From a virus: a DNA stretch of 64,000 bases. Location of the stretch: the IMG/VR virus record IMGVR_UViG_3300050821_002957, positions 271,192 through 335,191 of that record; one strand, given 5' to 3'. The translations under genes and the position numbers were made by a program. Shown here piece after piece: positions 1 through 64,000 of the stretch. How positions within the stretch are numbered: the first letter of the stretch is position 1; every line of letters starts with the position of its first letter. The notes beneath the pieces were generated by a model. The model did no database searches, was not told where the DNA came from, and saw nothing but the letters and a program-made list of their open reading frames with translations.

Positions 1-660
1 ACGGAGCAGAGAAAACAACGGATTTAAGCATGGGTCCAGCGTAACATGAATCCCAAACTTGTCAATCATTTGGGATGTAGATCGTAAAAACTGGAATTGG
101 ACATTGCTTCATGCGTCTGTCGTATTCTTCACACGGCAATTCTTCTTTGCAGGTCGGACATGCTTGGACGTGCTCACGCATGAACATGTAAAAATCGTCA
201 AGTTCCATTTTCTCCCTAAACAAACTTTGCGTAGCTGTCACACGATCTATCAATGTGCCACTTTAGAGCCTCAAGAACGGCAGCATCTTCAGAAGAAACT
301 TCATTCGGATCACCACCGGCATAGATGACATCGTGCTCTACGGCAATGTTGCGGTCGTACTTCATCAAAATTGTAAGACCGGCGATCACTCTCTCGATGG
401 TGCTCATGTTTTCCAATTTTTCCATGTGTCTAGTCCTTTTTAAAAAATGAGTGCGAACGACGGACACCACTCTACCGTCCGCACCCTCGCATGTTACTGC
501 GATGTCTTTGTAGTCATCACAATGATTTCCATTGCATCACTCATTGTGAAGGTGCCGGGAAGAAGCACGCCATTACTGATGATACGCCATGCCTGAAGAC
601 CTTCGTCGAAGACAATGTTATCGGGCAGGCGTTGATTGGAGCGACCAACAAAATCAAACA

Positions 661-960
661 TCATCGGTAACGTCCTGTCTTGCGGAGCCATTCGTCACGT
701 TCTGCTTTGCGTTGGCGCTGAAGAACCGTAGTCGCCATCGGAGCGCAGCGACAGACAGCGAATGCCATGAGTGCGATGATGAACCACGCAGCCAAATGAC
801 CCCAGTGGGAATTGTACGCTGAGAGAATAATGGCAATGAAAGATACAAATACTACGGCAAGTGATCCGTAGTTGATGATGGTCAGAAACCAGAAATAAAA
901 ATCCTGGTCACGAAGACGATTGCCGGGTAGGGTCGGTCCCATATAGTTGTCGATGTCCAT
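661..960 (-). CDS. small two-TM membrane protein (hypothetical)
   Basis: The ORF tail (MDIDNYMGPTLPG...FLTIINYGSLAVVFVSFIAIILSAY...FIIALMAFAV) has two hydrophobic helices. The long N-terminal extension in the ORF track is probably not translated. Confidence 0.3.
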   Translation of the reverse strand: MDIDNYMGPTLPGNRLRDQDFYFWFLTIINYGSLAVVFVSFIAIILSAYNSHWGHLAAWFIIALMAFAVCRCAPMATTVLQRQRKAERDEWLRKTGRYR

Positions 961-1007
961 TTCAAATTGGAAGGGTGAGGCGTTGTTGCGGCCCCACCCA
1001 ATTTGAT

Positions 1008-1913
1008 TTACGCTTCGACTTCGACTTCGTAGACAGCGAGGAACAGTTCGTTCAGTTCGTCGCTGTCGATGACTCCCGCACGATAATCCTTCAGGCCGAA
1101 CAGGAACTTCTGAGCAGGACCCGCAGGCGTATTCTCGATGGTCTCGTCGATCCACTTCTTCACGTCGGCGTCGGTGCGCTTGATCGGCCCGGACACAGCA
1201 GCGCCAATTGCAGAAGCAGCCTTGGCGATACCTGAAGCGGTTGCACGACCATTCGGAGAATCGGCCTTCGCTTTGGCAATGACGGCCTTACGATCCTTGG
1301 TGGCGATCTTGGCGACAGTGTGAACAGCATCGAACTTCATGCCACCAGTAGCGAGTTCTTTCTGCGAATCCACGTCGAGTTCGAGTACCTTGCGACGGTT
1401 GCTGATGAAAGACGCAGGCTTGCCGAGTTTCTTGGCAATTTGAGCATCGGTCAGTCCGCACGGCTCGACCACCTGGAGGAACAGAACGTAATCGGTGTCG
1501 GTCAGATCCTTGCGAGTGGCGTTTTCGATGAAGCTGGCGAAGAGCGCTTCGGCTTCGTTCATCGGCTGGAACATCGCATCGAGCAAAAACGGATTGTCGG
1601 GACCGTAGGCAATCTCGGTCTCTGTGCCGGTTGCCAGATCCAGACGCCATCCCTTCAGCTTCTTCTTGTTGATGATGTCGGCGGCGAGAATACGAGTGTG
1701 GCCGGTGACAGGGACGGCCTTCTCACCATCGCCACGACGCACGGTAATGGGCACCTTCTGTCCACCAGCGAGAAGACTCTGAACCATGTCTTCAATCTGT
1801 TCGTCGGTGCGAGTGACACGTCCGGTGTACTTGGCGAAGTTCTTCTTTAGATCGGCGGGTAAGAAGCGGGGAGCGTCCTTCTTTCCGTAAGTTTCGGTTG
1901 AGAATTTGATCAT
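1008..1913 (-). CDS. ParB-like nuclease/partition-domain protein
   Basis: A ParB/Srx-type motif (VPITVRRGD...GHTRILAA) is followed by an HTH (LTDAQIAKKLGKPASFISNRRKVLEL). Confidence 0.55.
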   Translation of the reverse strand: MIKFSTETYGKKDAPRFLPADLKKNFAKYTGRVTRTDEQIEDMVQSLLAGGQKVPITVRRGDGEKAVPVTGHTRILAADIINKKKLKGWRLDLATGTETEIAYGPDNPFLLDAMFQPMNEAEALFASFIENATRKDLTDTDYVLFLQVVEPCGLTDAQIAKKLGKPASFISNRRKVLELDVDSQKELATGGMKFDAVHTVAKIATKDRKAVIAKAKADSPNGRATASGIAKAASAIGAAVSGPIKRTDADVKKWIDETIENTPAGPAQKFLFGLKDYRAGVIDSDELNELFLAVYEVEVEA

Positions 1914-2005
1914 TTGTTTCGGTGTCCTTTTTTGTTTCGTTTTTACTACTCTGACTTTTCTACTCTAAACTAGGTGCATCTACTTTGTCAATAGCAAACG
2001 CAAAA

Positions 2006-2503
2006 TTATTTCACTAATTCCAACCAGCCCCATTGATTGTTGTCAGTCCACATGGTTTCCCATTCGTAGTCAATGGTGGCATCGAGCAGCACTTCGATAC
2101 GTTGTGCGTCATGACCACCGTATTTCTTTGACGGCCCAGGCATTTCTACGACGGTTCCGATGCGGCCTTCGTTCATCGAATTGCCGCAAATCAGCACACG
2201 ATCACCAACTTTCACGATGGCCGGTGCAGGTACGGGCTTCGGTGTCGGGTTTGATTCTAGTCTTGCCAAAACCTCGTTGACAAAATCAATTTCCTGCCGA
2301 TCACGTTCAGCCAGAACAGTCGGATCAATCAAGGCACGTTCGGCTTCATAAGCGGCCTTTGTAATGGCACACTTATCCAAAAATTCCCGGTGACAAGGCT
2401 TGCAGACACATTTGCGGACATGAGGACCAAAAGGCTTTTCCTCACTGAATGCACCAACATATTCGCCCTCCAGGTAATTCTCGTATTGGCTAGTGTTGAT
2501 CAT
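2006..2503 (-). CDS. hypothetical protein with a C-terminal SH3/KOW-like segment
   Basis: Clean 165-aa ORF. A sigma70-like promoter with the TAGATGTATCTA palindrome lies immediately upstream at 2505-2539. Confidence 0.4.
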   Translation of the reverse strand: MINTSQYENYLEGEYVGAFSEEKPFGPHVRKCVCKPCHREFLDKCAITKAAYEAERALIDPTVLAERDRQEIDFVNEVLARLESNPTPKPVPAPAIVKVGDRVLICGNSMNEGRIGTVVEMPGPSKKYGGHDAQRIEVLLDATIDYEWETMWTDNNQWGWLELVK

Positions 2504-2504
2504 G

Positions 2505-2539
2505 AAACCATCTTACCAGATAGATGTATCTAATGTCAA
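2505..2539 (-). promoter_or_regulatory. sigma70-like promoter with the palindrome TAGATACATCTA in the spacer
   Basis: Minus sense reads TTGACA-ttagatacatctatctgg-TAAGAT-ggtttc-ATG. Confidence 0.45.
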
Positions 2540-2816
2540 CGAGTCACGGCAACTTTTTTTCAAGACGTTTCATCTCGATCAGTTGATGAAACAAGTCGGT
2601 ACAGGTTTTCAACTGATCGAAAAATCGAGGATCGGCTGGCTTTTCTTCGGGATGGAGTGAAACCATTGTCGAAAGCAGCCCATTACAGGCTTCAATTTTG
2701 CGTTCCAACAAAGTGATAGGACTGGGTTTCACAAATACCGGAGCCGGGGGAGGAACGCTCCGTGAAGGAACGTTCCCCAAAGTCGTCAAGAGAAGGATGG
2801 CGACTATCATATCGTT

Positions 2817-3620
2817 TTACAGGGCGAACAGCGTGCCGAGTTTCTGCGTCGATTCCAAGGCTACGTGCGGATGCTTCACGATCTCATCCCGAAAAACTTC
2901 CGTGAAGGCGTTATGCAGAGACCACATGCTGCGTCCCTTGAATTCGTCGTGGCGAGGCTCAAAGTATTCGTGAGCGACAGGCAGCACTTGATTCTGATTG
3001 ATAATGCCACTTTCCAGCGCATCAAAAATCGTCGCTTTCGCTTCGATATCGGTGATCTTTGTTTCCTTCAGCAAATTCACCCGATTGCCCAGGACATCGA
3101 ACTTGAGAATCGCCTTGTCCACGCCGCCGAAGATGGCAGTGCGAGGATTTAAACCAGCAGTATGCTTCCGCCACAGAATTTCCTCATCTCCAGACAAAGC
3201 CATGTTGTCGCAGCAGAAGACACGGAACCCGGCGACCAGACCAACCGCCATCGACTTGTCATTGGCCGCACGCAGACCCATTGCAAAGGCGAAATCGTCT
3301 ACTGCACGCTTCAATACCAGGGTGCCGAAGAGCTTCATTCCGTTGCTCATGACGGCCATTTCACAGCGGTCGATGGAAATTTTGTGGTCGGCCAAACGCT
3401 CTTCGATCAAGTTGATGAAATCGGCGTGAGCGACGGGACGATGGGTAAGGGTGCGTGGCGGGGTATTCAAATTCAGAAGTTCGCCACGAGAAATCCGTAC
3501 TGCGCCCCGGTGGGTACAGAGAGTTGCGCTAACGTTCTTGGCTTCCATTTTGGAACCATCCATTTCTGCCGAGTTCGTCTCGACAAAACAATCATACGCC
3601 AATCTGAATCGAGATGTCAA
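2817..3620 (-). CDS. hypothetical protein, possibly of the DUF932 phage/plasmid-related family
   Basis: 267-aa ORF next to ParB. The family assignment is only a recollection of overall resemblance and is not verified. Confidence 0.3.
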   Translation of the reverse strand: MTSRFRLAYDCFVETNSAEMDGSKMEAKNVSATLCTHRGAVRISRGELLNLNTPPRTLTHRPVAHADFINLIEERLADHKISIDRCEMAVMSNGMKLFGTLVLKRAVDDFAFAMGLRAANDKSMAVGLVAGFRVFCCDNMALSGDEEILWRKHTAGLNPRTAIFGGVDKAILKFDVLGNRVNLLKETKITDIEAKATIFDALESGIINQNQVLPVAHEYFEPRHDEFKGRSMWSLHNAFTEVFRDEIVKHPHVALESTQKLGTLFAL

Positions 3621-3672
3621 TAGCCTGATAAGATTTTTTAGACGCCTATTCAGGTCGGTCTACATAATTGGT

Positions 3673-4920
3673 ATGGCTGCACCTTCTTATACTGGCGATT
3701 TTTCCATCAAAAGCCTCATCCTTACGAACACGACCGGCGAAACGGTTGATTTGCGCTTTGTGATGCTGGAAATCAACGTTTATGAATCGCTTTGGAACAA
3801 CAACACCACTTGCGATATTCTGATCAATGACGCAAACAACCTGATCATGAATATTCCGATGTTTGGATATGAGACGTTGCTGTTAGAATTTCAGACGCCG
3901 AATGGAGAATTATGGTCGAAGACGTTCCGGCTCATGCGAATTACAGATAGAACGTTGACTAAGGAACGAGCCTTGGGATACATTCTCCATTTTGTAACGC
4001 TCGAAGCAATCACAAATTTGAAGACCAGAGTGAGCAAGTCGTACAAAGGCATGTTGATCTCTGATATGGTGGACGATCTCTTCAATAACTGGTTAGATTC
4101 AGACTCCGACATCAACATTGAGACTACAAAAAATCAATTCCATTTTATCATCCCAAACATTCCACCAATTCAGGCAATCAACTGGCTGTCTACGCACGCA
4201 AACTCGACGGGCTATAGTGGATCAAATTATCTTTTCTATGAGGACAAATACGGGTTCAACTTTGTCACGATGGAATCACGAATGGCACAGGATTCGAGTA
4301 AGACGTATTTGTTTCAAGTGGCAAACGTTCGTACCGATCCACCGGCTTTGCTTCCTGACTTCTCGACCAATGACGTGGCGGCACTTTCTTATACTCTCGA
4401 CAGTCAAAGTGACATCGTAGAGAACATGCGAGCAGGAATGTACGGTAACCAACTTCTTACGCACAGCCACTCTCGTAAAATTTGGCGCAGCTATACGTTC
4501 GATTATCCTTCTTCATTCGATAACTATACTCACTTGTACGACAGCAACATGCTAGAATCTCAGGCGACACAGGACACAAACAAACCGGCCAGTCGTCTAA
4601 AACTCTATCCAACTGGAGCCGATCAAGATGGTTATCCCTTTGTGCCTGAGCAGTGGCTTCCGATTCGTATTTCACAGTTACAGCAGTTGCACAACATCAG
4701 ATTCACAATTGCGATTCCTGGCGACTCTCAAAGGACTGTCGGTGAAGTAGTGACATTCAATCTTCCGTCGCCGCAGCAGCCAGTCAATAATCAACAGGTA
4801 AACGACAAATATTATGCTGGTGACTTTTTGGTCCAAAGTGTCCGACACATCATCGACATTGACAAGTATCGGACTGTCCTTGAACTAACCAAAGATTCTA
4901 CGTTGTCGCAATATCCTTAA
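3673..4920 (+). CDS. hypothetical large N/T/Q-rich protein, possibly structural
   Basis: Long clean ORF. The internal Met (MAAPSYTG) was chosen as start so the gene does not overlap the convergent minus-strand gene. Confidence 0.35.
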   Translation: MAAPSYTGDFSIKSLILTNTTGETVDLRFVMLEINVYESLWNNNTTCDILINDANNLIMNIPMFGYETLLLEFQTPNGELWSKTFRLMRITDRTLTKERALGYILHFVTLEAITNLKTRVSKSYKGMLISDMVDDLFNNWLDSDSDINIETTKNQFHFIIPNIPPIQAINWLSTHANSTGYSGSNYLFYEDKYGFNFVTMESRMAQDSSKTYLFQVANVRTDPPALLPDFSTNDVAALSYTLDSQSDIVENMRAGMYGNQLLTHSHSRKIWRSYTFDYPSSFDNYTHLYDSNMLESQATQDTNKPASRLKLYPTGADQDGYPFVPEQWLPIRISQLQQLHNIRFTIAIPGDSQRTVGEVVTFNLPSPQQPVNNQQVNDKYYAGDFLVQSVRHIIDIDKYRTVLELTKDSTLSQYP

Positions 4921-4956
4921 AGCCATAAATACTTTATTTTTCAATAGTTTATAAGT

Positions 4957-5725
4957 TTTGCTTGGAGACCTTATAAATAGATGCGTGACCTATTGTATCT
5001 ACTCCATCACAAACAATTTGAACAGAAAACGTTATATAGGATTTACTGGTAACTTTCGTGTTCGGAAGAATAAACACAAAGACTTGTCTCGACGAGGAAG
5101 CCTTCAGGCAATTCATCATGCTATCCGCAAATACGGTTGGGAAAATTTTTCATGGGAAATTCTCTTTGAATCTAGCGACCGTGAACAGACTCTTAATGTA
5201 AAAGAGCCGGAATTCATAAAGCTCTATCAGACACAAAATCCCAAATATGGATACAACCAAACTGCTGGTGGCGAACACTATGTTTTGTCAGAAGAAGCTC
5301 GTCACAAAATTTCTCTCTCGAAACTAGGAAAGAAGAGACCGCCCCATGTTATTGAAGCTCTGCGACGTGCAAACTTCGGAACCAAACAAAGTGAAGAACG
5401 TAAAGCTAGACAAAGTGAATTACTAAGACACCGTTATGACCACAAGCCAAATCCAATGAAGGGTCGCAAACTGACCGAGCCGCACAAACAAAAACTCAGG
5501 GCAGTACATCCACACTTACCACACACCAAAACATCCAAAGCAAAAATTGCAGAAAAGAACAGCCGCCACTGGACCGTTGTCTTCCCGGATGGGCACCAAG
5601 AACAAATCGTGAACATGGCAAAGTTTTGTAGAGAGCACAATCTCCACCAGTCAAATATGTCAGAGACTCAATCGAATGGGAAGACTTACAAAGGATTTAA
5701 ATGTTGCCGATCCGAAATAACTTAA
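4957..5725 (+). CDS. GIY-YIG homing endonuclease
   Basis: The motifs CIYSITNNLNRKRYIGFTGNFRVR...YGYNQTAGGE are present, with a basic C-terminal DNA-binding region. Confidence 0.75.
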
Positions 5726-6819
5726 GCCTGCTTGCGTCTCGTGCGCTTAACCACTGGAGCCGTCTCTTCGACTTGAGTTCCATCATGATCAGGTAGAAGA
5801 ATCTCGTCACCTTCTTCAGGCGCTTCGATTTCCCATTCAATTTTTCCTTCGACCGCTTTGCAATAGACATACGATCCAGGAGAAATTTTGCCGTCAATAA
5901 AGTCGTCTGCGAGAGGATTGAGAAGGAATCGGTTGATTACTCGCTTTAACTCTCGTGCGCCATACTGAATGCTCGTGCCGGTTTTAGTGAGCAACTCAAG
6001 AGATGGTTCATCATAGTTCATGAAGAAGCCTTTGTTTCCGAGGCGTTCCATAATCTGCGTCTGAATCTTGTTGAGTTCTAGAGTTGTAATCTTTTTTAAC
6101 ATGTCAGGACTTAGCGGTTTGTATGTGACCACTTCATCGACACGATTTGGAAACTCAGGTGGAAATTTGCGTGCTAATGCTCCAAGACCAATTCTCTGAA
6201 TAGCAGCAAAATTATGATCGCTGAATGCATCAGTAGTAATCGGACCTTGAAGTTTGTTGAAACCGAAGCCGCCTGTGAACATTTCCGACATTTCTTTTGC
6301 GCCAAGGTTAGAAGACATGAAAATAACTGTCTTCTGAAAATCTGCGCTGGTATTGTCTCCCAGGCGAAGGGTTGCTTTATCGAGAATACCGAGTAATACT
6401 CTCCAGAGAGACGCACTACCCTTTTCAATTTCGTCGAAGAGAATAATTGAAATAGGAGATTTTTCAGTAGCTACAGCATTGATCTTGGCCTGCGAAAACA
6501 CCGGATGTGTTTCACGATGTCCCAAGTAACCAGGAGGAGCACCGATCAGCTTCGCAACTTCATGTTCCATCTGAAATTCGCCACAATCGATTCTTAGTAC
6601 ATTTTTGTCTGTACCGTGAAGAACTTCTGAAAGTGTCTCAGCAGTTCTGGTCTTACCTGTTCCCGTAGGTCCCATCAAGAAGAAGACACCGACCGGGCGA
6701 CCTGGAGCATTCAATCCAGCCATCGCACGCACAATGTACGGGATGATCTTGTCGATTGCATGATCCTGTCCAACGATCAACTTCTTCCACGCTTCGGCCA
6801 GTTCTTGTGATTTCATCAT
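5722..6819 (-). CDS. Clp/Hsp100-family AAA+ ATPase, single D2-type module (ClpA/ClpB/ClpC C-terminal-like)
   Basis: It carries VGQDHAI...FFLMGPTGTGKTRTAETL (Walker A), ILFDEIEKG (Walker B), a sensor region and a C-terminal small domain. The N-domain and D1 module are absent. Confidence 0.7.
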   Translation of the reverse strand: MMKSQELAEAWKKLIVGQDHAIDKIIPYIVRAMAGLNAPGRPVGVFFLMGPTGTGKTRTAETLSEVLHGTDKNVLRIDCGEFQMEHEVAKLIGAPPGYLGHRETHPVFSQAKINAVATEKSPISIILFDEIEKGSASLWRVLLGILDKATLRLGDNTSADFQKTVIFMSSNLGAKEMSEMFTGGFGFNKLQGPITTDAFSDHNFAAIQRIGLGALARKFPPEFPNRVDEVVTYKPLSPDMLKKITTLELNKIQTQIMERLGNKGFFMNYDEPSLELLTKTGTSIQYGARELKRVINRFLLNPLADDFIDGKISPGSYVYCKAVEGKIEWEIEAPEEGDEILLPDHDGTQVEETAPVVKRTRRKQA

Positions 6820-6855
6820 TCCCTAATTGCCTCGCTTGGATACTGCTGCTACTAC

Positions 6856-7134
6856 TTACAAATTCAACTTGTTCAACATATGTTTGAGTCGATCTGCATC
6901 TTTAGCTTGCATGATGAAACAATCGAAGTGACCATAACGACACTTGTACCCAAACACATATTTCACAGCCACCCACATCCGTTGGAAAAAGTTACGATAA
7001 TGTTGCAGGAACACTTCCGTGTATATGCTATTATCTTCGTCATCCCAAGCAAACCGCAGCGTGTGTTCTGACGAGTGACAAGCACAGTCAAAATATTGCG
7101 GCTCAAATGGCTCAATCATTGGTATCATCTTCAT
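6856..7134 (-). CDS. hypothetical Cys/His-rich small protein
   Basis: 92-aa ORF lying between the Clp ATPase and the sHsp gene. Confidence 0.3.
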   Translation of the reverse strand: MKMIPMIEPFEPQYFDCACHSSEHTLRFAWDDEDNSIYTEVFLQHYRNFFQRMWVAVKYVFGYKCRYGHFDCFIMQAKDADRLKHMLNKLNL

Positions 7135-7217
7135 CGGTATTTAGGGAATCCTTGTATGCCAAAAGAAAAGCCGGAACCTTTCGGCCCCGGCTCTCTTGTT
7201 TGTGAACTATATGACAA

Positions 7218-7751
7218 CTACTTAATCTCGAAAGTGGTTCGAGTTTTTTCTTCTGTTGGTTTTGGCTTTGAAACCACAACCGTCAGAACGCCGTTTTCAG
7301 ACGACACTGATTCGACAATCGCATTTGGTTGAAGGTCAAACGTGCGAACCCAAGCAGCCTTTGAAATTCCTTGGTGGCGATGAACTTCACCTACACCAGG
7401 AGCATTCGTAGACTTGGATGGATGAACGGCATCAGGTGCTTTCAATCCACGAACGATAAGAACATTGCCTTCTTTTTCGACTACAAGTTGACTCTTACTG
7501 TATCCGGCAGCAGCGAGTTCAAGACGAACTTTGCCATCAGCTTGCTCAATAATGTCATAAGGAGGGAAATTTCTTGCGCCGTTGGTAGTGGATGTTAACG
7601 TCACAAAGGGGAAATCGGGGTGCTCGATCAAACTCCAAAAGTCTGACACAACGCCTCGTCCTGACTCAAAAAGACCGAATAGGTCGTCTTTGGATGTACC
7701 AATTGAATACTTCATTTTATTCTCCTGTCTCCTCAATGTAGAGCGAGACAC
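7218..7751 (-). CDS. small heat-shock protein (Hsp20/alpha-crystallin family)
   Basis: Alpha-crystallin-domain-like segments are present (LELAAAGYSKSQLVVEKEGNVLIVRG ... ENGVLTVVVSKPKP). Confidence 0.65.
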   Translation of the reverse strand: MSRSTLRRQENKMKYSIGTSKDDLFGLFESGRGVVSDFWSLIEHPDFPFVTLTSTTNGARNFPPYDIIEQADGKVRLELAAAGYSKSQLVVEKEGNVLIVRGLKAPDAVHPSKSTNAPGVGEVHRHQGISKAAWVRTFDLQPNAIVESVSSENGVLTVVVSKPKPTEEKTRTTFEIK

Positions 7752-7796
7752 TGTTTGTTATAAAGAACCTCAGTTGAGAGCGTTCCTACTCAAGGC

Positions 7797-7804
7797 TATT
7801 TATA
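7797..7804 (-). promoter_or_regulatory. T4-type late-promoter motif TATAAATA
   Basis: An exact TATAAATA on the minus strand lies about 46 nt upstream of the sHsp start. A gp55 late sigma factor is encoded in the same window. Confidence 0.35.
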
Positions 7805-7807
7805 CAG

Positions 7808-8410
7808 CTAATTTGTCCCAGTCGAACCAAATCCACCAATACGATCTGTCTTCTGTGTCGGTTTCGTAGCGGTCTCTTCGACAACATAAGCCATGTCTGG
7901 GATCATCTCTGCTTGTGCAATGCGGTCACCATGAACAACGATAGCAATTTCAGTCGAATCATTCCTGAGTACAACAAAAGTAGGATCGACGTAATCTGCA
8001 TCGACAACACCTTCGTGATTCGCCAGGACCAAACCTTGCTTCAAAGCCAAGCCAGAACGACTGTGAAGACGGACGCTGTAGCCAACTGGAATATCAAAGA
8101 TCAAATTAGTCGGAACCATTACACGAGATCCCGGCTTGATAAAAATACAATTTTGTTCTGTGACTGCTGTCTGAGTTACTTCGACCAAAGTCTTCTTATT
8201 GTCAACATTGTAAGACCAGACTTGTACTCCCAGATCCAGGCAAGCTCGAAGATCAAAGCAGGCTGCATGTTGTGTTCCCCATTGTGGATCAAATGCTGTC
8301 GGAGTGAGCTTATAAAACTTGAGAGGAGGAGCGTCGGGTTGTGTTAATTCCTGATTAAACGGATCAGTAAGTGTAAGTGGTTGCGGTACGAATTTCATAT
8401 TCAATTCCAT
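7808..8410 (-). CDS. dut: dUTPase / dCTP-deaminase-family protein
   Basis: It contains a dUTPase motif-3-like segment (RLHSRSGLALKQGLVLANHEGVVDADYV). Confidence 0.65.
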   Translation of the reverse strand: MELNMKFVPQPLTLTDPFNQELTQPDAPPLKFYKLTPTAFDPQWGTQHAACFDLRACLDLGVQVWSYNVDNKKTLVEVTQTAVTEQNCIFIKPGSRVMVPTNLIFDIPVGYSVRLHSRSGLALKQGLVLANHEGVVDADYVDPTFVVLRNDSTEIAIVVHGDRIAQAEMIPDMAYVVEETATKPTQKTDRIGGFGSTGTN

Positions 8411-8438
8411 TTCATCATGGAATCAAATTCTGTCAAGT

Positions 8439-9215
8439 TTAGTGGGCGCTGTTGATCAGAACACCAATAGGATTGAGGCTTCGGTAAATCGTAGCGCCAG
8501 TCACAGCATAAGTCAGGATTCGGTCGTACCATTTTGGTTTTGTCAGCCGGTCAATGTTCATAGTGATAGAATCGATGTTTGCAGTGATAGGAGGAATAGA
8601 TGTAGCTAAAGTTCCTGAAACCATTGCAACATTCGTCGAGACGGTTCCAATATTTGCTTCGATCTTGGGAAGAGTTTCTGATAGACCGGCCATTGTGGTG
8701 CTGGTTGAGCGGCTCGCATCACGAATTGCAAACATGGTGTCACTAGCTTGGCCTTGAAGACATAGAGAGTTCTGTTTGCAGTTAAAATATAGATCAAAAT
8801 TCTTGTTGTACTGAGCAGCTACATCGGTCGGCACATTGGCATAAGCTGTAACCAAAGTGTTGATCGATTTGTTGGTCTCGCTTAGTTGAGTATTCAAATT
8901 TTTGTTAGCTTCGGCAAGTTGTGTGTTCACTGCCGAGACAAGACCTGACTGAACCAATGCAAGGCGATTATCACTCTTGTCGGCGACTGTATTGACTTCG
9001 GCGGTCAGCTTATCTTGGACTGTATCTATTTTGGCAAGCAATTTATCCTGGACAGTATCGATCTTAGTGAGTACTTTGTCAGGAAGGTTTTTGGCTGTAG
9101 TCTGGACTTCGAGCGTGGTCACAGTGAGTTGATGAAGAAAGAGACAAAGAAAAGCTGCGACGGGAACAACAGAAAGAAGAGCCAAGAGTTTTGCAAGTTT
9201 GATTAGACGATCCAT
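8439..9215 (-). CDS. membrane-anchored coiled-coil protein with internal tandem repeats
   Basis: An N-terminal TM helix is followed by the repeats KIDTVQDKLLAKIDTVQDKLTAEVNTVADK. The underlying 33-bp DNA repeat is visible at 8990-9070. Confidence 0.4.
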   Translation of the reverse strand: MDRLIKLAKLLALLSVVPVAAFLCLFLHQLTVTTLEVQTTAKNLPDKVLTKIDTVQDKLLAKIDTVQDKLTAEVNTVADKSDNRLALVQSGLVSAVNTQLAEANKNLNTQLSETNKSINTLVTAYANVPTDVAAQYNKNFDLYFNCKQNSLCLQGQASDTMFAIRDASRSTSTTMAGLSETLPKIEANIGTVSTNVAMVSGTLATSIPPITANIDSITMNIDRLTKPKWYDRILTYAVTGATIYRSLNPIGVLINSAH

Positions 9216-9691
9216 TGTTTGATACCCGAAAGAAAGGCTTCCTGTGTAACTTCAGATACCACTACTTGACCTTTGACAAATAACATGATTGTCGGGACGG
9301 CTCTGATAGAATACTTCATCGCAAGGTCTGCATTAGTATCTACGTCAACCCTAAGAAATGTTAACTCTGGGTCTTTAGAAAGCGCAGTGATGCCGGGAGC
9401 GTACAAACTAAAATTGAGAGCAATTGCACTGGAAGCTACATTGCTCTTTTGACTCCACAGGACAATGACACTCGTTTTATTTTGAAGGATCGCATCAAAG
9501 ACGGCGGCAATAGTGATATCTGTCATCATGTCCCTATTTAGCTTGACTTTACAGTCATCCTTAAGTATACTGTTTGCACTATGGCTACCAGTAAAGATAA
9601 CACTTTTGTCTGTAGTTTCTGCGATCCCCCAAGAAAATGTGTCAACGCTCAAGGTCTCGCAGCCCATCAACGGTCGGCACACCCAGATCAA
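9203..9691 (-). CDS. thioredoxin-fold protein lacking the CxxC active site
   Basis: The C-terminus is Trx-like (VPTIMLFVKGQVV...FLSGIKQWI). The position corresponding to WCGPC reads WSQKS. The real start is probably the internal MMTD near 9529. Confidence 0.4.
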   Translation of the reverse strand: MIWVCRPLMGCETLSVDTFSWGIAETTDKSVIFTGSHSANSILKDDCKVKLNRDMMTDITIAAVFDAILQNKTSVIVLWSQKSNVASSAIALNFSLYAPGITALSKDPELTFLRVDVDTNADLAMKYSIRAVPTIMLFVKGQVVVSEVTQEAFLSGIKQWIV

Positions 9692-9841
9692 GTCAAATCA
9701 AAATCAACACCTAAAAAGACGCATCACAAAACATATCACAAAAAATCATCAGAGATCTCATTGGCCGATGCGATCAATGCGTTGGAAATCAAACGAGACG
9801 CTTTGGATGAAGTCATTAAAAATTTGAAGGAGATGTTATGA
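9581..9841 (+). CDS. small basic protein with a C2H2-type zinc finger
   Basis: The finger FVCSFC...HQRSAH (C-x2-C...H-x3-H) is followed by a K/H-rich tail. Confidence 0.35.
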   Translation: MATSKDNTFVCSFCDPPRKCVNAQGLAAHQRSAHPDQVKSKSTPKKTHHKTYHKKSSEISLADAINALEIKRDALDEVIKNLKEML

Positions 9842-10140
9842 AACCATTGAGCAGGCGACAAGTCAGTACACTACGCCATTTAAAGATTCATGGAAGCGTC
9901 AGCATAGAGAGCTTGCGGTCCTTCCACCAGGGAACAATCTGGAGCCTTATGTACAAAGGACTCGTAGTCAAATTTGGAGGATCAGATGTAGGATTATCTA
10001 CGGCAGGCGAGGCAGTCCTTCGTGACTACAATTCGACGGCCCCGAGCTATCGCAAACATGATGCCGAATTGACCGACCGAGTTCAACGTCTTCTCGTGCG
10101 AGTGAAAATTCTTCAGATGCGAAAATCTGCGGCAGCTTGA
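9838..10140 (+). CDS. hypothetical protein
   Basis: 100-aa ORF whose start ATGA overlaps the upstream stop codon. Confidence 0.3.
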   Translation: MKPLSRRQVSTLRHLKIHGSVSIESLRSFHQGTIWSLMYKGLVVKFGGSDVGLSTAGEAVLRDYNSTAPSYRKHDAELTDRVQRLLVRVKILQMRKSAAA

Positions 10141-10168
10141 CATTTAGATGCATCTAGTGCTATGCTGG
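10139..10168 (+). promoter_or_regulatory. sigma70-like promoter with the perfect palindrome TAGATGCATCTA in the spacer
   Basis: It reads TTGACA-tttagatgcatctagtgc-TATGCT, immediately upstream of the ATG at 10173. Confidence 0.45.
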
Positions 10169-10172
10169 GTGC

Positions 10173-10361
10173 ATGTCTAATCCTCGTTACAGAATTAGTG
10201 GTGAACACATCGTGGACAATACCACGAACCACATTGTCATGACCCTCTCGTTGCCAAAATGGGAGGCTACGCTTTCATTCGAGTGCAAGGTTCTCAATGG
10301 TGAACTGGTCCCGAAATGGGTGGACGACGTTCTCATTTGGTTACCGCCTGCCGTTTCTTGA
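10173..10361 (+). CDS. small hypothetical protein
   Basis: 62-aa ORF downstream of the promoter at 10139. Confidence 0.3.
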   Translation: MSNPRYRISGEHIVDNTTNHIVMTLSLPKWEATLSFECKVLNGELVPKWVDDVLIWLPPAVS

Positions 10362-10471
10362 CAAGATCGCCAGACGTGGTACAGTTGAGAGGAATTGAAA
10401 CCGTCTCTACATTCTCCTGTGGAGGCTTCTTAGGTGCTGCGGAAGGAAATACCGCAGCACCATTTTTGTTT

Positions 10472-11722
10472 CTAGAGACGCCCGGAACGGATCAGTTCGA
10501 GGGCCTGTTCTTTCGATTTGATGTGACCGGCAAGCTGCCCATTCTCGGCGGCGTCCAGGATTCGTTTGAAATCTGGTCCTGGCTTCATTCCAAGTGCCTT
10601 CAGATCATCCCCATTGACAAATTTTGCCGGATTCAAGTCTTCGGCCTTCATGTTGGCAAACATTTTTGACAACATCTGGAAAGCAGCGATATGGACGTGC
10701 TTGTCCTGAGCCTCTGTACGGCATCCATAGAGCTTCAAGGCGTCGGGGAACAGCTTCTCACGCATCAGGCGTTTCAACACGTCCAGCGTCGTTCCAGCCG
10801 TCACAGAACCGATTCTGGACTGAAGGTCGATGATGCCGGTAATCTGCTTGATCGTGTCGTTAAAAAACTTCAGACGTTTACCAATTTTTTCTGCGCTCCC
10901 TGAAGGCAACATGTACAACGCACCAGCCAAACCCAATGCTGGATTGATGTTGGTGCCGATGAACGAAAGTGTTGCCATCATCTGAGCGTAATCATACGGA
11001 GTCATGTGGGCAACTTCCGGCAGAACATGCTCTAAGATGCCGGTGTTGTTCATTCCCTTGATTGTCTTGTGAGCGTCATGACCCATTGCCTTGGTCAATT
11101 CCTCTGTTATGCGCTCTACGTCCATTTTCGCAATGTTCGGAGCGTGCGCCTGCATTGCCGCCAGTGTCTCTGGGTGGATCTCAAATCCGAGCTTCGCCTG
11201 AAAACGATGTGCCCGAAGCATCCGAAGATGATCCTGTGTAAAACGGTCGTTCGGATTGCCGACACATTTGATGAGGCCGTTTTTTGCATCGGCCTTGCCA
11301 CCATGAAAATCGATGATGTCACCAGTGAACGGGTCCATGTACATTGCATTGACGGTGAAGTCACGCCGGTTGGAATCTTGTTGTTGATCACGAGTGTATT
11401 CGACATCATCTGGACGCCGACCATCAGTGTACTTTCCATCTTTGCGGAATGTGGCAATGTCGATACCGTGGCAGACAACGACACCAAATGATTTTCCTAC
11501 GACACTTGTTCCTGGGAAAAGTTTGAGAACTTCTTCAGGTGTGGCGTCAGTTGCTACGTCAAAATCTTTTGGCTTGTGGCCGGTCAAAAAATCACGAACA
11601 CAACCGCCAGCGAGATAGCCGACAAAGCCGTGTCTGCGAAGCGTAGTGATTACGTCTTTGGCGTCGTCAAGCGTGCCATAGGTGGACTCCCGAAGGAGGG
11701 CGAATTGTGTAAATGAGAGCAC
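10472..11722 (-). CDS. cca: tRNA nucleotidyltransferase (CCA-adding enzyme)
   Basis: The pol-beta head motif of the CCA/poly(A) polymerase family is present (GYLAGGCVRDFLTGHKPKDFDVATDATPEEV). Length is 416 aa. Confidence 0.8.
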   Translation of the reverse strand: MLSFTQFALLRESTYGTLDDAKDVITTLRRHGFVGYLAGGCVRDFLTGHKPKDFDVATDATPEEVLKLFPGTSVVGKSFGVVVCHGIDIATFRKDGKYTDGRRPDDVEYTRDQQQDSNRRDFTVNAMYMDPFTGDIIDFHGGKADAKNGLIKCVGNPNDRFTQDHLRMLRAHRFQAKLGFEIHPETLAAMQAHAPNIAKMDVERITEELTKAMGHDAHKTIKGMNNTGILEHVLPEVAHMTPYDYAQMMATLSFIGTNINPALGLAGALYMLPSGSAEKIGKRLKFFNDTIKQITGIIDLQSRIGSVTAGTTLDVLKRLMREKLFPDALKLYGCRTEAQDKHVHIAAFQMLSKMFANMKAEDLNPAKFVNGDDLKALGMKPGPDFKRILDAAENGQLAGHIKSKEQALELIRSGRL

Positions 11723-11901
11723 CGTATATTTAGTCCTTTAATATGAACATCCAGAGATTGTGATTTTGTTTTTCCTGTCGATCTCTTGACCATCGTTGAA
11801 CCAGCTTACCGACCAATCCGTAGACCACCAGGACAAAGCCGATGATCATTACGTTATTGATGCCGTACTGATTCAAAGCAAACATCACTTAGCCGATCCA
11901 A

Positions 11902-12219
11902 TCATTTTTTGTGCTCCCAGTGAATCACTACGGTTGCGTACATTCCACCGCCATCGTGCGACTCCCGAACACCATATCCAAGCGGTGTCAGCATTGAAGC
12001 TACTTTTGCGACAAATTTTGATGCCGGGTAATAATCAACCCGAAACGAAGCAGCGCCGCTCGACGTGTACTTGACCGGATTGTCAATCATGTCCTCGATC
12101 TTTGGTGCAACGACATTATTGATAAAATTGGTGACCTCGGTCTCAACTTCCTCAGCGTGCTTAATCTCGGCGGCGGCGACGTATTCAGCAGCAGTTTTGA
12201 TGGTCAATCCGTTGTTCAT
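11902..12219 (-). CDS. hypothetical protein
   Basis: The ORF starts at MNNGLTIK. A TTGACA-N18-TATTCT promoter with the AGATGTATCTA palindrome lies at 12226-12255. Confidence 0.35.
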   Translation of the reverse strand: MNNGLTIKTAAEYVAAAEIKHAEEVETEVTNFINNVVAPKIEDMIDNPVKYTSSGAASFRVDYYPASKFVAKVASMLTPLGYGVRESHDGGGMYATVVIHWEHKK

Positions 12220-12261
12220 GAATAAAGAATAGCATGAAGATGTATCTAATGTCAAGGCCCC

Positions 12262-12642
12262 TTAATCCGGCATCGTCATGATGTTCTTTTGATGCGGACG
12301 GGTCATGAAATTTCCATTGCCATCGGGATTCATTTTTGGTTGTGCAGCGTAGCAATAATCAAACGTGACGACTCGACCCGGCTGTTCGTTTTCTGAAGAA
12401 GGATCGGCCCATTCGTCGCCAGCCCAATTGCCACTTGTAATGTGAATTTCGTGAGTGTGTCCGACAGCACCGGGCATTTTGCTGATCGCTTGTCCATAAA
12501 CAGTGTCAGGAGTTCCACGACCACCTTCATGGCGACGACCCATCACAACGTTGTCGTAAGGATTGACATTGCCAGAAGGACCAGACATTGTACGGTTGTA
12601 CATCTGGTTTTGCATAGCGGCAAATTGGGAGAAACTCAACAT
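12262..12642 (-). CDS. hypothetical protein
   Basis: 126-aa ORF. Confidence 0.35.
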   Translation of the reverse strand: MLSFSQFAAMQNQMYNRTMSGPSGNVNPYDNVVMGRRHEGGRGTPDTVYGQAISKMPGAVGHTHEIHITSGNWAGDEWADPSSENEQPGRVVTFDYCYAAQPKMNPDGNGNFMTRPHQKNIMTMPD

Positions 12643-12680
12643 GCTTCTATTTAGATAGGATCACCACGATAAATAAGATC

Positions 12681-12995
12681 ATGTATGCCTCACTCGTGCT
12701 TTACACCGAACCACGGAGACCGCTGATCAATCCAAAGTTCGATTTGTTCGCTTGGTTAGACACTCGACAGGAACCAAATTTATTCCCGGCTCGTGTGGTA
12801 GATAAGGTTCAATTGATGCTTCCAGAGAAGGTAAAGACGATGGATGTTCTGTCGGCAGACATCTTTGACTTCATCTCTTGGCAAGCCGAAGAGAAGGGCT
12901 ATGCCGTCGTCAGAAGCATCGATACGAATTGGATGTACTGGTCGATCCTAGCTGACAAGTACGTACTCCTGGACATGGTTCGAGTGTTGATCTGA
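12681..12995 (+). CDS. hypothetical protein
   Basis: 104-aa ORF. Confidence 0.3.
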   Translation: MYASLVLYTEPRRPLINPKFDLFAWLDTRQEPNLFPARVVDKVQLMLPEKVKTMDVLSADIFDFISWQAEEKGYAVVRSIDTNWMYWSILADKYVLLDMVRVLI

Positions 12996-13458
12996 AATGA
13001 AAAAGGCCGACAGACACTCTCTTAAGTAGAGTATCCATCGGCCCAGTTCTCTGAACGAGTCGGTAGAGTCCTTGCAAGCGTCGATTGGGATGTTCGTAGG
13101 CGCAAGGCCATACATCTGATATCGACGGTTTTTAAACCCTACAAGATTCAGCCCGGTTGCGGTGCCGTTAGCTGATCTCTGCATCACACACTATCTCGTT
13201 AGCAGGATGTACACGTCGCTCACCATTTTTCTAATGATACGAAATCTCTACACTGTCGTGCAAAGTGCGTGTCAACCCTGGCAAACTTGAGTTGGCTTTG
13301 AACCGTCCAGACTTAGACTGGGTTCGCTTTGTCCCGGTCGCATCGTCTGTAACCTCTTGCTCACAAACCAATACTAACAAACCTCTTAGAAGGAGTCAAG
13401 AGAAATTTAAGGTTATTTTTCTATTGACTTCTCCCAAAAAATGTGCTATTCTGAAAGA

Positions 13459-13767
13459 TTACTCTAAAGGAGCACCCCAAATCGCAGCCGCAGAAGGGCC
13501 ACCAGCTTCCATGTAACATCCGTCTTCGCCACACTTCTCGCAAGTCATGTTATCGGCGGTGAATGCACTGGTCGCAGCTTCTCGGAGCCACTTCGCCTTG
13601 TTCAGCCCGGACATGTAGTCTTCATCTTCGGGCAACGTCTCGGCGATCAGCTTCTTGCTGTCAGTGGTGATTCTGAAGTTTACGCCTTCGAGTATTCTAT
13701 CACCGAACTGGTATCCATCCAACAGACAAGCGTCCACCGGCCCACAATCTGGACATACGAGTTTCAT
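13459..13767 (-). CDS. Cys-rich small protein (zinc-ribbon-like)
   Basis: The ORF starts at MKLVCPDCGP, contains a second CEKCGEDGC cluster, and overlaps the upstream gene by ATGA. Confidence 0.3.
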   Translation of the reverse strand: MKLVCPDCGPVDACLLDGYQFGDRILEGVNFRITTDSKKLIAETLPEDEDYMSGLNKAKWLREAATSAFTADNMTCEKCGEDGCYMEAGGPSAAAIWGAPLE

Positions 13768-13949
13768 TTCCACAGCCCTCCTATCGTTCCTATGATGTCT
13801 ACAAACGTGCCCACTGCACAGACAGCGACGATCCAATACATCACCGTCTTGAACGTCTGATTGCGTCCAGGAGCCTTCCAAATGATGAGGGCCAAGAACA
13901 GCGCTACAGCAATCAAAAAGTGCTTGAACACAGATTGTAGTTCGGTCAT
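13764..13949 (-). CDS. small membrane protein
   Basis: Two hydrophobic segments in 61 aa. Confidence 0.3.
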   Translation of the reverse strand: MTELQSVFKHFLIAVALFLALIIWKAPGRNQTFKTVMYWIVAVCAVGTFVDIIGTIGGLWK

Positions 13950-14102
13950 GAAAAATATTGTAGCAGATTTTTGAGGAAAGTAAAATGAGCCGTTGTGGAG
14001 TCGAACTCAGCTTGGGTATATTTGGTCCCTGCGGTGCGGTTGGCAGTCAAAGAGGATGCCTTCGGCAATTGGGGTACAATTCCATATGCAAGGAAAAAAA
14101 TT

Positions 14103-14190
14103 TTGGTGGGACGGGTGTGAGTCGAACACACAGGGTTCCAAGGAACATCCGCTTTACAGGCGGCTCTCGCTCCCTACGAGACTACCATCC
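14103..14190 (-). tRNA. tRNA-Tyr (anticodon GTA), type II with a long variable arm, CCA encoded
   Basis: Hand fold: acceptor GGGATGG/CCGTCCC, anticodon loop CTGTAAA, variable-arm stem GTTCC/GGAAC, T-arm GTGTG-TTCGACT-CACAC, discriminator A, CCA. Confidence 0.6.
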
Positions 14191-14712
14191 CAAGTTTGAA
14201 TGATAGGGCAGGAACGGTTATACTAAAGGCTTAACAGAGTGCTACTGAAGCACGCCGCCGTTCACGCCCAAAGTATAATAATAGAGAGTCATAAAATTTG
14301 ATCTGTGACTCGTCCGGGTAACAACTTCATTCCGGCACCCAGTCACTTCAATATGTATACTAGCACTATTCTTGAGTGCTGTCAAGCTGCTATAGTGCTG
14401 GCAATCTTCTCAAGCTCAACAATGTCTGCTTCGGTAAGAGAGAAACTAAGCACACTATCAAGTAACTGCCATTCTACATCATGCTCAAACAGTGTTGTAT
14501 CGATGCCCTTGAACTTCGCCAAATGACAAAGCAACTTTCGACTCATTCGCATCAATACGGCACCTTGAAGACCAAGTAACCATAGATCCAGACATGCAGG
14601 ATCATGATGTATTCCCAGACAGTCGCCCACGGTTCTGGTGTGAACGACTGCATCAACAGCGTGAACAAAAGAATTTTGAAGACAGAACTTCGTATCTTAT
14701 CGACCGGAGTGT

Positions 14713-15276
14713 TCATTCGCCGCCGTCTCCTCCATCTCCACCGTCTCCTCCGTCACCACCATCGCCATCTCCGCTGTTGTTTGATGACACAGCCGGTGCA
14801 GGATCTTCACGCTCGACCACAACAGTTGGCGTTGTTGCTACCTGAACAACATCTTCGACGATTTCTTCAAAAACCTGAGCAGCTACAAACGGGTCCACGT
14901 AATTGGTGGTGTCATCGGCGTTATAGACGGTTGTCGAATGAGTCCGAGGCACCAAATTGATTGAGCGAGGCGTGTTGCGAATTTGCCGGGGAATGTTGTT
15001 GCCAATCTGATTAGGCGTATTGTTGATCGGGCGAGGCGTTGTTCGCACACTCGGCCACGGAGTTGGGTTTACAGAATCACGAGGCCACGGTGTAGTTGGC
15101 TGTACTTCACGGTCACGATGAGGGAGCGTATCCTTCAACGATAAACTACCAGTCGGATATCGCTTCTCTTTCGGAGCGTCTTCGTACAACAAACTCTTGA
15201 TCGTTTTCCACAATGACATAAAGGGTCCTTCCTTTTCTGTTTTAATTAGGCAACCAAGTGCCCATCCAACTGCCAT
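14713..15276 (-). CDS. Pro/Thr-rich protein with a C-terminal (GDG)n repeat
   Basis: TPWP/NTP-type low-complexity sequence is followed by GDGDGGDGGDGGDGGDGGE. The DNA repeat lies at 14720-14770. Confidence 0.35.
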   Translation of the reverse strand: MAVGWALGCLIKTEKEGPFMSLWKTIKSLLYEDAPKEKRYPTGSLSLKDTLPHRDREVQPTTPWPRDSVNPTPWPSVRTTPRPINNTPNQIGNNIPRQIRNTPRSINLVPRTHSTTVYNADDTTNYVDPFVAAQVFEEIVEDVVQVATTPTVVVEREDPAPAVSSNNSGDGDGGDGGDGGDGGDGGE

Positions 15277-15865
15277 TCAACGACTGATCGATCTTCGGCA
15301 GCAGCTTGCTCAACTTGTGGCCTGGATACGCAGCCCGAAGATCGAGTTCCTGCGTCAATCCTTTCCAAACTTCCCATTCGGTGTATTGCATAGGATTATC
15401 TTACCACATCAATTTGTCTGGTCGTTTTCGTCGTACTCAGAGTTGACAATGCTCTGTGTTACGTTATCTGTCACTCGAATGACAATGCTTCTCCATCCTT
15501 GCCAATCGACCATGATTTGCAGAAGCTCAAGGCCGGTGAAGCCTGAGCGATTACACGCTATTTGAAAATCTTGAATGCGTTGTCGCTTCGTCTTGGTGGT
15601 TCGTCTTCCAGCAGGCATCGTAGTCTCCTATTTTCTGTGGCCGATATGATAGAACGAGCACCACCGGCACTTGTAAGCATCGAATGGGTCCTTCTGTTGG
15701 TCGGCGCATTTCTGTGCTGCTTCCATCGTAAGAAAGTCAATCTTGTTCATGCAACTTCGTACTTTGTCGTACATTGGACCAACCGGCGCAGGCTTCGGAG
15801 GCGTCTCACAAAAAGCAATGTACATGTCCTGAGTCGTAATTTTTGGTGGTTTGTTAGAAGGCATT

Positions 15866-16261
15866 TCAGTTCTCGATACGCTCTTCCCAGATTTTCAGCA
15901 CTTTCATGAACTGTTCATCGAGTTCCGGCGACTCTCCAATGGTAATTTTCCGACCCATGAGCTTACTGACTTCGGCGATACTCTGGTCCATTTTTTTGGT
16001 CGCACGCACAATGTCGAGTTCATGTAGATGATCGAAGTTCTTGGCAGTCTTCCAGATTTCTGCTTCAGCCTTCACGTCTACAATACTACGGTTGATCCAA
16101 TCGAAGATGGCCTTGTACTGACGTTTGTTGCTTCGGCGTTGAACTAGCGCCAACAACTTTTCACGATTGGTCTGAAGTTTACACAAAAGGGAGTGGAGTT
16201 CGATACGTCGAGCAGCCTTGTAAATTTGAAATTGCAACCATGTGCTCATTTCACGTCCCAT
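15866..16261 (-). CDS. hypothetical protein
   Basis: 131-aa ORF in a minus-strand operon. Confidence 0.35.
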   Translation of the reverse strand: MGREMSTWLQFQIYKAARRIELHSLLCKLQTNREKLLALVQRRSNKRQYKAIFDWINRSIVDVKAEAEIWKTAKNFDHLHELDIVRATKKMDQSIAEVSKLMGRKITIGESPELDEQFMKVLKIWEERIEN

Positions 16262-16896
16262 CCTTTCAGGAACAAAGACAAGACTACACGTTCGAGATTT
16301 CGTAAGGCTTCGTTGGAATCGGTAGCAGGCGCAGGATCGAGTTCAATTTTGTCACTGACCACCTGGGGCACATTTGTCGTCGGAACAAATGTTTTGCAAC
16401 GATTAATTGGTTGATGCCAGACGTAGGTCTTTCCCGCAATCTCGACGACGAAACGGTAGCACAGGGTATCTGTCTCAAAGACAAGATTGGAGACGAACCC
16501 ATTATCGTACAGATACCAAATGAAATTGGTTTTTAGGTCGTAGGCTTTATTGTTCGTTGCCGCCGTGAATTTTTTCGCCTTGATGTGCTTGTTCAGATCG
16601 TAGCACGCCTCACACCCGGCAGCGACGACATCTTCAAAAAGCATCCCACCGAGCGCCTCAAGTTCTCGTTCCGCCACCTTACGAAGCTCGACAACAAACT
16701 CAGGAGATTGCTTTGCAGTAGCGATAGCACTCTGCGGAAAGAATACTATGCCCGAGGCATCATTACGTTTGACCGGCGCACCCAACAGAGCGATCATGCC
16801 TTTGGTCCAGTTTTTACCCCGAAACGTATTGATATCGAGTGGATCATTAGTGCCGAAGTGATTGACAGACACCAGATAATTCGGAAACCCTTTCAT
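16246..16896 (-). CDS. hypothetical protein
   Basis: 216-aa ORF. Confidence 0.35.
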   Translation of the reverse strand: MKGFPNYLVSVNHFGTNDPLDINTFRGKNWTKGMIALLGAPVKRNDASGIVFFPQSAIATAKQSPEFVVELRKVAERELEALGGMLFEDVVAAGCEACYDLNKHIKAKKFTAATNNKAYDLKTNFIWYLYDNGFVSNLVFETDTLCYRFVVEIAGKTYVWHQPINRCKTFVPTTNVPQVVSDKIELDPAPATDSNEALRNLERVVLSLFLKGWDVK

Positions 16897-17150
16897 GCCT
16901 TTTTCTCCTCTAAGAATACAGTGTAACCGTATCGGTACATACCAAACAATTGCCCATCTTCATCCGTACCAGTAGAGATCATGTGAAATGCTCTGTCACC
17001 CATCACAATGATCATCGGGATATGGTCTAGCTCGACGGTACGAACTTCGTCATGCAGCCCATCACGAAGATACAGGCGCATCTGTTTTGGTTTCATGCTT
17101 TCACTCCGAAAATCTTTTTCAAAATCCAGACAGGCGGATGATCCAACCAT
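16893..17150 (-). CDS. hypothetical protein
   Basis: 85-aa ORF overlapping the next gene's stop by 4 nt. Confidence 0.3.
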   Translation of the reverse strand: MVGSSACLDFEKDFRSESMKPKQMRLYLRDGLHDEVRTVELDHIPMIIVMGDRAFHMISTGTDEDGQLFGMYRYGYTVFLEEKKA

Positions 17151-17422
17151 GCAAGATCATTGGCAAATGGACATTCATCCTGGCGCAAAGAGGACTCATA
17201 ATACTTGGCAGCGGCAACCGAAATGCTTGTTGATTCCACCCAACCATCACACTTTGAATACGTCATGTGAATGTATTCTAGAGCTTCTTCAGCGGTGCGG
17301 CCTCTGGTGAGCACCGTGCCAATACGGGAATGTGAGAAGCTCCACAGCAAATACTTCTCACCATTCGGAACGTACCGGAATTCAAGTTCTCGGCACTCTT
17401 CTGTTGTAAGCCACTTCATCAT
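17093..17422 (-). CDS. hypothetical protein
   Basis: 109-aa ORF. Confidence 0.3.
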   Translation of the reverse strand: MMKWLTTEECRELEFRYVPNGEKYLLWSFSHSRIGTVLTRGRTAEEALEYIHMTYSKCDGWVESTSISVAAAKYYESSLRQDECPFANDLAWLDHPPVWILKKIFGVKA

Positions 17423-18519
17423 TATTTCACCCCTGCAAATTGTTCGATCATTGCTTGCTGGGAAGGCTGACCGGCCAGCGGATTCGCCGACGAAGGCTTC
17501 ACACCCTTTACCAGCCGCACATTGTGGAACGTCGTCGGATACTGATTGAAGCCTTTTCCGTGGACACTGTAGTTGCAGATCACTTTGTTGCGAACAGTGA
17601 AGCTCGATCCATCGGCGAAGTGAAACACAATCTCGCCCTGAAAGCCTGCGCCATTCACATGACCCTCGATGATTTCGGGAATGACACCGGAACCGAAACC
17701 GCTCATGATCATCTGATTGTCTTTCGCTTCAAGAACGACGGCCAGCTTGGTGACGTTTTTGTAGAGGAACATACGCTGGGCATAATCGGCGTCCTTCTGA
17801 GCGATCTTGCGGAGCAGATCCTTGAAATTTGGAACGAGGCGAGTATAGTTGCCGGTGTGCGAATCCCATCCTTCGCCTACAGTCTGTAACAAGAAATCGG
17901 CAGAGGTCGGCGTATATCGTTCGTTGCGTGTGCGAGGATGGTCCATGCGATATTGAACCGAAGAGACGAAATTGTTGAACAGGATGTCTTCGTACTGGAG
18001 GGTCAGACCGTCTGTCATGTCCTTCAGAACTTTCGTGACGAGGATTGCCGCTTCGGTGGTCGGCATCGGCGGAACGTAATCGTCGGCCTTCTCTTCTTCG
18101 CTGCGCCCGACACGCTTCACAATTTTGTCCTTCAGGAGCATCAGCGCATCATACAGGTCAACGATCTCAGCGCAGACGGCGAACCATTGAGCATTGTCAA
18201 ACTTCTTCTTTTTGGCGAGCTTCACTTTTCCGGCGACTTGATTGCCGTACATGAAAGTCAGATCGAAGGTATAGTTCTCGACCTTGGGAAAATGATAGGC
18301 AGCGCTAAAGGCTTCGCTGTACAGTCCACGATGGCTGTCCTCTGCGATACTGACGACGGTATTGAGTGCTTCTTTGGCGCTCTTGAATTCAGGATTGGGG
18401 ATCGAATCGGTGTAGGTGTTCAGAGCATTGACGACCGTCTGGAGGGCTTTCTTGCCCCAAGACGATTGATTCGCTTGGCAGGCGGCGTTCAACAGCGGGT
18501 ATTGATCTACGCTCTTCAT
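17422..18519 (-). CDS. hypothetical protein
   Basis: 365-aa ORF. A promoter TTGACA-N17-TATTCT preceded by AGATGCATCT lies at 18526-18575. Confidence 0.4.
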   Translation of the reverse strand: MKSVDQYPLLNAACQANQSSWGKKALQTVVNALNTYTDSIPNPEFKSAKEALNTVVSIAEDSHRGLYSEAFSAAYHFPKVENYTFDLTFMYGNQVAGKVKLAKKKKFDNAQWFAVCAEIVDLYDALMLLKDKIVKRVGRSEEEKADDYVPPMPTTEAAILVTKVLKDMTDGLTLQYEDILFNNFVSSVQYRMDHPRTRNERYTPTSADFLLQTVGEGWDSHTGNYTRLVPNFKDLLRKIAQKDADYAQRMFLYKNVTKLAVVLEAKDNQMIMSGFGSGVIPEIIEGHVNGAGFQGEIVFHFADGSSFTVRNKVICNYSVHGKGFNQYPTTFHNVRLVKGVKPSSANPLAGQPSQQAMIEQFAGVK

Positions 18520-18593
18520 GAAACTAGAATAGCAAACCTACCCTACCATGTCAACAGTAGATGCATCTTTTTCTGGAAGGAATATTTTATCTA

Positions 18594-18624
18594 CCTCTTG
18601 ACATATTGACGGCTGGTGCGCTAT
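18594..18624 (+). promoter_or_regulatory. sigma70-like promoter
   Basis: It reads TTGACA-tattgacggctggtgcgc-TATGCTGG. The -10 context TATGCTGG is the same as in the promoter at 10139. Confidence 0.4.
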
Positions 18625-18685
18625 GCTGGTACTGTCAAAGAGAGTCCCATTTTCAACGACTTACGTCCGTTGATAAATACTCTCC

Positions 18686-19090
18686 ATGAAAACCTTCCTC
18701 GAATTTATCTTGACCGAGAATGCCATGTTACCGGGCGTTGCTGGCGTAATGAAACACCAACGGGACAATGGTTTAGCCAAGGTAGGTGTTCATCCCAATT
18801 TTGCTGCCATTAAGAAGCAGCGTGAAGATAGCATCAACAAAGTTGGCACCCATCCAAATTTTGCTGAAATCTTACGTCGGCGTCAAGCAGGTCAAATGTC
18901 GGAAGAAGAAATGAACGAACTGCTTGGTCTATTCAAAAAGAAAAACGATGCAAAACCCTCGCCGTTTGCCAAACCAAAAAACGCAATTGGACATGGTGAC
19001 AAGGCTTATCGCACGAACCACCATTATGGGAACGGTGACATCGAACCATCCACCGTTCCTATTTTCAAACCAACTTGGCAGAATCGTTAG
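18686..19090 (+). CDS. hypothetical protein with an internal duplicated motif
   Basis: The segments VGVHPNFAAIKKQREDS and VGTHPNFAEILRRRQ are repeated. Confidence 0.35.
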   Translation: MKTFLEFILTENAMLPGVAGVMKHQRDNGLAKVGVHPNFAAIKKQREDSINKVGTHPNFAEILRRRQAGQMSEEEMNELLGLFKKKNDAKPSPFAKPKNAIGHGDKAYRTNHHYGNGDIEPSTVPIFKPTWQNR

Positions 19091-19629
19091 AAACGTCTCG
19101 GACACGCTGGCGGCTTCGCACAATCACCGGGTCCACCATTGTCCTTGGTCACTTTTTTGTTGGGAACTTTCTTCGGCTTTTTGACCGGCGACAATTGATG
19201 TGCATCGAAGTATTGAACGTCAGTCAAAATGCCTTCATGCAGTTTTGATGATTGCAGACCGACTCGCTGTGACGACGTAAAAAATTTGGACAATGAAATC
19301 GCAACACCTTCAAAATCTGAAATGCTGTCTTTGTACGTGTCGCCGAGTACGATCATATCCGGCTCTTCTTCATATGAAATCACTGCGGCCCCAGGTTGTT
19401 CTTGGAGAAGCTGTTCGTCAATGTAGAATCCGTCCATCGGCCCACCGTCAGCCTTGAGACCCGGAGGCTGAATTGCCACTCGGACGCACGCATACAGGAA
19501 AGTTGTGCGAGAGACAGCGACACCTTTAAGTCCTGAAATGGGATCTTTGTATGTTCTGCCGAGCGTTGCTACTTCTGTCGCTGCGGTCTTCAAAACGTTT
19601 TCACGATCAATTGGTTTGGAGTTTGCCAT
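19087..19629 (-). CDS. hypothetical protein with a duplicated module
   Basis: The segments YKDPISGLKGVAVSRTTF and YKDSISDFEGVAISLSKF are repeated, and the C-terminal tail is basic. Confidence 0.35.
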   Translation of the reverse strand: MANSKPIDRENVLKTAATEVATLGRTYKDPISGLKGVAVSRTTFLYACVRVAIQPPGLKADGGPMDGFYIDEQLLQEQPGAAVISYEEEPDMIVLGDTYKDSISDFEGVAISLSKFFTSSQRVGLQSSKLHEGILTDVQYFDAHQLSPVKKPKKVPNKKVTKDNGGPGDCAKPPACPRRF

Positions 19630-19674
19630 GTGTCGAGAGTAACATGATGGCTATAGGTGTGTCAATAATTTTAA

Positions 19675-19762
19675 TGGCTGGAGGAGCAGGACTCGAACCT
19701 GCATATGAGCTTTCGCTACGACACATTAACAGTGTGCTGCCTTACCGTTAGGCGACCCTCCA
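19675..19762 (-). tRNA. tRNA with a GTT (Asn) anticodon loop but a long, type-II-like variable arm; CCA encoded
   Basis: Hand fold: acceptor TGGAGGG/TCCTCCA, D-arm GCCT-AACGGTA-AGGC, anticodon loop CTGTTAA, an 18-nt variable region with an AGC-GAAA-GCT hairpin, T-arm GCAGG-TTCGAGT-CCTGC, then G and CCA. Confidence 0.45.
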
Positions 19763-19783
19763 ATATAAATGGATGTATGGCAA

Positions 19784-20217
19784 ATTCACAGAAAGTAAAA
19801 GAATGGCGCAAAAGAACCAAACAACGAATGATTGATGCAATGGGTGGATCGTGTGTAGTCTGTGGCTACACTCGTTGTTCAGCCTCATTAGGATTTCATC
19901 ATCTCGATCCGAGCAAGAAACATTTTGGTTTCGGAGGTCTTCGTGCCAACCCAAAATCTTGGGAGAAGATCAGCGAAGAACTACGAAAATGCGTTCTGAT
20001 TTGCAATCGTTGTCACGGAGAAGTACATGATGGTATAACCATCATTCCCATTAATGCAAAACGGTACGACGAAAGTTATGCTCAGAAATTTGGAAGAAGA
20101 AAAATGGCTCCGGGGACAGGACTCGAACCTGTAACATCCGCTTTAACAGAGCGGCGCTCTACCATTGAGCTACCCCGGAATGAGGTTGCTTCTTTGGTTA
20201 GGGTCACGCCGTTTTAA
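19784..20217 (+). CDS. HNH homing endonuclease
   Basis: Motifs CVVCGY...HHLDP...CNRCHGEVHDG are present. The gene lies between two tRNA genes and its 3' end overlaps the antisense tRNA at 20105-20179. Confidence 0.65.
20105..20179 (-). tRNA. tRNA-Asn (anticodon GTT), CCA encoded
   Basis: Hand fold: acceptor TCCGGGG/CCCCGGA, D-arm GCTC-AATGGTA-GAGC, anticodon arm CCGCT-CTGTTAA-AGCGG, T-arm ACAGG-TTCGAGT-CCTGT, discriminator G, CCA. Confidence 0.65.
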
Positions 20218-20260
20218 AGCGTGACCTACGTATTGTAGGTTGTGTAAGTCATCACAATTC

Positions 20261-20268
20261 TATTTATA
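20261..20268 (-). promoter_or_regulatory. TATAAATA late-promoter-like motif within a conserved 28-mer
   Basis: The 28-mer GTCATCACAATTCTATTTATACCACGGT recurs at 22351-22378. Both copies lie upstream of minus-strand tRNA genes. Confidence 0.35.
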
Positions 20269-20520
20269 CCACGGTGTTTTGAAACTGTCAACCTTTTATT
20301 TTACATTGACTCCGATCATTCGTCATACCGATCCATGAATTCTCTAACGTCATCAATACGAATTACAAACAAAATGATGAACAGAGGACCGCCGATGCAA
20401 AATAACACTCTGGCAGTTTGCTCCATGTCCATTATCATCTCAAAGAACCCCGCAAGAAAAAGCAAAATGAATGCCAGCCGCCAGCAATTCTTCCAGTTGA
20501 TCTTCACATAATCGAACATG

Positions 20521-21456
20521 TTACACCACCAAATCTTTGGGCAAGCGTTCAGTCCGTGCAATCTCTTCTGCGGTCGGTTTGATCACATTGCCGACGATTC
20601 CACCGAAGATTGCTCCGACCGTATCTGTGTCGCCACCGACCTCAATGAAGCTGTTGATGCAGGATGCGAACGAAAGACCTTTTTCCAAAGCCTGATGTGC
20701 CTGCCATAATGCAAAAGGAACTGTATCGACTGCCGTTACTTCTTTGCCGTTTCCAACCTTGCCAATTATTCCCCAATTGGTTTCGTTAAATGCACCCTCA
20801 CTGGCGACCCATTCGATGCGATCACGAAGTTCCCCTGATGGTGTGTATTTGATGATGTTTAACCAGAAGTCTTCCTCAGGTCTTCCATAAGTTACGTTTG
20901 CTGCGGCTATGGCGACCGCTATCGAACCGGCAATAGCATCGACGTGATAATGGGTCACTTCGGCAGATAGACGTGCTTCTTGCGCTACAAGGCCATAGTC
21001 AGGTCCAAAGTGTGCGCCAATGACAGCATCACGCATTGCCGATCCGTTGCCTTTTGAGCCGATGCCCGGTCCCCACCAATTCTTGCTATGCTCAAGCCAA
21101 TTGTCGGAGTCATAGCTATAGGTCGTCAACAAACCACGAGTGCCACGCCCATAACCACGCTGAGGATCAACATGAAAATTACGAGCTAATTCCTGAGCGA
21201 GTTCGAGTTGATTGATCGTATTGAATCGGTACAAAGTTCTAACGACACCAATACCGACATGTGTGTCGTCTGTCCAGGGATAGAGAATGTCAATTTTTGT
21301 GATCCCTCGTTCAGTGGCGACATTCCCAGCCTTGTAATATTCAGCCGGAAGAATCTTCATCTGATTTTCGCCTGCTGCATCGCCTACCGACAAGGCAAGA
21401 AGCGAAAGATAAGTTTCTTTCTTTTTGTACTGCATCGGAGCAAGACAGGGTGTCAT
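20521..21456 (-). CDS. ADP-ribosylglycohydrolase (ARH/DraG family)
   Basis: Several ARH motifs are present: LSVGDAAGE, PWTDDTHVG, GNGSAMR and GGDTDTVGAIFGGIVG. Confidence 0.8.
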   Translation of the reverse strand: MTPCLAPMQYKKKETYLSLLALSVGDAAGENQMKILPAEYYKAGNVATERGITKIDILYPWTDDTHVGIGVVRTLYRFNTINQLELAQELARNFHVDPQRGYGRGTRGLLTTYSYDSDNWLEHSKNWWGPGIGSKGNGSAMRDAVIGAHFGPDYGLVAQEARLSAEVTHYHVDAIAGSIAVAIAAANVTYGRPEEDFWLNIIKYTPSGELRDRIEWVASEGAFNETNWGIIGKVGNGKEVTAVDTVPFALWQAHQALEKGLSFASCINSFIEVGGDTDTVGAIFGGIVGNVIKPTAEEIARTERLPKDLVV

Positions 21457-21463
21457 ATTTCAC

Positions 21464-21676
21464 CTACTTGGTCGGTTTGTGCCAACCATATGCATGTTGA
21501 GCGGTCTTTGGCTCATATCCTAGAACGAGGTTACAGTTGGCAATACATTCGTCAAGATGACCGTCGCCTTTGTGAGTTGGATCTTGCAAAAATTGAAGTG
21601 CATGACGAATTGCTTGGCGTGCAGATCGAGCTTCGTTTTGCAGACGTTGAATTTGTTCTTCTATAGTTTCTACCAT
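21464..21676 (-). CDS. small hypothetical protein
   Basis: 70-aa ORF. Confidence 0.3.
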   Translation of the reverse strand: MVETIEEQIQRLQNEARSARQAIRHALQFLQDPTHKGDGHLDECIANCNLVLGYEPKTAQHAYGWHKPTK

Positions 21677-21999
21677 GTCTTAGTGTTTGTCCTCCACCAC
21701 CCAAACAGATAGCATACCACGGCGTAGATAATTGTCCATTCACCAGCAGTGAGAAAGAATGTGCCGCATCCTATCGTAGGAGTATCGAATGACAAGTTTG
21801 CAAAGAAGGCTTTTCCAAGACAAACAGCGAGACCGCCAAAATAAACAGCGGCAAAGAAGAGTTCACTTGGTCGAGGTACGGTGATATTGGGCCACTTCAT
21901 ATCCACAATGTTCGCACCGATCACCAGGGAAGTCAAGTTTTGCGCCTTGATGTAGATGAGCTTCTTGATTTGGATTGTCGGGCGTGCAGATAGTTTCAA
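21670..21999 (-). CDS. small membrane protein
   Basis: Hydrophobic helices in 109 aa. Confidence 0.3.
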   Translation of the reverse strand: MKLSARPTIQIKKLIYIKAQNLTSLVIGANIVDMKWPNITVPRPSELFFAAVYFGGLAVCLGKAFFANLSFDTPTIGCGTFFLTAGEWTIIYAVVCYLFGWWRTNTKTW

Positions 22000-22101
22000 T
22001 GCCGGTAAACTTTGTGTTTGGATCGAAACTGAAATTTGGATCTAATTTGTAAATCATAGCAAGAAGTATATAGCACTTCTAAGCCAATGAAATTAAGGTT
22101 T

Positions 22102-22175
22102 TGGCAGGAGTGGTAGGAGTTGAACCCACGCTAAAGGTTTTGGAGGCCCTTGTGCTACCGTTACACCACACTCCT
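22102..22175 (-). tRNA. tRNA-Trp (anticodon CCA)
   Basis: Hand fold: acceptor AGGAGTG/CACTCCT, D-arm GTGT-AACGGTA-GCAC, anticodon loop CTCCAAA, T-arm GTGGG-TTCAACT-CCTAC, G and CCA. Confidence 0.6.
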
Positions 22176-22191
22176 GTGATGAGGAAGATTA

Positions 22192-22267
22192 TGGCCGCTG
22201 GTTCCAGTTACGCTCTGGACTCTTCTGTTCTTCAGACAGACGCTTTCACTAGATTAGCTTACCAGCG
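22192..22267 (-). tRNA. tRNA-Phe-like (anticodon loop CTGAAGA) with a non-canonical T-loop
   Basis: Acceptor CGCTGGT/ACCAGCG, then G and CCA. The anticodon arm is TCTGT-CTGAAGA-ACAGA. The T-arm is TCCAG-AGCGTAA-CTGGA and lacks the TTC motif. Confidence 0.45.
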
Positions 22268-22288
22268 GTGTTGTGCTTTGAGAGAGGC

Positions 22289-22327
22289 GCAACGACTGCT
22301 GGTTTCAACAGCAGTCGTTGCGCCCCG
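22289..22327. other. perfect 16-bp inverted repeat (hairpin with a 7-nt loop)
   Basis: It reads GGCGCAACGACTGCTG-gtttcaa-CAGCAGTCGTTGCGCC. It lies between the conserved TATAAATA 28-mer and the tRNA-Phe-like gene. Confidence 0.7.
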
Positions 22328-22369
22328 GTGGTAAATCGCCAATATGTAAAAGTGCGTGTCATCGTAATT

Positions 22370-22377
22370 CTATTTAT
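22370..22377 (-). promoter_or_regulatory. TATAAATA late-promoter-like motif (second copy of the conserved 28-mer)
   Basis: GTCATCGTAATTCTATTTATACCACGAT lies upstream of the tRNA-Phe-like and tRNA-Trp genes. Confidence 0.35.
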
Positions 22378-22553
22378 ACCACGATCATTGCTGTCTGTCA
22401 ACAATGAAATTCTGTGTCGTGAACAAATGGTTCCTCGGATGGGAGCGGTATCATAGGCAGTGATAATCCCACCTGATTCCCCGGCTCACGACAAAATAAC
22501 AAGGCCACTCGGAAGTAGCCAAGATCCCTTGGTACACATGGTAACAGGGTCTA

Positions 22554-22793
22554 CTATTCGTGAATGATTTCGCCTATCACTCGTTCTGGCATTAGCTTCT
22601 CAGGCGGGACACTTCCATTCATAAGGTCAACCATGCGCTGTGCTTGAGCTAGAGTGTGAAAGGTTCCATACGGTGTGACATGTGCTCCACCGTCGCCAGA
22701 ACCTACTTCAACCAAATCATACTTCGTTTCCGTCTTCGGCCAAATCTCGTACCTAATTTTCTGTTCGGTCGATGACTTGTTGACGAATTCCAT
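22554..22793 (-). CDS. small hypothetical protein
   Basis: 79-aa ORF. Confidence 0.3.
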   Translation of the reverse strand: MEFVNKSSTEQKIRYEIWPKTETKYDLVEVGSGDGGAHVTPYGTFHTLAQAQRMVDLMNGSVPPEKLMPERVIGEIIHE

Positions 22794-23735
22794 AAATGTG
22801 TGTCGGTGTTAAGGCACACCGAGCAGGCCGCAAGATTTTGTTACTGATCAATACCTGCTAAGAACCAGGATGTTTAAGAACTTATCCTTGAGAAAGCTCC
22901 GTTGTAGGCGACACGGCTTCCCTGAGAGTCAGAGTTACTTCAGCTACTCCTGATGGTATGGTGACTCAGCTACCCCGACTTTTTAGTGATCGGCTCCATT
23001 CCGGTATTCGATTCGGCAACGACAGATTCCGACTCTGCAACGTTCTGCTTCTTTTCGATGAGAAGCAAAAATCATAAAAACTCAAAATGACCAGAGGACC
23101 CTCAGCAGTGAGCGCAGATCCCACGTTCGCATACAAGCGTCAATGACAAGTTTTATCCAACGAGCCATTGTCTTGTACGTTGGCTCACCGTCGAGTGCGC
23201 TATCCAGTTCGACACACTCACCTGCGGTTCTAATGACTTTCGTCTCCCGCTGGCCCTATCATCGCCTCACACTTCCGTGTGTTTCAACATCCTGGTCATC
23301 TCAAGGGCGACAGCCTTGCGGCCACGACACCCCACCAGCTTTTTTACTGTGTACTGATCACAGGGAGAGCTAGAACGACTTTCGCCGCCCCACACCTACC
23401 GCCACTGGTCGAGACTTCTACATGCGACCAGCCATGTCGCTAAAAGGGGCACTACGAGTAGATGCCCTCCACCACGTTGTTCTTTTACGTCCAACAACGA
23501 AACGACTTAGACCCATAACTCTGACCGGAAATCAGAACTATGATCCACACTCCCCGGTGGAAGCCGGGAAGACTTTGAATGTGAACTAATAATTGACAAG
23601 GGATTATAGCCCCGAAGGACCATTTCACCATTTGAAAGATAACCCTCATCTTCCGGCTCACATCACGAAATACGGCTGCTTGTCCTACCATTAGACGACC
23701 GGATCTGCCGACGCTTTACGCCATGAGAGCAGATT

Positions 23736-24060
23736 GGACTCCGACCGGGACTCGAACCCGGATTTCTCAGCTAGACGAATGACGGAGCATAGTGCGCTCT
23801 ACGTCGGAATTGGTGGATACACATGGGAATTGAACCCATAACCTTCTCGGTGCAAGCGAGTTGCTCTCCCAATTGAGCTAGTGACCCATAACTTTGTACC
23901 TCGAACAAATAAGTATCAGAGGGCTTGTCATTAGGAAAGATAACCCTCTAAATCCGGCTCGAAGCACTACAAAACTTTTGGTGGATCGCCAGGGATTTGA
24001 ACCCTGCTGTTATCCTCGGTGCAAGCGAGGCAAACACCCCAAGCATTTCCGCAACCCACA
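23736..24060 (-). pseudogene. three degenerate tRNA-like elements (tRNA pseudogenes or fragments)
   Basis: One element has a T-arm CCGGG-TTCGAGT-CCCGG with the D-arm GAGC/GCTC but an unfoldable anticodon region. A second has an Ala-like loop CTTGCAC with an acceptor of only 5 of 7 pairs. A third has a clean 3' half (anticodon arm, T-arm, GCGATCC-A-CCA) with no matching 5' acceptor strand. Confidence 0.35.
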
Positions 24061-24278
24061 TTTAAATAGCACGAACAAATAGCGGTAGAAGACTGATAGG
24101 AGACTGCATTTAACGCACCCTCGGATTGGATACCGATCAGATACGCTTCAAACTCCCCTCCTCAAAGTTACGGGCGTCTTTTACTACACGTACAACGAAC
24201 TGCTTTGTGCCCACCAAATACTGCCGGTGAACTTTGTCATGGTTAGGTAACCTTCCAACCAGCGGCTCGTGCTATGTC

Positions 24279-24340
24279 GAAACAGAACGAAACAGAACGA
24301 AACAGAACGAAACAGTGCTCAACGATGCGAAACAGTGCGT
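24279..24340. repeat. 10-bp tandem repeat (CGAAACAGAA)x3 followed by two CGAAACAGTG units
   Basis: Directly visible as cgaaacagaacgaaacagaacgaaacagaacgaaacagtgctcaacgatgcgaaacagtgcg. Confidence 0.8.
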
Positions 24341-24421
24341 TAGGTCAAAGATCGTATTCTTTATCTATACACGCTACAGTTTGCTTTCAATAGCGCCTTT
24401 GACTCTTTCAGTCTAACATCC

Positions 24422-24691
24422 TTAGTATGGGATGTCAAGTGCCACGAACATAATAATTTCATCTTCGTCTTTTTTGCGACGAGCAGCAGCTTCTTTCTCA
24501 GTCAACACCAGAGGAGACGGATTGCCTTCGACTTTGATATTCACTGATAAACCTTGCTGGAGCCATCCAGATACTTCATCGGGCGGCGTCTCGACAAATG
24601 CCTGATCACACGCCTTCTGAATTTCGACATTGCGTATTGCAGCAAGCGGTTTGCCGGATGGCGTCATGATGTCTACGTTACAAAGAAGCAT
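24422..24691 (-). CDS. hypothetical protein
   Basis: 89-aa ORF. Confidence 0.3.
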   Translation of the reverse strand: MLLCNVDIMTPSGKPLAAIRNVEIQKACDQAFVETPPDEVSGWLQQGLSVNIKVEGNPSPLVLTEKEAAARRKKDEDEIIMFVALDIPY

Positions 24692-24693
24692 GT

Positions 24694-25023
24694 TTATCTA
24701 CCAACTGCTACGGCTGAAATTCCGATAACACTTTCAATATTGTACAACAGACGAGCGGCTTCTGACAATTCTGAGCCGGTGCGATCCAGTGTAGCATGGA
24801 CGCCGGTCGGATCAGAATCAGCTTTTGAGTCATCGTCTTCTCCGGTGTATTGAAGAACATCTAACACCGTTTTTAAGCGACGAGCCAACATCCTAGCCAA
24901 TTGCAAATTTGCATCCGAAGAAGATTGAATTGTCGTTGGTTCGTGGTTCTTTTCTGCTGGACCGTCAACAACTAATCCAAACTTCTCTAATAAAACTTTG
25001 TTTCCTTTCTTTCCTGTATTCAT
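24694..25023 (-). CDS. hypothetical protein
   Basis: ORF trimmed to the internal Met (MNTGKKGNK) so that it does not overlap tRNA-Ile. Confidence 0.3.
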   Translation of the reverse strand: MNTGKKGNKVLLEKFGLVVDGPAEKNHEPTTIQSSSDANLQLARMLARRLKTVLDVLQYTGEDDDSKADSDPTGVHATLDRTGSELSEAARLLYNIESVIGISAVAVGR

Positions 25024-25029
25024 AATTTT

Positions 25030-25105
25030 TGGTTGGCCCAGATGGAATCGAACCATCAACCTCAGAATTATCAGTTCTGCGCTCTACCAATTGAGCTATG
25101 GGCCA
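25030..25105 (-). tRNA. tRNA-Ile (anticodon GAT), CCA encoded
   Basis: Hand fold: acceptor TGGCCCA/TGGGCCA, D-arm GCTC-AATTGGTA-GAGC, anticodon arm CAGAA-CTGATAA-TTCTG, T-arm GATGG-TTCGATT-CCATC, discriminator A, CCA. Confidence 0.7.
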
Positions 25106-25190
25106 ACATACTCAGAAGTAGTTATACTAGCGGCGAATCATTAGTGGAGGCCCAATAATCCGCCGCCAGTTTTACAGAATCAACCAAAAA

Positions 25191-26984
25191 CTACTCTTCG
25201 GTCTCTTCTGCGATCCCAGCACTTGAACCACGAATAAAATCCGTAACCAATGCTGGAACATTCGAGTCGAACCCAACGATGTCCAAAGAATACGGGTCCT
25301 TCGGATCTGCGATGGTAAATTGCGTAGAAACCATTCCCATCACGATCAGGCGCACATCATCCTGCCCACGATGCTTACGATACTGCTTGAGAGCCTGCGA
25401 CGGTTGCATTTGTCCAGCCCAAGTCTCATTATCCGTGATCACCATGAAAGCGTCTGCGTCGATGCCAGCCTTTTGAGCGTGAAGCATCGGTGCAGCACAA
25501 TCGGTTCCACCAGCCGACATGCGAGAGGTCTTTGCCAACGCAGTCTTCAGAGTGTCCTTTGCGGTGATGCCAATTTCCTGCATTCCCGTAGAAAATGCAT
25601 AGATAGCGTAATTCGGTTCCGTGCGAGCCACAACCATCGCCATTGCTGCGCCTGCTTGTGCTGCCGTGATTCCGGTGCCTTGGATGATGCTGGACGCCCA
25701 CGACATAGAACCAGAAACGTCCATGCCAATGTACGTAGCCTTACCAGTCGGAATTGCGTTTGCGAATGCCAAGTAGAACGTGTTCTCTAAAGCGTCCACA
25801 ATGGTCGGTACAACGGTCCAGGTCGCATCGCTGCGCTGACCGTGGCCTTGGCCGTAGGTGCCTTGTGCCAACAATACCTGGAGCGGGTGAATCTTGCTCT
25901 TCTTGACGTAGGCTTCATCGTTCAAACGAGACACGACGAGCTTCGATGCTGCCGACAGCGGCTTCAAGAGACCAATCTTCGACATGGTTCCAAGATTACG
26001 AACCATTGCAGTTACCGGCATCTTCTGAAGCAGAGCTTCCCAGACTTCCGGTTGCGTCTTAAACTGCGTCGGAATCATTTCGTGAGTCAATCCACCGTCG
26101 ATGATGCACTTTACGATAGTGCTCGTATCCGTCGCCTTCTTTGCGGTTTCATAGGCGGTGATCAACTTCGGTGCGTTCGATCCGGTCAACAAATCATAAG
26201 CGTTCTGATAGCGAGCACGCTGATTCTGAATTTCCGCAGAAGTCAGATCAGTCGTGCGATGGCTGTTGCCCTGCCACTTCTTGACAGAACGAGTCCAGTT
26301 CTGAGCAGCTTCGTTCAAGGCATCGAGACCACCGAAACGACCCCAAGCCAGCAAAGCACTCTTCATCGGATCAGTCGCCTTGACGTGTGCGAGGCTGACG
26401 AGATCACGAGTGGACCAGCCATCACGCTGTTGATACTTCGCCAACTGATAAGCCAGCGAATCTTCCGTGCGTTCGGTGTACCAGTTGCCGATTGCAGTCT
26501 TTACACCACGACCGTATCCACGCATGGAATCGAGGTACTCGTTGAAGTGGAACATGTGAGTACCGATACGTGCAACCTTGCTCAATTGCGACAGAGCATA
26601 AGCAGCAGTTTCAGCCGAACCAAAATTCGGTGTTGCGGCAACTGCCAGGGCAAACAATGCCGGATCGTTCTTCGGAGCACGGCCTGCTTGCGAAATGTTG
26701 ACGATCATATCGACCGTGCGCTTTCCATCCAACTGCAAGCACGCACGAACGTTCGCTGCGTTGTCTACAGTCATCTTCTTGGCAGATGCATAGTACGTCG
26801 GCGCATCGCTACCGAGAATCAAAAATCGTTCGAGCATCTGGAAGGGAGTGATGGTGAAGGTGTATCCACCAGCGTTGTTCTGCTTCATCTCTGCTTCCCG
26901 GCCCGGAATTGCCTGCGACTGTGATGTCTTCTTGCCGCTTAATACCGTTGCGTAATTGCTCTTTGCTGATCCTGCCTTTGCCAT
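25191..26984 (-). CDS. rsr: Ro60/Rsr orthologue (TROVE domain plus C-terminal vWA domain)
   Basis: The TROVE-like N-region (GGYTFTITPFQMLERFLILGSDAPTYY) is followed by the vWA MIDAS motif YIGMDVSGSM. A GGAGA SD sits 7 nt upstream of the ATG at 26984. The longer ORF start in the track is probably not used. Confidence 0.75.
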   Translation of the reverse strand: MAKAGSAKSNYATVLSGKKTSQSQAIPGREAEMKQNNAGGYTFTITPFQMLERFLILGSDAPTYYASAKKMTVDNAANVRACLQLDGKRTVDMIVNISQAGRAPKNDPALFALAVAATPNFGSAETAAYALSQLSKVARIGTHMFHFNEYLDSMRGYGRGVKTAIGNWYTERTEDSLAYQLAKYQQRDGWSTRDLVSLAHVKATDPMKSALLAWGRFGGLDALNEAAQNWTRSVKKWQGNSHRTTDLTSAEIQNQRARYQNAYDLLTGSNAPKLITAYETAKKATDTSTIVKCIIDGGLTHEMIPTQFKTQPEVWEALLQKMPVTAMVRNLGTMSKIGLLKPLSAASKLVVSRLNDEAYVKKSKIHPLQVLLAQGTYGQGHGQRSDATWTVVPTIVDALENTFYLAFANAIPTGKATYIGMDVSGSMSWASSIIQGTGITAAQAGAAMAMVVARTEPNYAIYAFSTGMQEIGITAKDTLKTALAKTSRMSAGGTDCAAPMLHAQKAGIDADAFMVITDNETWAGQMQPSQALKQYRKHRGQDDVRLIVMGMVSTQFTIADPKDPYSLDIVGFDSNVPALVTDFIRGSSAGIAEETEE

Positions 26985-27059
26985 ATCATTATCTCCTATG
27001 ATACCTAATTTTTTCGACTTCACCAGAATAACACATGCCTGATTGTTGTCAAGCATGTA

Positions 27060-27398
27060 TTATCCAATATCACCTGCTCCATCTTTGTGACGTAAGATCA
27101 CTTCTTCAGCGATCATGTACGCCAAGACTGCAAGCTGTTCGTAATACTTCATGGTCATATCGATGATTTCGTCGATCTGACTACGTGTTGCGATGATACG
27201 AACCGGAATCATTCGTTCCTCAAACAGCGTCTCTTTAAAAATCCACTGTCCTTTCGCAACCGGCATGATCGTCAAACCACCAGAAATTGTACGCACCTTT
27301 TCATCCCAGATTTTGTGGAATCTGGTTCTGATCGGACGACCGTCATTCCGCATTGTCGGAACGAGAATCTCCCACATCGATTTTTTGGTGCTATTCAC
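27060..27398 (-). CDS. hypothetical protein, probably translationally coupled to rsr
   Basis: 112-aa ORF ending about 75 nt upstream of the rsr start. Confidence 0.35.
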   Translation of the reverse strand: MNSTKKSMWEILVPTMRNDGRPIRTRFHKIWDEKVRTISGGLTIMPVAKGQWIFKETLFEERMIPVRIIATRSQIDEIIDMTMKYYEQLAVLAYMIAEEVILRHKDGAGDIG

Positions 27399-27429
27399 AC
27401 ACCCACCATAACATGTAGATGTGTCTTTG

Positions 27430-27681
27430 TCAAACTACCAATTCAAATTGTTCGAGGTCCCCGGTCACATAGCTGCCCGTTTCAAGTTGAGCCGTCCAGT
27501 GATCAGGATGAAGTACGTATGATTCGGAAGTTGGATTCCAAATTTTATACCGCTCAGTTACCACGCCTGCGATTATATAGGCACACTGAAAATTACAGCC
27601 AGGACAACGTTCGGTTTTGGTTCCATCCCAGCCGCCATGATAGAGGATCTTGACGCCGGGTTTCATTTGGTCGAGGATCAT
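27430..27681 (-). CDS. hypothetical protein
   Basis: 83-aa ORF. Confidence 0.3.
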   Translation of the reverse strand: MILDQMKPGVKILYHGGWDGTKTERCPGCNFQCAYIIAGVVTERYKIWNPTSESYVLHPDHWTAQLETGSYVTGDLEQFELVV

Positions 27682-27709
27682 GAAATACTCACACTATCGG
27701 CTAACACCA

Positions 27710-27910
27710 TCAATTCTCATGAGTTTGCCTCTTAATGTCCGGTGCTATCAGTTCTATGAGCTTGTCCAGTTGAGGCCGAATGGTGTCTAGGTCAACTTTC
27801 GTGTAACCCTTTTGCATCATTGCGTCTACCATTTCATATGCCGTAGTTGTGATCTCGTACAATTCTTCTGTCAGATCGCTTTGGTAGACGTACTCGCCCC
27901 AATCTCTCAT
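27710..27910 (-). CDS. small hypothetical protein
   Basis: 66-aa ORF overlapping the upstream stop by 4 nt. Confidence 0.3.
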   Translation of the reverse strand: MRDWGEYVYQSDLTEELYEITTTAYEMVDAMMQKGYTKVDLDTIRPQLDKLIELIAPDIKRQTHEN

Positions 27911-29016
27911 CTGATTTCCCCACCAATCTCTGCAACCAGTTTACGAATTGCATCGCCCTCAGGACCGGCCCAACGGCGCTTCAGGTCTTCGTCAACATCT
28001 TTGGACTTATTACGCCAGTCGTCAATCGCTAATTTTTGTTTTTTAAGAAACGGATTGCCCTTTTTGATTTGTTCCGAAAGACCATCCCAGTCAATCAGGC
28101 CACCGCCGTTGATGTCAAAACTTACTTCAATTGCAATTTTGAAGCGACCATCGGTGTCATCAAGGTATTCTGTGTCGATAGCATCTTTTAGAGATAAGTG
28201 TGTCGGAAGAGAAATGTATCCAAACCGTTCTTCACGAACAATGATGCCTTCGTCAATTCGACTAATATTGAAATACTGGATTTTCCAGCTTGTATCGTCG
28301 CCCCAATAACAACCAGCGACAAATGCGTGCTTCGGAGGAAGAATTACACTCCCATAAGCATAGTCTTTTTTTGGTCCCCAGACCCATCGATATTCATCAC
28401 GTTCGTATGAAGTTCCAGCGTCGTTTATTTTGCCGGTGTACGCCCGGACTCTGGTTCCGTCTTCGTAATAGATGATTTTCCGACCAGACATTTTTGAACT
28501 AATGTCACCGATACGAGCACCTGGAGGAAATTTTTCGAGTAAGTTCTTCCAATCATTCTCCGAATAATCGTCTTCGCTAACATGCTGCCGAATCGTAGGA
28601 ATGTACAACTCGACTGGACAAAACCCATCACTGTCTTTTTCTTCCCCGCCGATGTCTTTGATGCCGACACCAGGAGTGATTTCTAAGACACGAGTGCCGG
28701 TATAGTGTGGAGAGTAGAGAGCATAATACTTGTCGCCTTTCCGAGTGACCGCAAAGGTTTCAGAGAAAGCATGATAGTTGCGTATGTACTCACCGATCAG
28801 ATAAGGATCTTGTCCTTGTGCGTCCTGTTGAAAGACCCCGATCTTCTGATAAGACCAACAGCCTTTACCTTTGTCGATTTGGTCGATTACTTTAGCCGTA
28901 AAGGATGGATATTCTTTTAAATACCCATCCTCATCTTGCGGAGCCACAGGCGTAGGAATCTGAACGGTGACCGAAGGGATCACCGTGTTCGATTTTCTAT
29001 TGAAAGACCAGAACAT
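27907..29016 (-). CDS. hypothetical protein (369 aa)
   Basis: Clean ORF between clpP and the rsr operon with no recognisable motif. Confidence 0.4.
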   Translation of the reverse strand: MFWSFNRKSNTVIPSVTVQIPTPVAPQDEDGYLKEYPSFTAKVIDQIDKGKGCWSYQKIGVFQQDAQGQDPYLIGEYIRNYHAFSETFAVTRKGDKYYALYSPHYTGTRVLEITPGVGIKDIGGEEKDSDGFCPVELYIPTIRQHVSEDDYSENDWKNLLEKFPPGARIGDISSKMSGRKIIYYEDGTRVRAYTGKINDAGTSYERDEYRWVWGPKKDYAYGSVILPPKHAFVAGCYWGDDTSWKIQYFNISRIDEGIIVREERFGYISLPTHLSLKDAIDTEYLDDTDGRFKIAIEVSFDINGGGLIDWDGLSEQIKKGNPFLKKQKLAIDDWRNKSKDVDEDLKRRWAGPEGDAIRKLVAEIGGEIR

Positions 29017-29018
29017 TA

Positions 29019-29618
29019 CTACTCTTCTCTCGGACGAGGCTTGACGATCTTGTCGATGATGCCGTATGCCAGTGCTTCTTCGGCATCCATGATGTAGTCA
29101 CGCTCAAGATCCTTCTCGATGCGCTCAATCGGCTGACTTGTCAAATCAACCATCATGTTGACCAGACGCTTCTTGGTCTTTAAAATATGTTCGGCGTAGA
29201 TCGCAATGTCTGTAGCCTGTCCACCAAGACCGTACATCGACGGCTGGTGAATCATGACCTCAGCACCAGGAAGAGCAAACCGCTTGCCCTTGGTGCCACA
29301 CATCAAGATTGATGCACCCATCGAAGCTGCACGACCGACACAGGTAGTCTTGATATCGACACCGACGAGGTTCATGGTATCAATGATTGCCATGCCTGCG
29401 GAGATCGATCCACCCGGCGAATTGATGTAAATCTGAATGTCTTTCTCAGGATTTTCGGTCGAGAGATAAAGTAACTGTGCGACGACAGCGTTCGCAACAT
29501 AGTCATCAATCGGTGTTCCCAAGAAAATGATATTGTCTTTCAACAGACGTGAGTAAATATCATACGCACGTTCACCCTTGTGATCCGATTCGATTACGAT
29601 TGGAGTAAGCATTGACAT
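29019..29618 (-). CDS. clpP: ATP-dependent Clp protease proteolytic subunit ClpP
   Basis: It has the catalytic Ser context [11 protein letters not shown], the His context MIHQPS and the ClpP N-terminal region [13 protein letters not shown]. Confidence 0.85.
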
Positions 29619-29654
29619 GATGGTTTTTATTGTTCCTTTTTGAAGGGGCGACCG

Positions 29655-29840
29655 TCAAGCCGCCCGTATGAAGCCGAGCGTGACAAAAAACACGGCGAAG
29701 AGCGCAGAGGCCCATCCGTAATTCTCGCCTTCAGCTAAAGCAACAACGACACAGATGGCGACGAAAATTCCGAGCCATACACCGACGAAGGCTAGACTGC
29801 CAAAAGCAACCACGCCTCCCAAAGTCAAAAGTTCTATCAT
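29655..29840 (-). CDS. small membrane protein
   Basis: Two TM helices in 61 aa. Confidence 0.3.
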   Translation of the reverse strand: MIELLTLGGVVAFGSLAFVGVWLGIFVAICVVVALAEGENYGWASALFAVFFVTLGFIRAA

Positions 29841-29856
29841 TTTATTTTCCCTTTCT

Positions 29857-30264
29857 CTACTTCAAATTCAGATCCTTACGAATCTTGTCAATCTTGTTAT
29901 TGGTAACTCGATTGTACTCGGACATGATGCGTTTCATAATCGTCCTGAACGATATCTGCACGATCAAAAAAAACATCGCTAACGGCCAGCAAATGACATC
30001 ATAAGCAATTTCCCCACGAAAATCAATTGCTTTCGGTGGTACAGCTTTTAGACGTATGTTGTTTTTTACATAATTCCGCCATTCATAGATGAGAAACTCT
30101 GGGATATTTTCACCCCGAATCCTATGAAACAACAAGAATCGTGCTCGTTCTGCCTCATAGAATCCAATCTCATCATCGACGTACAGCTTCCACCTGATGA
30201 ACCCCCATAAAAAACCCACGGCTGCATAACCAAACACAGCCAGGACATAGTAAAAAATTTTCAT
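29857..30264 (-). CDS. membrane protein
   Basis: An N-terminal TM helix and a second helix are present in 135 aa. Confidence 0.3.
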   Translation of the reverse strand: MKIFYYVLAVFGYAAVGFLWGFIRWKLYVDDEIGFYEAERARFLLFHRIRGENIPEFLIYEWRNYVKNNIRLKAVPPKAIDFRGEIAYDVICWPLAMFFLIVQISFRTIMKRIMSEYNRVTNNKIDKIRKDLNLK

Positions 30265-30797
30265 TGCGGCTCGAAGAGAATGACGTGTATGTTATCAAGC
30301 TCCTGTAGTCTATCATAAACCAATGCCTTTACGTCAACAAAATTCAGACCACCATTCGCACAACCTAACGCAGGCATCGCAAGAGACTTGATGAGTAAAC
30401 CTGACTTCAGCCGGTCCTTCAAATCATCGAGGCCAGCGGCGATCCATTCTAGTTTTGATCCATTTCTCCAATCGTCTTTCGTCGGAAAATTGATAATGAA
30501 TTCGTTGATCTGAGATGTTTGATAGTGTTCACATCCGCAGGCACACCACAACCCCTGATCATGGGCGTCAAAATCACATTCACAAAGACAGTCAGGGATT
30601 TCATGCCAAACCCAAACCTTACCAGTCTGAATGTACTTGCGAGCGCACAATTTCCTGTATTCGACGTACATGTCAGGATAACGCTGCTTGAACTGGAGTG
30701 CGATACCTTTGCCCATCACGCCGACACAATTCACAGTGTTGACGATAGCTTGTGCGCCGCAGTCGAAGAGGTTACCAGTCGTTCGTGTTTCGATCAT
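30261..30797 (-). CDS. macrodomain protein of the TARG1/DarG type (ADP-ribose hydrolase) with a Cys-rich insertion
   Basis: GNLFDCGAQAIVNTVNCVGVMGKGIALQFKQRYP resembles TARG1 GDLFSCP...CRMGAGIAVLFKKKF. The C-terminal LAMPALGCANGGL resembles LSMPRIGCGLDRL. An insert CLCECDFDAHDQGLWCACGCEH is present. Confidence 0.65.
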   Translation of the reverse strand: MIETRTTGNLFDCGAQAIVNTVNCVGVMGKGIALQFKQRYPDMYVEYRKLCARKYIQTGKVWVWHEIPDCLCECDFDAHDQGLWCACGCEHYQTSQINEFIINFPTKDDWRNGSKLEWIAAGLDDLKDRLKSGLLIKSLAMPALGCANGGLNFVDVKALVYDRLQELDNIHVILFEPQ

Positions 30798-30976
30798 TTT
30801 CTTTTCAGTTTCTTTTCTAGCCTACGAATTTCTTTTCGGGTTTCCGTTTCTTTAGCTTGGTTTCTCAAGTCTTCGAGATACTCTTCGTCGGTCGTATAGG
30901 TGTTGTAGCCACAATCCAGACATGTTTCTGTGTACTGCTGAATTCGATTATGTGGACAATCAAGAAAACTGATCAT
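30794..30976 (-). CDS. small Zn-ribbon-like protein
   Basis: It carries a CPHN...C...CLDCGY cluster and a K/R-rich tail. Confidence 0.3.
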   Translation of the reverse strand: MISFLDCPHNRIQQYTETCLDCGYNTYTTDEEYLEDLRNQAKETETRKEIRRLEKKLKRK

Positions 30977-31224
30977 TCACCTAACTCCACTAGATCGTAA
31001 AGAAGCTGGTTCAACTGATTGACCGGCATCGTCTGACCAAGAATATTATCAACATTCACACCAAAGCCTACGGCCCATTGCCAACGAGCACCGGATGGAG
31101 CTTTCGAGACAATCACACGAAATTTCTTTTCGTCACGAACACTCTCAATAATGTGAAGGTCAATTTCAGAATTCATTTTTATCTCGATAGGTGACAACAG
31201 GCCGAATGCCGCCCAATTCGACAT
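30973..31224 (-). CDS. small hypothetical protein
   Basis: 83-aa ORF. Confidence 0.3.
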   Translation of the reverse strand: MSNWAAFGLLSPIEIKMNSEIDLHIIESVRDEKKFRVIVSKAPSGARWQWAVGFGVNVDNILGQTMPVNQLNQLLYDLVELGE

Positions 31225-31394
31225 TCAACTTCACGCCTTCCGGTTGATCACGTGGCCGCTGACATAGCCGACCGAAATGATTTTATCAACATTGATGTTA
31301 TTGCGCCGCAGGTATTCTTGGAGCGCATCAATCAATTGTTCTTGTGACAGACGAATTTCTGACTGGATTGTAATGGGGTTCTTTTGGGGATACA

Positions 31395-31622
31395 TCATGC
31401 CTCCTCTTCAGTGAGCTTGCGAAAATTTTCTTCATGATAACCGAAGAGCACTCGACCATCTTTTAAAGCAATGGCTACGTGACCCGGCATCTGTTCGATC
31501 TCGCCAAGCATGAGTACAGTGTCGCCATTCTTGAAAGGATAGTCAAAGCCTTCAGGAAGGGCGTTGACCTCGCAAAGATATGGACGTTTGAGTGGCTTGT
31601 GCCTATAATATTTTTCGTTCAT
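31395..31622 (-). CDS. small hypothetical protein
   Basis: 75-aa ORF. Confidence 0.3.
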   Translation of the reverse strand: MNEKYYRHKPLKRPYLCEVNALPEGFDYPFKNGDTVLMLGEIEQMPGHVAIALKDGRVLFGYHEENFRKLTEEEA

Positions 31623-31924
31623 TCTAAACTTCCTATGAGTTCGAGGAACAATGGCAAGCTGTCTTCACACTCGACAATGTATCCGTCATCGTCCAATTTT
31701 CCTTTGAGGATACCAGCTTTGATCAGAGCCGCCTCAGGATCAGATTTCCATCCGCTGTTTCCGAACGGACGTTTCCCAGAGAAGCCTTCTTCTTTGATCA
31801 TCAGTTGGATCAACAATTCTTTCATCCATTCGAGGATCGTCACTTCTCGTTGCAGATCATCAGAATGAAAAAGAAGATACCCCGCTTGCTTCAGCACTTC
31901 CGATGTGTACTTTACGGTCTTCAT
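31619..31924 (-). CDS. small hypothetical protein
   Basis: ORF trimmed to the internal Met MKTVKY so that it abuts the MazG stop. Confidence 0.3.
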   Translation of the reverse strand: MKTVKYTSEVLKQAGYLLFHSDDLQREVTILEWMKELLIQLMIKEEGFSGKRPFGNSGWKSDPEAALIKAGILKGKLDDDGYIVECEDSLPLFLELIGSLE

Positions 31925-32568
31925 ACTTTGGCATCGCTCTCGCCGGTCAGGATTGCAGAGATGAAATGAGTACGGGGTGGCAAATCCGCAATTTGAATGT
32001 CTTCCTTTTCCCGGCCACCTGTCTCTGGATTGGTAATGAAGTCCCGCTGTGAAATCGTGGTCCAGCGGTCTACAAAACATGTTTCGATATCCAACGTATT
32101 TTCGACGCAATAATCACGGCACAAAATAACGATGGTATCAATAACACCTGGATGAATGTTTGCAGCGTAAAGAAATTGATCCGACAAACTTCCCAAATGT
32201 TTGCCAAGCAACAGAAGGATGAGTTCAGATTTTGATGGATTGCCTGGAACGTTAGTAGGAAGACGATACGCAGGGAGTGCTTTTAAATCCCGAAAAATTT
32301 CTGTGAATGTGGCGATCCGACCAACCCGAGCACAGAATTCTGCAAGACCGATGAGCACGTCACCAATTTCTTTTTTCTTTTCGGCCTGCCAGTACTCCCA
32401 GGTTCCCCGAATATTCCCGGATTGCTTCACTTCTACACGTTGAAGTTCGCCAAATTCTTCTCCGATGGCAAGAAGATCATGAGCATCGGTGCCGGTTGGA
32501 TAATTACGAAGATGCCATTGATGCAATTCGTTTACGAGGTCGCTAATGACAATTTTGGTGATGTCCAT
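31921..32568 (-). CDS. MazG-like nucleoside triphosphate pyrophosphohydrolase
   Basis: It carries LLAIGEEFGELQRV...KEIGDVLIGLAEF, which resembles the EExGExxE...E..DxL motifs of MazG. Confidence 0.55.
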   Translation of the reverse strand: MDITKIVISDLVNELHQWHLRNYPTGTDAHDLLAIGEEFGELQRVEVKQSGNIRGTWEYWQAEKKKEIGDVLIGLAEFCARVGRIATFTEIFRDLKALPAYRLPTNVPGNPSKSELILLLLGKHLGSLSDQFLYAANIHPGVIDTIVILCRDYCVENTLDIETCFVDRWTTISQRDFITNPETGGREKEDIQIADLPPRTHFISAILTGESDAKV

Positions 32569-32821
32569 ACACCCTCATTCTACACCAAAAATAGAAAAGC
32601 GCAAGGTCTATTAAACCCTGCGCTTCTGGTGCATTGCGTGTTCCGGTGGTATCGTCACATGCACGTTAGACGTTTCTACGTGTTCGGGTCTTTCTCCCGA
32701 CTAGCCTTTTCCCTGCACCTAGTGACCGTCTCCTAATCCCAGAATATTCTCAAGCGATCAGTAATTAGCTGCGTAGCTCTACCTTTTTCCAGATACGTCC
32801 GTATGACGGCTGCTTGCTCAA

Positions 32822-33103
32822 CTACCGATTCAGTGTAGCAGGTTCTTCAGATTTCTTTTCAAATTTCCGCTTTACCTTGCTGGTAGAATCAACGTAGATG
32901 TTGAGATTCTTTACGTCCCCAACATATTTTGAAACCGCCTGAACCCATTCCCGAGTCGGCGTGGCTCTCAACGTATGAGTTCCCTTCTCGGTGCCCTTAC
33001 GAATTTCTTCCCGAAGGGTCTCAGGAATCATCTGCCAATGCTTCGGGCACAATAATGCTTTGCCCCGAGTGTTTTCGTCGCAAATACGAACGATACATGC
33101 CAT
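32822..33103 (-). CDS. hypothetical protein
   Basis: 93-aa ORF. Confidence 0.3.
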   Translation of the reverse strand: MACIVRICDENTRGKALLCPKHWQMIPETLREEIRKGTEKGTHTLRATPTREWVQAVSKYVGDVKNLNIYVDSTSKVKRKFEKKSEEPATLNR

Positions 33104-33117
33104 GCTAAAAATAGCTC

Positions 33118-33549
33118 CTATGTGATACTGCTACTGAAATTTGTCGAACTACTACATGTCGCCAAATTACTTACAAACGTCGAACCACCGTTCAAATTTT
33201 CATTGACGCTCAGACAACTGCCACCGATGGTATAACTACCGTTGTCAGTCGCCGTCGTCGTTCCTGTGTACGTAATCTGAGTTCCATACGGCCATGTGTT
33301 AGGTGACGTATATGGATAATACGGATAGTAGTTTGGGTAATGATTCTTCGTGCAAGGGTTTTCGATGTAGCGAATCGTTTCCGGCCCAGGAATGAACCTG
33401 ATGGTTTCCTTGTCCGATTCTACTTCGACAACTCGAATTGTTTCTTTTGGCTCCGGGACCGTGATCGTCACCTTTTTGCCGTCTTCTGATACTTTTACCT
33501 GCGCCTCGCCAGGGATTTCAATTTCTATTCCATTTAAGTTTAACGTCAT
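33118..33549 (-). CDS. hypothetical protein with a YPYYPY low-complexity stretch
   Basis: 143-aa ORF. Confidence 0.3.
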   Translation of the reverse strand: MTLNLNGIEIEIPGEAQVKVSEDGKKVTITVPEPKETIRVVEVESDKETIRFIPGPETIRYIENPCTKNHYPNYYPYYPYTSPNTWPYGTQITYTGTTTATDNGSYTIGGSCLSVNENLNGGSTFVSNLATCSSSTNFSSSIT

Positions 33550-33570
33550 GTTGATCTCCTGTCAAGTTCC

Positions 33571-34194
33571 TTACTTATTCAATTCTGCTTCATTGACATC
33601 ACAGGCTAAGTTGCTGGTCATATAGTTTCCACTGAGAGCCGATGACGTATAGGTGCTACGGACAGCGCTCATTGCATTCATCGCCATTCCAGTGTTGGCT
33701 ACGGTATAGTTGACGGCATTCGATACGCCAATATCCTTCGCCGCCGCCCATGCATCTTGATTGGCACCGAAGTAGACGAAGCCCCATTTGTTTTCATCCT
33801 GACGAATTTTGATCAACGTCTGGATTGCTGCACGCTTCCATTCTCTAGAAGCATTTTCACGTCCGTCTGTCATGATTGTAACCATGACATCAGTCTCACC
33901 CCTGGTAGCCGTAGAAATAGTTGCACCAATGGCATCGAACAATGCTGTCCCGCCGTCTGGGGAATATGTGTTTTTGTTAAGTTTTTGAACTTGTGCGAGT
34001 GGAACATCGGTGAATACCTTTTCCACTTTTTCTGAGAACTTGGTGAGAGATACAAGGTAGGTAACTTCACCTGCCTTCTCTTCTTTCGCCATCATTTGTA
34101 ACTGTTCATTGAATCCATCGATTACGACTTGTTGCTGATTGAGCATCGAGCCGGATTCGTCAAGGATAAACTTCTGCTTAATTGTCTTAGCCAT
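33571..34194 (-). CDS. stand-alone von Willebrand factor A (vWA) domain protein
   Basis: It has the MIDAS motif DESGSM and the segments GGTALFDAI and TDGRENAS. An AGGAGG SD lies 9 nt upstream of the ATG at 34194. Confidence 0.65.
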   Translation of the reverse strand: MAKTIKQKFILDESGSMLNQQQVVIDGFNEQLQMMAKEEKAGEVTYLVSLTKFSEKVEKVFTDVPLAQVQKLNKNTYSPDGGTALFDAIGATISTATRGETDVMVTIMTDGRENASREWKRAAIQTLIKIRQDENKWGFVYFGANQDAWAAAKDIGVSNAVNYTVANTGMAMNAMSAVRSTYTSSALSGNYMTSNLACDVNEAELNK

Positions 34195-34899
34195 TCTGTA
34201 GTGGCCTCCTGTATTGAATTGCAAAGTGACGTACTGCATTACCCGCACTTCTGTTTTATATAGACAGGAGATTTTAGACAAAAAGGTGGGATGAAAAAGA
34301 AAAAGCGCAGGGTCCGGGAATGACCATTGCGCCTCTTCTCGACGTTTTCTCCTTGTGCTACCACAGACGCACCGATTAAAGTGCCGGGGCGACGATCCCC
34401 AAAGGAGTTTGGCTTGCGCCTTAAACACGTCCAGAGATTCCCGCTCCAAACGCTTCCACTTCGGTGTAGGTCCGCAGTGGTCAGTTACGCCCTCTCGTCA
34501 AGCGAGTGCGCTCTATTTTTATCGATGTCCGAGACAGGAATTTAACCTGCATACTCCGAAGTTGGATGCTATTCTACGGTGCGGACATGCCCACGATCCG
34601 TTTCAGCTACTTTCGGACAAACTTTATACACGGTGGTGCATCTTATACTTCTTGGATCGAAACCCAAGCGGGGACGGAGTATGCCGCATCGAGAGCATTG
34701 AACGGTTGCAGGACGTTACTCCCTTGGCCTGTATTCTCGACTTCCTTCTGGTCCGTAAGCCCGACTACCAGAAACTCACCAAAACCTACTTGTCGGCGGG
34801 AGGGATTTTTCACTTGCTAAATCCAGTCCGCTTATCCGGTGGGACCTATCCTTTTCAGGGCCGACGAGAAATCCGGGGCGCTTTCGTTAAGCTATCGTT

Positions 34900-35700
34900 C
34901 ATGACCGACCTGGAGTGCCAGGATCTTCCCCGTATCGAAGAACGGAGCACACTGCGCTCGACGTTCAAACTAATTGGAAGAGAGGACTTCACTTATAGTT
35001 GTTCCAACACTCCGACGTTGCAACATCGAAGCCAAGCTGACTTTCCAGCTTCCGTAGTTGACTATCTAGAATTCGTCTAACTCTGCGGAGTCGAACCGCT
35101 CTCGCCCCTCAACGGGGCTGTGCTTCCGTTACACTAAGTGAGCAACTACGTGTCTTCTCTCTTCCAAAAATCCACGGTCACTGCTTGCCTATGGAACCCT
35201 CATCACATTCGACATCTCTGCGATTTGAGGTAGCACTTTCCAGGTGCCCTTTATACCCTTACCGACATGCAGCGACCACTAAAAATTCCGGCTGGACTGC
35301 GCTGAACGAGGCCGGTTCGCTATTTCCTGTTCAACTAGATGATGGTAGCTTACCACCATCACGTCGGCTCTTACGCCGCAAGATTGTGCGCTATTACACT
35401 TCACATGGTGTTTAGTCACAATCCAGCCTAATCGACGAACGGAGCATACTGCGCTCTACGTTCAAAATCCGTAGTGTCCTGCCATTAGACGACCGGAACG
35501 TTACGTTCCGAGAGGGACTCGAACCCCCATTTCCACTATCGGTGCCGTCCTGCCATTAGACGATTTTCAGAGGAGTCGAACCCCATTTGCACCTTCTCCG
35601 CATCTTGGAGGAAGCTACGTGAGTGCTTCACCTATGGGTTTACCAGTGCTCTTTCGAGTTGGTTTCCATGTCTGCCGTCGCACGTCGGTATCAGCCTTTC
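34900..35700 (-). pseudogene. array of degenerate tRNA-like fragments
   Basis: T-arm-like hairpins occur (GGGGG-TTCGAGT-CCCTC and GCGG-TTCGACT-CCGC). The motifs GTCGTCTAATGGCAGGAC and ACGTAGAGCGCAGTATGCTCCGT are shared with the 23.6-23.8 kb region. No complete cloverleaf could be folded by hand. Confidence 0.3.
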
Positions 35701-36106
35701 GGTCCTAACACTCCAAGAAAACTTAAATGTGATGGCCCTTCTACGCCAGTCCTTTTCACGTCTTCTCTAGATCGCAGGCTCTCTCGTCTCAAGGACCATC
35801 ACAAAACAAATTGGTAGCAGGTAACCCTTCGTGCCTTGAAGGATTTTACAGAGTGCTCGTCCAACCTTGCTACCAAAAAATCTACATTTGGCGAAAAACT
35901 GGACCATGCCATTTCCAGGCTTGGCGGCGACTCATCTTGTCTCGACTTCGGGATCGCCCTTCACCCTATCCCATGTTCTTCCGGTTTCTATCCCGGCCTG
36001 TTAAGCACCAAACAAAACTGCGACTTCCAGTCTTTGTAATCCTTTATGGTCGCTGTCCGCTCTGGCTGCTCTGCGCTGCCCTCTCAACAAACCCAGGATA
36101 ACAAAC

Positions 36107-36595
36107 CTACGCTTCCATGTCAATAGCTACATCATCTTTTTTTGAATTATTTTCGACGATCCAGGGAACCTCGATTTTGACCTGTTTTTCTCGTTCCAAC
36201 CAAAACCACGCCATCTTGGTAAGACCGTAGACATGGTTCGTAGGATCGCCACCATTGAGCCTACAGAGCGCTATAGCGAATCGATTTGCATGGACCCAGG
36301 CCCAACCCCATTTTTCGGCACCGGCAAGGTGGAGGGCATTGAGATCCTCAACAGGCCGATCCAAAATAACCAACATATTTTCGCATTGATCAGGTGGGAG
36401 AGAATGGATGCGCTCGCCACAAATAAATTTTGCATGTTCTGAAACTTCAACCGTGGGATCGTTCAAGAATTTAACAGCGGCTTCATTGTCTTCAGCGACA
36501 AACCCCCAAATACCGAAGCCATCGCAAACGGGACAAGTATCAGTTCCTCGAATGCGTCCCGAGCCTTTACATAAATCGCAGGGTCCATAGGTCAT
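36107..36595 (-). CDS. hypothetical protein with a DnaJ-type CxxCxGxG zinc-finger N-terminus
   Basis: The N-terminus carries CDLCKGSGRI and CPVCDGFGI. Confidence 0.35.
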   Translation of the reverse strand: MTYGPCDLCKGSGRIRGTDTCPVCDGFGIWGFVAEDNEAAVKFLNDPTVEVSEHAKFICGERIHSLPPDQCENMLVILDRPVEDLNALHLAGAEKWGWAWVHANRFAIALCRLNGGDPTNHVYGLTKMAWFWLEREKQVKIEVPWIVENNSKKDDVAIDMEA

Positions 36596-36608
36596 GAACC
36601 CATTTAGA

Positions 36609-37382
36609 TCACTTGATTGGAGCGTATCCCATTTCGACAGCGTTGTAGGTCACACCGTTGATAGAAATTTGAACAAAAGTGATCTTAGAAATTGCAGCCA
36701 AGGCAACTGCTGCTGGAATCGCATTCGGTGGAACAACGGCATTGATCTGATAGAGACCCACGAAATCCGGCGATAATCCTGAAAACAAAACTTTAGCAGG
36801 TTCGCCAGCAATCGTGACGGTCGGTATGTCCACTGTATAGGCCAACTGAGTAGCCGACGCAGGTACACCATCTGTCTGTGTGACTGTAACCGGCCCCAGA
36901 CCTGTACAATAAATTTGTATCACTTGCCCAAGAGTTACTGGGTTCGTATAATCAACCAATTTGTAATTCACATCAAGAATTGCGCCTTGCTGGGTCACTG
37001 TATTAGTTTCAAAAATCGAAGCTGCGGTAGATGCAATTGGAAAGAGAGCAGAATTGTTGCCTACGGTGATAAGTGCATTCGGAGAAGAAGTATTGGTCTC
37101 CCACGGAATCTGAAGATTAATCTGAGTAGACGAGACGTAATAAAGAGGCGCTGCAAGGCCATTCACTAAAACTTGAATGCCACCAAGTGTCTTTGGAAGA
37201 GTTGCTGGTGCTACAGTGGTCGGCACACCAGGAAAGGTTCCGTAAATCGTTGCTGCCCCGCCAGGAGCCGCCAGACCATATCCAGTCCCACTTACGAGAC
37301 CTGCAATCGAGTTCTGCGAGAAACTCATCACGGCCATAAAGACCAACATCAAAAACTGCTTCATAATAATAACCTTCCTCAC
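36609..37382 (-). CDS. secreted or surface protein with a C-terminal domain resembling the Acidobacteria-type Soli_cterm motif
   Basis: An N-terminal signal or TM segment is followed by a Thr/Val/Pro-rich body. The C-terminus carries VLFSGLSPDFVGLYQINAVVP. Confidence 0.35.
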   Translation of the reverse strand: MRKVIIMKQFLMLVFMAVMSFSQNSIAGLVSGTGYGLAAPGGAATIYGTFPGVPTTVAPATLPKTLGGIQVLVNGLAAPLYYVSSTQINLQIPWETNTSSPNALITVGNNSALFPIASTAASIFETNTVTQQGAILDVNYKLVDYTNPVTLGQVIQIYCTGLGPVTVTQTDGVPASATQLAYTVDIPTVTIAGEPAKVLFSGLSPDFVGLYQINAVVPPNAIPAAVALAAISKITFVQISINGVTYNAVEMGYAPIK

Positions 37383-37824
37383 TACATCTTATAAATTTCT
37401 ATGGCGTCATCAAGGAGCGCCTGAAGTTGTTCTGCCTTATCATACAACAGAAAGGCTTGTTCAAAAAGTTCTGGGTTTGCTTTAGCTTGTTCTGCTTCTT
37501 GTCGAATACTTGCAATCTGCTGTTCTAGATGCTGTCTAGCTGTCTGTGTTGCTGCTGCGGTAGCATTCATAATGATTAATCAATGTACATGGAAATTCTT
37601 GGAGGAACGCATCCCTCAGGGACATAACAAAAATCGCCGGGACCAAGTTCACCATTCAGTGCTTTGAATAGATCCTTGTCGCCAATGAGTCTTGTCATAT
37701 TAGACCTAGAGTTTGATCCAATGAAAACAGTGTTATCGTAGGAAATCATAAAAAATTTGGCCGAATGAACTTTGCTCAGAAACATCCGGCCCTCTTTCAC
37801 GCATTCATCATTCGTAAAAGAAAT

Positions 37825-38898
37825 TTAGCGTTGCAAGTGACGTTGATTGACTATTGCACGGTACGGAAATTCTTTATTGATTCCCAACCAGTTGCACCAT
37901 GCCTCGAAAGAACCAGCATTGTGGGTATCGAGTGCAATGAGTCCGTCTTGCGGTGCTCTCGGATCGAATAGAAGCTGACGCCCGACACGAGCCATATCCG
38001 GCACATTGTCAGAGTAAGCCTTCCAGTATTCAGGACACCAGTCGAGTGCATCACTTACAACAGATGGTACACCTTCGGCAATTCCATCAGCAGTGACCAT
38101 ATTGAACGATTCGGTGTAACTGCCCTGAATCAACAGGTGCATCTTTCTGACGACATCCCTAAACTGCGGCCATGTTGCCCATCCAAGTTCTTTCAGTGTG
38201 AAACCAGGAATGCCCTGAGTCATCGCACGAACAGAATTCAAAATTGTGTTTCCGCCGCCTTCGGTCCTTCCACCACTGACCCAAAATTCGGTATCAACTT
38301 TGAGTTCTTCGTGAAGTTCTAGTGCTGCACCGGCTGCGCTCATCAAGTTCTTTTGTGGACGAGTTGCACCAAATGCACCGATCTTCAGAACGCCACCGCC
38401 ATAGACAGGCTTGTTCGGTGACACAGTATAGTCGAGATAGTACATGTTCGGTAGGTAGGTGCAGGGAGCTTGATACGCCTGACGGACCCACAGAATAAAC
38501 TTGGAAGAATTTCCTGCGATGTTAAAGTTCAACGAACCCAATTCCAGGTCGATGTACTCACGCATCAATTTTACGCCATTTGTGTCGGCCTGTAAGAATC
38601 CGACATTGCTGTGACAATTTACAGCAAACTGAACATTGTGATACTTATAGGTAATCGCCTGTAACTCTCTCGTAGGAATCCAGGGCGCAGCGATTTCGAC
38701 GTGCGTCACTGTAGGATTCTTGTCAAGAAATGCATCAAGGGCTGCGGAGTTCAAGATTGGGAGCACAGTGCATTTGATTCCGTGCTTGTTTAAAATCTTG
38801 GCGATGTTGAGGGCTGCTACACCAAGCCCTATGTGGGAAATTCCCGCAAAGGCCGCAAAGTTTTTGTAGCAGAGAACTAGATGAACATTAGGTTGCAT
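37825..38898 (-). CDS. hypothetical protein, possibly a glycosyltransferase
   Basis: 357-aa ORF near the sugar-metabolism theme. No firm motif was found, so the call is speculative. Confidence 0.25.
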   Translation of the reverse strand: MQPNVHLVLCYKNFAAFAGISHIGLGVAALNIAKILNKHGIKCTVLPILNSAALDAFLDKNPTVTHVEIAAPWIPTRELQAITYKYHNVQFAVNCHSNVGFLQADTNGVKLMREYIDLELGSLNFNIAGNSSKFILWVRQAYQAPCTYLPNMYYLDYTVSPNKPVYGGGVLKIGAFGATRPQKNLMSAAGAALELHEELKVDTEFWVSGGRTEGGGNTILNSVRAMTQGIPGFTLKELGWATWPQFRDVVRKMHLLIQGSYTESFNMVTADGIAEGVPSVVSDALDWCPEYWKAYSDNVPDMARVGRQLLFDPRAPQDGLIALDTHNAGSFEAWCNWLGINKEFPYRAIVNQRHLQR

Positions 38899-39012
38899 TG
38901 GATACCGTCAAAGGATGAATTTTTCTCTCTGTCAGTAGTTAGCGTAGCATCGATTTTGGATTTGACAAGTCCGCTTACCACTGGAGACTATTTACACCCA
39001 TCAACAGCTTGA

Positions 39013-39255
39013 TCATCCAATGTGAGCCGATACCACATTTCCGTTGACAACTTTAAAATTTATCCGAAAAGCGTTGTGGTCATTGTTGAGTGGTTGAAGC
39101 CCTGAATGTTCAACTTTTACGATGAAACCTGCCTGCTGTGCTTTGCTTTGTGCTTCGTCGATTCTCATCCCGACATATTGTGAAACGTCCATAATTTTAT
39201 ACCTATTGTGACTGACAGGCTTTCCGCCCCGAATTTTTGGTGTTAGGAAATCCAT
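39013..39255 (-). CDS. small protein with a PASTA/BamE-like segment
   Basis: It contains YVGMRIDEAQSKAQQAGFIVKV. Confidence 0.25.
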   Translation of the reverse strand: MDFLTPKIRGGKPVSHNRYKIMDVSQYVGMRIDEAQSKAQQAGFIVKVEHSGLQPLNNDHNAFRINFKVVNGNVVSAHIG

Positions 39256-39557
39256 TATTCCTCGTCGTTAATATCTAGCCAATCGGGAGCTTCCCAGGTT
39301 CGGTGAATAACTCTGACGTAGATTACACCTTCTTCTTCGTCAAGATTCCATTCAAGATCATCGCCAACTTCTATGTTCAATTCACGAACTAATCCATCTG
39401 GCAGTGTCATCATTCCGTTCGGTTGTATGACACAGGCATATGACCTATTACCAAATCCAGAGTTCACCCAGACACCTAAAATGGGTGGTTCATCATTATC
39501 TTCAGTCGGCTCTTCGTCAAAGTCTTCCGGTTCTAGCTCTGCGTAATCTTCAGCCAT
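39255..39557 (-). CDS. AbrB/SpoVT (MazE-like) swapped-hairpin domain protein with an acidic N-terminus
   Basis: It contains MMTLPDGLVRELNIEVGDDLEW. Confidence 0.35.
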   Translation of the reverse strand: MAEDYAELEPEDFDEEPTEDNDEPPILGVWVNSGFGNRSYACVIQPNGMMTLPDGLVRELNIEVGDDLEWNLDEEEGVIYVRVIHRTWEAPDWLDINDEE

Positions 39558-40681
39558 TTTCTTCCTACCCGAATCACTGACATTTCTGGCAACGGTTCTT
39601 TGAGTCTTGGATCGATAACTACACTACCATTTACATTTACGGCTCCGCTCTTCACCAGACGACTGCCCTCTGAGACCGAAGATGCCAAACCCATCAGCAC
39701 CAAGACTCGATCCAGGCGTGTATTGACCGAATGAAAAACCGGAATTCTTACAACTGGAATATCGACCGGCGCTTCACGATCTGAAAATCTCTTTGTCCAT
39801 TCAATTTCAGCGGTGTCTGCTTTTGGTTCGTCATGTAACCAATGAACAATTCGCCATGCCAAATATTTCTTAGATTGAAATGGTTGAGGATGCCAGCCAC
39901 ATTTATTTGGAAACAGAACCTCTTGCCATTGGCGCATTACATCATCAGCAATCGACATAACTTTGCTGAACATTTCAAATGGTTCATCCAGCAAACCAAT
40001 GTGATTACCGAACGACTTGGACATCTTTCGACCGTCCGTACCAAACAACAAAGGAACCGTCGCAATAACCTGAGGTTTCTCACCACGATCATGCATGTAC
40101 ATCCGGCCCATCAGCATGTTGTAAAATTGATCGTTGCCGCCAAGTTCAATATCTACACCTTCTCTGAAAGAGTCATATGCCTGAAGCATGGGGTATAACA
40201 TCTCATGCATAAAGACCGGAGTGTTTGTTACCTTGCGTTCTTTAAAATCGTCACGGCCACCGATTTGACTGAGGGTGAAATGGGACATGAGACGAATTAC
40301 ATCTTGCATCTTCATCTCGTCAAACCATTCGGCATTCTTTTTGACGACGGTTTTGGTTCGATCCAAAATTTTGAAAGCCTGTGTCATATAGCTCCAGGCG
40401 TTCGTATTGATTTCATCGTCAGAAAGCGCAGGCCGAAGCTGATTGCGCCCGGTCGGATCACCAATCGATGCTGTGGTGTTGCCGACGATCATCACAATGG
40501 TGTGCCCAGCATCCTGAAATTCACGCATCTTTTTCAACAGCACAGCATGACCAAGATGTAGGTCTGGTGCTGTGGGATCGAATCCGGCTTTCACACGTAA
40601 CGGATGACCTGACGCAATAAGAGCATCAAACTCCTTTTCGTCGAGGAGTTGCGTAAACCCGGATTTGAGTGATTGTTGCAC
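39533..40681 (-). CDS. tyrS: tyrosyl-tRNA synthetase
   Basis: It has the class I HIGH motif in a TyrRS context (GFDPTAPDLHLGH), the KMSKS motif and a C-terminal S4-like domain (LVKSGAVNVNG). Confidence 0.85.
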   Translation of the reverse strand: MQQSLKSGFTQLLDEKEFDALIASGHPLRVKAGFDPTAPDLHLGHAVLLKKMREFQDAGHTIVMIVGNTTASIGDPTGRNQLRPALSDDEINTNAWSYMTQAFKILDRTKTVVKKNAEWFDEMKMQDVIRLMSHFTLSQIGGRDDFKERKVTNTPVFMHEMLYPMLQAYDSFREGVDIELGGNDQFYNMLMGRMYMHDRGEKPQVIATVPLLFGTDGRKMSKSFGNHIGLLDEPFEMFSKVMSIADDVMRQWQEVLFPNKCGWHPQPFQSKKYLAWRIVHWLHDEPKADTAEIEWTKRFSDREAPVDIPVVRIPVFHSVNTRLDRVLVLMGLASSVSEGSRLVKSGAVNVNGSVVIDPRLKEPLPEMSVIRVGRKWLKITQS

Positions 40682-40704
40682 CCAACTAGTTTAGCATATG
40701 AAAA

Positions 40705-41022
40705 TTAATCGTCAACCACTTTACCGCCTCGGATCACTTGTGCATTGAACGTGACTTTGGCAGTTCCGGCGAAAGGACTCATTGGTTGCGGTCGGCCTTC
40801 AGAATCGGTAAAGACGGGAAGCTGCCGTACAACTTTTTCGGGGATATCAAGTGTCGTAAAAAGTTCGTCAAAAATTTTCTGGATGCCTTTGTTCAACTCT
40901 TCTCTGCTGGCACCGAAAATTTCTTTCTGAAATTTTCCTGGTAGGGCAACATTGGCGACGAATTCCTGGACACCATCTTTGATTCCATAGTCACTAAAAC
41001 GAACAAGTATCACTTCTCTCAT
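40705..41022 (-). CDS. hypothetical protein
   Basis: ORF trimmed to MREVILVRFSDYG. It may have an alpha/beta sandwich fold. Confidence 0.3.
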   Translation of the reverse strand: MREVILVRFSDYGIKDGVQEFVANVALPGKFQKEIFGASREELNKGIQKIFDELFTTLDIPEKVVRQLPVFTDSEGRPQPMSPFAGTAKVTFNAQVIRGGKVVDD

Positions 41023-41102
41023 AACTGCATTTAGACAATAAAAAAAGGAGCAGATCCTAAGACCCACTCCCTTTCTAGACATAAGACTGAACAAAAACTA
41101 TT

Positions 41103-41930
41103 TTAGGCGACCTGAGTGATCTGCCAGAAATCGTCTGCAAGATTTCCATCAAGCAAGTACTCGAACGGCATGTAGAAGTAACCCTTTGCGCCCCAGAAAG
41201 GACCCCAGGAATTACGGACGATGAAAGTACGAGGCGGTGCGCCATTGACTGTCGTGTTGGTTGCATTGTAGCCGACAACCAATACAGCATGTCCACCCAA
41301 TAGATTTTCAGAAGCAGCAGGCATCGGAACAATTCCGGTTGCTGCTACTTGTGCGCTTTCAAAAGAATCATAGACGCTGAATCCGATCACGAACGGGAAA
41401 CCCGATGCGAGGCAGGACTGCATTGCGTTCAATTCTTGTGGAACACTTGCGTATTGAATGGCCTTGCTCTTCAAAGCAGTCGTATAGCAAGAGGCCGGTG
41501 GCTTCTCAGTGAACTTTGAAGTGTTATAAGGCCATGTTGCTTCCGGTGGGACTCCCCAGGTTGCTACGGCTTTGATGCCATCGCTAAGAGTTGCGCCGGA
41601 ATCCGAAGATACAGTGCCTTCTTCGACACGCTCATTGTAATAAATGAACAGGCGAGATGGCATGAAAATCGGAAGTTTCAATTTAATCTGATCGTATTCA
41701 ATTGCGCCTGCGATAGCATTTGCAGTGCATGATCCGAGTTGCTGCTGGTTGTAACAGGCAGGACATCCTGAACGCATGTCTACGAAAGTAGCGATCTTTT
41801 CAGGTGCAATCCGTGCTGCGAAGATTCTTTTGCGATGGTCAGGAAGAGACGGCTTCCAGCCATATTTCTTGCCGAGTGGAGAGAGTTTGTTGCTCATGCT
41901 GCTATTTAGCAGCATAGAAATCGTTGTCAA
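41103..41930 (-). CDS. papain-like (C1 family) cysteine peptidase
   Basis: The catalytic Cys lies in QQQLGSCTANAIAGAI and the His in LGGHAVLVVGYN. A FIVRNSWGPFWGAKGYFYMPFEYL segment follows. Confidence 0.7.
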   Translation of the reverse strand: MTTISMLLNSSMSNKLSPLGKKYGWKPSLPDHRKRIFAARIAPEKIATFVDMRSGCPACYNQQQLGSCTANAIAGAIEYDQIKLKLPIFMPSRLFIYYNERVEEGTVSSDSGATLSDGIKAVATWGVPPEATWPYNTSKFTEKPPASCYTTALKSKAIQYASVPQELNAMQSCLASGFPFVIGFSVYDSFESAQVAATGIVPMPAASENLLGGHAVLVVGYNATNTTVNGAPPRTFIVRNSWGPFWGAKGYFYMPFEYLLDGNLADDFWQITQVA

Positions 41931-41933
41931 CTA

Positions 41934-42314
41934 TCAACAACAACCCACCCCACGATGATCATAACAATAGTCTTCCGGTTTTGGATTTAAAATATCATCC
42001 AAAACTGCCCAGGCCATCGCCACTCGGAACCAACAATGTTCGGCACCGATAATTTCCATGCTCTCAAATAGCGGCGGCGAGTCCAGACGAAAAGTAATCG
42101 CCACTCGGACAGGAACAAAGAAACGTCTTTTGTCAACCCCAAGTTCCGTTGCCAAATCCATCAAAGTTTTCTTGATGGTCTCGGTCGTGAAATCATCTTT
42201 GATGGATAAGAGCGCATTTTTGGTTCGCTCCAACACCAAAACAGATTCTTGGATTGTTCCTTTTTTGGCCGGGATCAACAACAACGGATCGTATTCTTTC
42301 AGACCGGCGCTCAT
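41934..42314 (-). CDS. stand-alone protein resembling the GluRS C-terminal subdomain (YqeY/GatB_Yqey-like)
   Basis: LATELGVDKRRFFVPVRVAITFRLDSPPLFESMEIIGAEH resembles the FMPLRVALTG...LLGKE segment of GluRS. Confidence 0.4.
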   Translation of the reverse strand: MSAGLKEYDPLLLIPAKKGTIQESVLVLERTKNALLSIKDDFTTETIKKTLMDLATELGVDKRRFFVPVRVAITFRLDSPPLFESMEIIGAEHCWFRVAMAWAVLDDILNPKPEDYCYDHRGVGCC

Positions 42315-42892
42315 AATACCAGCTTTCGTTCGATTTCTGCCGCCATACGAAGATCAGTAATTCGCACAATCGGCAACACCCAATTCTGTGTTTCAAGTTT
42401 GTACTTGTTCCGGCGAGCTTCTTCCCACTTGCTCAAATCGGTCACGTTGTCAATCCGGTCACAACCTTTGATGCGGCGAGGACGAGCATCGGCGTGTGTC
42501 AACGTCATATAATATTCATCGTCGGGCCGTTTTGCACGAGCTACCAATTCGCCTGTAATTGGATTGAACGACGGCAATTCTTTGGACAATACGATAATAT
42601 CTTCGTACATTTCTTGCCCGAACAGATTCACTATTACCGAAGTTGGAACATAACAATCTTCGACGATATCATGCCCAAGTCCCAACGCTACATGCATAGC
42701 GTCGGCGTAACCATAAGTCATCGCAACGTCGAATGCAACACGGCGAACGTGCTCAAAATACCGTTCACCAGTCAGACGGCGGCTCTGCTTACGATGCGCT
42801 TCCTTGACCAACCAATACATGCGCTGGACATACGACAGTTCATCAGCATTCAAATACTCAGCCATCGTATTGAAAAATTCTTTACGGTTCAT
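42311..42892 (-). CDS. HD-domain phosphohydrolase (RelA/SpoT-type (p)ppGpp hydrolase-like)
   Basis: The HD motif context is RYFEHVRRVAFDV...HVALGLGHDIVED. The promoter TTGACA-N18-TAGCGT lies upstream. Confidence 0.6.
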   Translation of the reverse strand: MNRKEFFNTMAEYLNADELSYVQRMYWLVKEAHRKQSRRLTGERYFEHVRRVAFDVAMTYGYADAMHVALGLGHDIVEDCYVPTSVIVNLFGQEMYEDIIVLSKELPSFNPITGELVARAKRPDDEYYMTLTHADARPRRIKGCDRIDNVTDLSKWEEARRNKYKLETQNWVLPIVRITDLRMAAEIERKLVL

Positions 42893-43201
42893 GATTTTTA
42901 CGCTATCACAGTAGATACATCGTTGTCAATTCTGGGTAGATGTCATGGAGATTCGCTGTGGCTTGAATCGCCAACAATGACGCCATGCAAAATGAGCCAT
43001 ACCAGCATGACCACACCGAGCACATTTCGTTCTCCAATGCTTTCCTGAGACCCCACGAATAACCCACCAGAGATCGTGATACCAGCGATGTACCGAAACT
43101 TTATGTGGTTCGCTCATTGTAATCCTAAAGCCTTTCTCATTGCGAATTGTGTTTGCAAGACGCCAGCCTCTTCGCCAACCTCTAATGCATTGGTGAGTAA
43201 A

Positions 43202-43630
43202 TCAATGAGCGTATTTCTGTTGATACATCCACTCAACCAAATCTTGTCGTTGAGTGATTTCTGGATACATCCACTCAACCAAAGCAAGAGCCGATGCTAC
43301 AGTTCTAAGCTCGACATCAGTCATCAACAGGCGATACCCATTCAACCGTTTCCCACTTTCAAGATCCATCACCAGATATTGCATTTTGGATGCTAACGAT
43401 ATACCCGGCTCTTCCCGGTCCAGATTTTCTATCCACGGTTTATCGTCTTTAGTCGTGTTGAAAATGATGTCACCTGCCAACCGAAGAATATCAGCCATCT
43501 GGTTTTTCACATGTGCCGAAACTGCATGTAACATCCTAATTTTCCTCGTTATTAAAAATTTGAATTGCCGTAGCGTACTTACGGAACGACAATGAACCAC
43601 AAGACGAAAATCGCATCGAGACGGTAGCAA
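43202..43630 (-). CDS. hypothetical protein with a C-terminal direct repeat
   Basis: The 3' end contains a 19-bp direct repeat (atacatccactcaaccaaa) that encodes LVEWMY twice. Confidence 0.3.
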   Translation of the reverse strand: MLPSRCDFRLVVHCRSVSTLRQFKFLITRKIRMLHAVSAHVKNQMADILRLAGDIIFNTTKDDKPWIENLDREEPGISLASKMQYLVMDLESGKRLNGYRLLMTDVELRTVASALALVEWMYPEITQRQDLVEWMYQQKYAH

Positions 43631-43919
43631 TCTGTTCAGGACCCTCTTCGAGGAAATTATCCAGATCGGACATTGACGTAAAATCGATCATGAAAGTCAT
43701 CCCTTGATCCATTTCTTCAGCAACGAATCCGGCAGCGGTTTTTCACCACGAAGCTGCTGTAAATACTGGACGAACACTCCGTCAACCGCCTTGGCATTAT
43801 TCACATCAGGAATCTTCAATTCCTTTTTTGCATGAAGGCGAGAAAATGATAAATCCCCTGAAGTTGACCAAACTCACCGTTCGTCATTTCAATGGTCTTC
43901 AAAGTCTTGGTCCGTGGCA

Positions 43920-44186
43920 TCACGCCTCTGCTTTCAGGGCCTTCTCTAAGCGTTCAATCACCGCTTCCTCTTTAGAGGCATGTTTTCCGATGAGCGCACC
44001 ATGTTTGATGCCGAGCAGACAGGTTTCGACGATGCTGACATGCCGACGCTTGGCCGATTGGGAAGACGATTTCTTGCTGAGAACTTCGACGGCATTCGCA
44101 GCATGAATATCAGCAAGATAAACGGCGAGATTTTTCCAATTGTCCAATTCGATCTTCAGATCTAGAATCTCGTTCTCAGTCATCAT
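43920..44186 (-). CDS. hypothetical protein
   Basis: 88-aa ORF. Confidence 0.3.
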   Translation of the reverse strand: MMTENEILDLKIELDNWKNLAVYLADIHAANAVEVLSKKSSSQSAKRRHVSIVETCLLGIKHGALIGKHASKEEAVIERLEKALKAEA

Positions 44187-44188
44187 GA

Positions 44189-44488
44189 TTATGCTCCGAT
44201 CTCGATGGTGGGCATTTCCATTCCGGCAGCAAAGCCATGCCGAGTATAAAATGACTTGATAGGGATCATTGCCGTTTTAAAGGACTTTTCAGTACCGTCA
44301 CCGTTCTGAATGAAATGCATCAGCTTTTTCGCAGATCGAATGGGAGCATTCCAATACGCCCAACCATCACTGCAAAGATTGACTTGATCACGAAAATCGG
44401 AGAGGAATTTAGCCGCTTGATAAGTGGGTGTGTCTGGACGATATTTACGAACAGCACTATCGATTTCGTTTTCATTCATGTAGTTCAT
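44189..44488 (-). CDS. hypothetical protein
   Basis: 99-aa ORF. The promoter AGATACATCT-TTGACA-N17-TAGAAT lies 15 nt upstream of its ATG. Confidence 0.35.
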   Translation of the reverse strand: MNYMNENEIDSAVRKYRPDTPTYQAAKFLSDFRDQVNLCSDGWAYWNAPIRSAKKLMHFIQNGDGTEKSFKTAMIPIKSFYTRHGFAAGMEMPTIEIGA

Positions 44489-44727
44489 AAGAAGATTCTA
44501 TCAAATGGATGGTGTCATGTCAAGAGAAGATGTATCTTTTTTTAGAAACGCCAAAAATGAACTGGAATTGGCGTTTCGGCAATGAAAGTTTCGACTGCAT
44601 TTTTAACAGCAAGAAGTGTTTCTTGGTCATGTGGCTCTGGAGAAAGCCAGTATTCACGAATGATTTCACGTATCAGGTTTCATAGTACCATATTACCAGA
44701 ACCTAAATTCATTGTCAATAGATGTAA

Positions 44728-45165
44728 CTAATTTCTATGTTCGTCGAAAAACAATTTTTGACTGATTATTGGCATAAGCTTTTCAAGGGCAACAGGAGAA
44801 ATTCTATCAATGAGATCATATTCTGTGCCGACGAGAGCGCCAAATTCGACTTCATAACTCTCGTAACCGCTTAAGTATCTAATGTATACGTAATCCACCT
44901 TCGGTGACTTCGTAACTCGAAAACGAACACCATCACCCATTGAAACAGGTGTCTGAGCACCCCACATTTTAAAAATTGTATTATTACGGGGATTCGTGAT
45001 GAAATCTTCAATTGAACTAGTAAACTTTGTCTTCATGCCGTCCTTGGTTAGCTGATCCGATGGTCCCCGGAGGGCCTGGATACACACCTTGGAAGGCGGA
45101 AAACAATTGGCGATATGAGGGGTCTGGGATTCGTCCGAAGACGTTTTGGAGGGTGACCGCCTCAA
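44728..45165 (-). CDS. hypothetical protein
   Basis: 145-aa ORF. Confidence 0.3.
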   Translation of the reverse strand: MRRSPSKTSSDESQTPHIANCFPPSKVCIQALRGPSDQLTKDGMKTKFTSSIEDFITNPRNNTIFKMWGAQTPVSMGDGVRFRVTKSPKVDYVYIRYLSGYESYEVEFGALVGTEYDLIDRISPVALEKLMPIISQKLFFDEHRN

Positions 45166-45245
45166 GAATACTCTCTTAGTGTACTACAGAAACTTAAAGA
45201 TTTTCTTTCGCTTCACTTGATATTGTAGCGATTTTCTCAGCGATG

Positions 45246-45725
45246 TCAAGCAACCCTGTAATCCGTGGTATTTGCACCTTTTCCACCGGAACCATTACAA
45301 GGTTTGCAAAGTGGCTGAATGTTGCTGATAAACCCGGTCCCACCTTTGATGATAGGAATAACGTGGTCGGCCTCAAGAGCCTCATCTAGCTCTGATTCAT
45401 GTCGTCCACAACATAAACATCGATGGTCGTATTGAATTTTAAGTTCTCGCCATTCCTTTGCTGTGAAGCTGCCGCCATTTTGTTCTTCACGCAACCTCCG
45501 CTTATTTCGCTCTGCTACGAGTGCTGCATGAATAACGTGTTTATTCTTAGGATCATCCCAATAACGTTTTTGTGATTGCCGGATTTTGATCCGATTGTTC
45601 GTATAATATTTTCTCGAAAATTTCTTTCCATTCAACTGGAAGTACTCTTTATAGCAGGTCACACAATTTCCGCTGACCGGCCAATTTTCGTGGTCCGGGT
45701 TTTCTTTTGAAAGATTTAGCACCAC
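45246..45725 (-). CDS. HNH homing endonuclease
   Basis: Motifs HRCLCCGRHE...ADHVIPIIKGGTGFISNIQPLCKPCN are present. Confidence 0.7.
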   Translation of the reverse strand: MVLNLSKENPDHENWPVSGNCVTCYKEYFQLNGKKFSRKYYTNNRIKIRQSQKRYWDDPKNKHVIHAALVAERNKRRLREEQNGGSFTAKEWRELKIQYDHRCLCCGRHESELDEALEADHVIPIIKGGTGFISNIQPLCKPCNGSGGKGANTTDYRVA

Positions 45726-45755
45726 TCTAAATACTTTCTCAGGTGACCAACACAG

Positions 45756-46325
45756 ATGCCATTCAATCCCGTAATCGGAGCATACCAGAACCAGCCGACC
45801 GATATCAACTTTTTAAACACGCACCGCTTTCGTGTGATTCTGCGGCGCTGTCCTAATGTCGTCTATTGGGTTCAGGAATGCAACCTGCCTGCTATGGGAA
45901 TGGGCAACGCCGTACAGCCGACACCGTTCGTCGATGTGCCACGTCCCGGCGACAAGATTCGGTACGAAGATTTTACGATGTCGTTTCCAGTCGATCAGGA
46001 CATGATGAACTATCGAGAAATCGGAGATTGGATGGTCGGCCTTGGATTCCCTCAAGAGTTTGGACAGTATGCAGACCTCAAATCTTCTTATGATGGCATC
46101 TATTCGGATATCTGGCTCTTGATTTTAGATTCGGACAACAATGTGGCGCATACCGTCAAATTTATTGGTGCTTTCCCTACCTATCTTTCGCAAATTCAGT
46201 TTACGACGACGGTCTCCGATACGATCATTCCAATGGTCTCGGCAACATTCAAATATGCGTACTGGTCGCTGGACGATGTGAACGCTGGATCTTCGACCGT
46301 GACGCTTGGTGATTTCGTCCAGTAG
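45756..46325 (+). CDS. tail-tube-family protein (gp19/gp54-like)
   Basis: Length is 189 aa. The motif spacing F.V.I...C..LP...PV...GD...D.T resembles T4 gp19. The call is by recollection only. Confidence 0.3.
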   Translation: MPFNPVIGAYQNQPTDINFLNTHRFRVILRRCPNVVYWVQECNLPAMGMGNAVQPTPFVDVPRPGDKIRYEDFTMSFPVDQDMMNYREIGDWMVGLGFPQEFGQYADLKSSYDGIYSDIWLLILDSDNNVAHTVKFIGAFPTYLSQIQFTTTVSDTIIPMVSATFKYAYWSLDDVNAGSSTVTLGDFVQ

Positions 46326-46360
46326 CCATTTGCGAGATTTTGTGGTAGACTTTTAGGCGT

Positions 46361-46855
46361 ATGAGATCGTTCAAAGAAATGTGCGCTGAAATCATAGCTG
46401 AAGCCGTAGAACCTCTGACCGAAGCGTCTGTCGAAAAAACCGTCACCATCTTACGTGGAATCTCAGGTGCAGGCAAGAGCACGTACACGGCGAAGCATTT
46501 TCCTGATGCTGTCATATGCAGTGCTGATCATTATTTTGGTCATGGTGCCGACTACAAGTTCGACGGTAGCAAACTCGGCAAAGCGCACGATCAATGTTTC
46601 CAGTTGTTCATGACGGCCTGCAACTCCGGGAAACCGAGCATTGTCGTCGATAATACGAACACCACTTTGCGAGAGTTTTTACGTTACGTCGAATTTGCAA
46701 AGAGCCGTGGATACAAAGTCGATGTCGTTCGTTTGGTGGTTGATCCTAAGATTGCCGCCAAGCGCAATGTTCATGGCGTTCCGGCTGAAAAGGTCCAACA
46801 AATGCAGAATCGTTTCCAGGATTATCGTGGTGAGACCGTAGTCCACAACAACTAA
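46361..46855 (+). CDS. P-loop kinase (AAA_33 / polynucleotide-kinase-like)
   Basis: It has Walker A LRGISGAGKST and a D(x)nT pattern like the T4 Pnk kinase domain. No phosphatase domain is present. Confidence 0.55.
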   Translation: MRSFKEMCAEIIAEAVEPLTEASVEKTVTILRGISGAGKSTYTAKHFPDAVICSADHYFGHGADYKFDGSKLGKAHDQCFQLFMTACNSGKPSIVVDNTNTTLREFLRYVEFAKSRGYKVDVVRLVVDPKIAAKRNVHGVPAEKVQQMQNRFQDYRGETVVHNN

Positions 46856-46988
46856 ACGAACAGGCTATCATTCAACTGGTCGGAATGGAAAGTAAGTTAG
46901 CGGCAGGCCCCGTCAGAAATACCAGTGCGAAGCGTTGCGAAACCTGTTCTCTACTAGACAAAATCTGATTCCATGATGTAATGGGATC

Positions 46989-47501
46989 ATGCACATTGAC
47001 GATCTCATGGCGATGATTGACGCTGATGTCGGTGTTCCATTGCGCCGTGATCATGTCGAATGGGAATCCAGTAGGACCCAGGCGTTACATCAAAAGTATC
47101 GCAAGATTCTCTATTACGAAAAAGTCGAACTGGATCGAATGAAAGCGGCGATTGATCCGCTACGTAAACTCAAGCGTGACTATTACAGCGGCAAGAGTGA
47201 AAAGCCCTCGCCTCTGAAGCCTGACACCAAACTCAAAATCACTACAGAAGAGACGACGGCATCCAAGCGTGTCATCAAAGACGAACTAAGTTTCTGGGTA
47301 GACTGTGATCCAGATGTCATCGCCGCCCGAGACCTCGTTTCTCAGCAGGCGGAAAAAGTAGAGCTTATCAAAGACACTCTTGACGACATCAGAAAGAGAT
47401 CCTTCAGTTTAAGTACAATTTTGAATTCGCAACGGTTTAAACATGGTCTGGAAAATTTGGGCCAAGTGATTGACATGAGCGATCCTGATTACGAAAGATG
47501 A
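46989..47501 (+). CDS. hypothetical coiled-coil protein
   Basis: 170-aa ORF. Confidence 0.3.
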   Translation: MHIDDLMAMIDADVGVPLRRDHVEWESSRTQALHQKYRKILYYEKVELDRMKAAIDPLRKLKRDYYSGKSEKPSPLKPDTKLKITTEETTASKRVIKDELSFWVDCDPDVIAARDLVSQQAEKVELIKDTLDDIRKRSFSLSTILNSQRFKHGLENLGQVIDMSDPDYER

Positions 47502-47986
47502 CTAGCCCTATGATTGATGTCGAAGAAATATTTGCCGTCTGTGCTCAAGAGTTCCCAGATGTCGAAAAGCGAGTCTTCAGCGAGCCTGATTTTTTAAAGA
47601 ATGACGGCAAATACAATTCTAAAAATGAATGGGAAAGATTATGGGAAACACATCATCATCGTGATGCCGTGGTAGAGCATAAAGAAACGGCAGATAAAAT
47701 TGTGGAGATCAGCACCCATGATATTTTCTTTCGTTCTAACATAGGCAAAGGTTCCAAAGGAGAACAAAAGCGAGCTATTGAACCGTGGAAGTATGCGTAC
47801 AGCTACAAGTCCACATCAAGTAACAAAAAGTATCGGTGTGTCGGCGGTCCTCTCGATGGGAAATATTCGACCATTGGAGCCGACAAAAATTACGTCAGCT
47901 ATAACTGTTCCGCCAATTCTCGTTATGGCAAAAAGAAGTATCCAACCGGAATGCTGATTCATACGAGTTTATTAGGAGTCAAATGA
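47498..47986 (+). CDS. hypothetical protein
   Basis: 162-aa ORF whose start ATGA overlaps the upstream stop. Confidence 0.3.
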   Translation: MTSPMIDVEEIFAVCAQEFPDVEKRVFSEPDFLKNDGKYNSKNEWERLWETHHHRDAVVEHKETADKIVEISTHDIFFRSNIGKGSKGEQKRAIEPWKYAYSYKSTSSNKKYRCVGGPLDGKYSTIGADKNYVSYNCSANSRYGKKKYPTGMLIHTSLLGVK

Positions 47987-48171
47987 AAATACCTGTCAAA
48001 TTGAATAAAGAAAAGCAAGCTAAGTTCGACATATTGGTGGCGCAACTGATTGAAGAAGGATTTGATGTTGCTCTGAACAATCAACAACAAACTGTCACAT
48101 TTTATCTAAATCATACTGACTCGATGTATTCTCTCAATCTACACGCCGATGGAACCTGGACATTAGAATGA
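47983..48171 (+). CDS. small hypothetical protein
   Basis: 62-aa ORF overlapped by 4 nt. Confidence 0.3.
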   Translation: MKIPVKLNKEKQAKFDILVAQLIEEGFDVALNNQQQTVTFYLNHTDSMYSLNLHADGTWTLE

Positions 48172-48374
48172 TCGATCCAGAAGATGTATTTCGAGTTTGC
48201 GCTGAAGAGAGAATCATTCCAACTCTCAATCGTGAACCTGTGTATTTCATTACCGAAGAACTGTTCAAGCATCGAATGGAGTGTGCCAGCTATGGAACAG
48301 ATCGCATACCAGAAGTGACGGATGACGACGTAGAAAAGATGGTGAAACAGTTAATCAAGAAAGGCCAAAAATAG
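48168..48374 (+). CDS. small hypothetical protein
   Basis: 68-aa ORF overlapped by 4 nt. Confidence 0.3.
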   Translation: MIDPEDVFRVCAEERIIPTLNREPVYFITEELFKHRMECASYGTDRIPEVTDDDVEKMVKQLIKKGQK

Positions 48375-48392
48375 TGCCTCTACATAGTATTA

Positions 48393-50069
48393 GTGTCAGA
48401 TATTCTTCACATCTCGAAGGCCAACGAGACCTATATTCGTCTCAAAGCCGACCGTCATATTTTGATGGAGCTTTGGGATCATTTTTCCTATCCACATCCT
48501 AATGCTGCATTCATTCCTGCGTTCAGAGAAAAGCGCTGGGATGGCAAAGTTCGTCTCCTCGATTTACGATCTGGCAAGCTCCCTCTCGGTCTTCATCTCC
48601 TAGTCAAAGAATACTGCGATCAGATGGGATACGAAGTTTCCTATGAGGACCCTATTGACGTAGAAAATCCCTTCTCTGTCGAAGAGTTCCGGCGCATGAT
48701 CGAAGCTCTCAAGCCTTCTACCGAAATCGAAGGCGTCCGGGAGATGATCGTTCCACATGATTTCCAGGAACGTGGCATCATTCATGCGATCCAAGCCAAT
48801 CGATCCCTTCTCTTGAGCGCAACCGCCAGCGGCAAGTCTTTCATGATTTACGTTCTGCTGCGCTATTACCTCGCCAGGACCAAAGGAAAAATTTTGATCA
48901 TTGTTCCGACCACTGCTTTGGTAAGTCAACTTTACGATGATTTTATCGACTATGCCCATTACGTAGATTTCAATGTCGAAGCCAACTGTCACAAGGTCTA
49001 CGATGGCGGCGAGAAGCGTACAGACAAACGTGTGACGATTTCTACGTGGCAGGCGTTAGCAGTGAAGGAGCGCCTCCCTAAAGAGATCCTGGACGAACTG
49101 AAGGCTGAAAAGACACCGGCACAGGTCAAGGCCATCGTCAAGAAGTGGAACAAGCAAGCTCCGTACATTTTGGAAGAAGAGTTCTTTCACGAGTTCAAAG
49201 TGGTCTTCGGCGACGAATGCCACAAATTTTCTTCGCAAGATCCAGGTGGCGGCGGTGAGCTAGAAGAAATCATGTCGAAACTGATCAATGCCCGTTATCG
49301 GATCGGGACGACAGGAACACTCAGGGACGCCAAAATTCATCACATGGTTCTCGAAGGTATTTTCGGCAAGGTCTACAAGGTTGTCACCACCAGAGAATTG
49401 ATCGACCAGAAGAAGGCCGCAGAGCTTTACATCAAGTGTCTACAATTTCAGTATTCAGATGCAGAGCGGAAGATGATGAAGAAAAAATCCTATCCCGAAG
49501 AGATGGAATTTCTTCAGTCACATCAACATCGTAATCGGTTCGTCAGAGATCTCGCTTTGTCGCTGGACGGGAATACATTGGTCCTGTTTGAAAAGATCGA
49601 CAAACACGGCAAAATTTTGTTCGACATGATCAAGGACAACATTGCGCCGGGAAGAAAACTGTTTTTTGTCTATGGAAAAACGCCGACCGAAGATCGCAAT
49701 CAGGTTCGGAAAATCACAGAAGGGGAAAAGGACGCCATTATCGTTGCCTCTTATGGAACGTTTGCCGAAGGCGTAAATATTCGCAACATTAATAGCATCA
49801 TTTTTGCTTCACCGACCAAGGCAAAAGTCCGGGTACTCCAGTCGATTGGTCGTGGCTTACGCCTGTCCCGGAGGAAGACGATGGTGACCCTGTACGATTT
49901 GGCCGACGATCTGTCTATTTGGAACAAAAGTGGAACGATGGTTCATGATAACTATTCGCTCCAGCACTTTACGGAAAGGATCAATTTTTACAACACCGAG
50001 CAGTTCGATTACAAGCTGTACAAATGTTGGTTGGAGCCGAATGAAGTTCAAGGACTATCAGGAACATAA
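48393..50069 (+). CDS. uvsW: UvsW-type SF2 DNA/RNA helicase
   Basis: It is alignable by eye to T4 UvsW: RWDGKVRLLD, Walker A SATASGKS, KILIIVPTTAL, Walker B DECH, plus helicase C motifs. Confidence 0.85.
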   Translation: MSDILHISKANETYIRLKADRHILMELWDHFSYPHPNAAFIPAFREKRWDGKVRLLDLRSGKLPLGLHLLVKEYCDQMGYEVSYEDPIDVENPFSVEEFRRMIEALKPSTEIEGVREMIVPHDFQERGIIHAIQANRSLLLSATASGKSFMIYVLLRYYLARTKGKILIIVPTTALVSQLYDDFIDYAHYVDFNVEANCHKVYDGGEKRTDKRVTISTWQALAVKERLPKEILDELKAEKTPAQVKAIVKKWNKQAPYILEEEFFHEFKVVFGDECHKFSSQDPGGGGELEEIMSKLINARYRIGTTGTLRDAKIHHMVLEGIFGKVYKVVTTRELIDQKKAAELYIKCLQFQYSDAERKMMKKKSYPEEMEFLQSHQHRNRFVRDLALSLDGNTLVLFEKIDKHGKILFDMIKDNIAPGRKLFFVYGKTPTEDRNQVRKITEGEKDAIIVASYGTFAEGVNIRNINSIIFASPTKAKVRVLQSIGRGLRLSRRKTMVTLYDLADDLSIWNKSGTMVHDNYSLQHFTERINFYNTEQFDYKLYKCWLEPNEVQGLSGT

Positions 50070-50508
50070 AGAGGAAATCTCAATCCGATTGATAAAGTTG
50101 GTAAGCGGCGAAAGCATCATCTGTCGAGCGCCGGAATGTGAAGGATCGCTGCTGACGATTTTCTGTCCAATGCAGGTGACCGAGATCAGTACGACGGACC
50201 TTTCGACCAATGAAAGCATCTATCTGATGACGCCCTGGATTCCGTTCGCTGTCGATCAGACATTGCAACTAAATAAAACCACCATCATGCTGCTTACGGA
50301 AGTGCATGAAGATATGGCGCAAGCGTACCTGGAGCGGGTCGATGTATTTGTGAATGGAGGAGAAGAAGAAACAGAAGAACCGCAGAGAGTGCTAAAAGAA
50401 CGTCGGCTTTGCAAACATCAGCGATCTACCAGTATGGATGCGGATGAAGAAACGGAGCCGCCAACGAACCAAAAAGCACGATCCCGAAGAAAATCAAAAT
50501 CAACTTGA
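50041..50508 (+). CDS. hypothetical protein (position of UvsW.1-like ORFs)
   Basis: The ORF overlaps the uvsW 3' end by 29 nt and has an acidic, then basic C-terminal tail. Confidence 0.3.
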   Translation: MKFKDYQEHKEEISIRLIKLVSGESIICRAPECEGSLLTIFCPMQVTEISTTDLSTNESIYLMTPWIPFAVDQTLQLNKTTIMLLTEVHEDMAQAYLERVDVFVNGGEEETEEPQRVLKERRLCKHQRSTSMDADEETEPPTNQKARSRRKSKST

Positions 50509-50644
50509 TGATCAGGATCGCCACAAGGACTTTGACCATAAACCAGACGAATTTGGTGATGCCAACTGCGCCTTTGGCGGCAAGATAGATCACCGCAATT
50601 AGTATCAAAAGAAAGAAAAAAGGCATACGAGCACACAGTACCAT
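50426..50644 (-). CDS. small hydrophobic membrane protein
   Basis: 72 aa made almost entirely of TM segments. It is antisense to the neighbouring genes. Confidence 0.25.
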   Translation of the reverse strand: MVLCARMPFFFLLILIAVIYLAAKGAVGITKFVWFMVKVLVAILIIKLILIFFGIVLFGSLAAPFLHPHPYW

Positions 50645-50768
50645 GTTTAGATGTAGATGTCAAGTTGACAGATCCAGAAAGCATGGTGAAATAGACACAT
50701 GACGGCACAGCACCAGTTTCAGCAAAAGCGTGGTTCCAGGCCGTTAAATTTGGAGAACCACAGAAAGG

Positions 50769-51437
50769 ATGACAGATACCAAAGAACTAGAAATTACGCC
50801 ACCCAAAAAGGCTACGACTCACTACGTTGACAACAAGAAATTATTTGCTGCACTAGTCGAATGGCAGAAGGATTTAAAGCGAGCGCACCGGAAGAAAGAA
50901 CCGAAGCCGCAACTTCCCGAATACGTCGCCGAGTGCATGATGAAGATGGCGAATCGACTTTCTCAGAAGGCCGGATTCGTGAACTATACGTATCGAGAAG
51001 ACATGGTAGGCGATGCCCTCGAATCATGTCTACGTTATATTCACAATTTCAATCCTGCAAAAAGTAACAACGCCTTTGCTTACATTACGCAAATTATTCA
51101 TAATGCATTTATTAGGAGAATCCAGAAAGAACAGAAGCAGCTTTACGTCAAAATGCGTATTGTAGACGATGCTGACTTCGTAGGTTCGTATGAAAGGCAG
51201 GAAGGAGACTCGACACAGTACAACAACTCTTATGTGACTTATCTACAGGAAAATAAGGGCGACGTGATTTCCAAATTTGAAAGTTGGAAAGAGTCGAAGA
51301 AGACCAAGGCAAATGCAAAGAAGAAAGAGGCAAAGCTGCTGGCTGGATTGTTTGTCGAAGAAGAGCCAGATGCAGCGGTTGTCGTGACAGTTACACCGAA
51401 AAAGAAAAAAGCGAAGGTAGCAAAGGCAAAGAAATGA
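50769..51437 (+). CDS. 55: late-transcription sigma factor gp55
   Basis: It is alignable to T4 gp55: YVDNKKLFAALVEWQ, LHNFNP and AFAYITQIIHNAFIRRIQKEQK. Confidence 0.8.
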   Translation: MTDTKELEITPPKKATTHYVDNKKLFAALVEWQKDLKRAHRKKEPKPQLPEYVAECMMKMANRLSQKAGFVNYTYREDMVGDALESCLRYIHNFNPAKSNNAFAYITQIIHNAFIRRIQKEQKQLYVKMRIVDDADFVGSYERQEGDSTQYNNSYVTYLQENKGDVISKFESWKESKKTKANAKKKEAKLLAGLFVEEEPDAAVVVTVTPKKKKAKVAKAKK

Positions 51438-51709
51438 TCACAATTGATTACATCATCAGCGATATTGAAAGGCAGGACGGAAAGGTTTTGTTGTGGTTGA
51501 CACGTCCGTTCGGGCCGATCCCAGAAGAACAAGCGGGAGATCTGAAGGAAGGCGACGAGATGACCATTAACATTGCATTCCCCGGCGACATTCCACCAGA
51601 TGCACCCACTGACGAAAACCAATTGAATTTGTTCGACGGGCATGAAGTTGTAAGCGACAATGGTGAGACTGTCCTAAGGGAAGAATGCGAACATGGAATT
51701 TACTCCTGA
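51434..51709 (+). CDS. small hypothetical protein
   Basis: Its start ATGA overlaps the gp55 stop. Confidence 0.3.
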   Translation: MITIDYIISDIERQDGKVLLWLTRPFGPIPEEQAGDLKEGDEMTINIAFPGDIPPDAPTDENQLNLFDGHEVVSDNGETVLREECEHGIYS

Positions 51710-52283
51710 GTTTATTGCAGCAGCGAAGAAGGCGGCAAAAGAGACTGCCGACAGTTTCACTCTTCTTAATGCACCAAAGGCCGATCCGTTGGCTTTATTT
51801 CCTTCTGAAAACGAAGTATCTGAAGAAGAAGAAAAAGTACTGGCAATCATCAAAGAGATAGAACAAGTACCGAGTGCTTACGACAGGATAAATCATCGGC
51901 GACTAATCAACTCGATCACAGAGTTTGTTCGACACGCTTTAATAGAGTCATTGTTTGAATATCCAGAAGATATTCCGCCGTTTGTAACTCGTATGATCGG
52001 TCTTTATCTTGATCATCTTCAAGAAAAGGAATCAATAGAAAGCTATTCGGTAGTCTGTGACACACGAAACAACACCGATGGAGTATATGACACGACCGAA
52101 TTGGTGGTCGATGTCTACATTACGCCGACCAAGGCGATGGAATACATTCAACTCAATTTTGTTCTGACCGAAAAGGGTGTTGGATTTGATGAAGTCACCG
52201 GATCGTTTGACAGCGAATCTGATGGTTCTGAATATGACAACGGTCTAGATTGGCCGAATGATTTTTGTCCCGAATACGAATGA
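51693..52283 (+). CDS. acidic hypothetical protein
   Basis: 196-aa ORF. Confidence 0.3.
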   Translation: MEFTPEFIAAAKKAAKETADSFTLLNAPKADPLALFPSENEVSEEEEKVLAIIKEIEQVPSAYDRINHRRLINSITEFVRHALIESLFEYPEDIPPFVTRMIGLYLDHLQEKESIESYSVVCDTRNNTDGVYDTTELVVDVYITPTKAMEYIQLNFVLTEKGVGFDEVTGSFDSESDGSEYDNGLDWPNDFCPEYE

Positions 52284-52618
52284 CTTCCGATAACGACCAA
52301 TACGAAGTAACAGCAGTCAGTGATCATAGACGATGCTTCTCGAAGTTCATCTTTGACATGACGAACGTCGAAGGCTCTCCCGGCATCGGCTGCACCTGCA
52401 AGACAGACACAATAGAGACACGAATTGTCGGTACACAGTCATATCGTAACTGGCAATTCCCAAAGGGCCGCAACCCGTTCAAGGTTGGTCAGATTGTCAC
52501 ACTTGAAAATTTGAAGACTGGTCGAACCACCGGAGCCATTCAAGAAGCTGAGGCGAAGTTAGCAGAACGCCGCAAGAAAATACAACAGGATAAGGAAGCT
52601 GAGAAAGGGAAGTCATGA
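52265..52618 (+). CDS. hypothetical protein
   Basis: 117-aa ORF. Confidence 0.3.
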   Translation: MSRIRMTSDNDQYEVTAVSDHRRCFSKFIFDMTNVEGSPGIGCTCKTDTIETRIVGTQSYRNWQFPKGRNPFKVGQIVTLENLKTGRTTGAIQEAEAKLAERRKKIQQDKEAEKGKS

Positions 52619-52953
52619 CAAGAGAACTGAGAAGGAAGTTGATAAAGGCAGCACATGAGAAGTATGTGGCAGCACGCTCTGAGTTATACAGAAAATGTCA
52701 TGAAGAACTGATGGCAATTAAGGACGAAATTTACGCTCCGCTTGACCTTATAGAAATCGATGATAAGCTGGTTTTGAGCAGGAAGCCCACCCGATGGCGT
52801 AGTAACGGTAATGATGACATCTGCAACATAGGAGAACTATGTCTACGTCATCATCAAGAGCCGAAGAACTGCGAGAGGCTTACGAATTACTCTCTCAACA
52901 CGCCCGATTTAGCAAGAAATTCTTCACTGATCAATACACAAAATTTGGCATGA
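52615..52953 (+). CDS. hypothetical protein
   Basis: 112-aa ORF. Confidence 0.3.
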   Translation: MTRELRRKLIKAAHEKYVAARSELYRKCHEELMAIKDEIYAPLDLIEIDDKLVLSRKPTRWRSNGNDDICNIGELCLRHHQEPKNCERLTNYSLNTPDLARNSSLINTQNLA

Positions 52954-52987
52954 GAGGCATCAGACAGTTGATTGCTTTACTTGTGTT

Positions 52988-53602
52988 ATGAATTACCACA
53001 TGAACAGAGTGAAGGCTGTTGAAAAAGGAGAGCACTGTTACGAGGGCAACCCTTGTAAATACGGACACACACTCAAAAGTATTGGGAAGCGGGATCGTTG
53101 TATCCCATGCAGGCAAAAGGATGAAAAACAACGAAACTCCACTGAGAAAGCTCGTAAACGAAGAAGTGAGGCCCAACGTCGATTCCGACGAACTGAACAC
53201 GGCCAAGTCTATTTCAAAATCCTAGAGAAATCATTAGAACGTCGTGAAAGAAAACGGGCAAGAGAACAAACCGCCGACAGTAGAGAGAAGAAACGCCATT
53301 ATCACAGAAAAGCAAAATACGGTATTGATCGACAAAATTTTGAGATGTGGTTAGCAATTCAAGAACATGTATGTCCAATTTGTCGGGAACCCTTGTATGA
53401 GGGTGTAACCGGAAGTGAGCAGTTGTGTGTAGATCATGATCACAATTGTTGTCCAGGAAATCATACTTGTGGAAAATGTGTTCGTGGATTTTTGCATCGA
53501 CGCTGTAATACTCTTTTGGGATTGACAGAAAAATATCCAGGAACATGGAGTGAAAACACTAGGCGATATTTGACTAGCAAAGGGATGGGTAGAATTATAT
53601 GA
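52988..53602 (+). CDS. Endonuclease-VII-family (T4 gp49-like) nuclease, probably a homing endonuclease
   Basis: It has an N-terminal Cys cluster, then CPICREPL...LCVDHDHNCC...CGKCVRGFLHRRCN. A basic KR-rich linker is present. Confidence 0.6.
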   Translation: MNYHMNRVKAVEKGEHCYEGNPCKYGHTLKSIGKRDRCIPCRQKDEKQRNSTEKARKRRSEAQRRFRRTEHGQVYFKILEKSLERRERKRAREQTADSREKKRHYHRKAKYGIDRQNFEMWLAIQEHVCPICREPLYEGVTGSEQLCVDHDHNCCPGNHTCGKCVRGFLHRRCNTLLGLTEKYPGTWSENTRRYLTSKGMGRII

Positions 53603-54261
53603 CCTATCGTTGTTATCTCATCACGAATACAGTGAATCGCAAGCAATACGTCGGGTACACCAAGTATTCACTCATCACTCGTCTAACGGCACACTTTTCT
53701 AAAGCTAAGACTGGTAGCCCCTCGACACTTCATGCAGCGATGCGGAAGTATGGCCGGGAGTCATTCAAGATTGAATTACTGTCCTTATCTAGAAGTCTTG
53801 ATAGAGTAAGGTTCCGTGAACGGGGTTGGATCAAGACTTATAATACTTTCGACCAAGGATATAACATGTCCATTGGTGGAGAAACGTCGGCTCCTTCCAC
53901 TAAAGTCTATTCTGAAGTGCGTCGTCAAAAAATAGCTGCTAGAACGAAAGCATATTGGGCATCAGAAGAAGGTCAAGCAAAACGAAGGCGTCTCCAAATA
54001 CGAAATAGACGTATTCAATCTAATCGGATGAAGGTTCGTTGGGCAAATCCTACTGAAGCTCAACTGAAGGCACGTCGTCCAGGCCGACCCAAAGGTTCAA
54101 AAAACATCTGGCCGCTTCCATTTAAGTGCAAGCCAGTACAACACAACGATAAAATTTACAACAGCGCCAAAGAAGCCGCCGTAGAGTTTGGAGTAGTCGT
54201 TAGGACAATCCATGCTTGGTGTGCGGCCCATAAGAATGGCTGGAGACATCCTTGGAAATAG
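53599..54261 (+). CDS. GIY-YIG homing endonuclease
   Basis: Motifs YRCYLITNTVNRKQYVGYT...R...YNMSIGGE are present, with a basic C-terminal region. Confidence 0.75.
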   Translation: MTYRCYLITNTVNRKQYVGYTKYSLITRLTAHFSKAKTGSPSTLHAAMRKYGRESFKIELLSLSRSLDRVRFRERGWIKTYNTFDQGYNMSIGGETSAPSTKVYSEVRRQKIAARTKAYWASEEGQAKRRRLQIRNRRIQSNRMKVRWANPTEAQLKARRPGRPKGSKNIWPLPFKCKPVQHNDKIYNSAKEAAVEFGVVVRTIHAWCAAHKNGWRHPWK

Positions 54262-55346
54262 CATTGATCGGAGACACACACGCAGGGCATAAGAACGATA
54301 GCCTTCTGTTTCAGGACTACTTCAAGCGCTTTTACGATCAGGTGTTTTTTCCTGAATTGGAAAAGCGTAGTATCTCAACCATTATCCATGTGGGGGACGT
54401 ATTTGACCGCCGTAAGTATGTCAATTTTCATATTCTTCAGCGAACGAGAGTTGATTTCTTGGAAAAATTGGCCGACTACGATACCCATTTCCTTTGTGGG
54501 AATCATGACGTTTATTTTAGGGACTCCAATGAGACAAATGCCTTAAGAGAGCTTGTCTATGGACGCTATTCTAAGATTCACATCTACGAAGAGCCACAGG
54601 AGCTTGTCATTGATGGTCTAAAAATCCTGCTTATGCCGTGGCTCAATCCTACGAACATGGACACTGGTCTCAGCATGATCGAACGTAGCACTGCATCGGT
54701 TTTGATGGGTCATTTAGAAATTGCTGGGTTCAAATTTGATCAGACTCAGGTGTGTGAGCATGGAATGGACAAGAACATTTTCGGCAAATTCAAGAAGGTG
54801 TTTTCCGGTCACTTCCATCATGCCTCAGAAGAAGGTCCGATCCGTTATCTTGGTGCGCCCTACGAATACACCTTTGCAGATCTGAACGATCCCAAAGGCT
54901 TCTACATCTTTGACACCGATACTTTAGAGCTTGAGTTCATTCAGAATCCAGAGCGAATGTTCTATCGAGTGATCTATGACGACCGGGAAGAAGATGCCGC
55001 CGAGAAGTTGCTGGGAATGGACTTCAGTGAGTTTGAAGGCAAGATGGTTCGGATCATTGTGCCATACAAGAACAATCCGGTCCTGTACGAGCAGTGGATC
55101 GACAAGCTGATTCAGAACAATCCATCTGAGTGGTCCATCAAGGAACAACTGTCTCTTGAAGTGGATGGCGAAATCGAAGAGATGATGTTCGAGGAATTCA
55201 AGGTTGAAGGTGGTCAGGTCGTTCATGGCGGCACCGCTGAGATCCTGGACAAGTACATTGATGCTCTAGAAACCGATGTGAATAAAGACCGGCTTAAGGG
55301 TGTGCTGAGAGAATTGTTGGTCGAGGCTACGGCGTCTGTAAGTTGA
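54252..55346 (+). CDS. 47: recombination endonuclease subunit gp47 (Mre11/SbcD-like)
   Basis: It carries the T4 gp47-like motifs IGDTHAG, HVGDVFD, GNHD, SGHFH and DLNDPKGFYIFDTDT. Confidence 0.85.
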   Translation: MEIALIGDTHAGHKNDSLLFQDYFKRFYDQVFFPELEKRSISTIIHVGDVFDRRKYVNFHILQRTRVDFLEKLADYDTHFLCGNHDVYFRDSNETNALRELVYGRYSKIHIYEEPQELVIDGLKILLMPWLNPTNMDTGLSMIERSTASVLMGHLEIAGFKFDQTQVCEHGMDKNIFGKFKKVFSGHFHHASEEGPIRYLGAPYEYTFADLNDPKGFYIFDTDTLELEFIQNPERMFYRVIYDDREEDAAEKLLGMDFSEFEGKMVRIIVPYKNNPVLYEQWIDKLIQNNPSEWSIKEQLSLEVDGEIEEMMFEEFKVEGGQVVHGGTAEILDKYIDALETDVNKDRLKGVLRELLVEATASVS

Positions 55347-55376
55347 CAAAAACCTGCTCCGTGGTGTAATAGGTCT

Positions 55377-55634
55377 ATGAGTAAGATGCCTGACGTGCTC
55401 CGGGAATTTTTGTGGTCTTTGACAGAAGCCGAAGCGAACGAAATTCTGGACTGGATGGCAGCTACTCCACAGGTTGCACGAGGCAGTCAAATCACGGATA
55501 TTGTGTACCGAGAGCCGATCAAGCAGGTTACGCAAGTGAATTATCCATATGTGCCTGTCGCCGACCCATACTACAGTCATGAGTGTGTTCAGTGTTGGTT
55601 GCCGAAGTACTTGTGCATGTGTCCAGGAAAATAA
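55377..55634 (+). CDS. small hypothetical protein
   Basis: 85-aa ORF. Confidence 0.3.
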   Translation: MSKMPDVLREFLWSLTEAEANEILDWMAATPQVARGSQITDIVYREPIKQVTQVNYPYVPVADPYYSHECVQCWLPKYLCMCPGK

Positions 55635-55635
55635 T

Positions 55636-56076
55636 ATGAGTCATCAAACATACGTCGCCGGGTTCCTCTTCGACAGCACCTATGAGCACGTCGCCCTGAT
55701 CAAAAAAGAGAAACCAGCATGGCAGAAGGGAAAGTTGAATGGTATCGGCGGAAAGATTGAGCCGGGTGAAACTTCTATTGATGCCATGCGCCGAGAGTTC
55801 AGGGAAGAGACCGGAGTTGACATTCAAGAATGGAACCAATACATTCAACTTTCGGGTGATGAATTTGCTGTCGAATTCTTTTACGCCATCGGTGATCCTT
55901 TCCTAGTCCAGACGACTACGGAAGAAGTGGTGAACGTCTATGCCACCGGCTACTTGCCTCAGCTTGATACTATTCCAAATTTGCAGTGGCTCATCCCAAT
56001 GGCAATGACGATGGAATTTGAATCGGCTGGAAAGTTTTTGATGAAAGAGATCCCAAAAGTCCAGGTAGGAAATTAA
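55636..56076 (+). CDS. Nudix hydrolase
   Basis: The Nudix box is GGKIEPGETSIDAMRREFREETGV. The ATG was chosen at 55636. Confidence 0.7.
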   Translation: MSHQTYVAGFLFDSTYEHVALIKKEKPAWQKGKLNGIGGKIEPGETSIDAMRREFREETGVDIQEWNQYIQLSGDEFAVEFFYAIGDPFLVQTTTEEVVNVYATGYLPQLDTIPNLQWLIPMAMTMEFESAGKFLMKEIPKVQVGN

Positions 56077-56438
56077 TATGGAATGTAAACACACCGACGA
56101 ACACATTTGCGACTGTCCGTGTCATGCGACGACTGAGACCGGCGAACCAGCCGTCCTCCACATGATCCCTTGCTGTGACATCTGTAGCGTCTGCAAGCGG
56201 TACATCGACCAGTACAAGAGCGTATCCATCAACGCATGAGAACATTCCGAGTGCGGGGAGATCGCAAAGACTGTACGTATGATTTATGGAAGCACCTGCC
56301 TATTAACGATGGTGACACATTACAATTTGATGATGGTGACTCTCAATTTATAGCTGGCTATGGCTGGAAGTTCACACCAATAAATCGTAATTTTGTAGTT
56401 TCGGTTCCGTTTCACATCATCCAACAACTTCAACAACA

Positions 56439-56876
56439 ATGACAATGCGCCGATGCCCTGCATGTAAACAGGATAAAGAAGATACGTTGGATAACTTTTA
56501 TAAGAGAACTGGAACGAGTAGAGTACATACCTACTGTAAACCATGTTATGCAGCGAGAGGAGTGGCTTATAGAAAGACAGTCAAAGACACCCCGGAGTTT
56601 AAATCGAAACGCAGATTTGAGCAAAGAAAACGTAGGATGGGAATCGATAAAGATACTTTTTGGAAGATGTTTGAATTTCAATCGGGTATTTGTCCTATAT
56701 GTAAATTATCGTTAGAAGAAGGTACAGGAAAGGTTCATGTAGATCATGATCACAAGACTGGGAAAATACGAGATTTATTGTGTCGCCGATGCAATATCAT
56801 GATAGGGTTGGCACAAGACAATCGTGAAATTCTAGCGGCAGCGATTCGATATTTGGAGAAACATGATTGTATTTAA
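56439..56876 (+). CDS. Endonuclease-VII-family nuclease (second copy), probably a homing endonuclease between genes 47 and 46
   Basis: It carries CPACKQ...CKPCY...CPICKLSL...VHVDHDHKTG...LCRRCN. Confidence 0.6.
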   Translation: MTMRRCPACKQDKEDTLDNFYKRTGTSRVHTYCKPCYAARGVAYRKTVKDTPEFKSKRRFEQRKRRMGIDKDTFWKMFEFQSGICPICKLSLEEGTGKVHVDHDHKTGKIRDLLCRRCNIMIGLAQDNREILAAAIRYLEKHDCI

Positions 56877-58794
56877 AGAACTGTCTTGGCGAAATTTTTT
56901 GAGCACTGGTAATGTGCCAACAGTAATCCGGCTCAATACATCACCAACCACACTTATTCTTGGATATAACGGTTCTGGCAAATCAACTTTTCTTGATGCA
57001 ATTTGTTACGCACTGTTCAAGAAGCCATTCCGCAAGATCAAGAAAGATCAGATCGTCAACACTATCAACGGCAGTGATTGTGAAGTCAGGATTGATTTCT
57101 CTATTGGCACCCATGACTATACTGTGCGCCGGGGAATCAAGCCTGACTTCTTTGAGATCATCATGCCGGATGGAGAACCACGTAAGAAGGCCGCAGGAGC
57201 CAAGGACGATCAGGCATTCTTGGAAGAAGACATTCTGAAGGTCAACTACGAATCGTTTACTCAGGTCGTCATTCTCGGTAATGCTGCCTACACGCCTTTC
57301 ATGCAGTTGAAGGCAGCACAACGGAGAGAATTCATCGAGCACATTCTAGACATCGGTGTCTTCAGTAGCATGAACGAAATTCTGAAGAAGAAGCAGACCA
57401 CGGTCACAACTTCTTTGGCAACGCTCAACAAAGACATTGATCTTCAAAAAGAAAAGCTCACTCTGGTCAAGGGCTTCATCGACAAGTTGGAAGCAGATCG
57501 AAAGAAGGCCAATAAAAATATCATCGCTCAGATGGCCGAACAGAATGCCATCATCGACGAATTGGAGCCGGTCGCTGATAATCTACAAAAAGAAATCACG
57601 GCGTTGCATGAACAGTTGCAATCGAAGACAAAGGAATTGAACGCTGCTTCGGTGAAAGAAATTGATGCACTTACCGATCAGATGGAAGATAGTCTGGATG
57701 CGCTTCGGGAAAAGATCGTCGATACGTCTGCCATTGAGAACCGGCTTCGTACTATGTCTCCACTGCGTACCGGCATTCTGAACAACATCAAGAATACCAA
57801 GGCGTCTATTTTATTTTACGAAGACAATGACTCCTGCAAGACCTGTAAGCAAGGTATTGAACAACAGTTTCGGTCGAACATCATTGAGCAAAAGCAAAAA
57901 CAGATTGAAGAGTACGAAGTCGGTCTCGCCAAGTTGGACAAAGAAGTAGAAAAGCAACAAGCACGTCTTACCGAACTGAACGAAAGCAATCGTAAGTTAG
58001 AAGAGCAAATTAGTAAGGCTCAATCGGCACATCAAGTCACTGTCCGTAAGATGATGCATGAGAATACGGCGAACATTGCGGAGATGACGGCAGAGTTACA
58101 GGCTGATCTCAAATTTCTCAATGCCAAACATAGCACACACTCTGCAACCCTTAGTGGCGCACGTCAACTCGTAAAGAAGATGGAGGCCGACAAGAAGGCA
58201 GCGGAGTCATCCAAGAACATCGACGAACAGTACAAGAAACGTGACGAAATTGTAGAAAAGGCCGATAAGCTAGAATCGACCAAGGCAGATGCAATCGAGA
58301 CCCGGCATTTTTATGAGATCGCCGCCGTCCTGTTGAAAGATTCCGGCATCAAGGCAGCGATCATCAAGCAGTATTTGCCGATGATCAATAAGCTGGTCAA
58401 TAAGTATCTGGTCGAGCTTGACTTTTATTTGCTGTTTGCCCTGGACGAAAATTTCGACGAGACATTCAAGAGTCGGCATCGGGACACGCTTCAGTATTAT
58501 TCATTTTCTGAAGGTGAGAAACTCCGTATCGACTTAGCGTTGCTGTTTTGTTGGAGAGACATTGCCAGGATGAAAAATTCCTGTGCTTGTAATTTGCTAA
58601 TTTTAGACGAAGTAATAGACGGTTCAATGGATCACAATGGAACCGATTTTTTCATCAAATTGATCAATGAGCTTGGAACTGGTTCTAATGTATTCGTGAT
58701 TTCGCACAAACAAGACTCGTCGCTAGATAAGTTTAAAGATGTTTTGCGTTTTGAAAAGGTGAAAAATTTCAGTCAGTTGGCGGTGAATCTATGA
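56863..58794 (+). CDS. 46: recombination endonuclease subunit gp46 (Rad50/SbcC-like ATPase)
   Basis: Walker A is GYNGSGKST and a long coiled coil follows. The segments SGIKAAIIKQYLPMINK, FSEGEKLRIDLALLF, LILDEVIDGSMD and VFVISHK are alignable to T4 gp46. Confidence 0.9.
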   Translation: MIVFKELSWRNFLSTGNVPTVIRLNTSPTTLILGYNGSGKSTFLDAICYALFKKPFRKIKKDQIVNTINGSDCEVRIDFSIGTHDYTVRRGIKPDFFEIIMPDGEPRKKAAGAKDDQAFLEEDILKVNYESFTQVVILGNAAYTPFMQLKAAQRREFIEHILDIGVFSSMNEILKKKQTTVTTSLATLNKDIDLQKEKLTLVKGFIDKLEADRKKANKNIIAQMAEQNAIIDELEPVADNLQKEITALHEQLQSKTKELNAASVKEIDALTDQMEDSLDALREKIVDTSAIENRLRTMSPLRTGILNNIKNTKASILFYEDNDSCKTCKQGIEQQFRSNIIEQKQKQIEEYEVGLAKLDKEVEKQQARLTELNESNRKLEEQISKAQSAHQVTVRKMMHENTANIAEMTAELQADLKFLNAKHSTHSATLSGARQLVKKMEADKKAAESSKNIDEQYKKRDEIVEKADKLESTKADAIETRHFYEIAAVLLKDSGIKAAIIKQYLPMINKLVNKYLVELDFYLLFALDENFDETFKSRHRDTLQYYSFSEGEKLRIDLALLFCWRDIARMKNSCACNLLILDEVIDGSMDHNGTDFFIKLINELGTGSNVFVISHKQDSSLDKFKDVLRFEKVKNFSQLAVNL

Positions 58795-58994
58795 AAATGA
58801 AAGAATGTCCGACATGTGAAGGTGAGAAGACAGAGCCTTGTGAATTGTGTGATGGCAGCGGAACCTGTCAGCACTGTAATGATGGTCAGTGTCCCGATTG
58901 CTACGGCGACGGATACCAAGACTGTTTTGAATGTGACGGGGAAGGTCAGGTCGAAGATGACGATGCACCAGAGGAAGACGAAGAAAGTGAATGA
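58791..58994 (+). CDS. Cys-rich protein with five CxxCxGxG-type repeats and an acidic tail
   Basis: It carries CPTCEGE, CELCDGSG, CQHCNDGQ, CPDCYGDG and CFECDGEG. Confidence 0.4.
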   Translation: MKMKECPTCEGEKTEPCELCDGSGTCQHCNDGQCPDCYGDGYQDCFECDGEGQVEDDDAPEEDEESE

Positions 58995-59265
58995 ATGCCT
59001 TGATTTTCGAGATAAGCCACTGAAGAAAGGCGATTGGGTGATTCGGGCCGTCAGCTATGGGTCAACCAGCGCATGGCTTGTCTATTCTCGTCTTGAAGAA
59101 GATCCTCAACCAAATCCGAAAAAGGGTGGCTGGGCCTTTTGGATCAGGACTTATAGGCACGGTATTTTTGGTGGACGAGGTAAGGCAGAAAATCATACCA
59201 CCATGATTCGTATTGAAGAATCTGAAGTTCCAAAAGAAATTTTAGAAGCGGCATCGAAGTTATAA
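58987..59265 (+). CDS. hypothetical protein (GTG start inferred)
   Basis: The ORF continues in frame 1 after the Cys-rich gene, and no in-frame ATG lies downstream of that stop. Confidence 0.25.
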   Translation: MNECLDFRDKPLKKGDWVIRAVSYGSTSAWLVYSRLEEDPQPNPKKGGWAFWIRTYRHGIFGGRGKAENHTTMIRIEESEVPKEILEAASKL

Positions 59266-59273
59266 GTACGGAT

Positions 59274-60611
59274 ATGACCCTACAAGAGAAAATTGAAACC
59301 AGGACTGCTCGGATCGGAATCATTGGTCTTGGGTATGTCGGCTTGCCTCTCGCCGTCGAATTTGGAAAGGCCGGATTTCATGTACATGGATTTGATCTTG
59401 ACGAGGAAAAGGTTACCAACATCAAGACTGGATTTAATTATATTCCTGATGTCGATCCAGACGAACTTCGTAAGCTGTGTGATGCACATTTTGAAAACGT
59501 CAATCAAAGACCACAACTGGGCGGAAGTTTGACGGCATCTTCAGTCTTTACTCCTTTAGCTGACATGGACGCAGTGATTATTTGTGTTCCTACTCCGCTC
59601 AAAAAGACAAAAGATCCCGATATTCAATACATTGTTGCGGCCTGTGAATCGATTGCACGACATCTTCATTCGCCGATGCTGATTTCTCTTGAATCCTCGA
59701 CCTATCCTGGGACCACGGATGAATTGATGTTGCCGATGTTCCAACGAGAAGGATTTGAAGTCGGCAAGGATTTCTTCTTGTGCTTCTCGCCGGAAAGAGT
59801 CGATCCGGGCAACAAAGATTTTCATACCAAAAACATTCCCAAGGTCATCGGCGGTATCACTCCAGAATGCACTAGACTGGGCCAACTGTTGTATGAAACT
59901 GCCATTCAGACGATCATTCCGGTCCAAGGCACACGCACGGCAGAGATGGTGAAGCTGCTTGAGAACACATTCCGCATGGTCAATATCGGATTGGTCAACG
60001 AACTGGCGATCATGTGCGACAAGATGAACATCAACATCTGGGAAGTGATCGATGCCGCAAAGACCAAGCCATTCGGGTTCATGCCTTTCTATCCAGGTCC
60101 AGGTCTTGGTGGTCATTGTATTCCTATTGATCCGTTTTATTTTTCCTGGAAGGCCAAGCAATATGGATGTGAACCACGCTTCATTGAGACAGCAGGCTAC
60201 GCCAACGCTCAGATGCCTCACTATGTCGTCCAGAAGGTCCAGGACGCATTGAACAAAGAGAAGAAGGCTATCAATGGGTCCAAGATTCTGATCCTAGGAA
60301 TGGCGTACAAACGTGACATTGACGACGTGCGTGAATCCCCGGCGCTTGACGTTGCTCATTTACTATTGGACAAGGGCGCAGAGCTTCAATATTTCGACAT
60401 GTACATTCCTAAAGCTAGGGTGAATGGATATCATCTGGAAAGCCTTAGAGTTGATCAAATTGACGATGCCGTAGATAACGCAGATTGCATCGTCATTACC
60501 ACCGATCACAGCTACATGGATTACAAAGATGTGGTCGAGCACTGCAAACTGATTGTCGATACCAGGAACGCTTTGAAAGGATTGAATGATCCTAAAATTG
60601 TTCGGATATGA
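59274..60611 (+). CDS. nucleotide-sugar dehydrogenase (UDP-glucose / UDP-N-acetylmannosamine dehydrogenase family)
   Basis: It has an N-terminal Rossmann motif (IGIIGLGYVGLPLAVEF) and a central catalytic region with a GGHCIP-type Cys. Length is 445 aa. Confidence 0.75.
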   Translation: MTLQEKIETRTARIGIIGLGYVGLPLAVEFGKAGFHVHGFDLDEEKVTNIKTGFNYIPDVDPDELRKLCDAHFENVNQRPQLGGSLTASSVFTPLADMDAVIICVPTPLKKTKDPDIQYIVAACESIARHLHSPMLISLESSTYPGTTDELMLPMFQREGFEVGKDFFLCFSPERVDPGNKDFHTKNIPKVIGGITPECTRLGQLLYETAIQTIIPVQGTRTAEMVKLLENTFRMVNIGLVNELAIMCDKMNINIWEVIDAAKTKPFGFMPFYPGPGLGGHCIPIDPFYFSWKAKQYGCEPRFIETAGYANAQMPHYVVQKVQDALNKEKKAINGSKILILGMAYKRDIDDVRESPALDVAHLLLDKGAELQYFDMYIPKARVNGYHLESLRVDQIDDAVDNADCIVITTDHSYMDYKDVVEHCKLIVDTRNALKGLNDPKIVRI

Positions 60612-60692
60612 AAAAAAGAGAAGATTTTTGGATCAATGCCGTAGAATTGTTAGAAACTTGACAGATCCCAAAATCGTGCGAATCTAGTTGTC

Positions 60693-60938
60693 ATGGAAAA
60701 GGTGAAGATTTTTAGTCATTGTGATTTTCTGGAAAAACAGGTCAATGATTGGATTGCTGCAACAAAACCTAAAATTACGAGGGTCTTGCAGACACAAGCA
60801 GGAGACTATGGTACTTACGTCATTCTGACCATCTTTTACGAGGACACGGTGGATACGATGCAGGATGAGCTTTACCGCTCCGACATAAGAAGAGCATATA
60901 TTCCACCCAGCATTATGGATTTGGAAGTAAATGTGTGA
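60693..60938 (+). CDS. small hypothetical protein
   Basis: 81-aa ORF. Confidence 0.3.
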   Translation: MEKVKIFSHCDFLEKQVNDWIAATKPKITRVLQTQAGDYGTYVILTIFYEDTVDTMQDELYRSDIRRAYIPPSIMDLEVNV

Positions 60939-61318
60939 TAGAACTTTCTGAAGCTCATTTTGTCGAAGTGCTTGAGGCGCTCCATCGTGATCAGACCGGC
61001 CTTGCTGATGCTTTGCTGGCCGTCAGGAAACTTGCACTGTCCCGATCATGGATTGTAGAAGGCCGTGGTAGCTACGAATGGGATGATGATCGCTACCAAG
61101 AGGAATTTGGAGCCTTTCTTACAGAAATAGTTGAGGAAATTGACAAGGCTCTCCATAAAAGCAGTCGAGCGCATCAAATTTGCTGTGGAACTTATCGGCA
61201 TCTAGCAATTCATGATAAAGGTCCGGTCCAGATGAGATTAAATTTTGGGATGGCAGCGTATGAAGATTATGCGGACTTCGTAGAGCATGTCATCAAGGTG
61301 TCCTCACTTGAAGTTTGA
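60935..61318 (+). CDS. hypothetical protein
   Basis: 127-aa ORF. Confidence 0.3.
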   Translation: MIELSEAHFVEVLEALHRDQTGLADALLAVRKLALSRSWIVEGRGSYEWDDDRYQEEFGAFLTEIVEEIDKALHKSSRAHQICCGTYRHLAIHDKGPVQMRLNFGMAAYEDYADFVEHVIKVSSLEV

Positions 61319-61465
61319 ATATAAAACAGTTCCGTCTAATTGGATGTATCGAGAGCAGTGGCTTGACCTTTTAAACAAGGAAGGTCAAGATGGATGGGAA
61401 ATTGTAGAAACTCGCCAAGGTCCATCTGGGTTTTTGACTTTCAAGAGGCAGATCGACGAAGGAAT

Positions 61466-61705
61466 ATGGGATACCACAAAGTAGAGATTAAAAGAGGCGT
61501 TCTTGGAGAGATCAGTAAAATCCAGGAAGAGCTTGACGAACTACAAGACGCTGAAGGGCAGCATGTTCGTCTTTTGATGTTGTGTGAACTGGCGGATTTG
61601 GTAGGAGCCATTGACCACTATCTCAGAGTAAATTTTCCAGATTGGGGCATTAACGATTTGCATCATATGGCATTGCTTACACAAGAGCACAAAGAGGGGA
61701 GATGA
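61466..61705 (+). CDS. MazG-like all-alpha NTP pyrophosphatase (small form)
   Basis: It carries LGEISKIQEELDELQDA...ELADLVGAIDHY. Confidence 0.4.
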   Translation: MGYHKVEIKRGVLGEISKIQEELDELQDAEGQHVRLLMLCELADLVGAIDHYLRVNFPDWGINDLHHMALLTQEHKEGR

Positions 61706-62064
61706 GTAGAACAATTAACGATCACGTAGTACAGGGCGATACTGCTCGACAATTAATCATTGAAGTCTTGGATGAACCCGGACAAGGCGGCGCAAATCAT
61801 TTGTACGCTATTAGGAATGGCCTAGATTTTTTGTGCAGCGTCAGATTTCAAAATGGTCCGATTAAGGAATTTGGTGTGAATGGCATCACTCAAGAAGCGT
61901 TGTTGGCAATCGTCATCGACCGGCTGCGTTGTTTTCAGGCAGGACCGTTCGCCGGGGAACACAATGCCATTGCTCTTGAAAAGTGTGAAGATGCCCTGAA
62001 TCACTTACAGGCACGAACCAGAGATCGTATTGCTCGTGGTGTCGAAGGAACAAGCACAAAATGA
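61702..62064 (+). CDS. hypothetical protein
   Basis: 120-aa ORF. Confidence 0.3.
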   Translation: MSRTINDHVVQGDTARQLIIEVLDEPGQGGANHLYAIRNGLDFLCSVRFQNGPIKEFGVNGITQEALLAIVIDRLRCFQAGPFAGEHNAIALEKCEDALNHLQARTRDRIARGVEGTSTK

Positions 62065-62798
62065 TGAAACACTGCATGATCGATTATGGCTTGGTAGGAC
62101 AGGCTCAGACGTTCTATAAGGCGTTGGGATACATTAACCTCGACTTACCTTGGTTGGTCAGTCCGCAGGCGATTGTAGCCACACTACCGGCTGGCAAGAA
62201 GATATTTCAAAGCAATTTCGGATGTCTGGTTGGTTCCGGCGAGCAGAGCTTTATTCAGATGATGATGGATGGTACTTTGAAACCCGGAAAGTATCAGACT
62301 ACGACGCCTTGTTTCCGTGATGAAGAACCTATTTCCGAATTTTCACGGTTGAATTTTTTGAAGACAGAATTGATTTGGTACATGCCGGATGTCGAATTGA
62401 AAGTAGCATACGATAAAGTTTTGAACGATGCTCTTTCGTGCTTTTTTGAAATTTCTCATGCTGACACATTGGATGCGGTTCAAACATCTGAAGGATTTGA
62501 CATTTGCTGCAACGGAATCGAGCTAGGAAGCTACGGCGTGCGGAAAATGGGCGAACATACCTGGGTCTTTGGGACCGGCCTTGCAGAGCCACGATTCTCC
62601 ATGACTGTAAATCGTCGTCTCACTCCCGAAATCTTGGAAAAGCAGCGTGCAGATGAATTGGAACAAGAACGTCTAGAGCATGAAGCAATGCATCTTGCTG
62701 GTCATGCACATTCTCACGATCCAAACGGGATTTTGTTGGATCACAATCATGAACCGATCAGCGAGCAGGAAGAGACTTCCGTCGCACAAGAATCTTAA
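62061..62798 (+). CDS. class-II aminoacyl-tRNA-synthetase-like catalytic core paralogue (AsnA/EpmA/HisZ-like)
   Basis: It has a motif-2-like segment (TPCFRDEEPISEFSRLNFLKTE) and a motif-3-like segment (GTGLAEPRFSM), with no anticodon-binding domain. A His-rich tail follows. Confidence 0.4.
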   Translation: MMKHCMIDYGLVGQAQTFYKALGYINLDLPWLVSPQAIVATLPAGKKIFQSNFGCLVGSGEQSFIQMMMDGTLKPGKYQTTTPCFRDEEPISEFSRLNFLKTELIWYMPDVELKVAYDKVLNDALSCFFEISHADTLDAVQTSEGFDICCNGIELGSYGVRKMGEHTWVFGTGLAEPRFSMTVNRRLTPEILEKQRADELEQERLEHEAMHLAGHAHSHDPNGILLDHNHEPISEQEETSVAQES

Positions 62799-63117
62799 TA
62801 GGGATTCCGTGTTCGTACATCACTTTTCCTTCATAATCTTTCCGGCGTAAGGCTTCATTTCCAGGATGATTTTCTGAAGTCAGTTCTACCCATTCACTAC
62901 GACTGCCGACACCTTTGTTCGCCGGGTCGGAAAGATTCTCTGCGTTATTGAGCCAGCGTTTGTTCATGACGACTTGTTTCATCCTCTTCGCCGTAGACCA
63001 ATGCTGTATCGTGGGTTTGAAGGAAACTGTACGTTCGGCGGTGGCAGTTTCTTCATCGTCTCCAGGGATGTTGAATGCGCCCAAGCCATCACCCAGCCAC
63101 CAATGTAGCCCATACAT
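62758..63117 (-). CDS. hypothetical protein
   Basis: 119-aa ORF. Confidence 0.3.
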   Translation of the reverse strand: MYGLHWWLGDGLGAFNIPGDDEETATAERTVSFKPTIQHWSTAKRMKQVVMNKRWLNNAENLSDPANKGVGSRSEWVELTSENHPGNEALRRKDYEGKVMYEHGIPIKILVRRKSLPAR

Positions 63118-63136
63118 ACTGAAGTTGGAATGCCCA

Positions 63137-63787
63137 TTAGAATTCGATTTCCTTTGCTGGTTTGTATTTGAGTAGGGCGGCGAGTTCGACCATTAATTCA
63201 TTGAAGTCGGACGGTTTTTCTTCCATCTTGTATCGCTTTGCAATTGGTTGGATTCGACGATCTTCATCGCTTCGAGCTTCATCTTTATACCAATACGTCT
63301 TGGCTTCACGGTCGATATCGTAGCAGCCTCGTTTTTCGTAGTGGGCACAAATGTCAGCGTGCATTTCCTTTAAGGCGTTGAGCGTCTTGATTCGAGCCAC
63401 TCGTTGTTTTTCAGGGCGCTCGATTTCATCACGCATGTTATGATCGGTCTCACGTTGAAGTTGTTTGAGCCGCTCTGATGCCATCTCCCAGTTCATATAG
63501 ATCATGCGTTGAATCCACCACTTATTTTCAAGTAGGACTTTGAGCCGGGTTTCTTCTTCTGCTGGTGTGTGCGTCGGAGTGATCCATTTTTTGGTGACTG
63601 GATCACGTCGTCCTTCTGTCCACTTCTTCTTGCCGTAAGGATGGTAAGGAGATTCTTCAATATCACGAGGAATCGGTTCAAAATTCAGCACGTTGGATTC
63701 CTGGCGTGAATTATCTACCAGCCGCACGAGGACACATGCATCATTGTCTTCATCGACACCAAAGCGCCGGATGGCTTCTTCCTGCAT
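63137..63787 (-). CDS. hypothetical protein
   Basis: 216-aa ORF. Confidence 0.3.
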   Translation of the reverse strand: MQEEAIRRFGVDEDNDACVLVRLVDNSRQESNVLNFEPIPRDIEESPYHPYGKKKWTEGRRDPVTKKWITPTHTPAEEETRLKVLLENKWWIQRMIYMNWEMASERLKQLQRETDHNMRDEIERPEKQRVARIKTLNALKEMHADICAHYEKRGCYDIDREAKTYWYKDEARSDEDRRIQPIAKRYKMEEKPSDFNELMVELAALLKYKPAKEIEF

Positions 63788-64000
63788 CTCGTCGTAAAAT
63801 TTTTGCAGTTTTTTTGGATCAGGGCATCGTCGTCAGCAACGTGCGAAGGCCATCGGTATTGAAAGACTGAAGCGTACCAACAGCAGTTTCTTCAAGGAAA
63901 ATATCCGACAATGCTGGAACGATCATCGTCTTTCCGTTGACCTTGATTCTTGCTGGTCTCATGTAAAATTCGATGACATCAGATGGTGAATAGGGAGCTT

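What the first reader, a model, noticed from the sequence alone, without database searches (positions are those of the whole stretch)
23600..24060. Cluster of degenerate tRNA-like elements sharing motifs with a second array at 34.9-35.7 kb
Three minus-strand elements have good T-arms and partly canonical arms but fail as complete cloverleaves. One has a clean 3' half (anticodon arm, T-arm, acceptor 3' strand plus CCA) with no complementary 5' acceptor strand. One has an Ala-type anticodon loop with a G3-A70 mispair. One has a D-arm GAGC-GCACTAT-GCTC but an unfoldable anticodon region. The motifs ACGTAGAGCGCAGTATGCTCCGT and GTCGTCTAATGGCAGGAC recur at 34.93, 35.44, 35.47 and 35.54 kb. Candidate explanations are tRNA pseudogene graveyards, split or permuted tRNA genes, intron-containing tRNAs, or a family of tRNA-mimic small RNAs. 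Such RNAs could act as decoys for host anticodon nucleases or as Rsr partners.
Basis: seen in the sequence. Interest (0 to 1): 0.65.

Follow-up and report, generated by a model that had tools for sequence, protein, structure and literature searches.

The report
Phage Ro60 partner RNAs: Y RNAs, tRNA mimics
The "broken tRNAs" are a non-coding RNA operon just downstream of a jumbo phage's Ro60 gene, made of Y RNA hairpins, two alanine tRNA-type genes and a circularly permuted tRNA mimic; this kind of system is already known, here in an unusually modular form.

Summary
Region 23600-24060 (minus strand) lies 1.1-1.6 kb downstream of a Ro60/Rsr gene (25191-27056). It is part of a promoter-driven non-coding RNA operon.

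- **Y RNAs.** Four stem-bulge RNAs of the Ro60-binding type: Y0, Y1, Y2 and Y3. A covariance model built only from other loci scores Y1 at 56.8 bits.
- **tRNA-Ala(UGC)-type genes.** There are two. Ala2 is conserved in related jumbo phages, including its bulged acceptor stem. Ala1 has lost its D arm in this phage.
- **X hairpin.** A conserved hairpin, ACG-UA-GAGC...GCUC-CGU.
- **Permuted tRNA-like domain.** Its order is T arm, capped acceptor-like hairpin, D arm, as in YrlA Y RNAs. GTCGTCTAATGGYAGGAC is its D arm.

The second array (34.2-36.1 kb) is a separate, promoter-driven, ORF-free 1.9 kb RNA region. It holds two more permuted modules, two X copies and other tRNA-like domains, but no canonical Ro60-binding stem. 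Related phages conserve blocks of it.

Best explanation: these are Ro60 partner RNAs (Y RNAs and YrlA-like tRNA mimics) released from a precursor punctuated by tRNA-like elements. Phage Ro60 and Y RNAs are already described. The new points are that the tRNA mimics are not nested in a Y stem, and that orphan copies form a second array.

The parts
25191..27056 (-). Ro60/Rsr orthologue (621 aa). It is the protein partner that organises the locus.
   Evidence: Pfam TROVE 2.9e-40 and vWA_Ro60 2.2e-57. PHROG 850 'RNA-binding protein'. Matches D. radiodurans Rsr 2NVO at E 4.7e-105 and Ro60 of 9NEN and 1YVP.
24410..24438 (-). Sigma-70-like promoter of array 1 (TTGACA, 17 nt, TAGACT, with TG).
   Evidence: sequence. 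The same TTGACA...TAGACT/TATACT element lies upstream of the array in L260, L262, L180 and L182.
24069..24272 (-). Y0: a long Y RNA. The 5' strand is GCACGAGCCG-CUGGUUGGAAGGUUACC and the 3' strand is UCUUCUACCGCUAUUUGUUCGUGC, with an internal domain of about 130 nt.
   Evidence: Motif hit. Both strands are nearly invariant and the upper stem co-varies in L262, L180 and L182. Model R1 does not find it because of the large insert.
23979..24057 (-). tRNA-Ala(UGC)-like 1 (Ala1). The acceptor stem with G3:U70, the anticodon arm, the T arm and an encoded ACCA are intact. The D arm is degenerate (G8, G9, weak AAAU/GUUU stem) and the variable loop has 7 nt.
   Evidence: Called by ARAGORN but not by the Rfam tRNA model. 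Orthologues with canonical D arms score 44-48 bits.
23896..23967 (-). Y1: a canonical stem-bulge Y RNA (GAGCCGGA...GAGGGUUAUC...CCCUC...UUUGUUCGAG).
   Evidence: R1, built without window sequences, scores it 56.8 bits, E 4e-11. Rfam nematode sbRNA (a Y RNA homologue) 34.6 bits and YrlB 16 bits. MFE fold. Orthologue in L260 scores 59.7 bits.
23811..23887 (-). tRNA-Ala(UGC) 2 (Ala2), with a conserved one-nucleotide bulge in the 3' acceptor strand, G3:U70, and an encoded CCA.
   Evidence: ARAGORN. Rfam tRNA 51.1 bits. The bulge, plus compensatory changes in the anticodon and T stems, is seen in L260 and L262. Orthologues score 53-54.6 bits.
23781..23805 (-). X hairpin, copy 1 (GACG-UA-GAGC-GCACUAU-GCUC-CGUC).
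   Evidence: Repeat family D2. Compensatory outer-stem changes occur across copies and relatives: AACG/CGUU, AAUG/CAUU, CAUG/CAUG, AGCG/CGCU. Found only in this phage clade among 269 loci.
23675..23771 (-). Module c: a circularly permuted tRNA-like domain. Parts: closing stem GCUG/CAGC; linker AGAAAU; T arm 23761-23745; acceptor-like hairpin 23744-23699 that begins UCGGAGU-C-CAA; U8 and C9; D arm 23696-23682.
   Evidence: R2, built from 24 non-window sequences, scores it 37.8 bits, E 1e-11. It is a paralogue of module a. It is absent at this position in L260.
23577..23666 (-). Y2: a Y RNA (GAGCCGGAAGAUGAGGGUUAUC...) with a UUCG-capped hairpin in its loop.
   Evidence: R1 36.4 bits, E 2.4e-6. 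Orthologue in L260 37.4 bits, with a co-varying GAAA-capped hairpin. Repeat D8.
22417..22491 (-). Y3: a further Y RNA, downstream of a terminator-like hairpin.
   Evidence: R1 25.8 bits, E 7e-4. Orthologue in L260 at 18935-19008, 25.9 bits. Terminator-like site at 22520-22503.
36095..36123 (-). Sigma-70-like promoter of array 2 (TTGACA, 17 nt, TATCCT, with TG).
   Evidence: Conserved in L260 and L268, with TTGACA...TATGAT in L262.
35888..36088 (-). Conserved structured 5' domain of array 2. Function unknown.
   Evidence: 69% identity with indels to L260 and L268. No Rfam match. No credible ORF.
35541..35593 (-). Module b: a minimal permuted tRNA-like domain. It has the closing stem GGUGC/GCACC, a T arm, a UGAAAA linker in place of the acceptor hairpin, and a D arm.
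   Evidence: R2 17.8 bits, E 1e-4. Sequence.
35469..35542 (-). Module a: a complete permuted tRNA-like domain. It has the closing stem CCG(A)UAGU/ACUACGG, the linker GGAAAU, a T arm, an 8-bp acceptor-like hairpin capped by UAA, U8 and C9, and a D arm.
   Evidence: R2 44.5 bits, E 5e-14. Rfam YrlA RF02553 gives a local match to exactly the T, AS and D part, 17.8 bits.
35437..35463 (-). X hairpin, copy 2.
34978..35167 (-). A domain closed by a long-range stem (GGAAGAGAG/CUCUCUUCC). It contains a normal-order tRNA-like core with an 8-bp acceptor-like stem CGUAGUUG/CAACUACG, a D arm, a 5-nt 'anticodon' loop and a T arm.
   Evidence: MFE fold. Homologues in L262, L266 and L267 have compensatory changes in both closing helices.
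34872..34966 (-). X hairpin, copy 3 (34966-34940), followed by a degenerate permuted module whose T loop is shortened to 4 nt.
   Evidence: Colinear with X plus module c of array 1. R2 11.9 bits. 94% identical to L266 359-456.
34294..34633 (-). Conserved 3' block of array 2, including a degenerate tRNA-like element at 34616-34528.
   Evidence: 75-76% identity to L266 and L267. Rfam tRNA 18.7 bits, below threshold.

Best explanation
The cluster is the non-coding RNA partner set of a phage-encoded Ro60 (Rsr) protein.

Transcription and processing. A sigma-70-like promoter at 24438-24410 drives a minus-strand precursor. It carries, in order: Y0, tRNA-Ala-like 1, Y1, tRNA-Ala(UGC) 2, the X hairpin, a circularly permuted tRNA-like domain (module c), and Y2. 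Y3 lies further downstream. The tRNA-shaped elements are cut by host RNase P and 3'-end nucleases, which releases the Y RNAs (inferred).

Action. The Y RNAs bind the outer face of the Ro60 ring through their conserved stem. That stem has G(A/G)GCCG on the 5' strand, UUG(U/C)(U/C)C on the 3' strand, and GGGUUAUC at the top. The variable loops and the tRNA-like domain act as effector-recruiting modules, as in bacterial YrlA and in the Ro60-Y RNA-PNPase machine (inferred by homology).

Shared motifs. The motifs shared with 34.9-35.6 kb are the D arm of the permuted tRNA mimic and the X hairpin. The second array is a separate promoter-driven RNA region, about 1.9 kb long. It carries two further permuted mimics and other tRNA-like domains without Ro60-binding stems.

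Shown: the gene identities, the RNA architectures, their conservation and covariation, and the promoters. Inferred: transcription, processing, Ro60 binding and effector recruitment.
For: Ro60 gene on the same strand, 0.9-2.8 kb upstream of Y0-Y3.

Y RNA stems. The Y-stem motif is nearly exclusive to the Ro60 strand in 259 other Ro60 loci: 279 same-strand against 4 opposite. In full-flank loci 49 of 71 motifs lie within 2 kb upstream of Ro60. The family alignment shows covariation, with 10 of 14 pairs carrying compensatory changes. Model R1, built without window sequences, finds Y1, Y2 and Y3 at 56.8, 36.4 and 25.8 bits. Rfam gives sub-threshold hits to a Y RNA homologue family and to YrlB.

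Permuted modules. Model R2 comes from 24 other sequences, with 97.8% of cells paired and 12 of 15 pairs changed on both sides. It finds modules a and c at 44.5 and 37.8 bits, against 20 bits or less for tRNA-junction artefacts in the window. Rfam YrlA matches the T, AS and D part of module a locally. The nucleotides for tRNA tertiary contacts are present: U8, A14, G18-G19, U54/U55/C56/A58, and the A15:U48 Levitt pair (sequence). These are the features Chen et al. 2014 used to define YrlA.

Conservation. The order Ala1, Y, Ala2, X, Y, Y is conserved in L260. The paired tRNA-Ala types are also in L262, and Y0 and X are conserved in relatives. Both promoters are conserved.

Precedent. YrlA lies within 4 kb of rsr on the same strand, including in 22 phages. 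D. radiodurans Y RNAs are co-transcribed with a tRNA. M. smegmatis YrlA is cut by RNase P and receives CCA. Phage phiLo Ro60 binds phage Y-like RNAs and host PNPase.
Against: There are no expression, processing or binding data. Modules a, b and c are not nested inside a Ro60-binding stem, which canonical YrlA RNAs are. Modules a and b lie 8.4 kb from Ro60, and array 2 has no R1 hit in the window or in relatives. The window's 5'-strand motifs (GCCGGA, GCCGCU) differ from the published GNCGAAN0-1G. Rfam YrlA and YrlB scores are far below their gathering thresholds. Folding energies are no better than those of shuffled sequence, z -0.6 and -0.3. Module c is missing from the closest large relative, so it is not essential to the operon.
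Confidence: 0.78

Rival explanations
1. tRNA pseudogene graveyard: the elements are decaying remnants of duplicated and recombined tRNA genes and have no function of their own.
For: Ala1 of the window has lost the canonical D arm that its orthologues keep. The module at 34939-34872 has a truncated T loop. L180 differs from L182 by a deletion between two tRNA-like repeats, and module content differs between relatives. Both show rapid recombination.
Against: The permuted order with a capped acceptor hairpin and a closing helix cannot arise by simple decay of a tRNA gene, and it matches a functional RNA class. The closing stems differ by compensatory changes between copies: CCGUAGU/ACUACGG, GCUG/CAGC, GGCUGG/CCAGCC, GCAGG/CCUGC. 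The X hairpin and the Ala2 stems co-vary. Both arrays keep conserved promoters.
Confidence: 0.1
2. Ordinary phage tRNA array: all elements are working tRNAs and the hand folds were simply wrong.
For: ARAGORN calls two tRNA-Ala(UGC) genes. Ala2 scores 51 bits and is conserved. The window carries five other ARAGORN-called tRNAs (seven in all), a CCA-adding enzyme and a TyrRS.
Against: The third element and modules a and b have no anticodon arm, and no tRNA tool calls them. Ala1 fails the Rfam model. The Y stems are not tRNAs at all.
Confidence: 0.05
3. Ro60-independent tRNA mimics: the permuted modules, above all array 2, act on their own as sponges or decoys for host factors that recognise the tRNA elbow or acceptor end. 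Candidates are RNase P, the CCA-adding enzyme, modification enzymes, and tRNA-directed defence nucleases.
For: Array 2 has its own conserved promoter, no Y stem, and lies 8 kb from Ro60. Permuted modules without Y stems recur in the array 2 homologues of L266 and L267. Similar modules occur in viral contigs where no Ro60 gene was seen in the DNA fetched: L082, L106, L115, L118, L140, L151.
Against: Those loci are short, so Ro60 may lie outside them. The same module type sits next to Y2 in array 1 and inside Y stems in many Ro60 loci. The modules lack an anticodon loop, so they cannot be anticodon-nuclease substrates.
Confidence: 0.2
4. Permuted (two-piece) tmRNA or a split tRNA gene.
For: The gene order T arm, acceptor 3' strand, (CCA), spacer, acceptor 5' strand, D region is that of permuted tmRNA genes. 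The neighbouring tRNA-like genes carry alanine identity, G3:U70.
Against: ARAGORN, which detects permuted tmRNA, reports none. No Rfam tmRNA match was found. Module a's acceptor hairpin is capped by a UAA triloop, without CCA or G3:U70. No tag reading frame or pseudoknot domain follows.
Confidence: 0.02

Closest known systems
YrlA (bacterial and phage tRNA-like Y RNA; Chen et al. 2014, PMC4201824; Rfam RF02553)
   Same: The tRNA-like domain has the same order: variable linker, T arm, capped acceptor-like hairpin, D arm, closed by a helix that replaces the anticodon arm. The nucleotides for tRNA tertiary contacts are conserved. Module c is encoded close to rsr on the same strand. Many family members, and less cleanly module c, carry an N-CCA right after the 7-bp acceptor-like stem.
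   Different: In the window the domain is not inserted in the loop of the Ro60-binding stem. Module c lies 5' of Y2, and modules a and b have no Y stem at all and are 8.4 kb from Ro60. The D arm is of the UCGUCUAAUGGYAGGAC type. A clade-specific X hairpin accompanies the module. Rfam's YrlA threshold is not reached.
Simple stem-bulge Y RNAs: YrlB and Yrn2 of bacteria, metazoan Y RNAs, nematode sbRNAs
   Same: Y1, Y2 and Y3 are 65-90 nt hairpins formed by the 5' and 3' ends. The 5' strand has a GGUCCGA-like motif (GAGCCGGA), the 3' strand has UUGUUC, and the loop side of the upper stem has GGGUUAUC. From my own knowledge, the last motif is also present in human Y4. They lie next to the Ro60 gene.
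   Different: They are phage-encoded, present in four or more copies, and interleaved with tRNA-like genes. Y0 carries an insert of about 130 nt.
Thermus phage phiLo Ro60 with Yrl1 and Yrl2 (NAR 2025, PMC12135203)
   Same: A phage-encoded Ro60 with Y-like RNAs encoded beside it. These were shown to bind the phage Ro60 and to assemble with host PNPase.
   Different: The phiLo Yrls lie upstream of the gene and are described as stem-bulge-stem RNAs. No tRNA-like module, tRNA punctuation or second array was reported in the passages I read.
D. radiodurans Yrn1/Yrn2-tRNA-Asp polycistron and M. smegmatis YrlA processing
   Same: Y RNAs are made from a precursor that also carries a tRNA. The tRNA-like domain is cut by RNase P and receives CCA.
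   Different: Here two tRNA-Ala-type elements flank Y1, and one of them is degenerate. Processing is only inferred.
Permuted (two-piece) tmRNA genes
   Same: A circularly permuted tRNA-like domain, with alanine-type identity nearby.
   Different: There is no tag ORF and there are no pseudoknots. ARAGORN and Rfam do not detect one.

Membership tests
Ro60-binding Y RNA (bacterial/phage/metazoan) | The 5' and 3' ends pair in a long stem that carries the conserved Ro60-contact motif on the 5' strand. | tested here: met
   Y1, Y2 and Y3 match model R1, built from 34 other Y stems, at 56.8, 36.4 and 25.8 bits. Y0 matches by motif and orthology. The motif is GAGCCG(G)A rather than the published GNCGAAN0-1G or GGUCCGA.
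Ro60-binding Y RNA (bacterial/phage/metazoan) | Encoded within about 4 kb of the Ro60 gene on the same strand. | tested here: met
   Ro60 is at 25191-27056 (-). Y0-Y3 are at 24272-22417 (-), 0.9-2.8 kb downstream.
Ro60-binding Y RNA (bacterial/phage/metazoan) | Stem supported by covariation. | tested here: met
   10 of 14 pairs show compensatory changes in alignment A1. The Y0 upper stem co-varies between the window/L262 and L180/L182.
Ro60-binding Y RNA (bacterial/phage/metazoan) | Bound and stabilised by Ro60 in vivo. | not testable with these tools
   Needs RIP/CLIP or EMSA.
YrlA (tRNA-like Y RNA) | tRNA-like domain in the order V, T arm, capped acceptor-like stem-loop (AS), D arm. | tested here: met
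   Modules a and c match R2 at 44.5 and 37.8 bits. Rfam YrlA matches locally over model positions 30-81. Module b lacks the AS stem.
YrlA (tRNA-like Y RNA) | tRNA-like domain nested within the Ro60-binding stem, with the 5' GNCGAAN0-1G motif in the same RNA. | tested here: not met
   Module c is flanked 5' by Ala2 and X, and 3' by the complete Y2 hairpin. Modules a and b have no R1-type stem nearby. The nested form is seen in L148 and many other loci.
YrlA (tRNA-like Y RNA) | Conserved nucleotides for tRNA tertiary interactions, including the co-varying Levitt pair 15:48. | tested here: met
   By inspection: U8, A14, A15:U48 (AAAU before the T stem), G18-G19, and the T loop UUCGAGU or UUCGACU. 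Family members with G15 have C48.
YrlA (tRNA-like Y RNA) | Reaches the Rfam RF02553 gathering score. | tested here: not met
   17.8 bits against a threshold of 69, and only a local match. No hit for module c.
YrlA (tRNA-like Y RNA) | [quoted passage not shown] | not testable with these tools
   Only suggestive: the AS of module c begins UCGGAGU-C-CAA, and many family members encode N-CCA there.
Canonical tRNA | Complete cloverleaf accepted by tRNA models. | tested here: inconclusive
   Ala2 is accepted by ARAGORN and by Rfam at 51 bits, with a conserved acceptor bulge. Ala1 is accepted by ARAGORN only. The third element is accepted by neither.
Permuted tmRNA | tRNA-like domain plus a tag reading frame, as detected by ARAGORN or Rfam. 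| tested here: not met
   No tmRNA.

The most novel reading that the evidence does not exclude
The permuted, anticodon-less tRNA mimics that stand outside any Ro60-binding stem (module c with the X hairpin; modules a and b and the other tRNA-like domains of the 1.9 kb array 2) define a separate class of jumbo-phage non-coding RNA. On this reading a promoter-driven, multi-domain precursor yields free tRNA-elbow mimics. These act independently of Y RNA tethering, for example by titrating or redirecting host tRNA-processing, tRNA-modifying or tRNA-targeting defence factors, or by serving as substrates or clients rather than tethers of Ro60.
Probability: 0.25. Interest if true: 0.75.

Novelty: new variant of a known kind. 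Interest (0 to 1): 0.5.

Why it matters
Ro60 and its Y RNAs form a conserved RNA surveillance machine, and its role in phage infection is barely explored. This locus gives a compact, testable set of RNAs in one uncultured jumbo phage:
- at least four Y RNAs;
- tRNA-type processing signals;
- tRNA mimics both next to a Ro60-binding stem and away from one.

It shows that the YrlA tRNA-like domain is a movable module that can exist on its own. That bears on what the module recruits. It also warns annotators that 'degenerate tRNAs' near a TROVE-domain gene are likely to be Y RNAs. If the orphan modules work without Ro60, they would add a new type of phage tRNA mimic to the conflict over host tRNA.

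Tried and rejected
- Megablast of 22-26 kb against GenBank phages: no match.
- Exact X-hairpin pattern in IMG/VR: no match.
- The D-arm pattern in IMG/VR gave 99 hits, but most are ordinary tRNA-Gln-type genes and only about 8 are permuted modules.
- The VWA protein as a direct query in viral contigs found no relative. Homologue search followed by contig look-up worked instead.
- Rfam found no family at threshold other than tRNA in either array. YrlA, YrlB and sbRNA hits are sub-threshold.
- Single-sequence folding energies of X-c-Y2 and of modules b-a are not better than shuffles, z -0.58 and -0.31. Thermodynamics alone gives no support.
- I considered a closing stem GUCAU/GUGAU for module c, but it overlaps the Y2 lower stem, so I left it out.
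- I considered a giant Y RNA pairing 35218 with 34965. The MFE fold and the homologues support the GGAAGAGAG/CUCUCUUCC closure instead.
- The + strand ORF 34355-35080 (241 aa) occupies the position of a 248-aa gene in relatives. It is unrelated to that gene (E 81) and has no Pfam hit, so I treated it as spurious.
- Reading the Ala1 T arm plus the Ala2 D arm as a permuted module enclosing Y1 (R2 19.9 bits) was rejected as an artefact of paralogous acceptor stems.
- tmRNA, introns and split tRNA genes: no support.
Full report
**1. What is in the sequence**

The window is phage-like. From about 5.7 to 45.7 kb the genes run on the minus strand. ARAGORN finds seven minus-strand tRNAs. Two of them are tRNA-Ala(UGC) genes inside the finding, at 23979-24057 and 23815-23887. 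Rfam's tRNA model accepts only the second (51.1 bits). It misses the first even in a permissive scan of 821 bases. Three T arms lie in 23600-24060.

**2. The organising gene**

The ORF at 25191-27056 (-) is a Ro60/Rsr orthologue.
- Pfam TROVE scores 2.9e-40 and vWA_Ro60 scores 2.2e-57.
- It matches D. radiodurans Rsr (2NVO) at E 4.7e-105.
- The cluster lies 0.9-1.6 kb downstream of it on the same strand.

Chen et al. 2014 (PMC4201824) showed that bacterial and phage Y RNAs lie within about 4 kb of rsr on the same strand. At least one Y RNA per genome, YrlA, carries a tRNA-like domain in the order V, T arm, capped acceptor-like stem-loop (AS), D arm. In other words it is circularly permuted relative to a tRNA.

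**3. Y RNA stems**

A permissive Rfam scan hit 23898-23966 with a nematode sbRNA family, which is a Y RNA homologue, at 34.6 bits. It also hit YrlB weakly.

The sequence GAGCCGGAUUUAGAGGGUUAUC...CCCUCUGAUACUUAUUUGUUCGAG folds as a long stem formed by its two ends. A second copy lies at about 23666-23577 (repeat D8).

I fetched 259 other Ro60 loci, 80 viral and 80 metagenomic among them.
- The motif G-N-GCCG-N(6-15)-G(G/U)UUA(U/C)C occurs 279 times on the Ro60 strand and 4 times on the other strand.
- In loci with full flanks, 49 of 71 motifs lie within 2 kb upstream of Ro60.
- An alignment of 34 simple examples, none from the window, has an 8-bp lower stem and a 6-bp upper stem. Ten of the 14 pairs show compensatory changes.

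The covariance model built from that alignment (R1) finds three elements in the whole 64 kb window, all on the Ro60 strand:

| Element | Coordinates | Bits | E-value |
|---|---|---|---|
| Y1 | 23964-23899 | 56.8 | 4e-11 |
| Y2 | 23663-23579 | 36.4 | 2.4e-6 |
| Y3 | 22491-22417 | 25.8 | 7e-4 |

A fourth, long Y RNA (Y0, 24272-24069) has the same 5' and 3' strands around an insert of about 130 nt. It is conserved in L262, L180 and L182, with a co-varying upper stem.

**4. The three 'tRNA-like' elements**

Ala1 (24057-23979).
- It has a 7-bp acceptor stem GGGUUGC/GCGAUCC with G3:U70, an anticodon arm with loop CUUGCAC, a T arm and an encoded ACCA.
- Its D region (GGAAAUGCUUGGGGUGUUUG) is degenerate.
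- Its orthologues in L260, L262 and L182 keep a canonical UAGUGAUAAUGGGAGCAC D arm and score 44-48 bits.
- So in this phage Ala1 is a decayed copy that keeps the features needed for end processing.

Ala2 (23887-23811).
- It is a conserved tRNA-Ala(UGC).
- The one-nucleotide bulge in its 3' acceptor strand (GUG-U-AUCC opposite GGGUCAC, keeping G3:U70) is identical in L260 and L262.
- The anticodon and T stems carry compensatory changes.
- The orthologues score 53-55 bits.

The third element is not a tRNA.
- Its 'D arm' is hairpin X (23805-23781; GACG-UA-GAGC-GCACUAU-GCUC-CGUC).
- Its T arm (23761-23745) belongs to module c (23771-23675).
- Module c reads: closing stem GCUG/CAGC; linker AGAAAU; T arm; an acceptor-like hairpin beginning UCGGAGU-C-CAA; U8 and C9; then the D arm GUCU-AAUGGUA-GGAC.

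**5. Testing the permuted reading**

I aligned 24 permuted domains from other contigs. Nineteen lie inside Y stems next to Ro60 genes and five come from D-arm pattern hits. On the T, AS and D helices 97.8% of cells pair, and 12 of 15 pairs change on both sides. This far exceeds the shuffled and slid controls.

The model built from them (R2) scores as follows in the window:

| Element | Coordinates | Bits | E-value |
|---|---|---|---|
| Module a | 35544-35468 | 44.5 | 5e-14 |
| Module c | 23778-23674 | 37.8 | 1e-11 |
| Module b (no AS stem) | 35602-35546 | 17.8 | 1e-4 |

Matches made from the T arm of one tRNA and the D arm of the next score 20 bits or less.

Module a cannot be a tRNA junction. 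Its AS is an 8-bp hairpin capped by UAA, and a 7-bp helix, CCG(A)UAGU/ACUACGG, closes the domain. Rfam's own YrlA model matches precisely its T, AS and D part, at 17.8 bits (local, below threshold).

The nucleotides for tRNA tertiary contacts are all present: U8:A14, G18-G19 with U55/C56, U54:A58, and the Levitt pair as A15:U48. Family members with G15 have C48.

Many family members encode N-CCA immediately after a 7-bp AS stem. [quoted passage not shown]

**6. Relatives and context**

The VWA-domain protein next to array 2 is really 207 aa, starting at 34194. It is 100% identical to a protein on a 404 kb contig, so the window belongs to a jumbo phage. Syntenic relatives were recovered: L260 (370 kb contig), L262 (375 kb) and the short contigs L266-L269. 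L180-L182 have 64-65% Ro60 identity.

L260 has the same downstream order: Ala1, Y (59.7 bits), Ala2, X, Y (37.4 bits), Y (25.9 bits), then tRNA-Phe and tRNA-Trp. There, only a small hairpin lies between X and Y2. So module c is a lineage-specific insertion, probably copied from array 2. The D-arm regions of modules a and c match in 22 of 23 nt.

Promoters:
- A sigma-70-like promoter, TTGACA-17-TAGACT, precedes array 1 at 24438-24410. It is conserved in L260, L262, L180 and L182.
- Another, TTGACA-17-TATCCT, precedes array 2 at 36123-36095. It is conserved in L260, L262 and L268.

The window also encodes a CCA-adding enzyme, a TyrRS, ClpP, a Clp-type AAA ATPase, a Macro domain protein and an ADP-ribosylglycohydrolase.

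**7. Array 2 (34195-36106)**

There is no credible ORF. The 241-aa + strand ORF is unrelated to the 248-aa gene found at that position in relatives, and it has no Pfam hit. No Rfam family reaches threshold.

From 5' to 3' the array contains:
- a conserved 5' domain, 36088-35888;
- modules b and a in tandem;
- X copy 2;
- a Y-like half element, GAGCCGACG followed by a perfect hairpin;
- a conserved block, 35294-35181;
- a 190-nt domain closed by a long-range stem, with a normal-order tRNA-like core, 35167-34978;
- X copy 3 with a degenerate module, 34966-34872;
- a conserved 3' block with another degenerate tRNA-like element.

Blocks are 65-94% identical in L266, L267 and L268, but in a different order. 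L266 and L267 each carry a permuted module at 35 bits, with closing stems GGCUGG/CCAGCC and GCAGG/CCUGC. In L267 an X hairpin lies directly 5' of the module, as in window array 1. The 35167-34978 domain keeps both of its closing helices through compensatory changes in L262.

R1 finds no canonical Y stem in array 2, either in the window or in relatives.

X co-varies in its outer stem: AACG/CGUU, AAUG/CAUU, CAUG/CAUG, AGCG/CGCU. It is confined to this clade among the 269 loci held. Its function is unknown.

**8. Mechanism**

Shown:
- a Ro60 gene;
- four Y-type stems on its strand;
- two tRNA-Ala-type genes flanking Y1;
- permuted tRNA-like domains;
- conserved promoters;
- covariation.

Inferred from the D. 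radiodurans, Salmonella, M. smegmatis and phage phiLo systems:
- The array is transcribed as a precursor.
- RNase P and 3' nucleases acting on the tRNA-shaped elements release the Y RNAs. In L260 the Y1 model match ends 2 nt inside the Ala2 gene.
- The Y stems bind the phage Ro60.
- Loops and tRNA-like modules recruit an effector such as host PNPase, redirecting RNA decay or repair during infection.

I put 0.78 on the statement that this is the Ro60 partner RNA set. I put about 0.5-0.6 on module c acting together with Y2 as a YrlA-like unit. The role of array 2 is open.

**9. Comparison and novelty**

Phage Ro60 genes with Y RNAs, including tRNA-like ones, are known from several sources:
- 22 phages in Chen et al. 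2014;
- mycobacteriophages, CcrColossus and Bacillus phage G, as cited in the phiLo paper;
- jumbo phage TROVE proteins 'with a tRNA-like partner' in Iyer et al. 2021.

Y0-Y3 are ordinary members of that kind. The variant features here are:
- tRNA-like domains that are not nested in the Ro60-binding stem;
- orphan copies in a second promoter-driven array 8 kb away;
- the X hairpin;
- the conserved pair of unusual tRNA-Ala-type genes.

Strict YrlA membership fails on the nesting criterion and on the Rfam threshold. The resemblance in how it works remains strong.

**10. Limits**

- There are no expression or binding data.
- MFE z-scores are not significant.
- E-values from the session's models are rough.
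- Only a handful of close relatives were available, so covariation for X, the closing stems and the array 2 domains rests on few sequences.
- The host is unknown.

Noticed in passing
window 22195-22267 (-): A tRNA-like gene accepted by Rfam (39.7 bits) but not by ARAGORN. It has a non-standard T loop (CCAGAGCGUAACUGG) and anticodon loop CUGAAGA (GAA, Phe-type). L260 has a similar element, which ARAGORN calls tRNA-Phe.
   Followed up: partly
window 19675-19762 and 20105-20179 (-): Two tRNA-Asn(GUU) genes. The first carries an insertion of about 15 nt in the variable region.
   Followed up: no
window 24278-24317: Three to four tandem decamers (minus strand UUCUGUUUCG) lie between the array 1 promoter and Y0, preceded by two related CACUGUUUCG copies.
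   Followed up: no
window 22830-23580 (-): About 750 nt more of apparently non-coding, structured sequence lies downstream of Y2. Parts are conserved in L260, L180 and L182, for example GUCGUUUCGUUGUUGGACGUAAAAGAACAACGUGGUGGAGGGC, AAUGGAGCCGAUCAC, and GGAGUAGCUGA...CUCAG repeats that occur three times in L182.
   Followed up: partly
window 35888-36088 (-); L260 8655-8910; L268 955-1303: A non-coding domain of about 200 nt, conserved with indels, sits immediately after the array 2 promoter. It has no Rfam match.
   Followed up: partly
window 33571-34449 (-): The VWA (YegL-like) gene is probably 207 aa, starting at 34194, not the 292-aa ORF. All homologues are about 207 aa. Relatives carry a 248-aa opposite-strand gene just upstream that is absent from the window.
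   Followed up: yes
L206:627-734, L242:473-582, L243:71-179, L231:525-614, L064:6438-6571: Other Ro60 loci carry Y RNAs whose loop holds a normal-order tRNA-like body (D arm, anticodon-type arm, T arm), with the Y upper stem acting as the acceptor stem. This is a second way of fusing a tRNA shape to a Y stem.
   Followed up: no
L180 4296-4330 versus L182 2412-2620: L180 lacks about 200 nt present in L182, including most of the tRNA-Ala gene. The break lies between two UCGGGGUUCGAUYCCCCGG repeats, which shows recombination between tRNA-like repeats within these arrays.
   Followed up: partly
window 10472-11722, 39533-40681, 29019-29618, 5722-6819, 30261-30797, 20521-21456 (all -): The jumbo-phage context includes a CCA-adding enzyme, tyrosyl-tRNA synthetase, ClpP, a Clp-type AAA ATPase, a Macro domain protein and an ADP-ribosylglycohydrolase.
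   Followed up: partly
window 35340-35372 (-): A half Y-like element: GAGCCGACG followed by a perfect 9-bp hairpin (UGAUGGUGG-UAAG-CUACCAUCA) and UCUAGUUGAAC. It has no GGUUAUC motif and no lower stem. It is conserved in L266.
   Followed up: partly

What the first reader, a model, noticed from the sequence alone, without database searches (positions are those of the whole stretch)
34200..36100. A 1.9-kb ORF-poor region rich in T-arm-like hairpins
No ORF with credible start, length or strand coherence spans this stretch. It sits in an otherwise tightly packed phage genome where genes overlap by ATGA. It contains repeated tRNA-like fragments, several GGAGTCGAACC-type T-arm mimics and shared motifs with the 23.7 kb cluster. 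It may encode one or more long structured RNAs, a decayed tRNA island, or a group I/II intron remnant.
Basis: seen in the sequence. Interest (0 to 1): 0.55.

Follow-up and report, generated by a model that had tools for sequence, protein, structure and literature searches.

The report
Phage array of tRNA-mimicking noncoding RNAs
The 1.9-kb "empty" stretch of this jumbo phage genome is most likely one transcription unit that makes a string of about 15 small folded RNAs, several of which imitate parts of tRNA, so it is a conserved RNA locus rather than junk or a decayed gene.

Summary
Window 34195-36106 has no credible gene and carries three T-arm motifs, all on the minus strand.

It is not a decayed tRNA island or an intron remnant. 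The gap runs from a sigma70-like promoter (36123-36095) to a hairpin-plus-U terminator (34340-34294). In between lie about 15 modules, most of which close on their own stem. They include:
- two tandem, circularly permuted tRNA-like modules (T-arm, acceptor-like hairpin, D-arm), built like the tRNA-like domain of YrlA Y RNAs;
- two degenerate cloverleaves;
- a repeated 27-nt hairpin.

Three related metagenomic arrays share these modules in a different order. Substitutions in the modules show no codon periodicity, while the flanking genes show it strongly. Stems keep pairing through compensatory changes. G-U pairs occur almost only on the minus strand.

The phage also encodes Ro60, a CCA-adding enzyme and Y-RNA-like stems near rsr. 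I read the gap as a precursor of several small tRNA-mimic RNAs. Processing into pieces and any link to Ro60 are inferred. No Rfam family matches, and no expression data exist.

The parts
36095..36123 (-). Sigma70-like promoter: TTGACA, 17-nt spacer, TATCCT, with TG upstream of the -10 element. It overlaps the last codons of the 162-aa gene.
   Evidence: 10 of 12 consensus positions. Both hexamers are conserved in L093 and L097 while the sequence between them varies. This exact arrangement occurs only once on this strand in the window.
35886..36013 (-). Module A: a 128-nt multi-hairpin RNA closed by GUUUGGUG/CGCCAAAU.
   Evidence: Conserved in L093 and L097. RNAalifold finds 7 pairs with compensatory changes across the A/A2 alignment. 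Substitutions show no 3-periodicity. The MFE fold closes on its own ends.
35813..35874 (-). Module A2: a 62-nt hairpin closed by GGUAGCA/UGCUACC.
   Evidence: Aligned with L097. The MFE fold is closed.
35728..35803 (-). Module B: a 76-nt hairpin with a 13-bp closing stem.
   Evidence: Inverted repeat I5 and MFE fold. No homologue was retrieved.
35594..35727 (-). Module C: a 134-nt stretch seen only in this phage lineage. Its structure is unverified.
   Evidence: Only its 3' end matches L096 1-36. MFE fold only.
35541..35593 (-). TD1: a permuted tRNA-like module. It has a closing stem GGUGC/GCACC, a T-arm, an 8-nt linker in place of the acceptor hairpin, and a D-arm.
   Evidence: Read from the sequence. 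MFE fold. Member of alignment A6.
35469..35542 (-). TD2: a permuted tRNA-like module. It has a closing stem CCGaUAGU/ACUACGG, a T-arm GGGGG-UUCGAGU-CCCUC, a 7-bp acceptor-like hairpin CGGAACG-UAA-CGUUCCG, and a D-arm GUCUAAUGGCAGGAC.
   Evidence: Partial Rfam YrlA match over model positions 30-81 and a partial tRNA match. The MFE reproduces every arm. Stems covary across the 11-sequence family.
35437..35463 (-). 27-nt punctuation hairpin, copy 2: GAACG-UA-GAGC-loop-GCUC-CGUUC.
   Evidence: Repeat D1. Three copies in the window against 0.01 expected. GAACG/CGUUC becomes GAAUG/CAUUC in L097 and L095. z = -2.6.
35290..35428 (-). Module E: a 139-nt multi-branch RNA closed by a 12-bp stem.
   Evidence: L096 homologue at 81% identity with no periodicity. 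37 pairs, 3 compensatory, 0 broken cells.
35177..35276 (-). Module F: a 100-nt RNA closed by GUCGCUGC/GCAGUGAC.
   Evidence: Homologues in L095 and L097. 29 pairs, 4 compensatory. No periodicity.
35053..35150 (-). Module X: a five-armed tRNA mimic. It has a 7-bp acceptor-like stem CGUAGUU/AACUACG, a D-like arm, an anticodon-like arm with a 5-nt loop (8 nt in relatives), a T-arm, and an extra hairpin before the 3' acceptor strand.
   Evidence: z = -2.6. GCCCC/GGGGC becomes GGCCC/GGGCC in relatives. ARAGORN calls the L096 homologue 'tRNA-???' with a 4-nt anticodon.
35013..35051 (-). Two small hairpins after X: AAGCUGG...CAGCUU and CGAUGU-UGCA-ACGUCG.
   Evidence: The first carries two compensatory double changes in L095 and L096 (CUG/CAG to UGG/CCA).
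34940..34966 (-). 27-nt punctuation hairpin, copy 1.
   Evidence: z = -3.3.
34874..34932 (-). Module H2: a 59-nt three-hairpin RNA closed by CGGGG/CCCCG. Together with hairpin copy 1 it is the most conserved element of the array.
   Evidence: 93-95% identity to L096 and L097, against 73-75% for the flanking genes. Fold. No Rfam match.
34789..34868 (-). Module I: an 80-nt RNA closed by UCGUCGG/CCGACAA.
   Evidence: 89-91% identity to L097. Fold.
34627..34787 (-). Module K: a 161-nt stretch with no retrieved homologue. It contains a T-arm-like hairpin CUUGG-GUUUCGAU-CCAAG.
   Evidence: Sequence and MFE fold only.
34526..34619 (-). Module J1: a tRNA mimic. It has a 7-bp acceptor-like stem, a D-arm with an inserted hairpin, a 3-bp anticodon-like stem with a 5-6-nt loop, and a T-arm.
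   Evidence: Weak Rfam tRNA match of 18.7 bits. Alignment fold with covariation UCC/GGA, CUC/GAG, CCC/GGG. z = -2.2.
34341..34525 (-). Module J2: a multi-hairpin domain of about 185 nt.
   Evidence: Helices 7-13. One hairpin keeps its pairing although its sequence is almost entirely replaced in L095 and L096.
34294..34340 (-). Intrinsic terminator: an extended G+C-rich hairpin followed by UUUUUCUUUUU.
   Evidence: -23 kcal/mol, z = -4.1. 7 of its 17 pairs show compensatory changes. Homology of the array with relatives ends exactly here.
34195..34293 (-). Promoter and 5' leader of the vWA gene. This is outside the RNA array and marks its lower boundary.
   Evidence: Conserved with L093, L095 and L096 as part of the vWA block. 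RBS GGAGG before the ATG at 34194.

Best explanation
Window 36123-34294 on the minus strand is a single noncoding transcription unit of a Ro60-encoding jumbo phage. A sigma70-type promoter at the end of the 162-aa gene drives a precursor of about 1.8 kb, which stops at a hairpin-plus-U terminator just upstream of the vWA gene's own promoter.

The transcript is a string of about 15 modules that appear to fold independently. Most close on their own terminal stem, and short U-rich linkers join them. Four modules mimic tRNA:
- Two tandem, circularly permuted modules (T-arm, acceptor-like hairpin or linker, D-arm, closed by a short stem). This is the architecture of the tRNA-like domain of bacterial YrlA Y RNAs.
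- Two degenerate cloverleaves whose anticodon loops are too short and too variable to decode.
The other modules (A, A2, E, F, H, I, J2 and the repeated 27-nt hairpin) belong to no described RNA family.

Inferred mechanism. Host tRNA-processing and decay enzymes (RNase P, Z, E) cut the precursor at the tRNA-like elements and linkers. This would release stable RNAs of about 30-190 nt (most 50-140 nt). The tRNA mimics would then engage proteins that recognise the tRNA elbow or acceptor, including the phage's own CCA-adding enzyme. They may act together with the phage Ro60 and the Y-RNA-like stems encoded next to rsr to redirect host RNA metabolism.

What is shown: non-coding conservation, the secondary structures, the transcribed strand, the boundaries, and the modular shuffling between relatives. 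What is inferred: transcription itself, processing into pieces, and any Ro60 partnership (my estimate about 0.3).
For: 1. Not coding. Substitutions between the window and relatives pile up at third codon positions in the flanking genes: vWA 30/19/108, p = 3e-20; 162-aa gene p = 1e-7 to 2e-8. They are flat in modules A, E, F, X, H, I and J (p = 0.31-0.97). The gap ORFs have no Pfam hit, and no gene is called in the gap of the source contig.

2. Under selection. Module H is 93-95% identical and module I 91%, in relatives whose flanking genes are 73-75% identical.

3. RNA structure. In module J, 93.6% of cells pair. 21 pairs carry changes on both sides, against 8.4 +/- 2.3 in shuffles and 1-4 in slid controls. 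Further compensatory changes occur in X, A, F, E and the 27-nt hairpin. Most defined modules close on their own ends by MFE.

4. Strand. Modules J and X contain 38 and 28 G-U pairs on the minus strand, against 2 and 0 on the plus strand.

5. Boundaries. The promoter hexamers are conserved in L093 and L097. The terminator has z = -4.1 and covaries. Homology with relatives stops at the terminator.

6. tRNA mimicry. T-arm and D-arm motifs are far above chance. There is a partial YrlA match and partial tRNA matches. In the 11-member permuted-module family, 89% of cells pair, all 5 acceptor-like and all 5 closing-stem pairs covary, and the covariation score is 0.56 against 0.17 in shuffles. Such modules lie next to Ro60 genes in the unrelated viral contigs L028 and L083.

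7. Context. Ro60 is at 25191-27056 and a CCA-adding enzyme at 10472-11722. A paralogous permuted module and two Y-RNA-like stems lie 1.2-1.6 kb downstream of rsr.

8. Modularity. The same modules occur in a different order in L095, L096 and L097.
Against: - No expression data exist. Transcription, the start site and any processing are inferred.
- Only three independent related arrays were found (L095, L096, L097/L098). The structures were predicted on the same alignments that were then scored for covariation.
- Sliding-window folding energies across the gap are only weakly better than shuffles.
- Modules B, C and K have no homologue.
- The permuted modules in the gap lack a long terminal stem and the Ro60-binding motif GNCGAAN0-1G. 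They lie 8.3 kb from rsr.
- L093 has Ro60 but only module A at this locus. A Ro60 partnership is therefore not established.
- The T-loop and D-arm invariance in alignment A6 follows partly from the search pattern used to collect the sequences.
- Model R1 does not separate true modules from junctions between tandem tRNAs.
Confidence: 0.72

Rival explanations
1. The region encodes one giant structured RNA that works as a single unit of about 1.8 kb, in the manner of the large ornate RNAs GOLLD and ROOL that sit near tRNAs in phages. It would not be a precursor of several small RNAs.
For: There is one promoter and one terminator for the whole region, and no convincing internal terminators. Several T-loop-like hairpins could mediate long-range tertiary contacts.
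Against: Module order and content differ between relatives: L093 has only module A, and L095, L096 and L097 carry permuted orders with small protein genes inserted between modules. Most modules close on their own ends. Rfam gives no GOLLD, ROOL, OLE or HEARO match even at E<=10.
Confidence: 0.14
2. The region is a decayed tRNA gene island: former tRNA genes drifting neutrally, with no present function.
For: T-arm and D-arm sequences are present without complete tRNAs. Real tRNA genes cluster elsewhere in the window.
Against: Modules are more conserved than the neighbouring genes (93-95% against 73-75%). Stems are maintained by compensatory changes, including stems unrelated to tRNA. The promoter and terminator are conserved. 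The permuted module layout recurs in unrelated viral contigs.
Confidence: 0.04
3. The hairpins act at the DNA level or as cis-regulatory leader. Options are a replication origin or packaging site, or a long 5' UTR of the vWA gene or 3' UTR of the 162-aa gene.
For: The region lies between two co-oriented genes. The promoter overlaps the end of the upstream gene.
Against: G-U pairs are confined to one strand (66 against 2), which argues for RNA rather than DNA hairpins. A terminator separates the array from the vWA gene, which keeps its own conserved upstream block. Relatives L001, L090, L099 and L100 express the same flanking genes with no such region. Cumulative GC skew shows no turning point here.
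Confidence: 0.05
4. The region contains a real gene on the plus strand (the 241-aa ORF at 34355-35080) or a degraded gene or mobile element, such as a homing endonuclease or a group I/II intron remnant.
For: A 241-codon open frame is unusual for random sequence. The slot is a hot spot for insertions: relatives carry a 248-aa reverse-strand gene there.
Against: The ORF has no similarity to the 248-aa protein and no Pfam hit. It is not called in the source contig. Conserved blocks under it show no codon periodicity. The blocks are rearranged in relatives, so the frame cannot be conserved. There are no intron families in Rfam searches.
Confidence: 0.03

Closest known systems
YrlA-type bacterial and phage Y RNAs (Rfam RF02553; Chen et al. 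2014, PMC4201824)
   Same: TD2, and its paralogue at 23774-23672, have the same circularly permuted tRNA-like domain: variable region, T-arm, acceptor-like stem-loop, D-arm, closed by a stem. [quoted passage not shown] The genome encodes Ro60. Several such RNAs made from one precursor is a known arrangement (M. smegmatis YrlA and YrlB).
   Different: The gap modules have no long terminal stem and no GNCGAAN0-1G Ro60-binding motif. They score 17.8 bits against a 69-bit threshold. They lie 8.3 kb from rsr. They form a tandem pair, one lacking the acceptor hairpin, embedded in a 1.8-kb array of unrelated modules.
Thermus phage phiLo Ro60 with its Y-RNA-like Yrl1 and Yrl2 (NAR 2025, PMC12135203)
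   Same: A phage-encoded Ro60 accompanied by phage-encoded small structured RNAs. That paper proposes that the phage hijacks host PNPase.
   Different: Yrl1 and Yrl2 lie directly upstream of the Ro60 gene and were identified through a CGAA motif. The gap studied here is distal, far larger, and lacks that motif next to its tRNA-like modules.
Phage tRNA gene clusters that also encode stable non-tRNA RNAs (phage T4 species 1 and 2, rnaC and rnaD). Recalled from my own knowledge, not tested here.
   Same: Small stable RNAs of unknown function are co-transcribed with tRNA-shaped elements and released by tRNA-processing enzymes.
   Different: The T4 cluster contains functional tRNAs. This array contains none, has many more non-tRNA modules, and shuffles them between relatives.
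tRNA-like processing signals (the mitochondrial tRNA punctuation model; MALAT1 mascRNA, RF01684)
   Same: tRNA-shaped elements inside longer transcripts that recruit RNase P and RNase Z to cut the precursor.
   Different: These are eukaryotic or organellar systems. Only weak chance-level mascRNA matches were seen, and those were at the 23.7-kb locus. Cleavage here is untested.
Large ornate phage-associated RNAs (GOLLD, ROOL)
   Same: Long noncoding, highly structured RNAs in phage genomes, often near tRNA genes.
   Different: There is no sequence or structure match. The present region is modular and variable in order rather than one conserved fold.

Membership tests
YrlA Y RNA (RF02553) | Permuted tRNA-like domain: T-arm, acceptor-like stem-loop and D-arm, closed by a stem | tested here: met
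   Partial cmscan alignment to model positions 30-81. The MFE reproduces all arms. Stems covary across 11 sequences.
YrlA Y RNA (RF02553) | Long stem formed by the 5' and 3' ends that carries the Ro60-binding motif GNCGAAN0-1G (Chen 2014) | tested here: not met
   The closing stems have only 5-8 bp. The only motif copy in the gap is at 35213 inside module F, not next to TD1 or TD2.
YrlA Y RNA (RF02553) | Score at or above Rfam's gathering threshold | tested here: not met
   17.8 bits against a threshold of 69.
YrlA Y RNA (RF02553) | Encoded next to the Ro60 (rsr) gene | tested here: not met
   The gap modules lie 8.3 kb upstream of rsr (25191-27056) with many genes between. The paralogue at 23774-23672 lies 1.4 kb downstream of rsr and does meet this feature.
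YrlA Y RNA (RF02553) | Binds Ro60 and carries tRNA-type modifications | not testable with these tools
   This needs Ro60 immunoprecipitation and modification mapping.
tRNA (RF00005) | Complete cloverleaf with a 7-nt anticodon loop, scoring at least 29 bits or called by ARAGORN | tested here: not met
   The best gap scores are 19.6 and 18.7 bits. ARAGORN finds none in the gap. Anticodon-like loops are 5-8 nt long and vary between relatives.
Group I / group II introns, tmRNA, RNase P RNA | Match to the family covariance models | tested here: not met
   No hit at gathering thresholds or at E<=10. The region does not interrupt a gene.
Large ornate RNAs (GOLLD, ROOL, OLE, HEARO) | Match to the family covariance models, with one conserved global fold | tested here: not met
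   No hit. Module order differs between relatives.
Metazoan-type Y RNA / nematode sbRNA stem (RF01656) and YrlB (RF02565) | Bulged terminal stem with the conserved GGUCCGA-like and GGGUUAUC motifs | tested here: not met
   Absent from the gap. Present outside it at 23966-23898 (34.6 bits against a 38-bit threshold, E = 4.7e-5), with a second copy at 23659-23634.
Protein-coding gene | Third-position excess of substitutions, a conserved frame, and homologues | tested here: not met
   Flat phase distribution (p = 0.31-0.97) against p down to 1e-20 in the flanking genes. No Pfam hit. No similarity to the 248-aa gene of relatives.
Intrinsic (rho-independent) terminator | G+C-rich hairpin followed directly by a U tract | tested here: met
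   34340-34294: -23 kcal/mol, z = -4.1, followed by UUUUUCUUUUU. It is conserved with compensatory changes. The simple scanner missed it because the stem is interrupted.

The most novel reading that the evidence does not exclude
The array may be a previously undescribed kind of phage locus: a cassette-like battery of small RNAs that fold independently and that related phages shuffle, gain and lose. In this reading its tRNA-mimic cassettes lack both anticodons and Ro60-binding stems. They would act as decoys or adaptors for host tRNA-recognising enzymes, for example tRNA-targeting defence nucleases, RNase P, CCA-adding enzyme, or the Ro60-PNPase decay machinery. The other cassettes (H, E, F, A, I, J2) would be new RNA classes.
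Probability: 0.2. Interest if true: 0.85.

Novelty: new variant of a known kind. Interest (0 to 1): 0.62.

Why it matters
Phage-encoded Ro60 and Y-like RNAs are known, but their role in infection is not. This locus would show a jumbo phage devoting 1.9 kb to tRNA mimics and other structured RNAs that evolve as exchangeable cassettes, in addition to its rsr-proximal Y RNAs.

It offers concrete, short RNAs to test for binding to Ro60, RNase P, CCA-adding enzyme and tRNA-directed defence nucleases. TD1/TD2 and module H are the obvious candidates. It also provides several candidate new RNA families.

The case shows as well that 'ORF-poor' stretches in giant phage genomes can be dense in genes of another kind.

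Tried and rejected
- Rfam at gathering thresholds on the whole window, and at E<=10 on the gap and on module H/I alone. Only weak partial tRNA and YrlA hits appeared; there were no intron, tmRNA, RNase P, GOLLD or ROOL hits.
- blastn of the gap against 50,697 phage records: no match.
- Sliding-window folding z-scores: too weak to decide.
- Whole-segment MFE folds of the TD region and of the 23.7-kb region: z near 0, uninformative.
- Search for the array in more distant relatives through the vWA, 162-aa and 248-aa proteins. L001, L090, L099, L100 and L101 lack it. L093 has only module A. P0006's contig had no DNA available.
- Pattern scans for the 27-nt hairpin: 0 hits in IMG/VR (two patterns) and 0 in GTDB genomes.
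- Ro60-binding motif GNCGAAN0-1G: not associated with the gap modules.
- Covariance model R1 of the permuted module. It also scores junctions between tandem tRNAs at 40-57 bits, so it cannot be used to count true modules. It found nothing near the Ro-like gene of Sinorhizobium phage Phosso.
- Repeated promoter motif inside the array: none found.
- Homology of the 241-aa ORF to the 248-aa gene that occupies the same slot in relatives: none.
Full report
OBSERVATION

All genes around the finding lie on the minus strand. The upstream 162-aa gene (a CxxC-type protein, 36107-36595) stops at 36107. The downstream vWA-domain gene starts at 34194 behind a GGAGG ribosome-binding site. The gap is therefore 34195-36106.

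No minus-strand ORF longer than 56 aa lies in the gap. The plus strand has ORFs of 241, 104 and 96 aa. The window is part of a jumbo phage: identical DNA occurs on a 178,905-nt Logan contig, and proteins identical to the two flanking genes are also on record on contigs of 0.2-1 Mb (up to 404 kb). No gene was called in the gap of the Logan contig.

The T-arm motif GGTTCGANTCC occurs 7 times in the window against 0.19 expected, always on the minus strand. Three copies are in the gap, outside any tRNA. A D-arm (GTCTAATGGNAGGAC) and a hairpin motif are shared with the 23.7-kb cluster.

KNOWN FAMILIES

Rfam reports nothing in the gap at gathering thresholds. At E<=10 it gives only two sub-threshold tRNA matches (19.6 and 18.7 bits) and a partial match to YrlA (Y RNA-like) over model positions 30-81. 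There is no group I/II intron, tmRNA, RNase P, GOLLD or ROOL hit. The gap has no blastn match among 50,697 phage records.

RELATIVES

Through the vWA protein I obtained related contigs.
- More distant relatives (vWA 58-71% identical: L001, L090, L099, L100) have protein genes in this slot and no array. In L001 the homologue of the 162-aa gene abuts the vWA gene.
- Closer relatives carry homologous noncoding DNA: L095 (vWA 82% identical), L096 (83%), and L097/L098 (78%).
- L093 (77%) shares only the first ~220 nt of the gap after the 162-aa gene.
- These closer relatives also have a 248-aa gene on the opposite strand between the array and vWA. It is unrelated to the window's 241-aa ORF.
- The shared blocks occur in a different order in each relative. 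The region is therefore a mosaic of cassettes.

NOT CODING BUT CONSERVED

In alignments with the relatives, substitutions in the vWA and 162-aa genes concentrate at one codon position (for example 30/19/108; p from 1e-7 to 1e-20). In modules A, E, F, X, H, I and J they are evenly spread (p = 0.31-0.97).

Module H is 93-95% identical and module I 91% identical in relatives whose flanking genes are 73-75% identical. The three gap ORFs have no Pfam hit.

RNA STRUCTURE AND STRAND

For module J (three sequences), 93.6% of cells in 88 predicted pairs are paired. 21 pairs show changes on both sides, against 8.4 +/- 2.3 in shuffles and 1-4 when partners are slid. One hairpin keeps its pairing although its sequence is almost fully replaced.

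Compensatory changes also occur elsewhere:
- in X: GCCCC/GGGGC to GGCCC/GGGCC, and AAGCUG/CAGCUU to AAGUGG/CCACUU;
- in A, F and E;
- in the repeated 27-nt hairpin: GAACG/CGUUC to GAAUG/CAUUC.

G-U pairs number 38 (J) and 28 (X) on the minus strand, against 2 and 0 on the plus strand. The structures are therefore RNA read from the gene strand, not DNA hairpins. Folded alone, most defined modules close on their own terminal stem.

BOUNDARIES

A sigma70-like promoter (TTGACA, 17 nt, TATCCT, with an upstream TG) lies at 36123-36095. Its hexamers are conserved in L093 and L097 while the spacer varies.

At 34340-34294 an extended G+C-rich hairpin (-23 kcal/mol, z = -4.1) is followed by UUUUUCUUUUU, and 7 of its 17 pairs covary. 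Array homology ends exactly there. The next ~100 nt belong to the conserved vWA upstream block. I found no repeated internal promoter.

THE tRNA MIMICS

On the minus strand, 35593-35469 holds two tandem modules.
- TD2 reads: closing strand CCGaUAGU, GGAAAU, T-arm GGGGG-UUCGAGU-CCCUC, a 7-bp hairpin CGGAACG-UAA-CGUUCCG, linker, D-arm GUCUAAUGGCAGGAC, closing strand ACUACGG.
- TD1 (closing stem GGUGC/GCACC) has the same T- and D-arms but an 8-nt linker instead of the hairpin.

This is a tRNA circularly permuted so that the acceptor stem is capped by a loop and the anticodon stem is open. It is the layout Chen et al. described for the tRNA-like domain of YrlA (PMC4201824).

A paralogue with a longer acceptor-like arm lies at 23774-23672. 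L095 and L096 have versions with ~70-nt arms.

A pattern scan of IMG/VR returned mostly junctions between tandem tRNAs. It also returned true permuted modules in unrelated viral contigs (L088, L028, L086, L048, L023, L083). In L028 and L083 the module lies next to a Ro60 gene.

Across 11 such sequences, 89% of cells pair and all acceptor-like and closing-stem pairs covary. One caveat applies: the T-loop and D-arm were fixed by the search pattern.

Two further modules are degenerate cloverleaves: X (35150-35053) and J1 (34619-34526). Each has a 7-bp acceptor-like stem and a T-arm. Their anticodon-like loops are 5-8 nt long and differ between relatives, so they cannot decode.

CONTEXT

The window encodes:
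- a Ro60 orthologue (TROVE plus vWA_Ro60 domains, 25191-27056);
- a CCA-adding enzyme (10472-11722);
- TyrRS and a stand-alone anticodon-binding domain;
- ClpP and a ClpX-like ATPase;
- a macro domain protein and an ADP-ribosylglycohydrolase.

Downstream of rsr, between tRNA genes, lie two Y-RNA-like bulged stems (23970-23893 and about 23664-23578). The first scores 34.6 bits (threshold 38, E = 4.7e-5) against the nematode sbRNA family, whose members are Y RNA homologues. The phage thus has recognisable Ro60-binding-type RNAs near rsr.

The gap modules lack such a stem and lack the GNCGAAN0-1G motif. L093 has Ro60 but only module A at this locus. A direct Ro60 partnership for the gap RNAs is therefore only a possibility.

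Two links connect the two loci. The 27-nt hairpin occurs in both. One block of the window's 23.5-kb locus sits inside L097's array.

INTERPRETATION

The best-supported reading is a promoter-to-terminator noncoding unit that produces a string of independently folded RNAs. Four of them mimic tRNA; the rest belong to no described family.

By analogy with YrlA/YrlB precursors, phage tRNA clusters and tRNA punctuation, I infer that host tRNA-processing enzymes cut the precursor into small stable RNAs. I further infer that the mimics engage tRNA-recognising proteins. These steps are not shown.

The rivals score much lower, for the reasons given under each: one giant RNA, a decayed tRNA island, a DNA-level or UTR element, and a plus-strand gene or mobile remnant.

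NOVELTY

Phage Ro60 with Y-like RNAs is known (PMC4201824, PMC12135203, PMC7824862). What appears new is the following:
- a distal 1.9-kb array with tandem permuted tRNA-like modules that lack Ro-binding stems;
- its combination with several unclassified conserved RNA modules;
- its evolution by cassette shuffling.

I file it as a new variant of a known kind.

LIMITS

Only three independent related arrays were available. There is no cultured representative and no expression data.

Noticed in passing
window 23893-23970 (-) and about 23578-23664 (-): Two Y-RNA-like bulged stem RNAs share the motif GAGCCGGA-N4-GAGGGUUAUCUUUC. The first scores 34.6 bits (threshold 38, E = 4.7e-5) against the nematode sbRNA family RF01656, whose members are Y RNA homologues, and weakly against YrlB. 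It folds with z = -4.7. Both lie between tRNA genes 1.2-1.6 kb downstream of the Ro60 gene.
   Followed up: partly
window 23672-23774 (-), with hairpin 23782-23804 (-): A third permuted T-arm / long hairpin / D-arm module, preceded by a copy of the 27-nt punctuation hairpin, lies directly after tRNA-Ala. The whole 23374-24421 stretch is ORF-free and begins with a sigma70-like TTGACA-17-TAGACT near 24438.
   Followed up: partly
window 25191-27056 (-): A Ro60/Rsr orthologue (TROVE plus Ro60-type vWA domain). The closest cultured homologue is the Ro-like protein of the 469-kb Sinorhizobium phage Phosso, at 43% identity.
   Followed up: partly
window 24278-24315: A perfect 10-nt tandem repeat (CGAAACAGAA, 3.8 copies) lies inside the ORF-free 24-kb RNA locus.
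   Followed up: no
window 10472-11722 (-), 39533-40681 (-), 41934-42314 (-), 42311-42892 (-): The phage encodes a CCA-adding enzyme, a tyrosyl-tRNA synthetase, a stand-alone class-I anticodon-binding domain and an HD-domain (PF13328 HD_4, weak hit) protein. This is a large translation and RNA toolkit around the RNA loci.
   Followed up: partly
window 19675-19762, 22195-22267, 23979-24057 (all -): The tRNA callers disagree. An 88-nt tRNA-Asn is called. One tRNA is seen only by Rfam (22195-22267, 39.7 bits). A 79-nt tRNA-Ala is seen only by ARAGORN. Some of these may be further tRNA mimics.
   Followed up: no
L095 1260-2006, L093 6175-6921, L096 1705-2451, L097 2653-3399: Close relatives carry a conserved 248-aa gene on the opposite strand between the array terminator and the vWA gene. 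The window lacks it. It has many homologues at about 45-50% identity, some of them named from bacterial genomes (for example Frankia and Gemmata records).
   Followed up: partly
L096 694-948 and about L097 1741-1907: Small protein genes are inserted between RNA modules in the relatives' arrays: an 84-aa gene called in L096, and an unverified reading of mine of a short ORF in L097 that looks hydrophobic and was not called as a gene. The arrays therefore also accept protein-coding cassettes.
   Followed up: no
L088 8842-8919, L048 6282-6362, L023 10967-11041, L086 6123-6199, L028 1860-1937, L083 11316-11393: Permuted T-arm / hairpin / D-arm modules with the same D-arm occur in unrelated IMG/VR contigs, usually inside tRNA clusters. 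In L028 and L083 they lie next to Ro60 genes. None reaches Rfam's YrlA threshold.
   Followed up: partly
L097 1308-1350 versus window 23506-23464: A 43-nt block (95% identical) of the window's 23.5-kb RNA locus lies inside L097's array at the locus equivalent to the window's 35-kb gap. The two RNA loci therefore exchange cassettes.
   Followed up: no

What the first reader, a model, noticed from the sequence alone, without database searches (positions are those of the whole stretch)
39533..40681. Phage-encoded tyrosyl-tRNA synthetase together with its own tRNA-Tyr and a CCA-adding enzyme
A complete TyrRS (HIGH motif, KMSKS motif, S4 domain) is unusual in bacteriophages. The same 64 kb also encodes tRNA-Tyr(GTA) at 14.1 kb and a CCA-adding tRNA nucleotidyltransferase at 10.5-11.7 kb. 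That suggests the phage secures a tyrosine decoding supply. One possible reason is host anticodon nucleases or tRNA-depleting defences that target tRNA-Tyr or related species. Another is translational bias during infection.
Basis: partly seen in the sequence, partly recalled or inferred. Interest (0 to 1): 0.6.

Follow-up and report, generated by a model that had tools for sequence, protein, structure and literature searches.

The report
Huge-phage tyrosyl-tRNA synthetase and tRNA-Tyr
A roughly 404-kb T4-like phage carries an intact bacterial-type tyrosyl-tRNA synthetase, its own structurally unusual tRNA-Tyr and a tRNA 3'-end repair enzyme; this repertoire is already known from huge phages, so it is a solid but fairly ordinary example.

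Summary
ORF 39533-40681 (- strand, 382 aa) is a complete TyrRS. It scores 286 bits on TIGR00234 (cut-off 114), has HLGH and KMSKS, and keeps every conserved active-site column. Its AlphaFold model (pLDDT 93) overlays full-length Thermus TyrRS bound to tRNA-Tyr.

It belongs to a clade found so far only on phage-like contigs, nested within Thermus-like bacterial TyrRS. The gene sits in a block that is syntenic in relatives. It is unrelated to the TyrRS of GAP32-like jumbo phages.

The tRNA-Tyr (14104-14191, -) fails Rfam's general tRNA threshold. A covariance model built from 41 independent members of the same structural class scores it 93 bits. It carries G1-C72, A73, a long variable arm and GUA, which fit the enzyme's S4-like domain.

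The nucleotidyltransferase (10472-11722) is most like CCA-adding enzymes. All eight phage tRNAs already encode CCA, so it is more likely a repair enzyme.

The three genes are 2-28 kb apart among other tRNAs and are not a tyrosine-specific module. Huge phages with aaRS, tRNAs and CCA-adding enzymes were described in 2020. A counter-defence role is plausible (Septu and retron-Eco7 cleave tRNA-Tyr) but untested. Verdict: new member of a known kind.

The parts
39533..40681 (-). Tyrosyl-tRNA synthetase, 382 aa, bacterial Thermus-like ('TyrZ') subtype. It has a Rossmann catalytic domain, a helical anticodon-binding domain and a C-terminal S4-like domain.
14104..14191 (-). tRNA-Tyr (GUA), 85 nt plus an encoded CCA. 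Features: G1-C72, A73, long variable arm, 5-bp D stem with the 7-nt loop UAGGGAG, and T loop UUCGACU.
14357..14385 (-). Sigma-70-like promoter match TTGACA-17-TAGTAT with a TG extension (10 of 12). It lies about 165 nt upstream of the tRNA-Tyr 5' end. This is a consensus match only.
10472..11722 (-). Class II tRNA nucleotidyltransferase, most like CCA-adding enzymes. It lacks the HD domain seen in its nearest bacterial relatives, and motif D reads QDHLR.
39255..39557 (-). AbrB/MazE-fold ORF of 100 aa that overlaps the TyrRS 3' end by 25 nt. It is a conserved neighbour of TyrRS in relatives.
40705..41094 (-). Small ORF of about 125-129 aa with unknown function. It is a conserved neighbour of TyrRS in relatives.
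41103..41930 (-). Papain-like (C1) peptidase, part of the conserved block around TyrRS.
41934..42314 (-). Stand-alone homologue of the GluRS C-terminal anticodon-binding domain (Pfam Anticodon_2). It is not found in the related loci examined.
42311..42892 (-). HD_4 protein, resembling the RelA/SpoT hydrolase domain, part of the conserved block.
37825..38898 (-). Glycosyltransferase-like protein of 357 aa, 74-87% identical in relatives, marking the downstream end of the conserved block.
19675..25105 (-). Cluster of other phage tRNA genes, all with encoded CCA: Asn x2, Trp, a Phe-like one, Ala x2 and Ile.

Best explanation
The ORF encodes a working bacterial-type TyrRS that a lineage of T4-like huge phages (about 370-405 kb) acquired from bacteria and has kept as a stable gene.

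Proposed mechanism: during infection the enzyme activates tyrosine with ATP, using the HIGH and KMSKS motifs. It then transfers tyrosine to tRNA-Tyr, which it recognises through the GUA anticodon (helical domain), the long variable arm (S4-like domain) and the G1-C72/A73 acceptor end.

The phage supplies a matching tRNA-Tyr of its own. A general tRNA nucleotidyltransferase restores damaged CCA ends. Together with the other phage tRNAs, this forms a dispersed translation-maintenance repertoire. It would keep Tyr-tRNA-Tyr available when the host supply falls through shut-off, host degradation or defence.

Shown here: gene identity, intact motifs, the fold, clade conservation, synteny, and the identity elements of the tRNA.

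Inferred: enzymatic activity, which tRNAs are charged in vivo, and the selective reason.
For: - The TyrRS passes the curated equivalog threshold.
- It keeps 103 of 124 columns that are at least 97% conserved in the 105 nearest bacterial TyrRS. These include HLGH, KMSKS, D35, T37, D75, Y163, Q167, D170, D184 and Q185.
- The AlphaFold model has pLDDT 92.8. It matches full-length T. thermophilus TyrRS bound to tRNA-Tyr with TM 0.82.
- Fifteen sequences at 51-69% identity form one clade (76 of 100 NJ bootstraps) inside Thermus-like bacterial TyrRS.
- Clade members examined lie on phage contigs carrying UvsX/UvsY, gp44, DNA polymerase B and tail tube genes.
- The block HD_4 - peptidase C1 - small ORF - TyrRS - AbrB-like ORF - small ORF - 357-aa protein is kept in at least five relatives.
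- The gene's G+C (0.459) equals that of the window (0.462).
- The tRNA-Tyr folds as a cloverleaf, scores 93 bits on an independent class model, and has G1-C72, A73 and a variable arm. These are the bacterial identity elements read by the S4-like domain (PMC5370408).
- The CCA-enzyme clade occurs on the same 374,748-bp contig as a TyrRS clade member.
- Huge phages are known to carry tRNAs, aaRS and CCA-adding enzymes (PMC7162821).
Against: - No activity data exist.
- The host is unknown, so neither host supply nor host tRNA-Tyr could be compared.
- Only 64 kb of about 404 kb was seen, so other aaRS and tRNAs may exist and change the picture.
- TyrRS, tRNA-Tyr and the CCA enzyme are not linked or co-transcribed.
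- In the relatives, no tRNA-Tyr lies within 10 kb of TyrRS.
- The CCA enzyme is below the NCBIfam cut-off and its motif D is QDHLR rather than EDxxR.
Confidence: 0.62

Rival explanations
1. Specific counter-defence. The host, or hosts in the phage's range, carry a nuclease that destroys tRNA-Tyr, such as Septu/retron PtuAB acting on the variable arm or a colicin-E5-like anticodon nuclease. The phage answers with a resistant or abundant tRNA-Tyr, its own synthetase to charge that tRNA, and end repair.
For: - tRNA-Tyr is a proven defence target, and phage tRNA-Tyr is a proven countermeasure (PMC11555353 and PMC13096335).
- The phage tRNA-Tyr has an atypical D arm and its own variable arm.
- A good sigma-70-like promoter match precedes it.
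- In three relatives an RNA ligase (PF09414 + PHA02142) lies next to or within about 600 nt of TyrRS.
- Other RNA-care genes lie nearby: an HD_4 hydrolase, Ro60/Rsr and the CCA repair enzyme.
Against: - The window itself has no homologue of that RNA ligase.
- The ligase is absent next to TyrRS in four other contexts.
- The same tRNA-Tyr class occurs in viral contigs with no TyrRS in the few kb of flanking sequence held for each locus.
- No defence system or host is known.
- The tRNA set is not restricted to Tyr.
Confidence: 0.2
2. Codon or amino-acid demand compensation. The phage needs more Tyr decoding capacity than the host offers.
For: This is the classical explanation for phage tRNAs, and it is mentioned in the discussion of PMC13096335.
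Against: Tyr makes up 3.56% of 15,558 codons, and TAT/TAC (292/262) is balanced. One GUA tRNA reads both codons, so codon bias cannot select for it. The host is unknown, so a difference in demand cannot be excluded.
Confidence: 0.1
3. The TyrRS homologue has a role other than aminoacylation. Examples are RNA chaperone or splicing cofactor activity like the mitochondrial CYT-18, dinucleotide polyphosphate synthesis, or charging of a tRNA-like RNA.
For: TyrRS paralogues with such roles exist (1y42 CYT-18 is among the structural matches). The window also holds tRNA-like RNAs of unknown function.
Against: All catalytic and tRNA-binding columns are kept under strong conservation. There is no extra domain; CYT-18 relies on insertions that are absent here.
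Confidence: 0.05
4. Passenger or artefact: a recently captured host gene with no function, or bacterial DNA joined to a phage contig.
For: Some 'phage' database records with TyrRS are really bacterial DNA: H1 from Acinetobacter and H4 from Pseudomonas flanks.
Against: - The same protein occurs on independent assemblies of 404,282, 405,631 and 178,905 bp.
- Phage genes lie on both sides of it.
- Synteny is conserved in relatives.
- It is only 47% identical to the nearest bacterial sequences.
Confidence: 0.03

Closest known systems
Translation-gene repertoires of huge phages (Al-Shayeb et al. 2020, Nature 578:425; PMC7162821)
   Same: The genome exceeds 200 kb and carries several tRNAs, an aaRS 'distinct from but related to' bacterial ones, and a CCA-adding enzyme. 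That paper's model figure lists aaRS and CCA-adding enzymes explicitly.
   Different: Only one aaRS is seen in this 64-kb window. The phage is T4-like (UvsW/X/Y, gp46/47). The specific TyrRS clade and the tRNA-Tyr class were not taken from that paper, and I could not check whether they appear in its tables.
TyrRS of GAP32/Rak2-like jumbo phages (Cronobacter phage GAP32 gp131, Yersinia fHe-Yen9-04, Serratia BF, Erwinia Eneladusvirus)
   Same: A complete phage-encoded TyrRS with an S4 domain in a myovirus of about 350 kb.
   Different: It is only 26-27% identical. The GAP32 enzyme is of the E. coli/Listeria-like TyrS subtype (420 aa) and serves as a distant outgroup in the tree. The two are independent acquisitions.
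Thermus thermophilus TyrRS (PDB 1H3E, 9SDF) and other 'TyrZ'-type bacterial TyrRS (A. baumannii 6BQY, H. pylori 6BYQ)
   Same: These are the best sequence and structure matches, with the same three-domain build and the same motifs. Asp246 aligns with Tth Asp259.
   Different: The window enzyme is 382 aa against 408-432 aa, because its helical anticodon-binding domain is shorter by about 9 residues or more. The clade has specific substitutions: Q196M in all 15 members, and position 68 is variable where bacteria have Asp.
Phage tRNA-Tyr as counter-defence (T5 against retron-Eco7; T6 against Septu)
   Same: A phage-encoded tRNA-Tyr(GUA) with its own variable arm, preceded by a promoter-like site.
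   Different: T5 and T6 are not reported to carry their own TyrRS (from my own knowledge). Here no defence system, no host and no expression data are known.

Membership tests
Bacterial-type tyrosyl-tRNA synthetase (class Ic aaRS; TIGR00234) | HIGH signature in the Rossmann fold | tested here: met
   HLGH at residues 42-45. It is invariant in 15 clade members and in 105 bacterial homologues.
Bacterial-type tyrosyl-tRNA synthetase (class Ic aaRS; TIGR00234) | KMSKS loop | tested here: met
   KMSKS at residues 219-223, invariant.
Bacterial-type tyrosyl-tRNA synthetase (class Ic aaRS; TIGR00234) | Tyrosine- and adenylate-binding residues (B. stearothermophilus D38, T40, D78, Y169, Q173, D176, D194, Q195) | tested here: met
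   D35, T37, D75, Y163, Q167, D170, D184 and Q185 all sit in fully conserved columns. The mapping to B. stearothermophilus numbering comes from my own knowledge of that enzyme.
Bacterial-type tyrosyl-tRNA synthetase (class Ic aaRS; TIGR00234) | Whole-protein score above the curated equivalog cut-off | tested here: met
   285.9 bits against a cut-off of 113.8, covering model positions 15-398 of 406.
Bacterial-type tyrosyl-tRNA synthetase (class Ic aaRS; TIGR00234) | C-terminal S4-like domain that binds the long variable arm | tested here: met
   Pfam S4 at 6.5e-8 over residues 322-358. The model overlays full-length Tth TyrRS bound to tRNA with TM 0.82.
Bacterial-type tyrosyl-tRNA synthetase (class Ic aaRS; TIGR00234) | Aminoacylation of tRNA-Tyr | not testable with these tools
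   This needs an enzyme assay or complementation.
Bacterial (class II) tRNA-Tyr | GUA anticodon in a 7-nt loop with U33 | tested here: met
   The loop is CUGUAAA.
Bacterial (class II) tRNA-Tyr | G1-C72, A73 and a long variable arm | tested here: met
   The acceptor is GGGAUGG/CCGUCCC with discriminator A. The variable arm has a 4-bp stem, GUUC/GAAC by the MFE fold. The identity rules are taken from PMC5370408.
Bacterial (class II) tRNA-Tyr | Rfam RF00005 tRNA model at gathering score | tested here: not met
   It is not reported at gathering. The best clan hit is tRNA-Sec at 29.8 bits. The same failure occurs for 5 of 6 other members of this class.
Bacterial (class II) tRNA-Tyr | Covariance model of the same structural class, built without the window | tested here: met
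   Model R1 was built from 41 sequences in which 18 of 25 pairs show double changes. It scores the window tRNA 93 bits, E 2e-23, over model positions 1-85.
Class II CCA-adding tRNA nucleotidyltransferase | Motif A (GGxVRD ... DxD) and motif B (RRD) | tested here: met
   GGCVRD, DFDVAT and RRDFTVNAM are present. They align with 1miv.
Class II CCA-adding tRNA nucleotidyltransferase | Motif D nucleotide template EDxxR | tested here: inconclusive
   The motif reads QDHLR. The Asp and Arg are kept and the Glu is replaced by Gln. The motif definition comes from my own knowledge.
Class II CCA-adding tRNA nucleotidyltransferase | Score above the NCBIfam equivalog cut-off | tested here: not met
   NF009814 scores 248.9 against a cut-off of 290. 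It is still the best model, ahead of PcnB at 192.6. JGI labels the protein 'poly(A) polymerase'.
Huge-phage translation repertoire (Al-Shayeb 2020) | Phage genome over 200 kb carrying tRNAs plus an aaRS | tested here: met
   Contigs are 404,282 and 405,631 bp. Phage hallmark genes are present. The window holds 8 tRNAs and a TyrRS.
Phage tRNA supplementation against tRNA-Tyr nucleases (T5/T6 type) | The host carries a tRNA-Tyr-cleaving defence and the phage tRNA rescues infection | not testable with these tools
   The host is unknown. Only the presence of the tRNA gene and a promoter-like site is shown.

The most novel reading that the evidence does not exclude
The phage TyrRS and its atypical tRNA-Tyr are a co-adapted pair. 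On this reading the remodelled D arm and the distinct variable arm let the tRNA escape host tRNA-Tyr nucleases, or host TyrRS. The phage enzyme then guarantees charging of that tRNA. Within this huge-phage family, RNA ligase, CCA repair and an HD hydrolase would complete a tRNA-Tyr rescue pathway.
Probability: 0.12. Interest if true: 0.65.

Novelty: new member of a known kind. Interest (0 to 1): 0.3.

Why it matters
If the enzyme is active, this lineage of about 400-kb T4-like phages has kept a private tyrosine-charging step over long evolutionary time. That adds a well-defined, conserved case to the list of translation functions that huge phages take over.

Its main practical value is as a test case. 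A compact TyrRS (382 aa) with a cognate tRNA of an unusual architecture could be tested in two ways. One is for resistance to Septu/retron-type tRNA-Tyr nucleases. The other is for orthogonality in genetic-code expansion.

A methodological point also follows. This class of tRNA-Tyr is missed by Rfam's general tRNA model at its threshold, so Rfam-based tRNA counts in phages and Patescibacteria can be too low.

Tried and rejected
- **Close relatives among isolates.** Megablast of 20 kb around the gene against 50,697 phage records gave no match. Blastn of the tRNA-Tyr against the same set gave no match.
- **Best 'phage' protein hits.** Acinetobacter phage MD-2021a (39.7% identity) and Pseudomonas phage Ostro turned out to be bacterial DNA, so I dropped them.
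- **RNA ligase in the window.** tblastn with the ligases that flank TyrRS in relatives found nothing.
- **Tyrosine codon bias.** None was seen.
- **Single-sequence search of IMG/VR for TyrRS relatives.** This failed. The alignment-based search worked.
- **Link between the unusual tRNA-Tyr class and TyrRS.** I rejected it. The viral loci holding that class, which span only a few kb each, encode no TyrRS relative. The tRNA-Tyr genes next to TyrRS in L138 and L156 are of the ordinary type.
- **A Patescibacteria host.** I considered it because every cellular match to the D-arm pattern is from that group or from unclassified MAGs, but I do not adopt it. One viral contig with the same class carries an alphaproteobacterial-type tmRNA and a Rhizobiales sRNA. 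The nearest named bacterial relatives of both TyrRS and the CCA enzyme are Acidobacteriota.
- **First tree attempt.** It timed out and was redone with a faster distance method.
- **Y RNA near the Ro60 gene.** Rfam gave no significant hit.
Full report
**Observation**

The ORF list shows a 382-codon frame at exactly 39533..40681 on the - strand, with a GTG start. It matches:
- Pfam tRNA-synt_1b (1.4e-55, residues 25-251) and S4 (6.5e-8, residues 322-358);
- the NCBIfam equivalog TIGR00234 tyrS at 285.9 bits against a cut-off of 113.8, covering model positions 15-398 of 406;
- PHROG 9270 'tyrosyl-tRNA synthetase'.

The translation carries HLGH and KMSKS.

ARAGORN finds seven tRNAs in the window, including tRNA-Tyr(gta) at 14104..14191 (-). 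Rfam adds an eighth at 22195..22267.

The ORF at 10472..11722 (-) has the three Pfam domains of class II tRNA nucleotidyltransferases.

The window is phage DNA. It encodes UvsW, gp47- and gp46-like nuclease subunits and a tail protein. The identical TyrRS lies on assemblies of 404,282, 405,631 and 178,905 bp.

**Is the synthetase intact?**

I aligned it with its 105 nearest bacterial homologues. Of the 124 columns that are at least 97% conserved, it keeps 103. The 21 differences are mostly conservative. None affects these residues:
- HLGH and KMSKS;
- D35 and T37 (the GFDPT stretch);
- D75 (the IGDPTG stretch);
- Y163, Q167 and D170;
- D184 and Q185.

From established work on the B. stearothermophilus enzyme, these correspond to the tyrosine- and adenylate-binding residues. 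That mapping is my own knowledge.

D246 aligns with Asp259 of the Thermus enzyme and is invariant.

An AlphaFold model built on 61 sequences has mean pLDDT 92.8 and pTM 0.84. Its best matches are full-length T. thermophilus TyrRS bound to tRNA-Tyr, with TM 0.82 over 422 aligned columns. All three domains are therefore present.

The protein is shorter than its relatives because the helical anticodon-binding domain lacks about nine residues relative to 6BQY.

**Where does it come from?**

The best solved relatives are A. baumannii 6BQY, T. thermophilus 1H3E and H. pylori 6BYQ, which belong to the 'TyrZ'-like subtype.

In the 5.8-billion-protein collection, fourteen proteins share 51-69% identity. 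After that, identity drops to about 47% with bacterial enzymes, and the named ones are Acidobacteriota/Bryobacterales.

In a neighbour-joining tree the 15 sequences form one clade (76 of 100 bootstraps) inside the bacterial TyrZ-type sequences. The GAP32 jumbo-phage TyrRS is a distant outgroup. It is only 26-27% identical and of the Listeria-like type. The two phage TyrRS groups are therefore separate acquisitions.

Clade members sit on phage contigs of 374,748, 145,869, 98,840, 40,110 and 31-41 kb. These contigs carry UvsX, UvsY, gp44, DNA polymerase B and tail tube genes.

Five relatives share a syntenic block: HD_4 hydrolase - papain-like peptidase - small ORF - TyrRS - AbrB-like ORF (overlapping the TyrRS stop) - small ORF - a 357-aa glycosyltransferase-like protein that is 74-87% identical.

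The gene's G+C equals that of the window. It is a long-resident, conserved phage gene, not a passenger or an assembly artefact.

**The tRNA-Tyr**

Rfam's tRNA model does not reach its threshold. Only the tRNA-Sec model matches, at 29.8 bits.

The sequence nevertheless folds by minimum free energy into a class II cloverleaf, with these features:
- a 7-bp acceptor stem with G1-C72, then U8;
- a 5-bp D stem (UCUCG/CGAGA) with the 7-nt loop UAGGGAG;
- the anticodon loop CUGUAAA;
- a variable arm with a 4-bp stem;
- the T loop UUCGACU;
- discriminator A73 and an encoded CCA.

A pattern taken from the D arm and anticodon loop found 11 viral contigs and 36 contigs in 185,579 species genomes. All 36 are Patescibacteria or unclassified MAGs. 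ARAGORN calls all of them tRNA-Tyr, apart from one match truncated at a locus end.

I aligned 41 of them without the window. On that alignment the cloverleaf is 95.8% paired, and 18 of 25 pairs show changes on both sides. No shuffle and no slid register comes near these values.

The covariance model built from that alignment scores the window tRNA at 93 bits, E 2e-23, end to end. D-stem pair 13-25 is C-G in most members, U-A in the window and A-U in L061.

Rfam at gathering also misses this class in 5 of 6 test loci. The miss reflects the class and does not mark a pseudogene.

The identity elements match what a bacterial TyrRS with an S4-like domain reads (PMC5370408).

A sigma-70-like site (10 of 12, with a TG extension) lies about 165 nt upstream. 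This is a consensus match only.

**The nucleotidyltransferase**

- Motifs A (GGCVRD, DFD) and B (RRD) are intact. Motif D reads QDHLR instead of EDxxR.
- The best solved relative is the B. stearothermophilus CCA-adding enzyme (7e-47).
- The best NCBIfam model is CCA tRNA nucleotidyltransferase, at 248.9 bits, below its cut-off of 290. PcnB scores 192.6.
- It belongs to its own clade at 44-72% identity, found so far on phage-like or unassigned contigs. The clade includes contigs of 370,131, 374,748 and 399,930 bp. The 374,748-bp contig is the one that also carries a TyrRS clade member.
- The nearest bacterial relatives, about 38% identical and again Acidobacteriota, have an extra HD domain that the phage enzyme lacks.
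- All eight phage tRNAs encode their CCA. The enzyme is therefore not needed to mature them and is best read as a 3'-end repair enzyme for any tRNA.

**Is it a tyrosine module?**

No. TyrRS is 25.3 kb from the tRNA-Tyr and 27.8 kb from the nucleotidyltransferase. The window holds tRNAs for at least five other amino acids. The nucleotidyltransferase is generic.

In relatives, no tRNA-Tyr lies within 10 kb of TyrRS.

In IMG/VR, 47 loci encode TyrRS relatives, many on contigs over 200 kb. Only two have tRNA-Tyr genes nearby: L138 at 60 and 850 nt upstream, and L156. Those tRNAs are of the ordinary type.

Tyrosine usage is unremarkable: 3.56% of codons, with TAT/TAC at 292/262.

**Why would the phage keep it?**

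The general frame is known. Huge phages carry up to 67 tRNAs, up to 15 aaRS, CCA-adding enzymes, and ligases for tRNAs cut by host defences (PMC7162821).

A defence-specific reading has real precedent. Retron-Eco7 PtuAB and Septu cleave the variable arm of tRNA-Tyr, and T5 and T6 escape by producing tRNA-Tyr (PMC11555353, PMC13096335).

Several hints point in that direction:
- an RNA ligase lies next to or within about 600 nt of TyrRS in three relatives;
- the HD_4 hydrolase is part of the conserved block;
- Ro60/Rsr is present in the window;
- the nucleotidyltransferase looks like a repair enzyme.

Against it, the window lacks that ligase, four other contexts lack it too, and neither the host nor any defence system is known.

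I therefore rank general maintenance of Tyr-tRNA-Tyr supply first (0.62), specific counter-defence second (0.20), and the other readings low.

**Verdict**

This is a new member, and a distinct clade, of a known kind of phage gene content. It has moderate-to-low surprise value and one testable and potentially useful feature: a compact TyrRS together with an atypical cognate tRNA.

Noticed in passing
window 25191-27056 (-): A Ro60/Rsr orthologue (TROVE plus vWA domains; NCBIfam Rsr at 440 bits, below its cut-off of 900; PHROG 850). It sits directly upstream of the tRNA cluster.
   Followed up: partly
window 35476-35583 (-), inside the ORF-free stretch 35080-36107: Two tandem tRNA-like modules in the permuted order T arm, capped acceptor-like hairpin, D arm. 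This is the layout of bacterial YrlA Y RNAs. Rfam YrlA aligns its positions 30-81 of 114 here, but only at 17.8 bits, E 1.2. The fold is no better than shuffles. A possible partner RNA for the Ro60 protein 8.4 kb away.
   Followed up: partly
L007-L084 (3 viral and about 70 soil/peat metagenome contigs): The 19-nt anticodon arm of the window tRNA-Tyr is shared exactly by a widespread family of tRNA-Tyr-like genes that ARAGORN does not call. Their D loop is UAAAGAU (no GG), their T loop is AGCGUUA, and ACCA is encoded. They always sit in tRNA arrays just upstream of a tRNA-Asp.
   Followed up: partly
L101-L136 (genome contigs): Among 185,579 species genomes, the tRNA-Tyr D-arm pattern CGTAGGGNGCGNGNG...CTGTAAA occurs only in Patescibacteria/CPR or unclassified MAGs (36 of 36). 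Rfam's tRNA model at gathering misses most of these genes.
   Followed up: partly
L001 11466-12536, L002 8949-10004, L089 8415-9398: In three related huge-phage contigs, an RNA ligase (PF09414 with a PHA02142 N-terminal OB domain) lies next to or within about 600 nt of TyrRS. It is absent from the window and from four other contexts.
   Followed up: yes
window 41934-42314 (-): A stand-alone 126-aa homologue of the GluRS C-terminal anticodon-binding domain (Pfam Anticodon_2, 7e-15), two genes upstream of TyrRS. No counterpart was found in the related loci.
   Followed up: partly
window 42311-42892 (-): An HD_4 protein resembling the RelA/SpoT hydrolase domain, a possible small alarmone hydrolase. 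It is conserved at 50-61% identity in the same block in relatives.
   Followed up: partly
window 19675-19762 (-) and 22195-22267 (-); L091 2547-2641: Odd tRNAs. One has the Asn GUU anticodon but an 18-nt variable arm (88 nt); a similar long Asn tRNA sits next to tRNA-Tyr on a 335-kb viral contig. A second tRNA, called only by Rfam, has a GAA anticodon loop and the non-canonical T loop GCGUAAC.
   Followed up: no
window 37825-38898 (-), 59274-60611 (+), 7808-8410 (-): A very conserved glycosyltransferase-like protein (weak Pfam GT4-conflict hit in relatives), a UDP-glucose dehydrogenase and a dUTPase/dCTP-deaminase-like protein. Together they may point to DNA or surface sugar modification.
   Followed up: no
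window 20521-21456 (-), 5722-6819 (-): An ADP-ribosylglycohydrolase sits between tRNA genes. Elsewhere there is a single-ring ClpB/ClpA-like AAA+ protein of 365 aa.
   Followed up: no
L138 3779-5805 (IMGVR_UViG_3300041955_000190): A viral contig on which a TyrRS (46% identical) is directly preceded by two ordinary-type tRNA-Tyr genes, at 850 and 60 nt upstream, and followed by six tRNA-Leu genes.
   Followed up: partly
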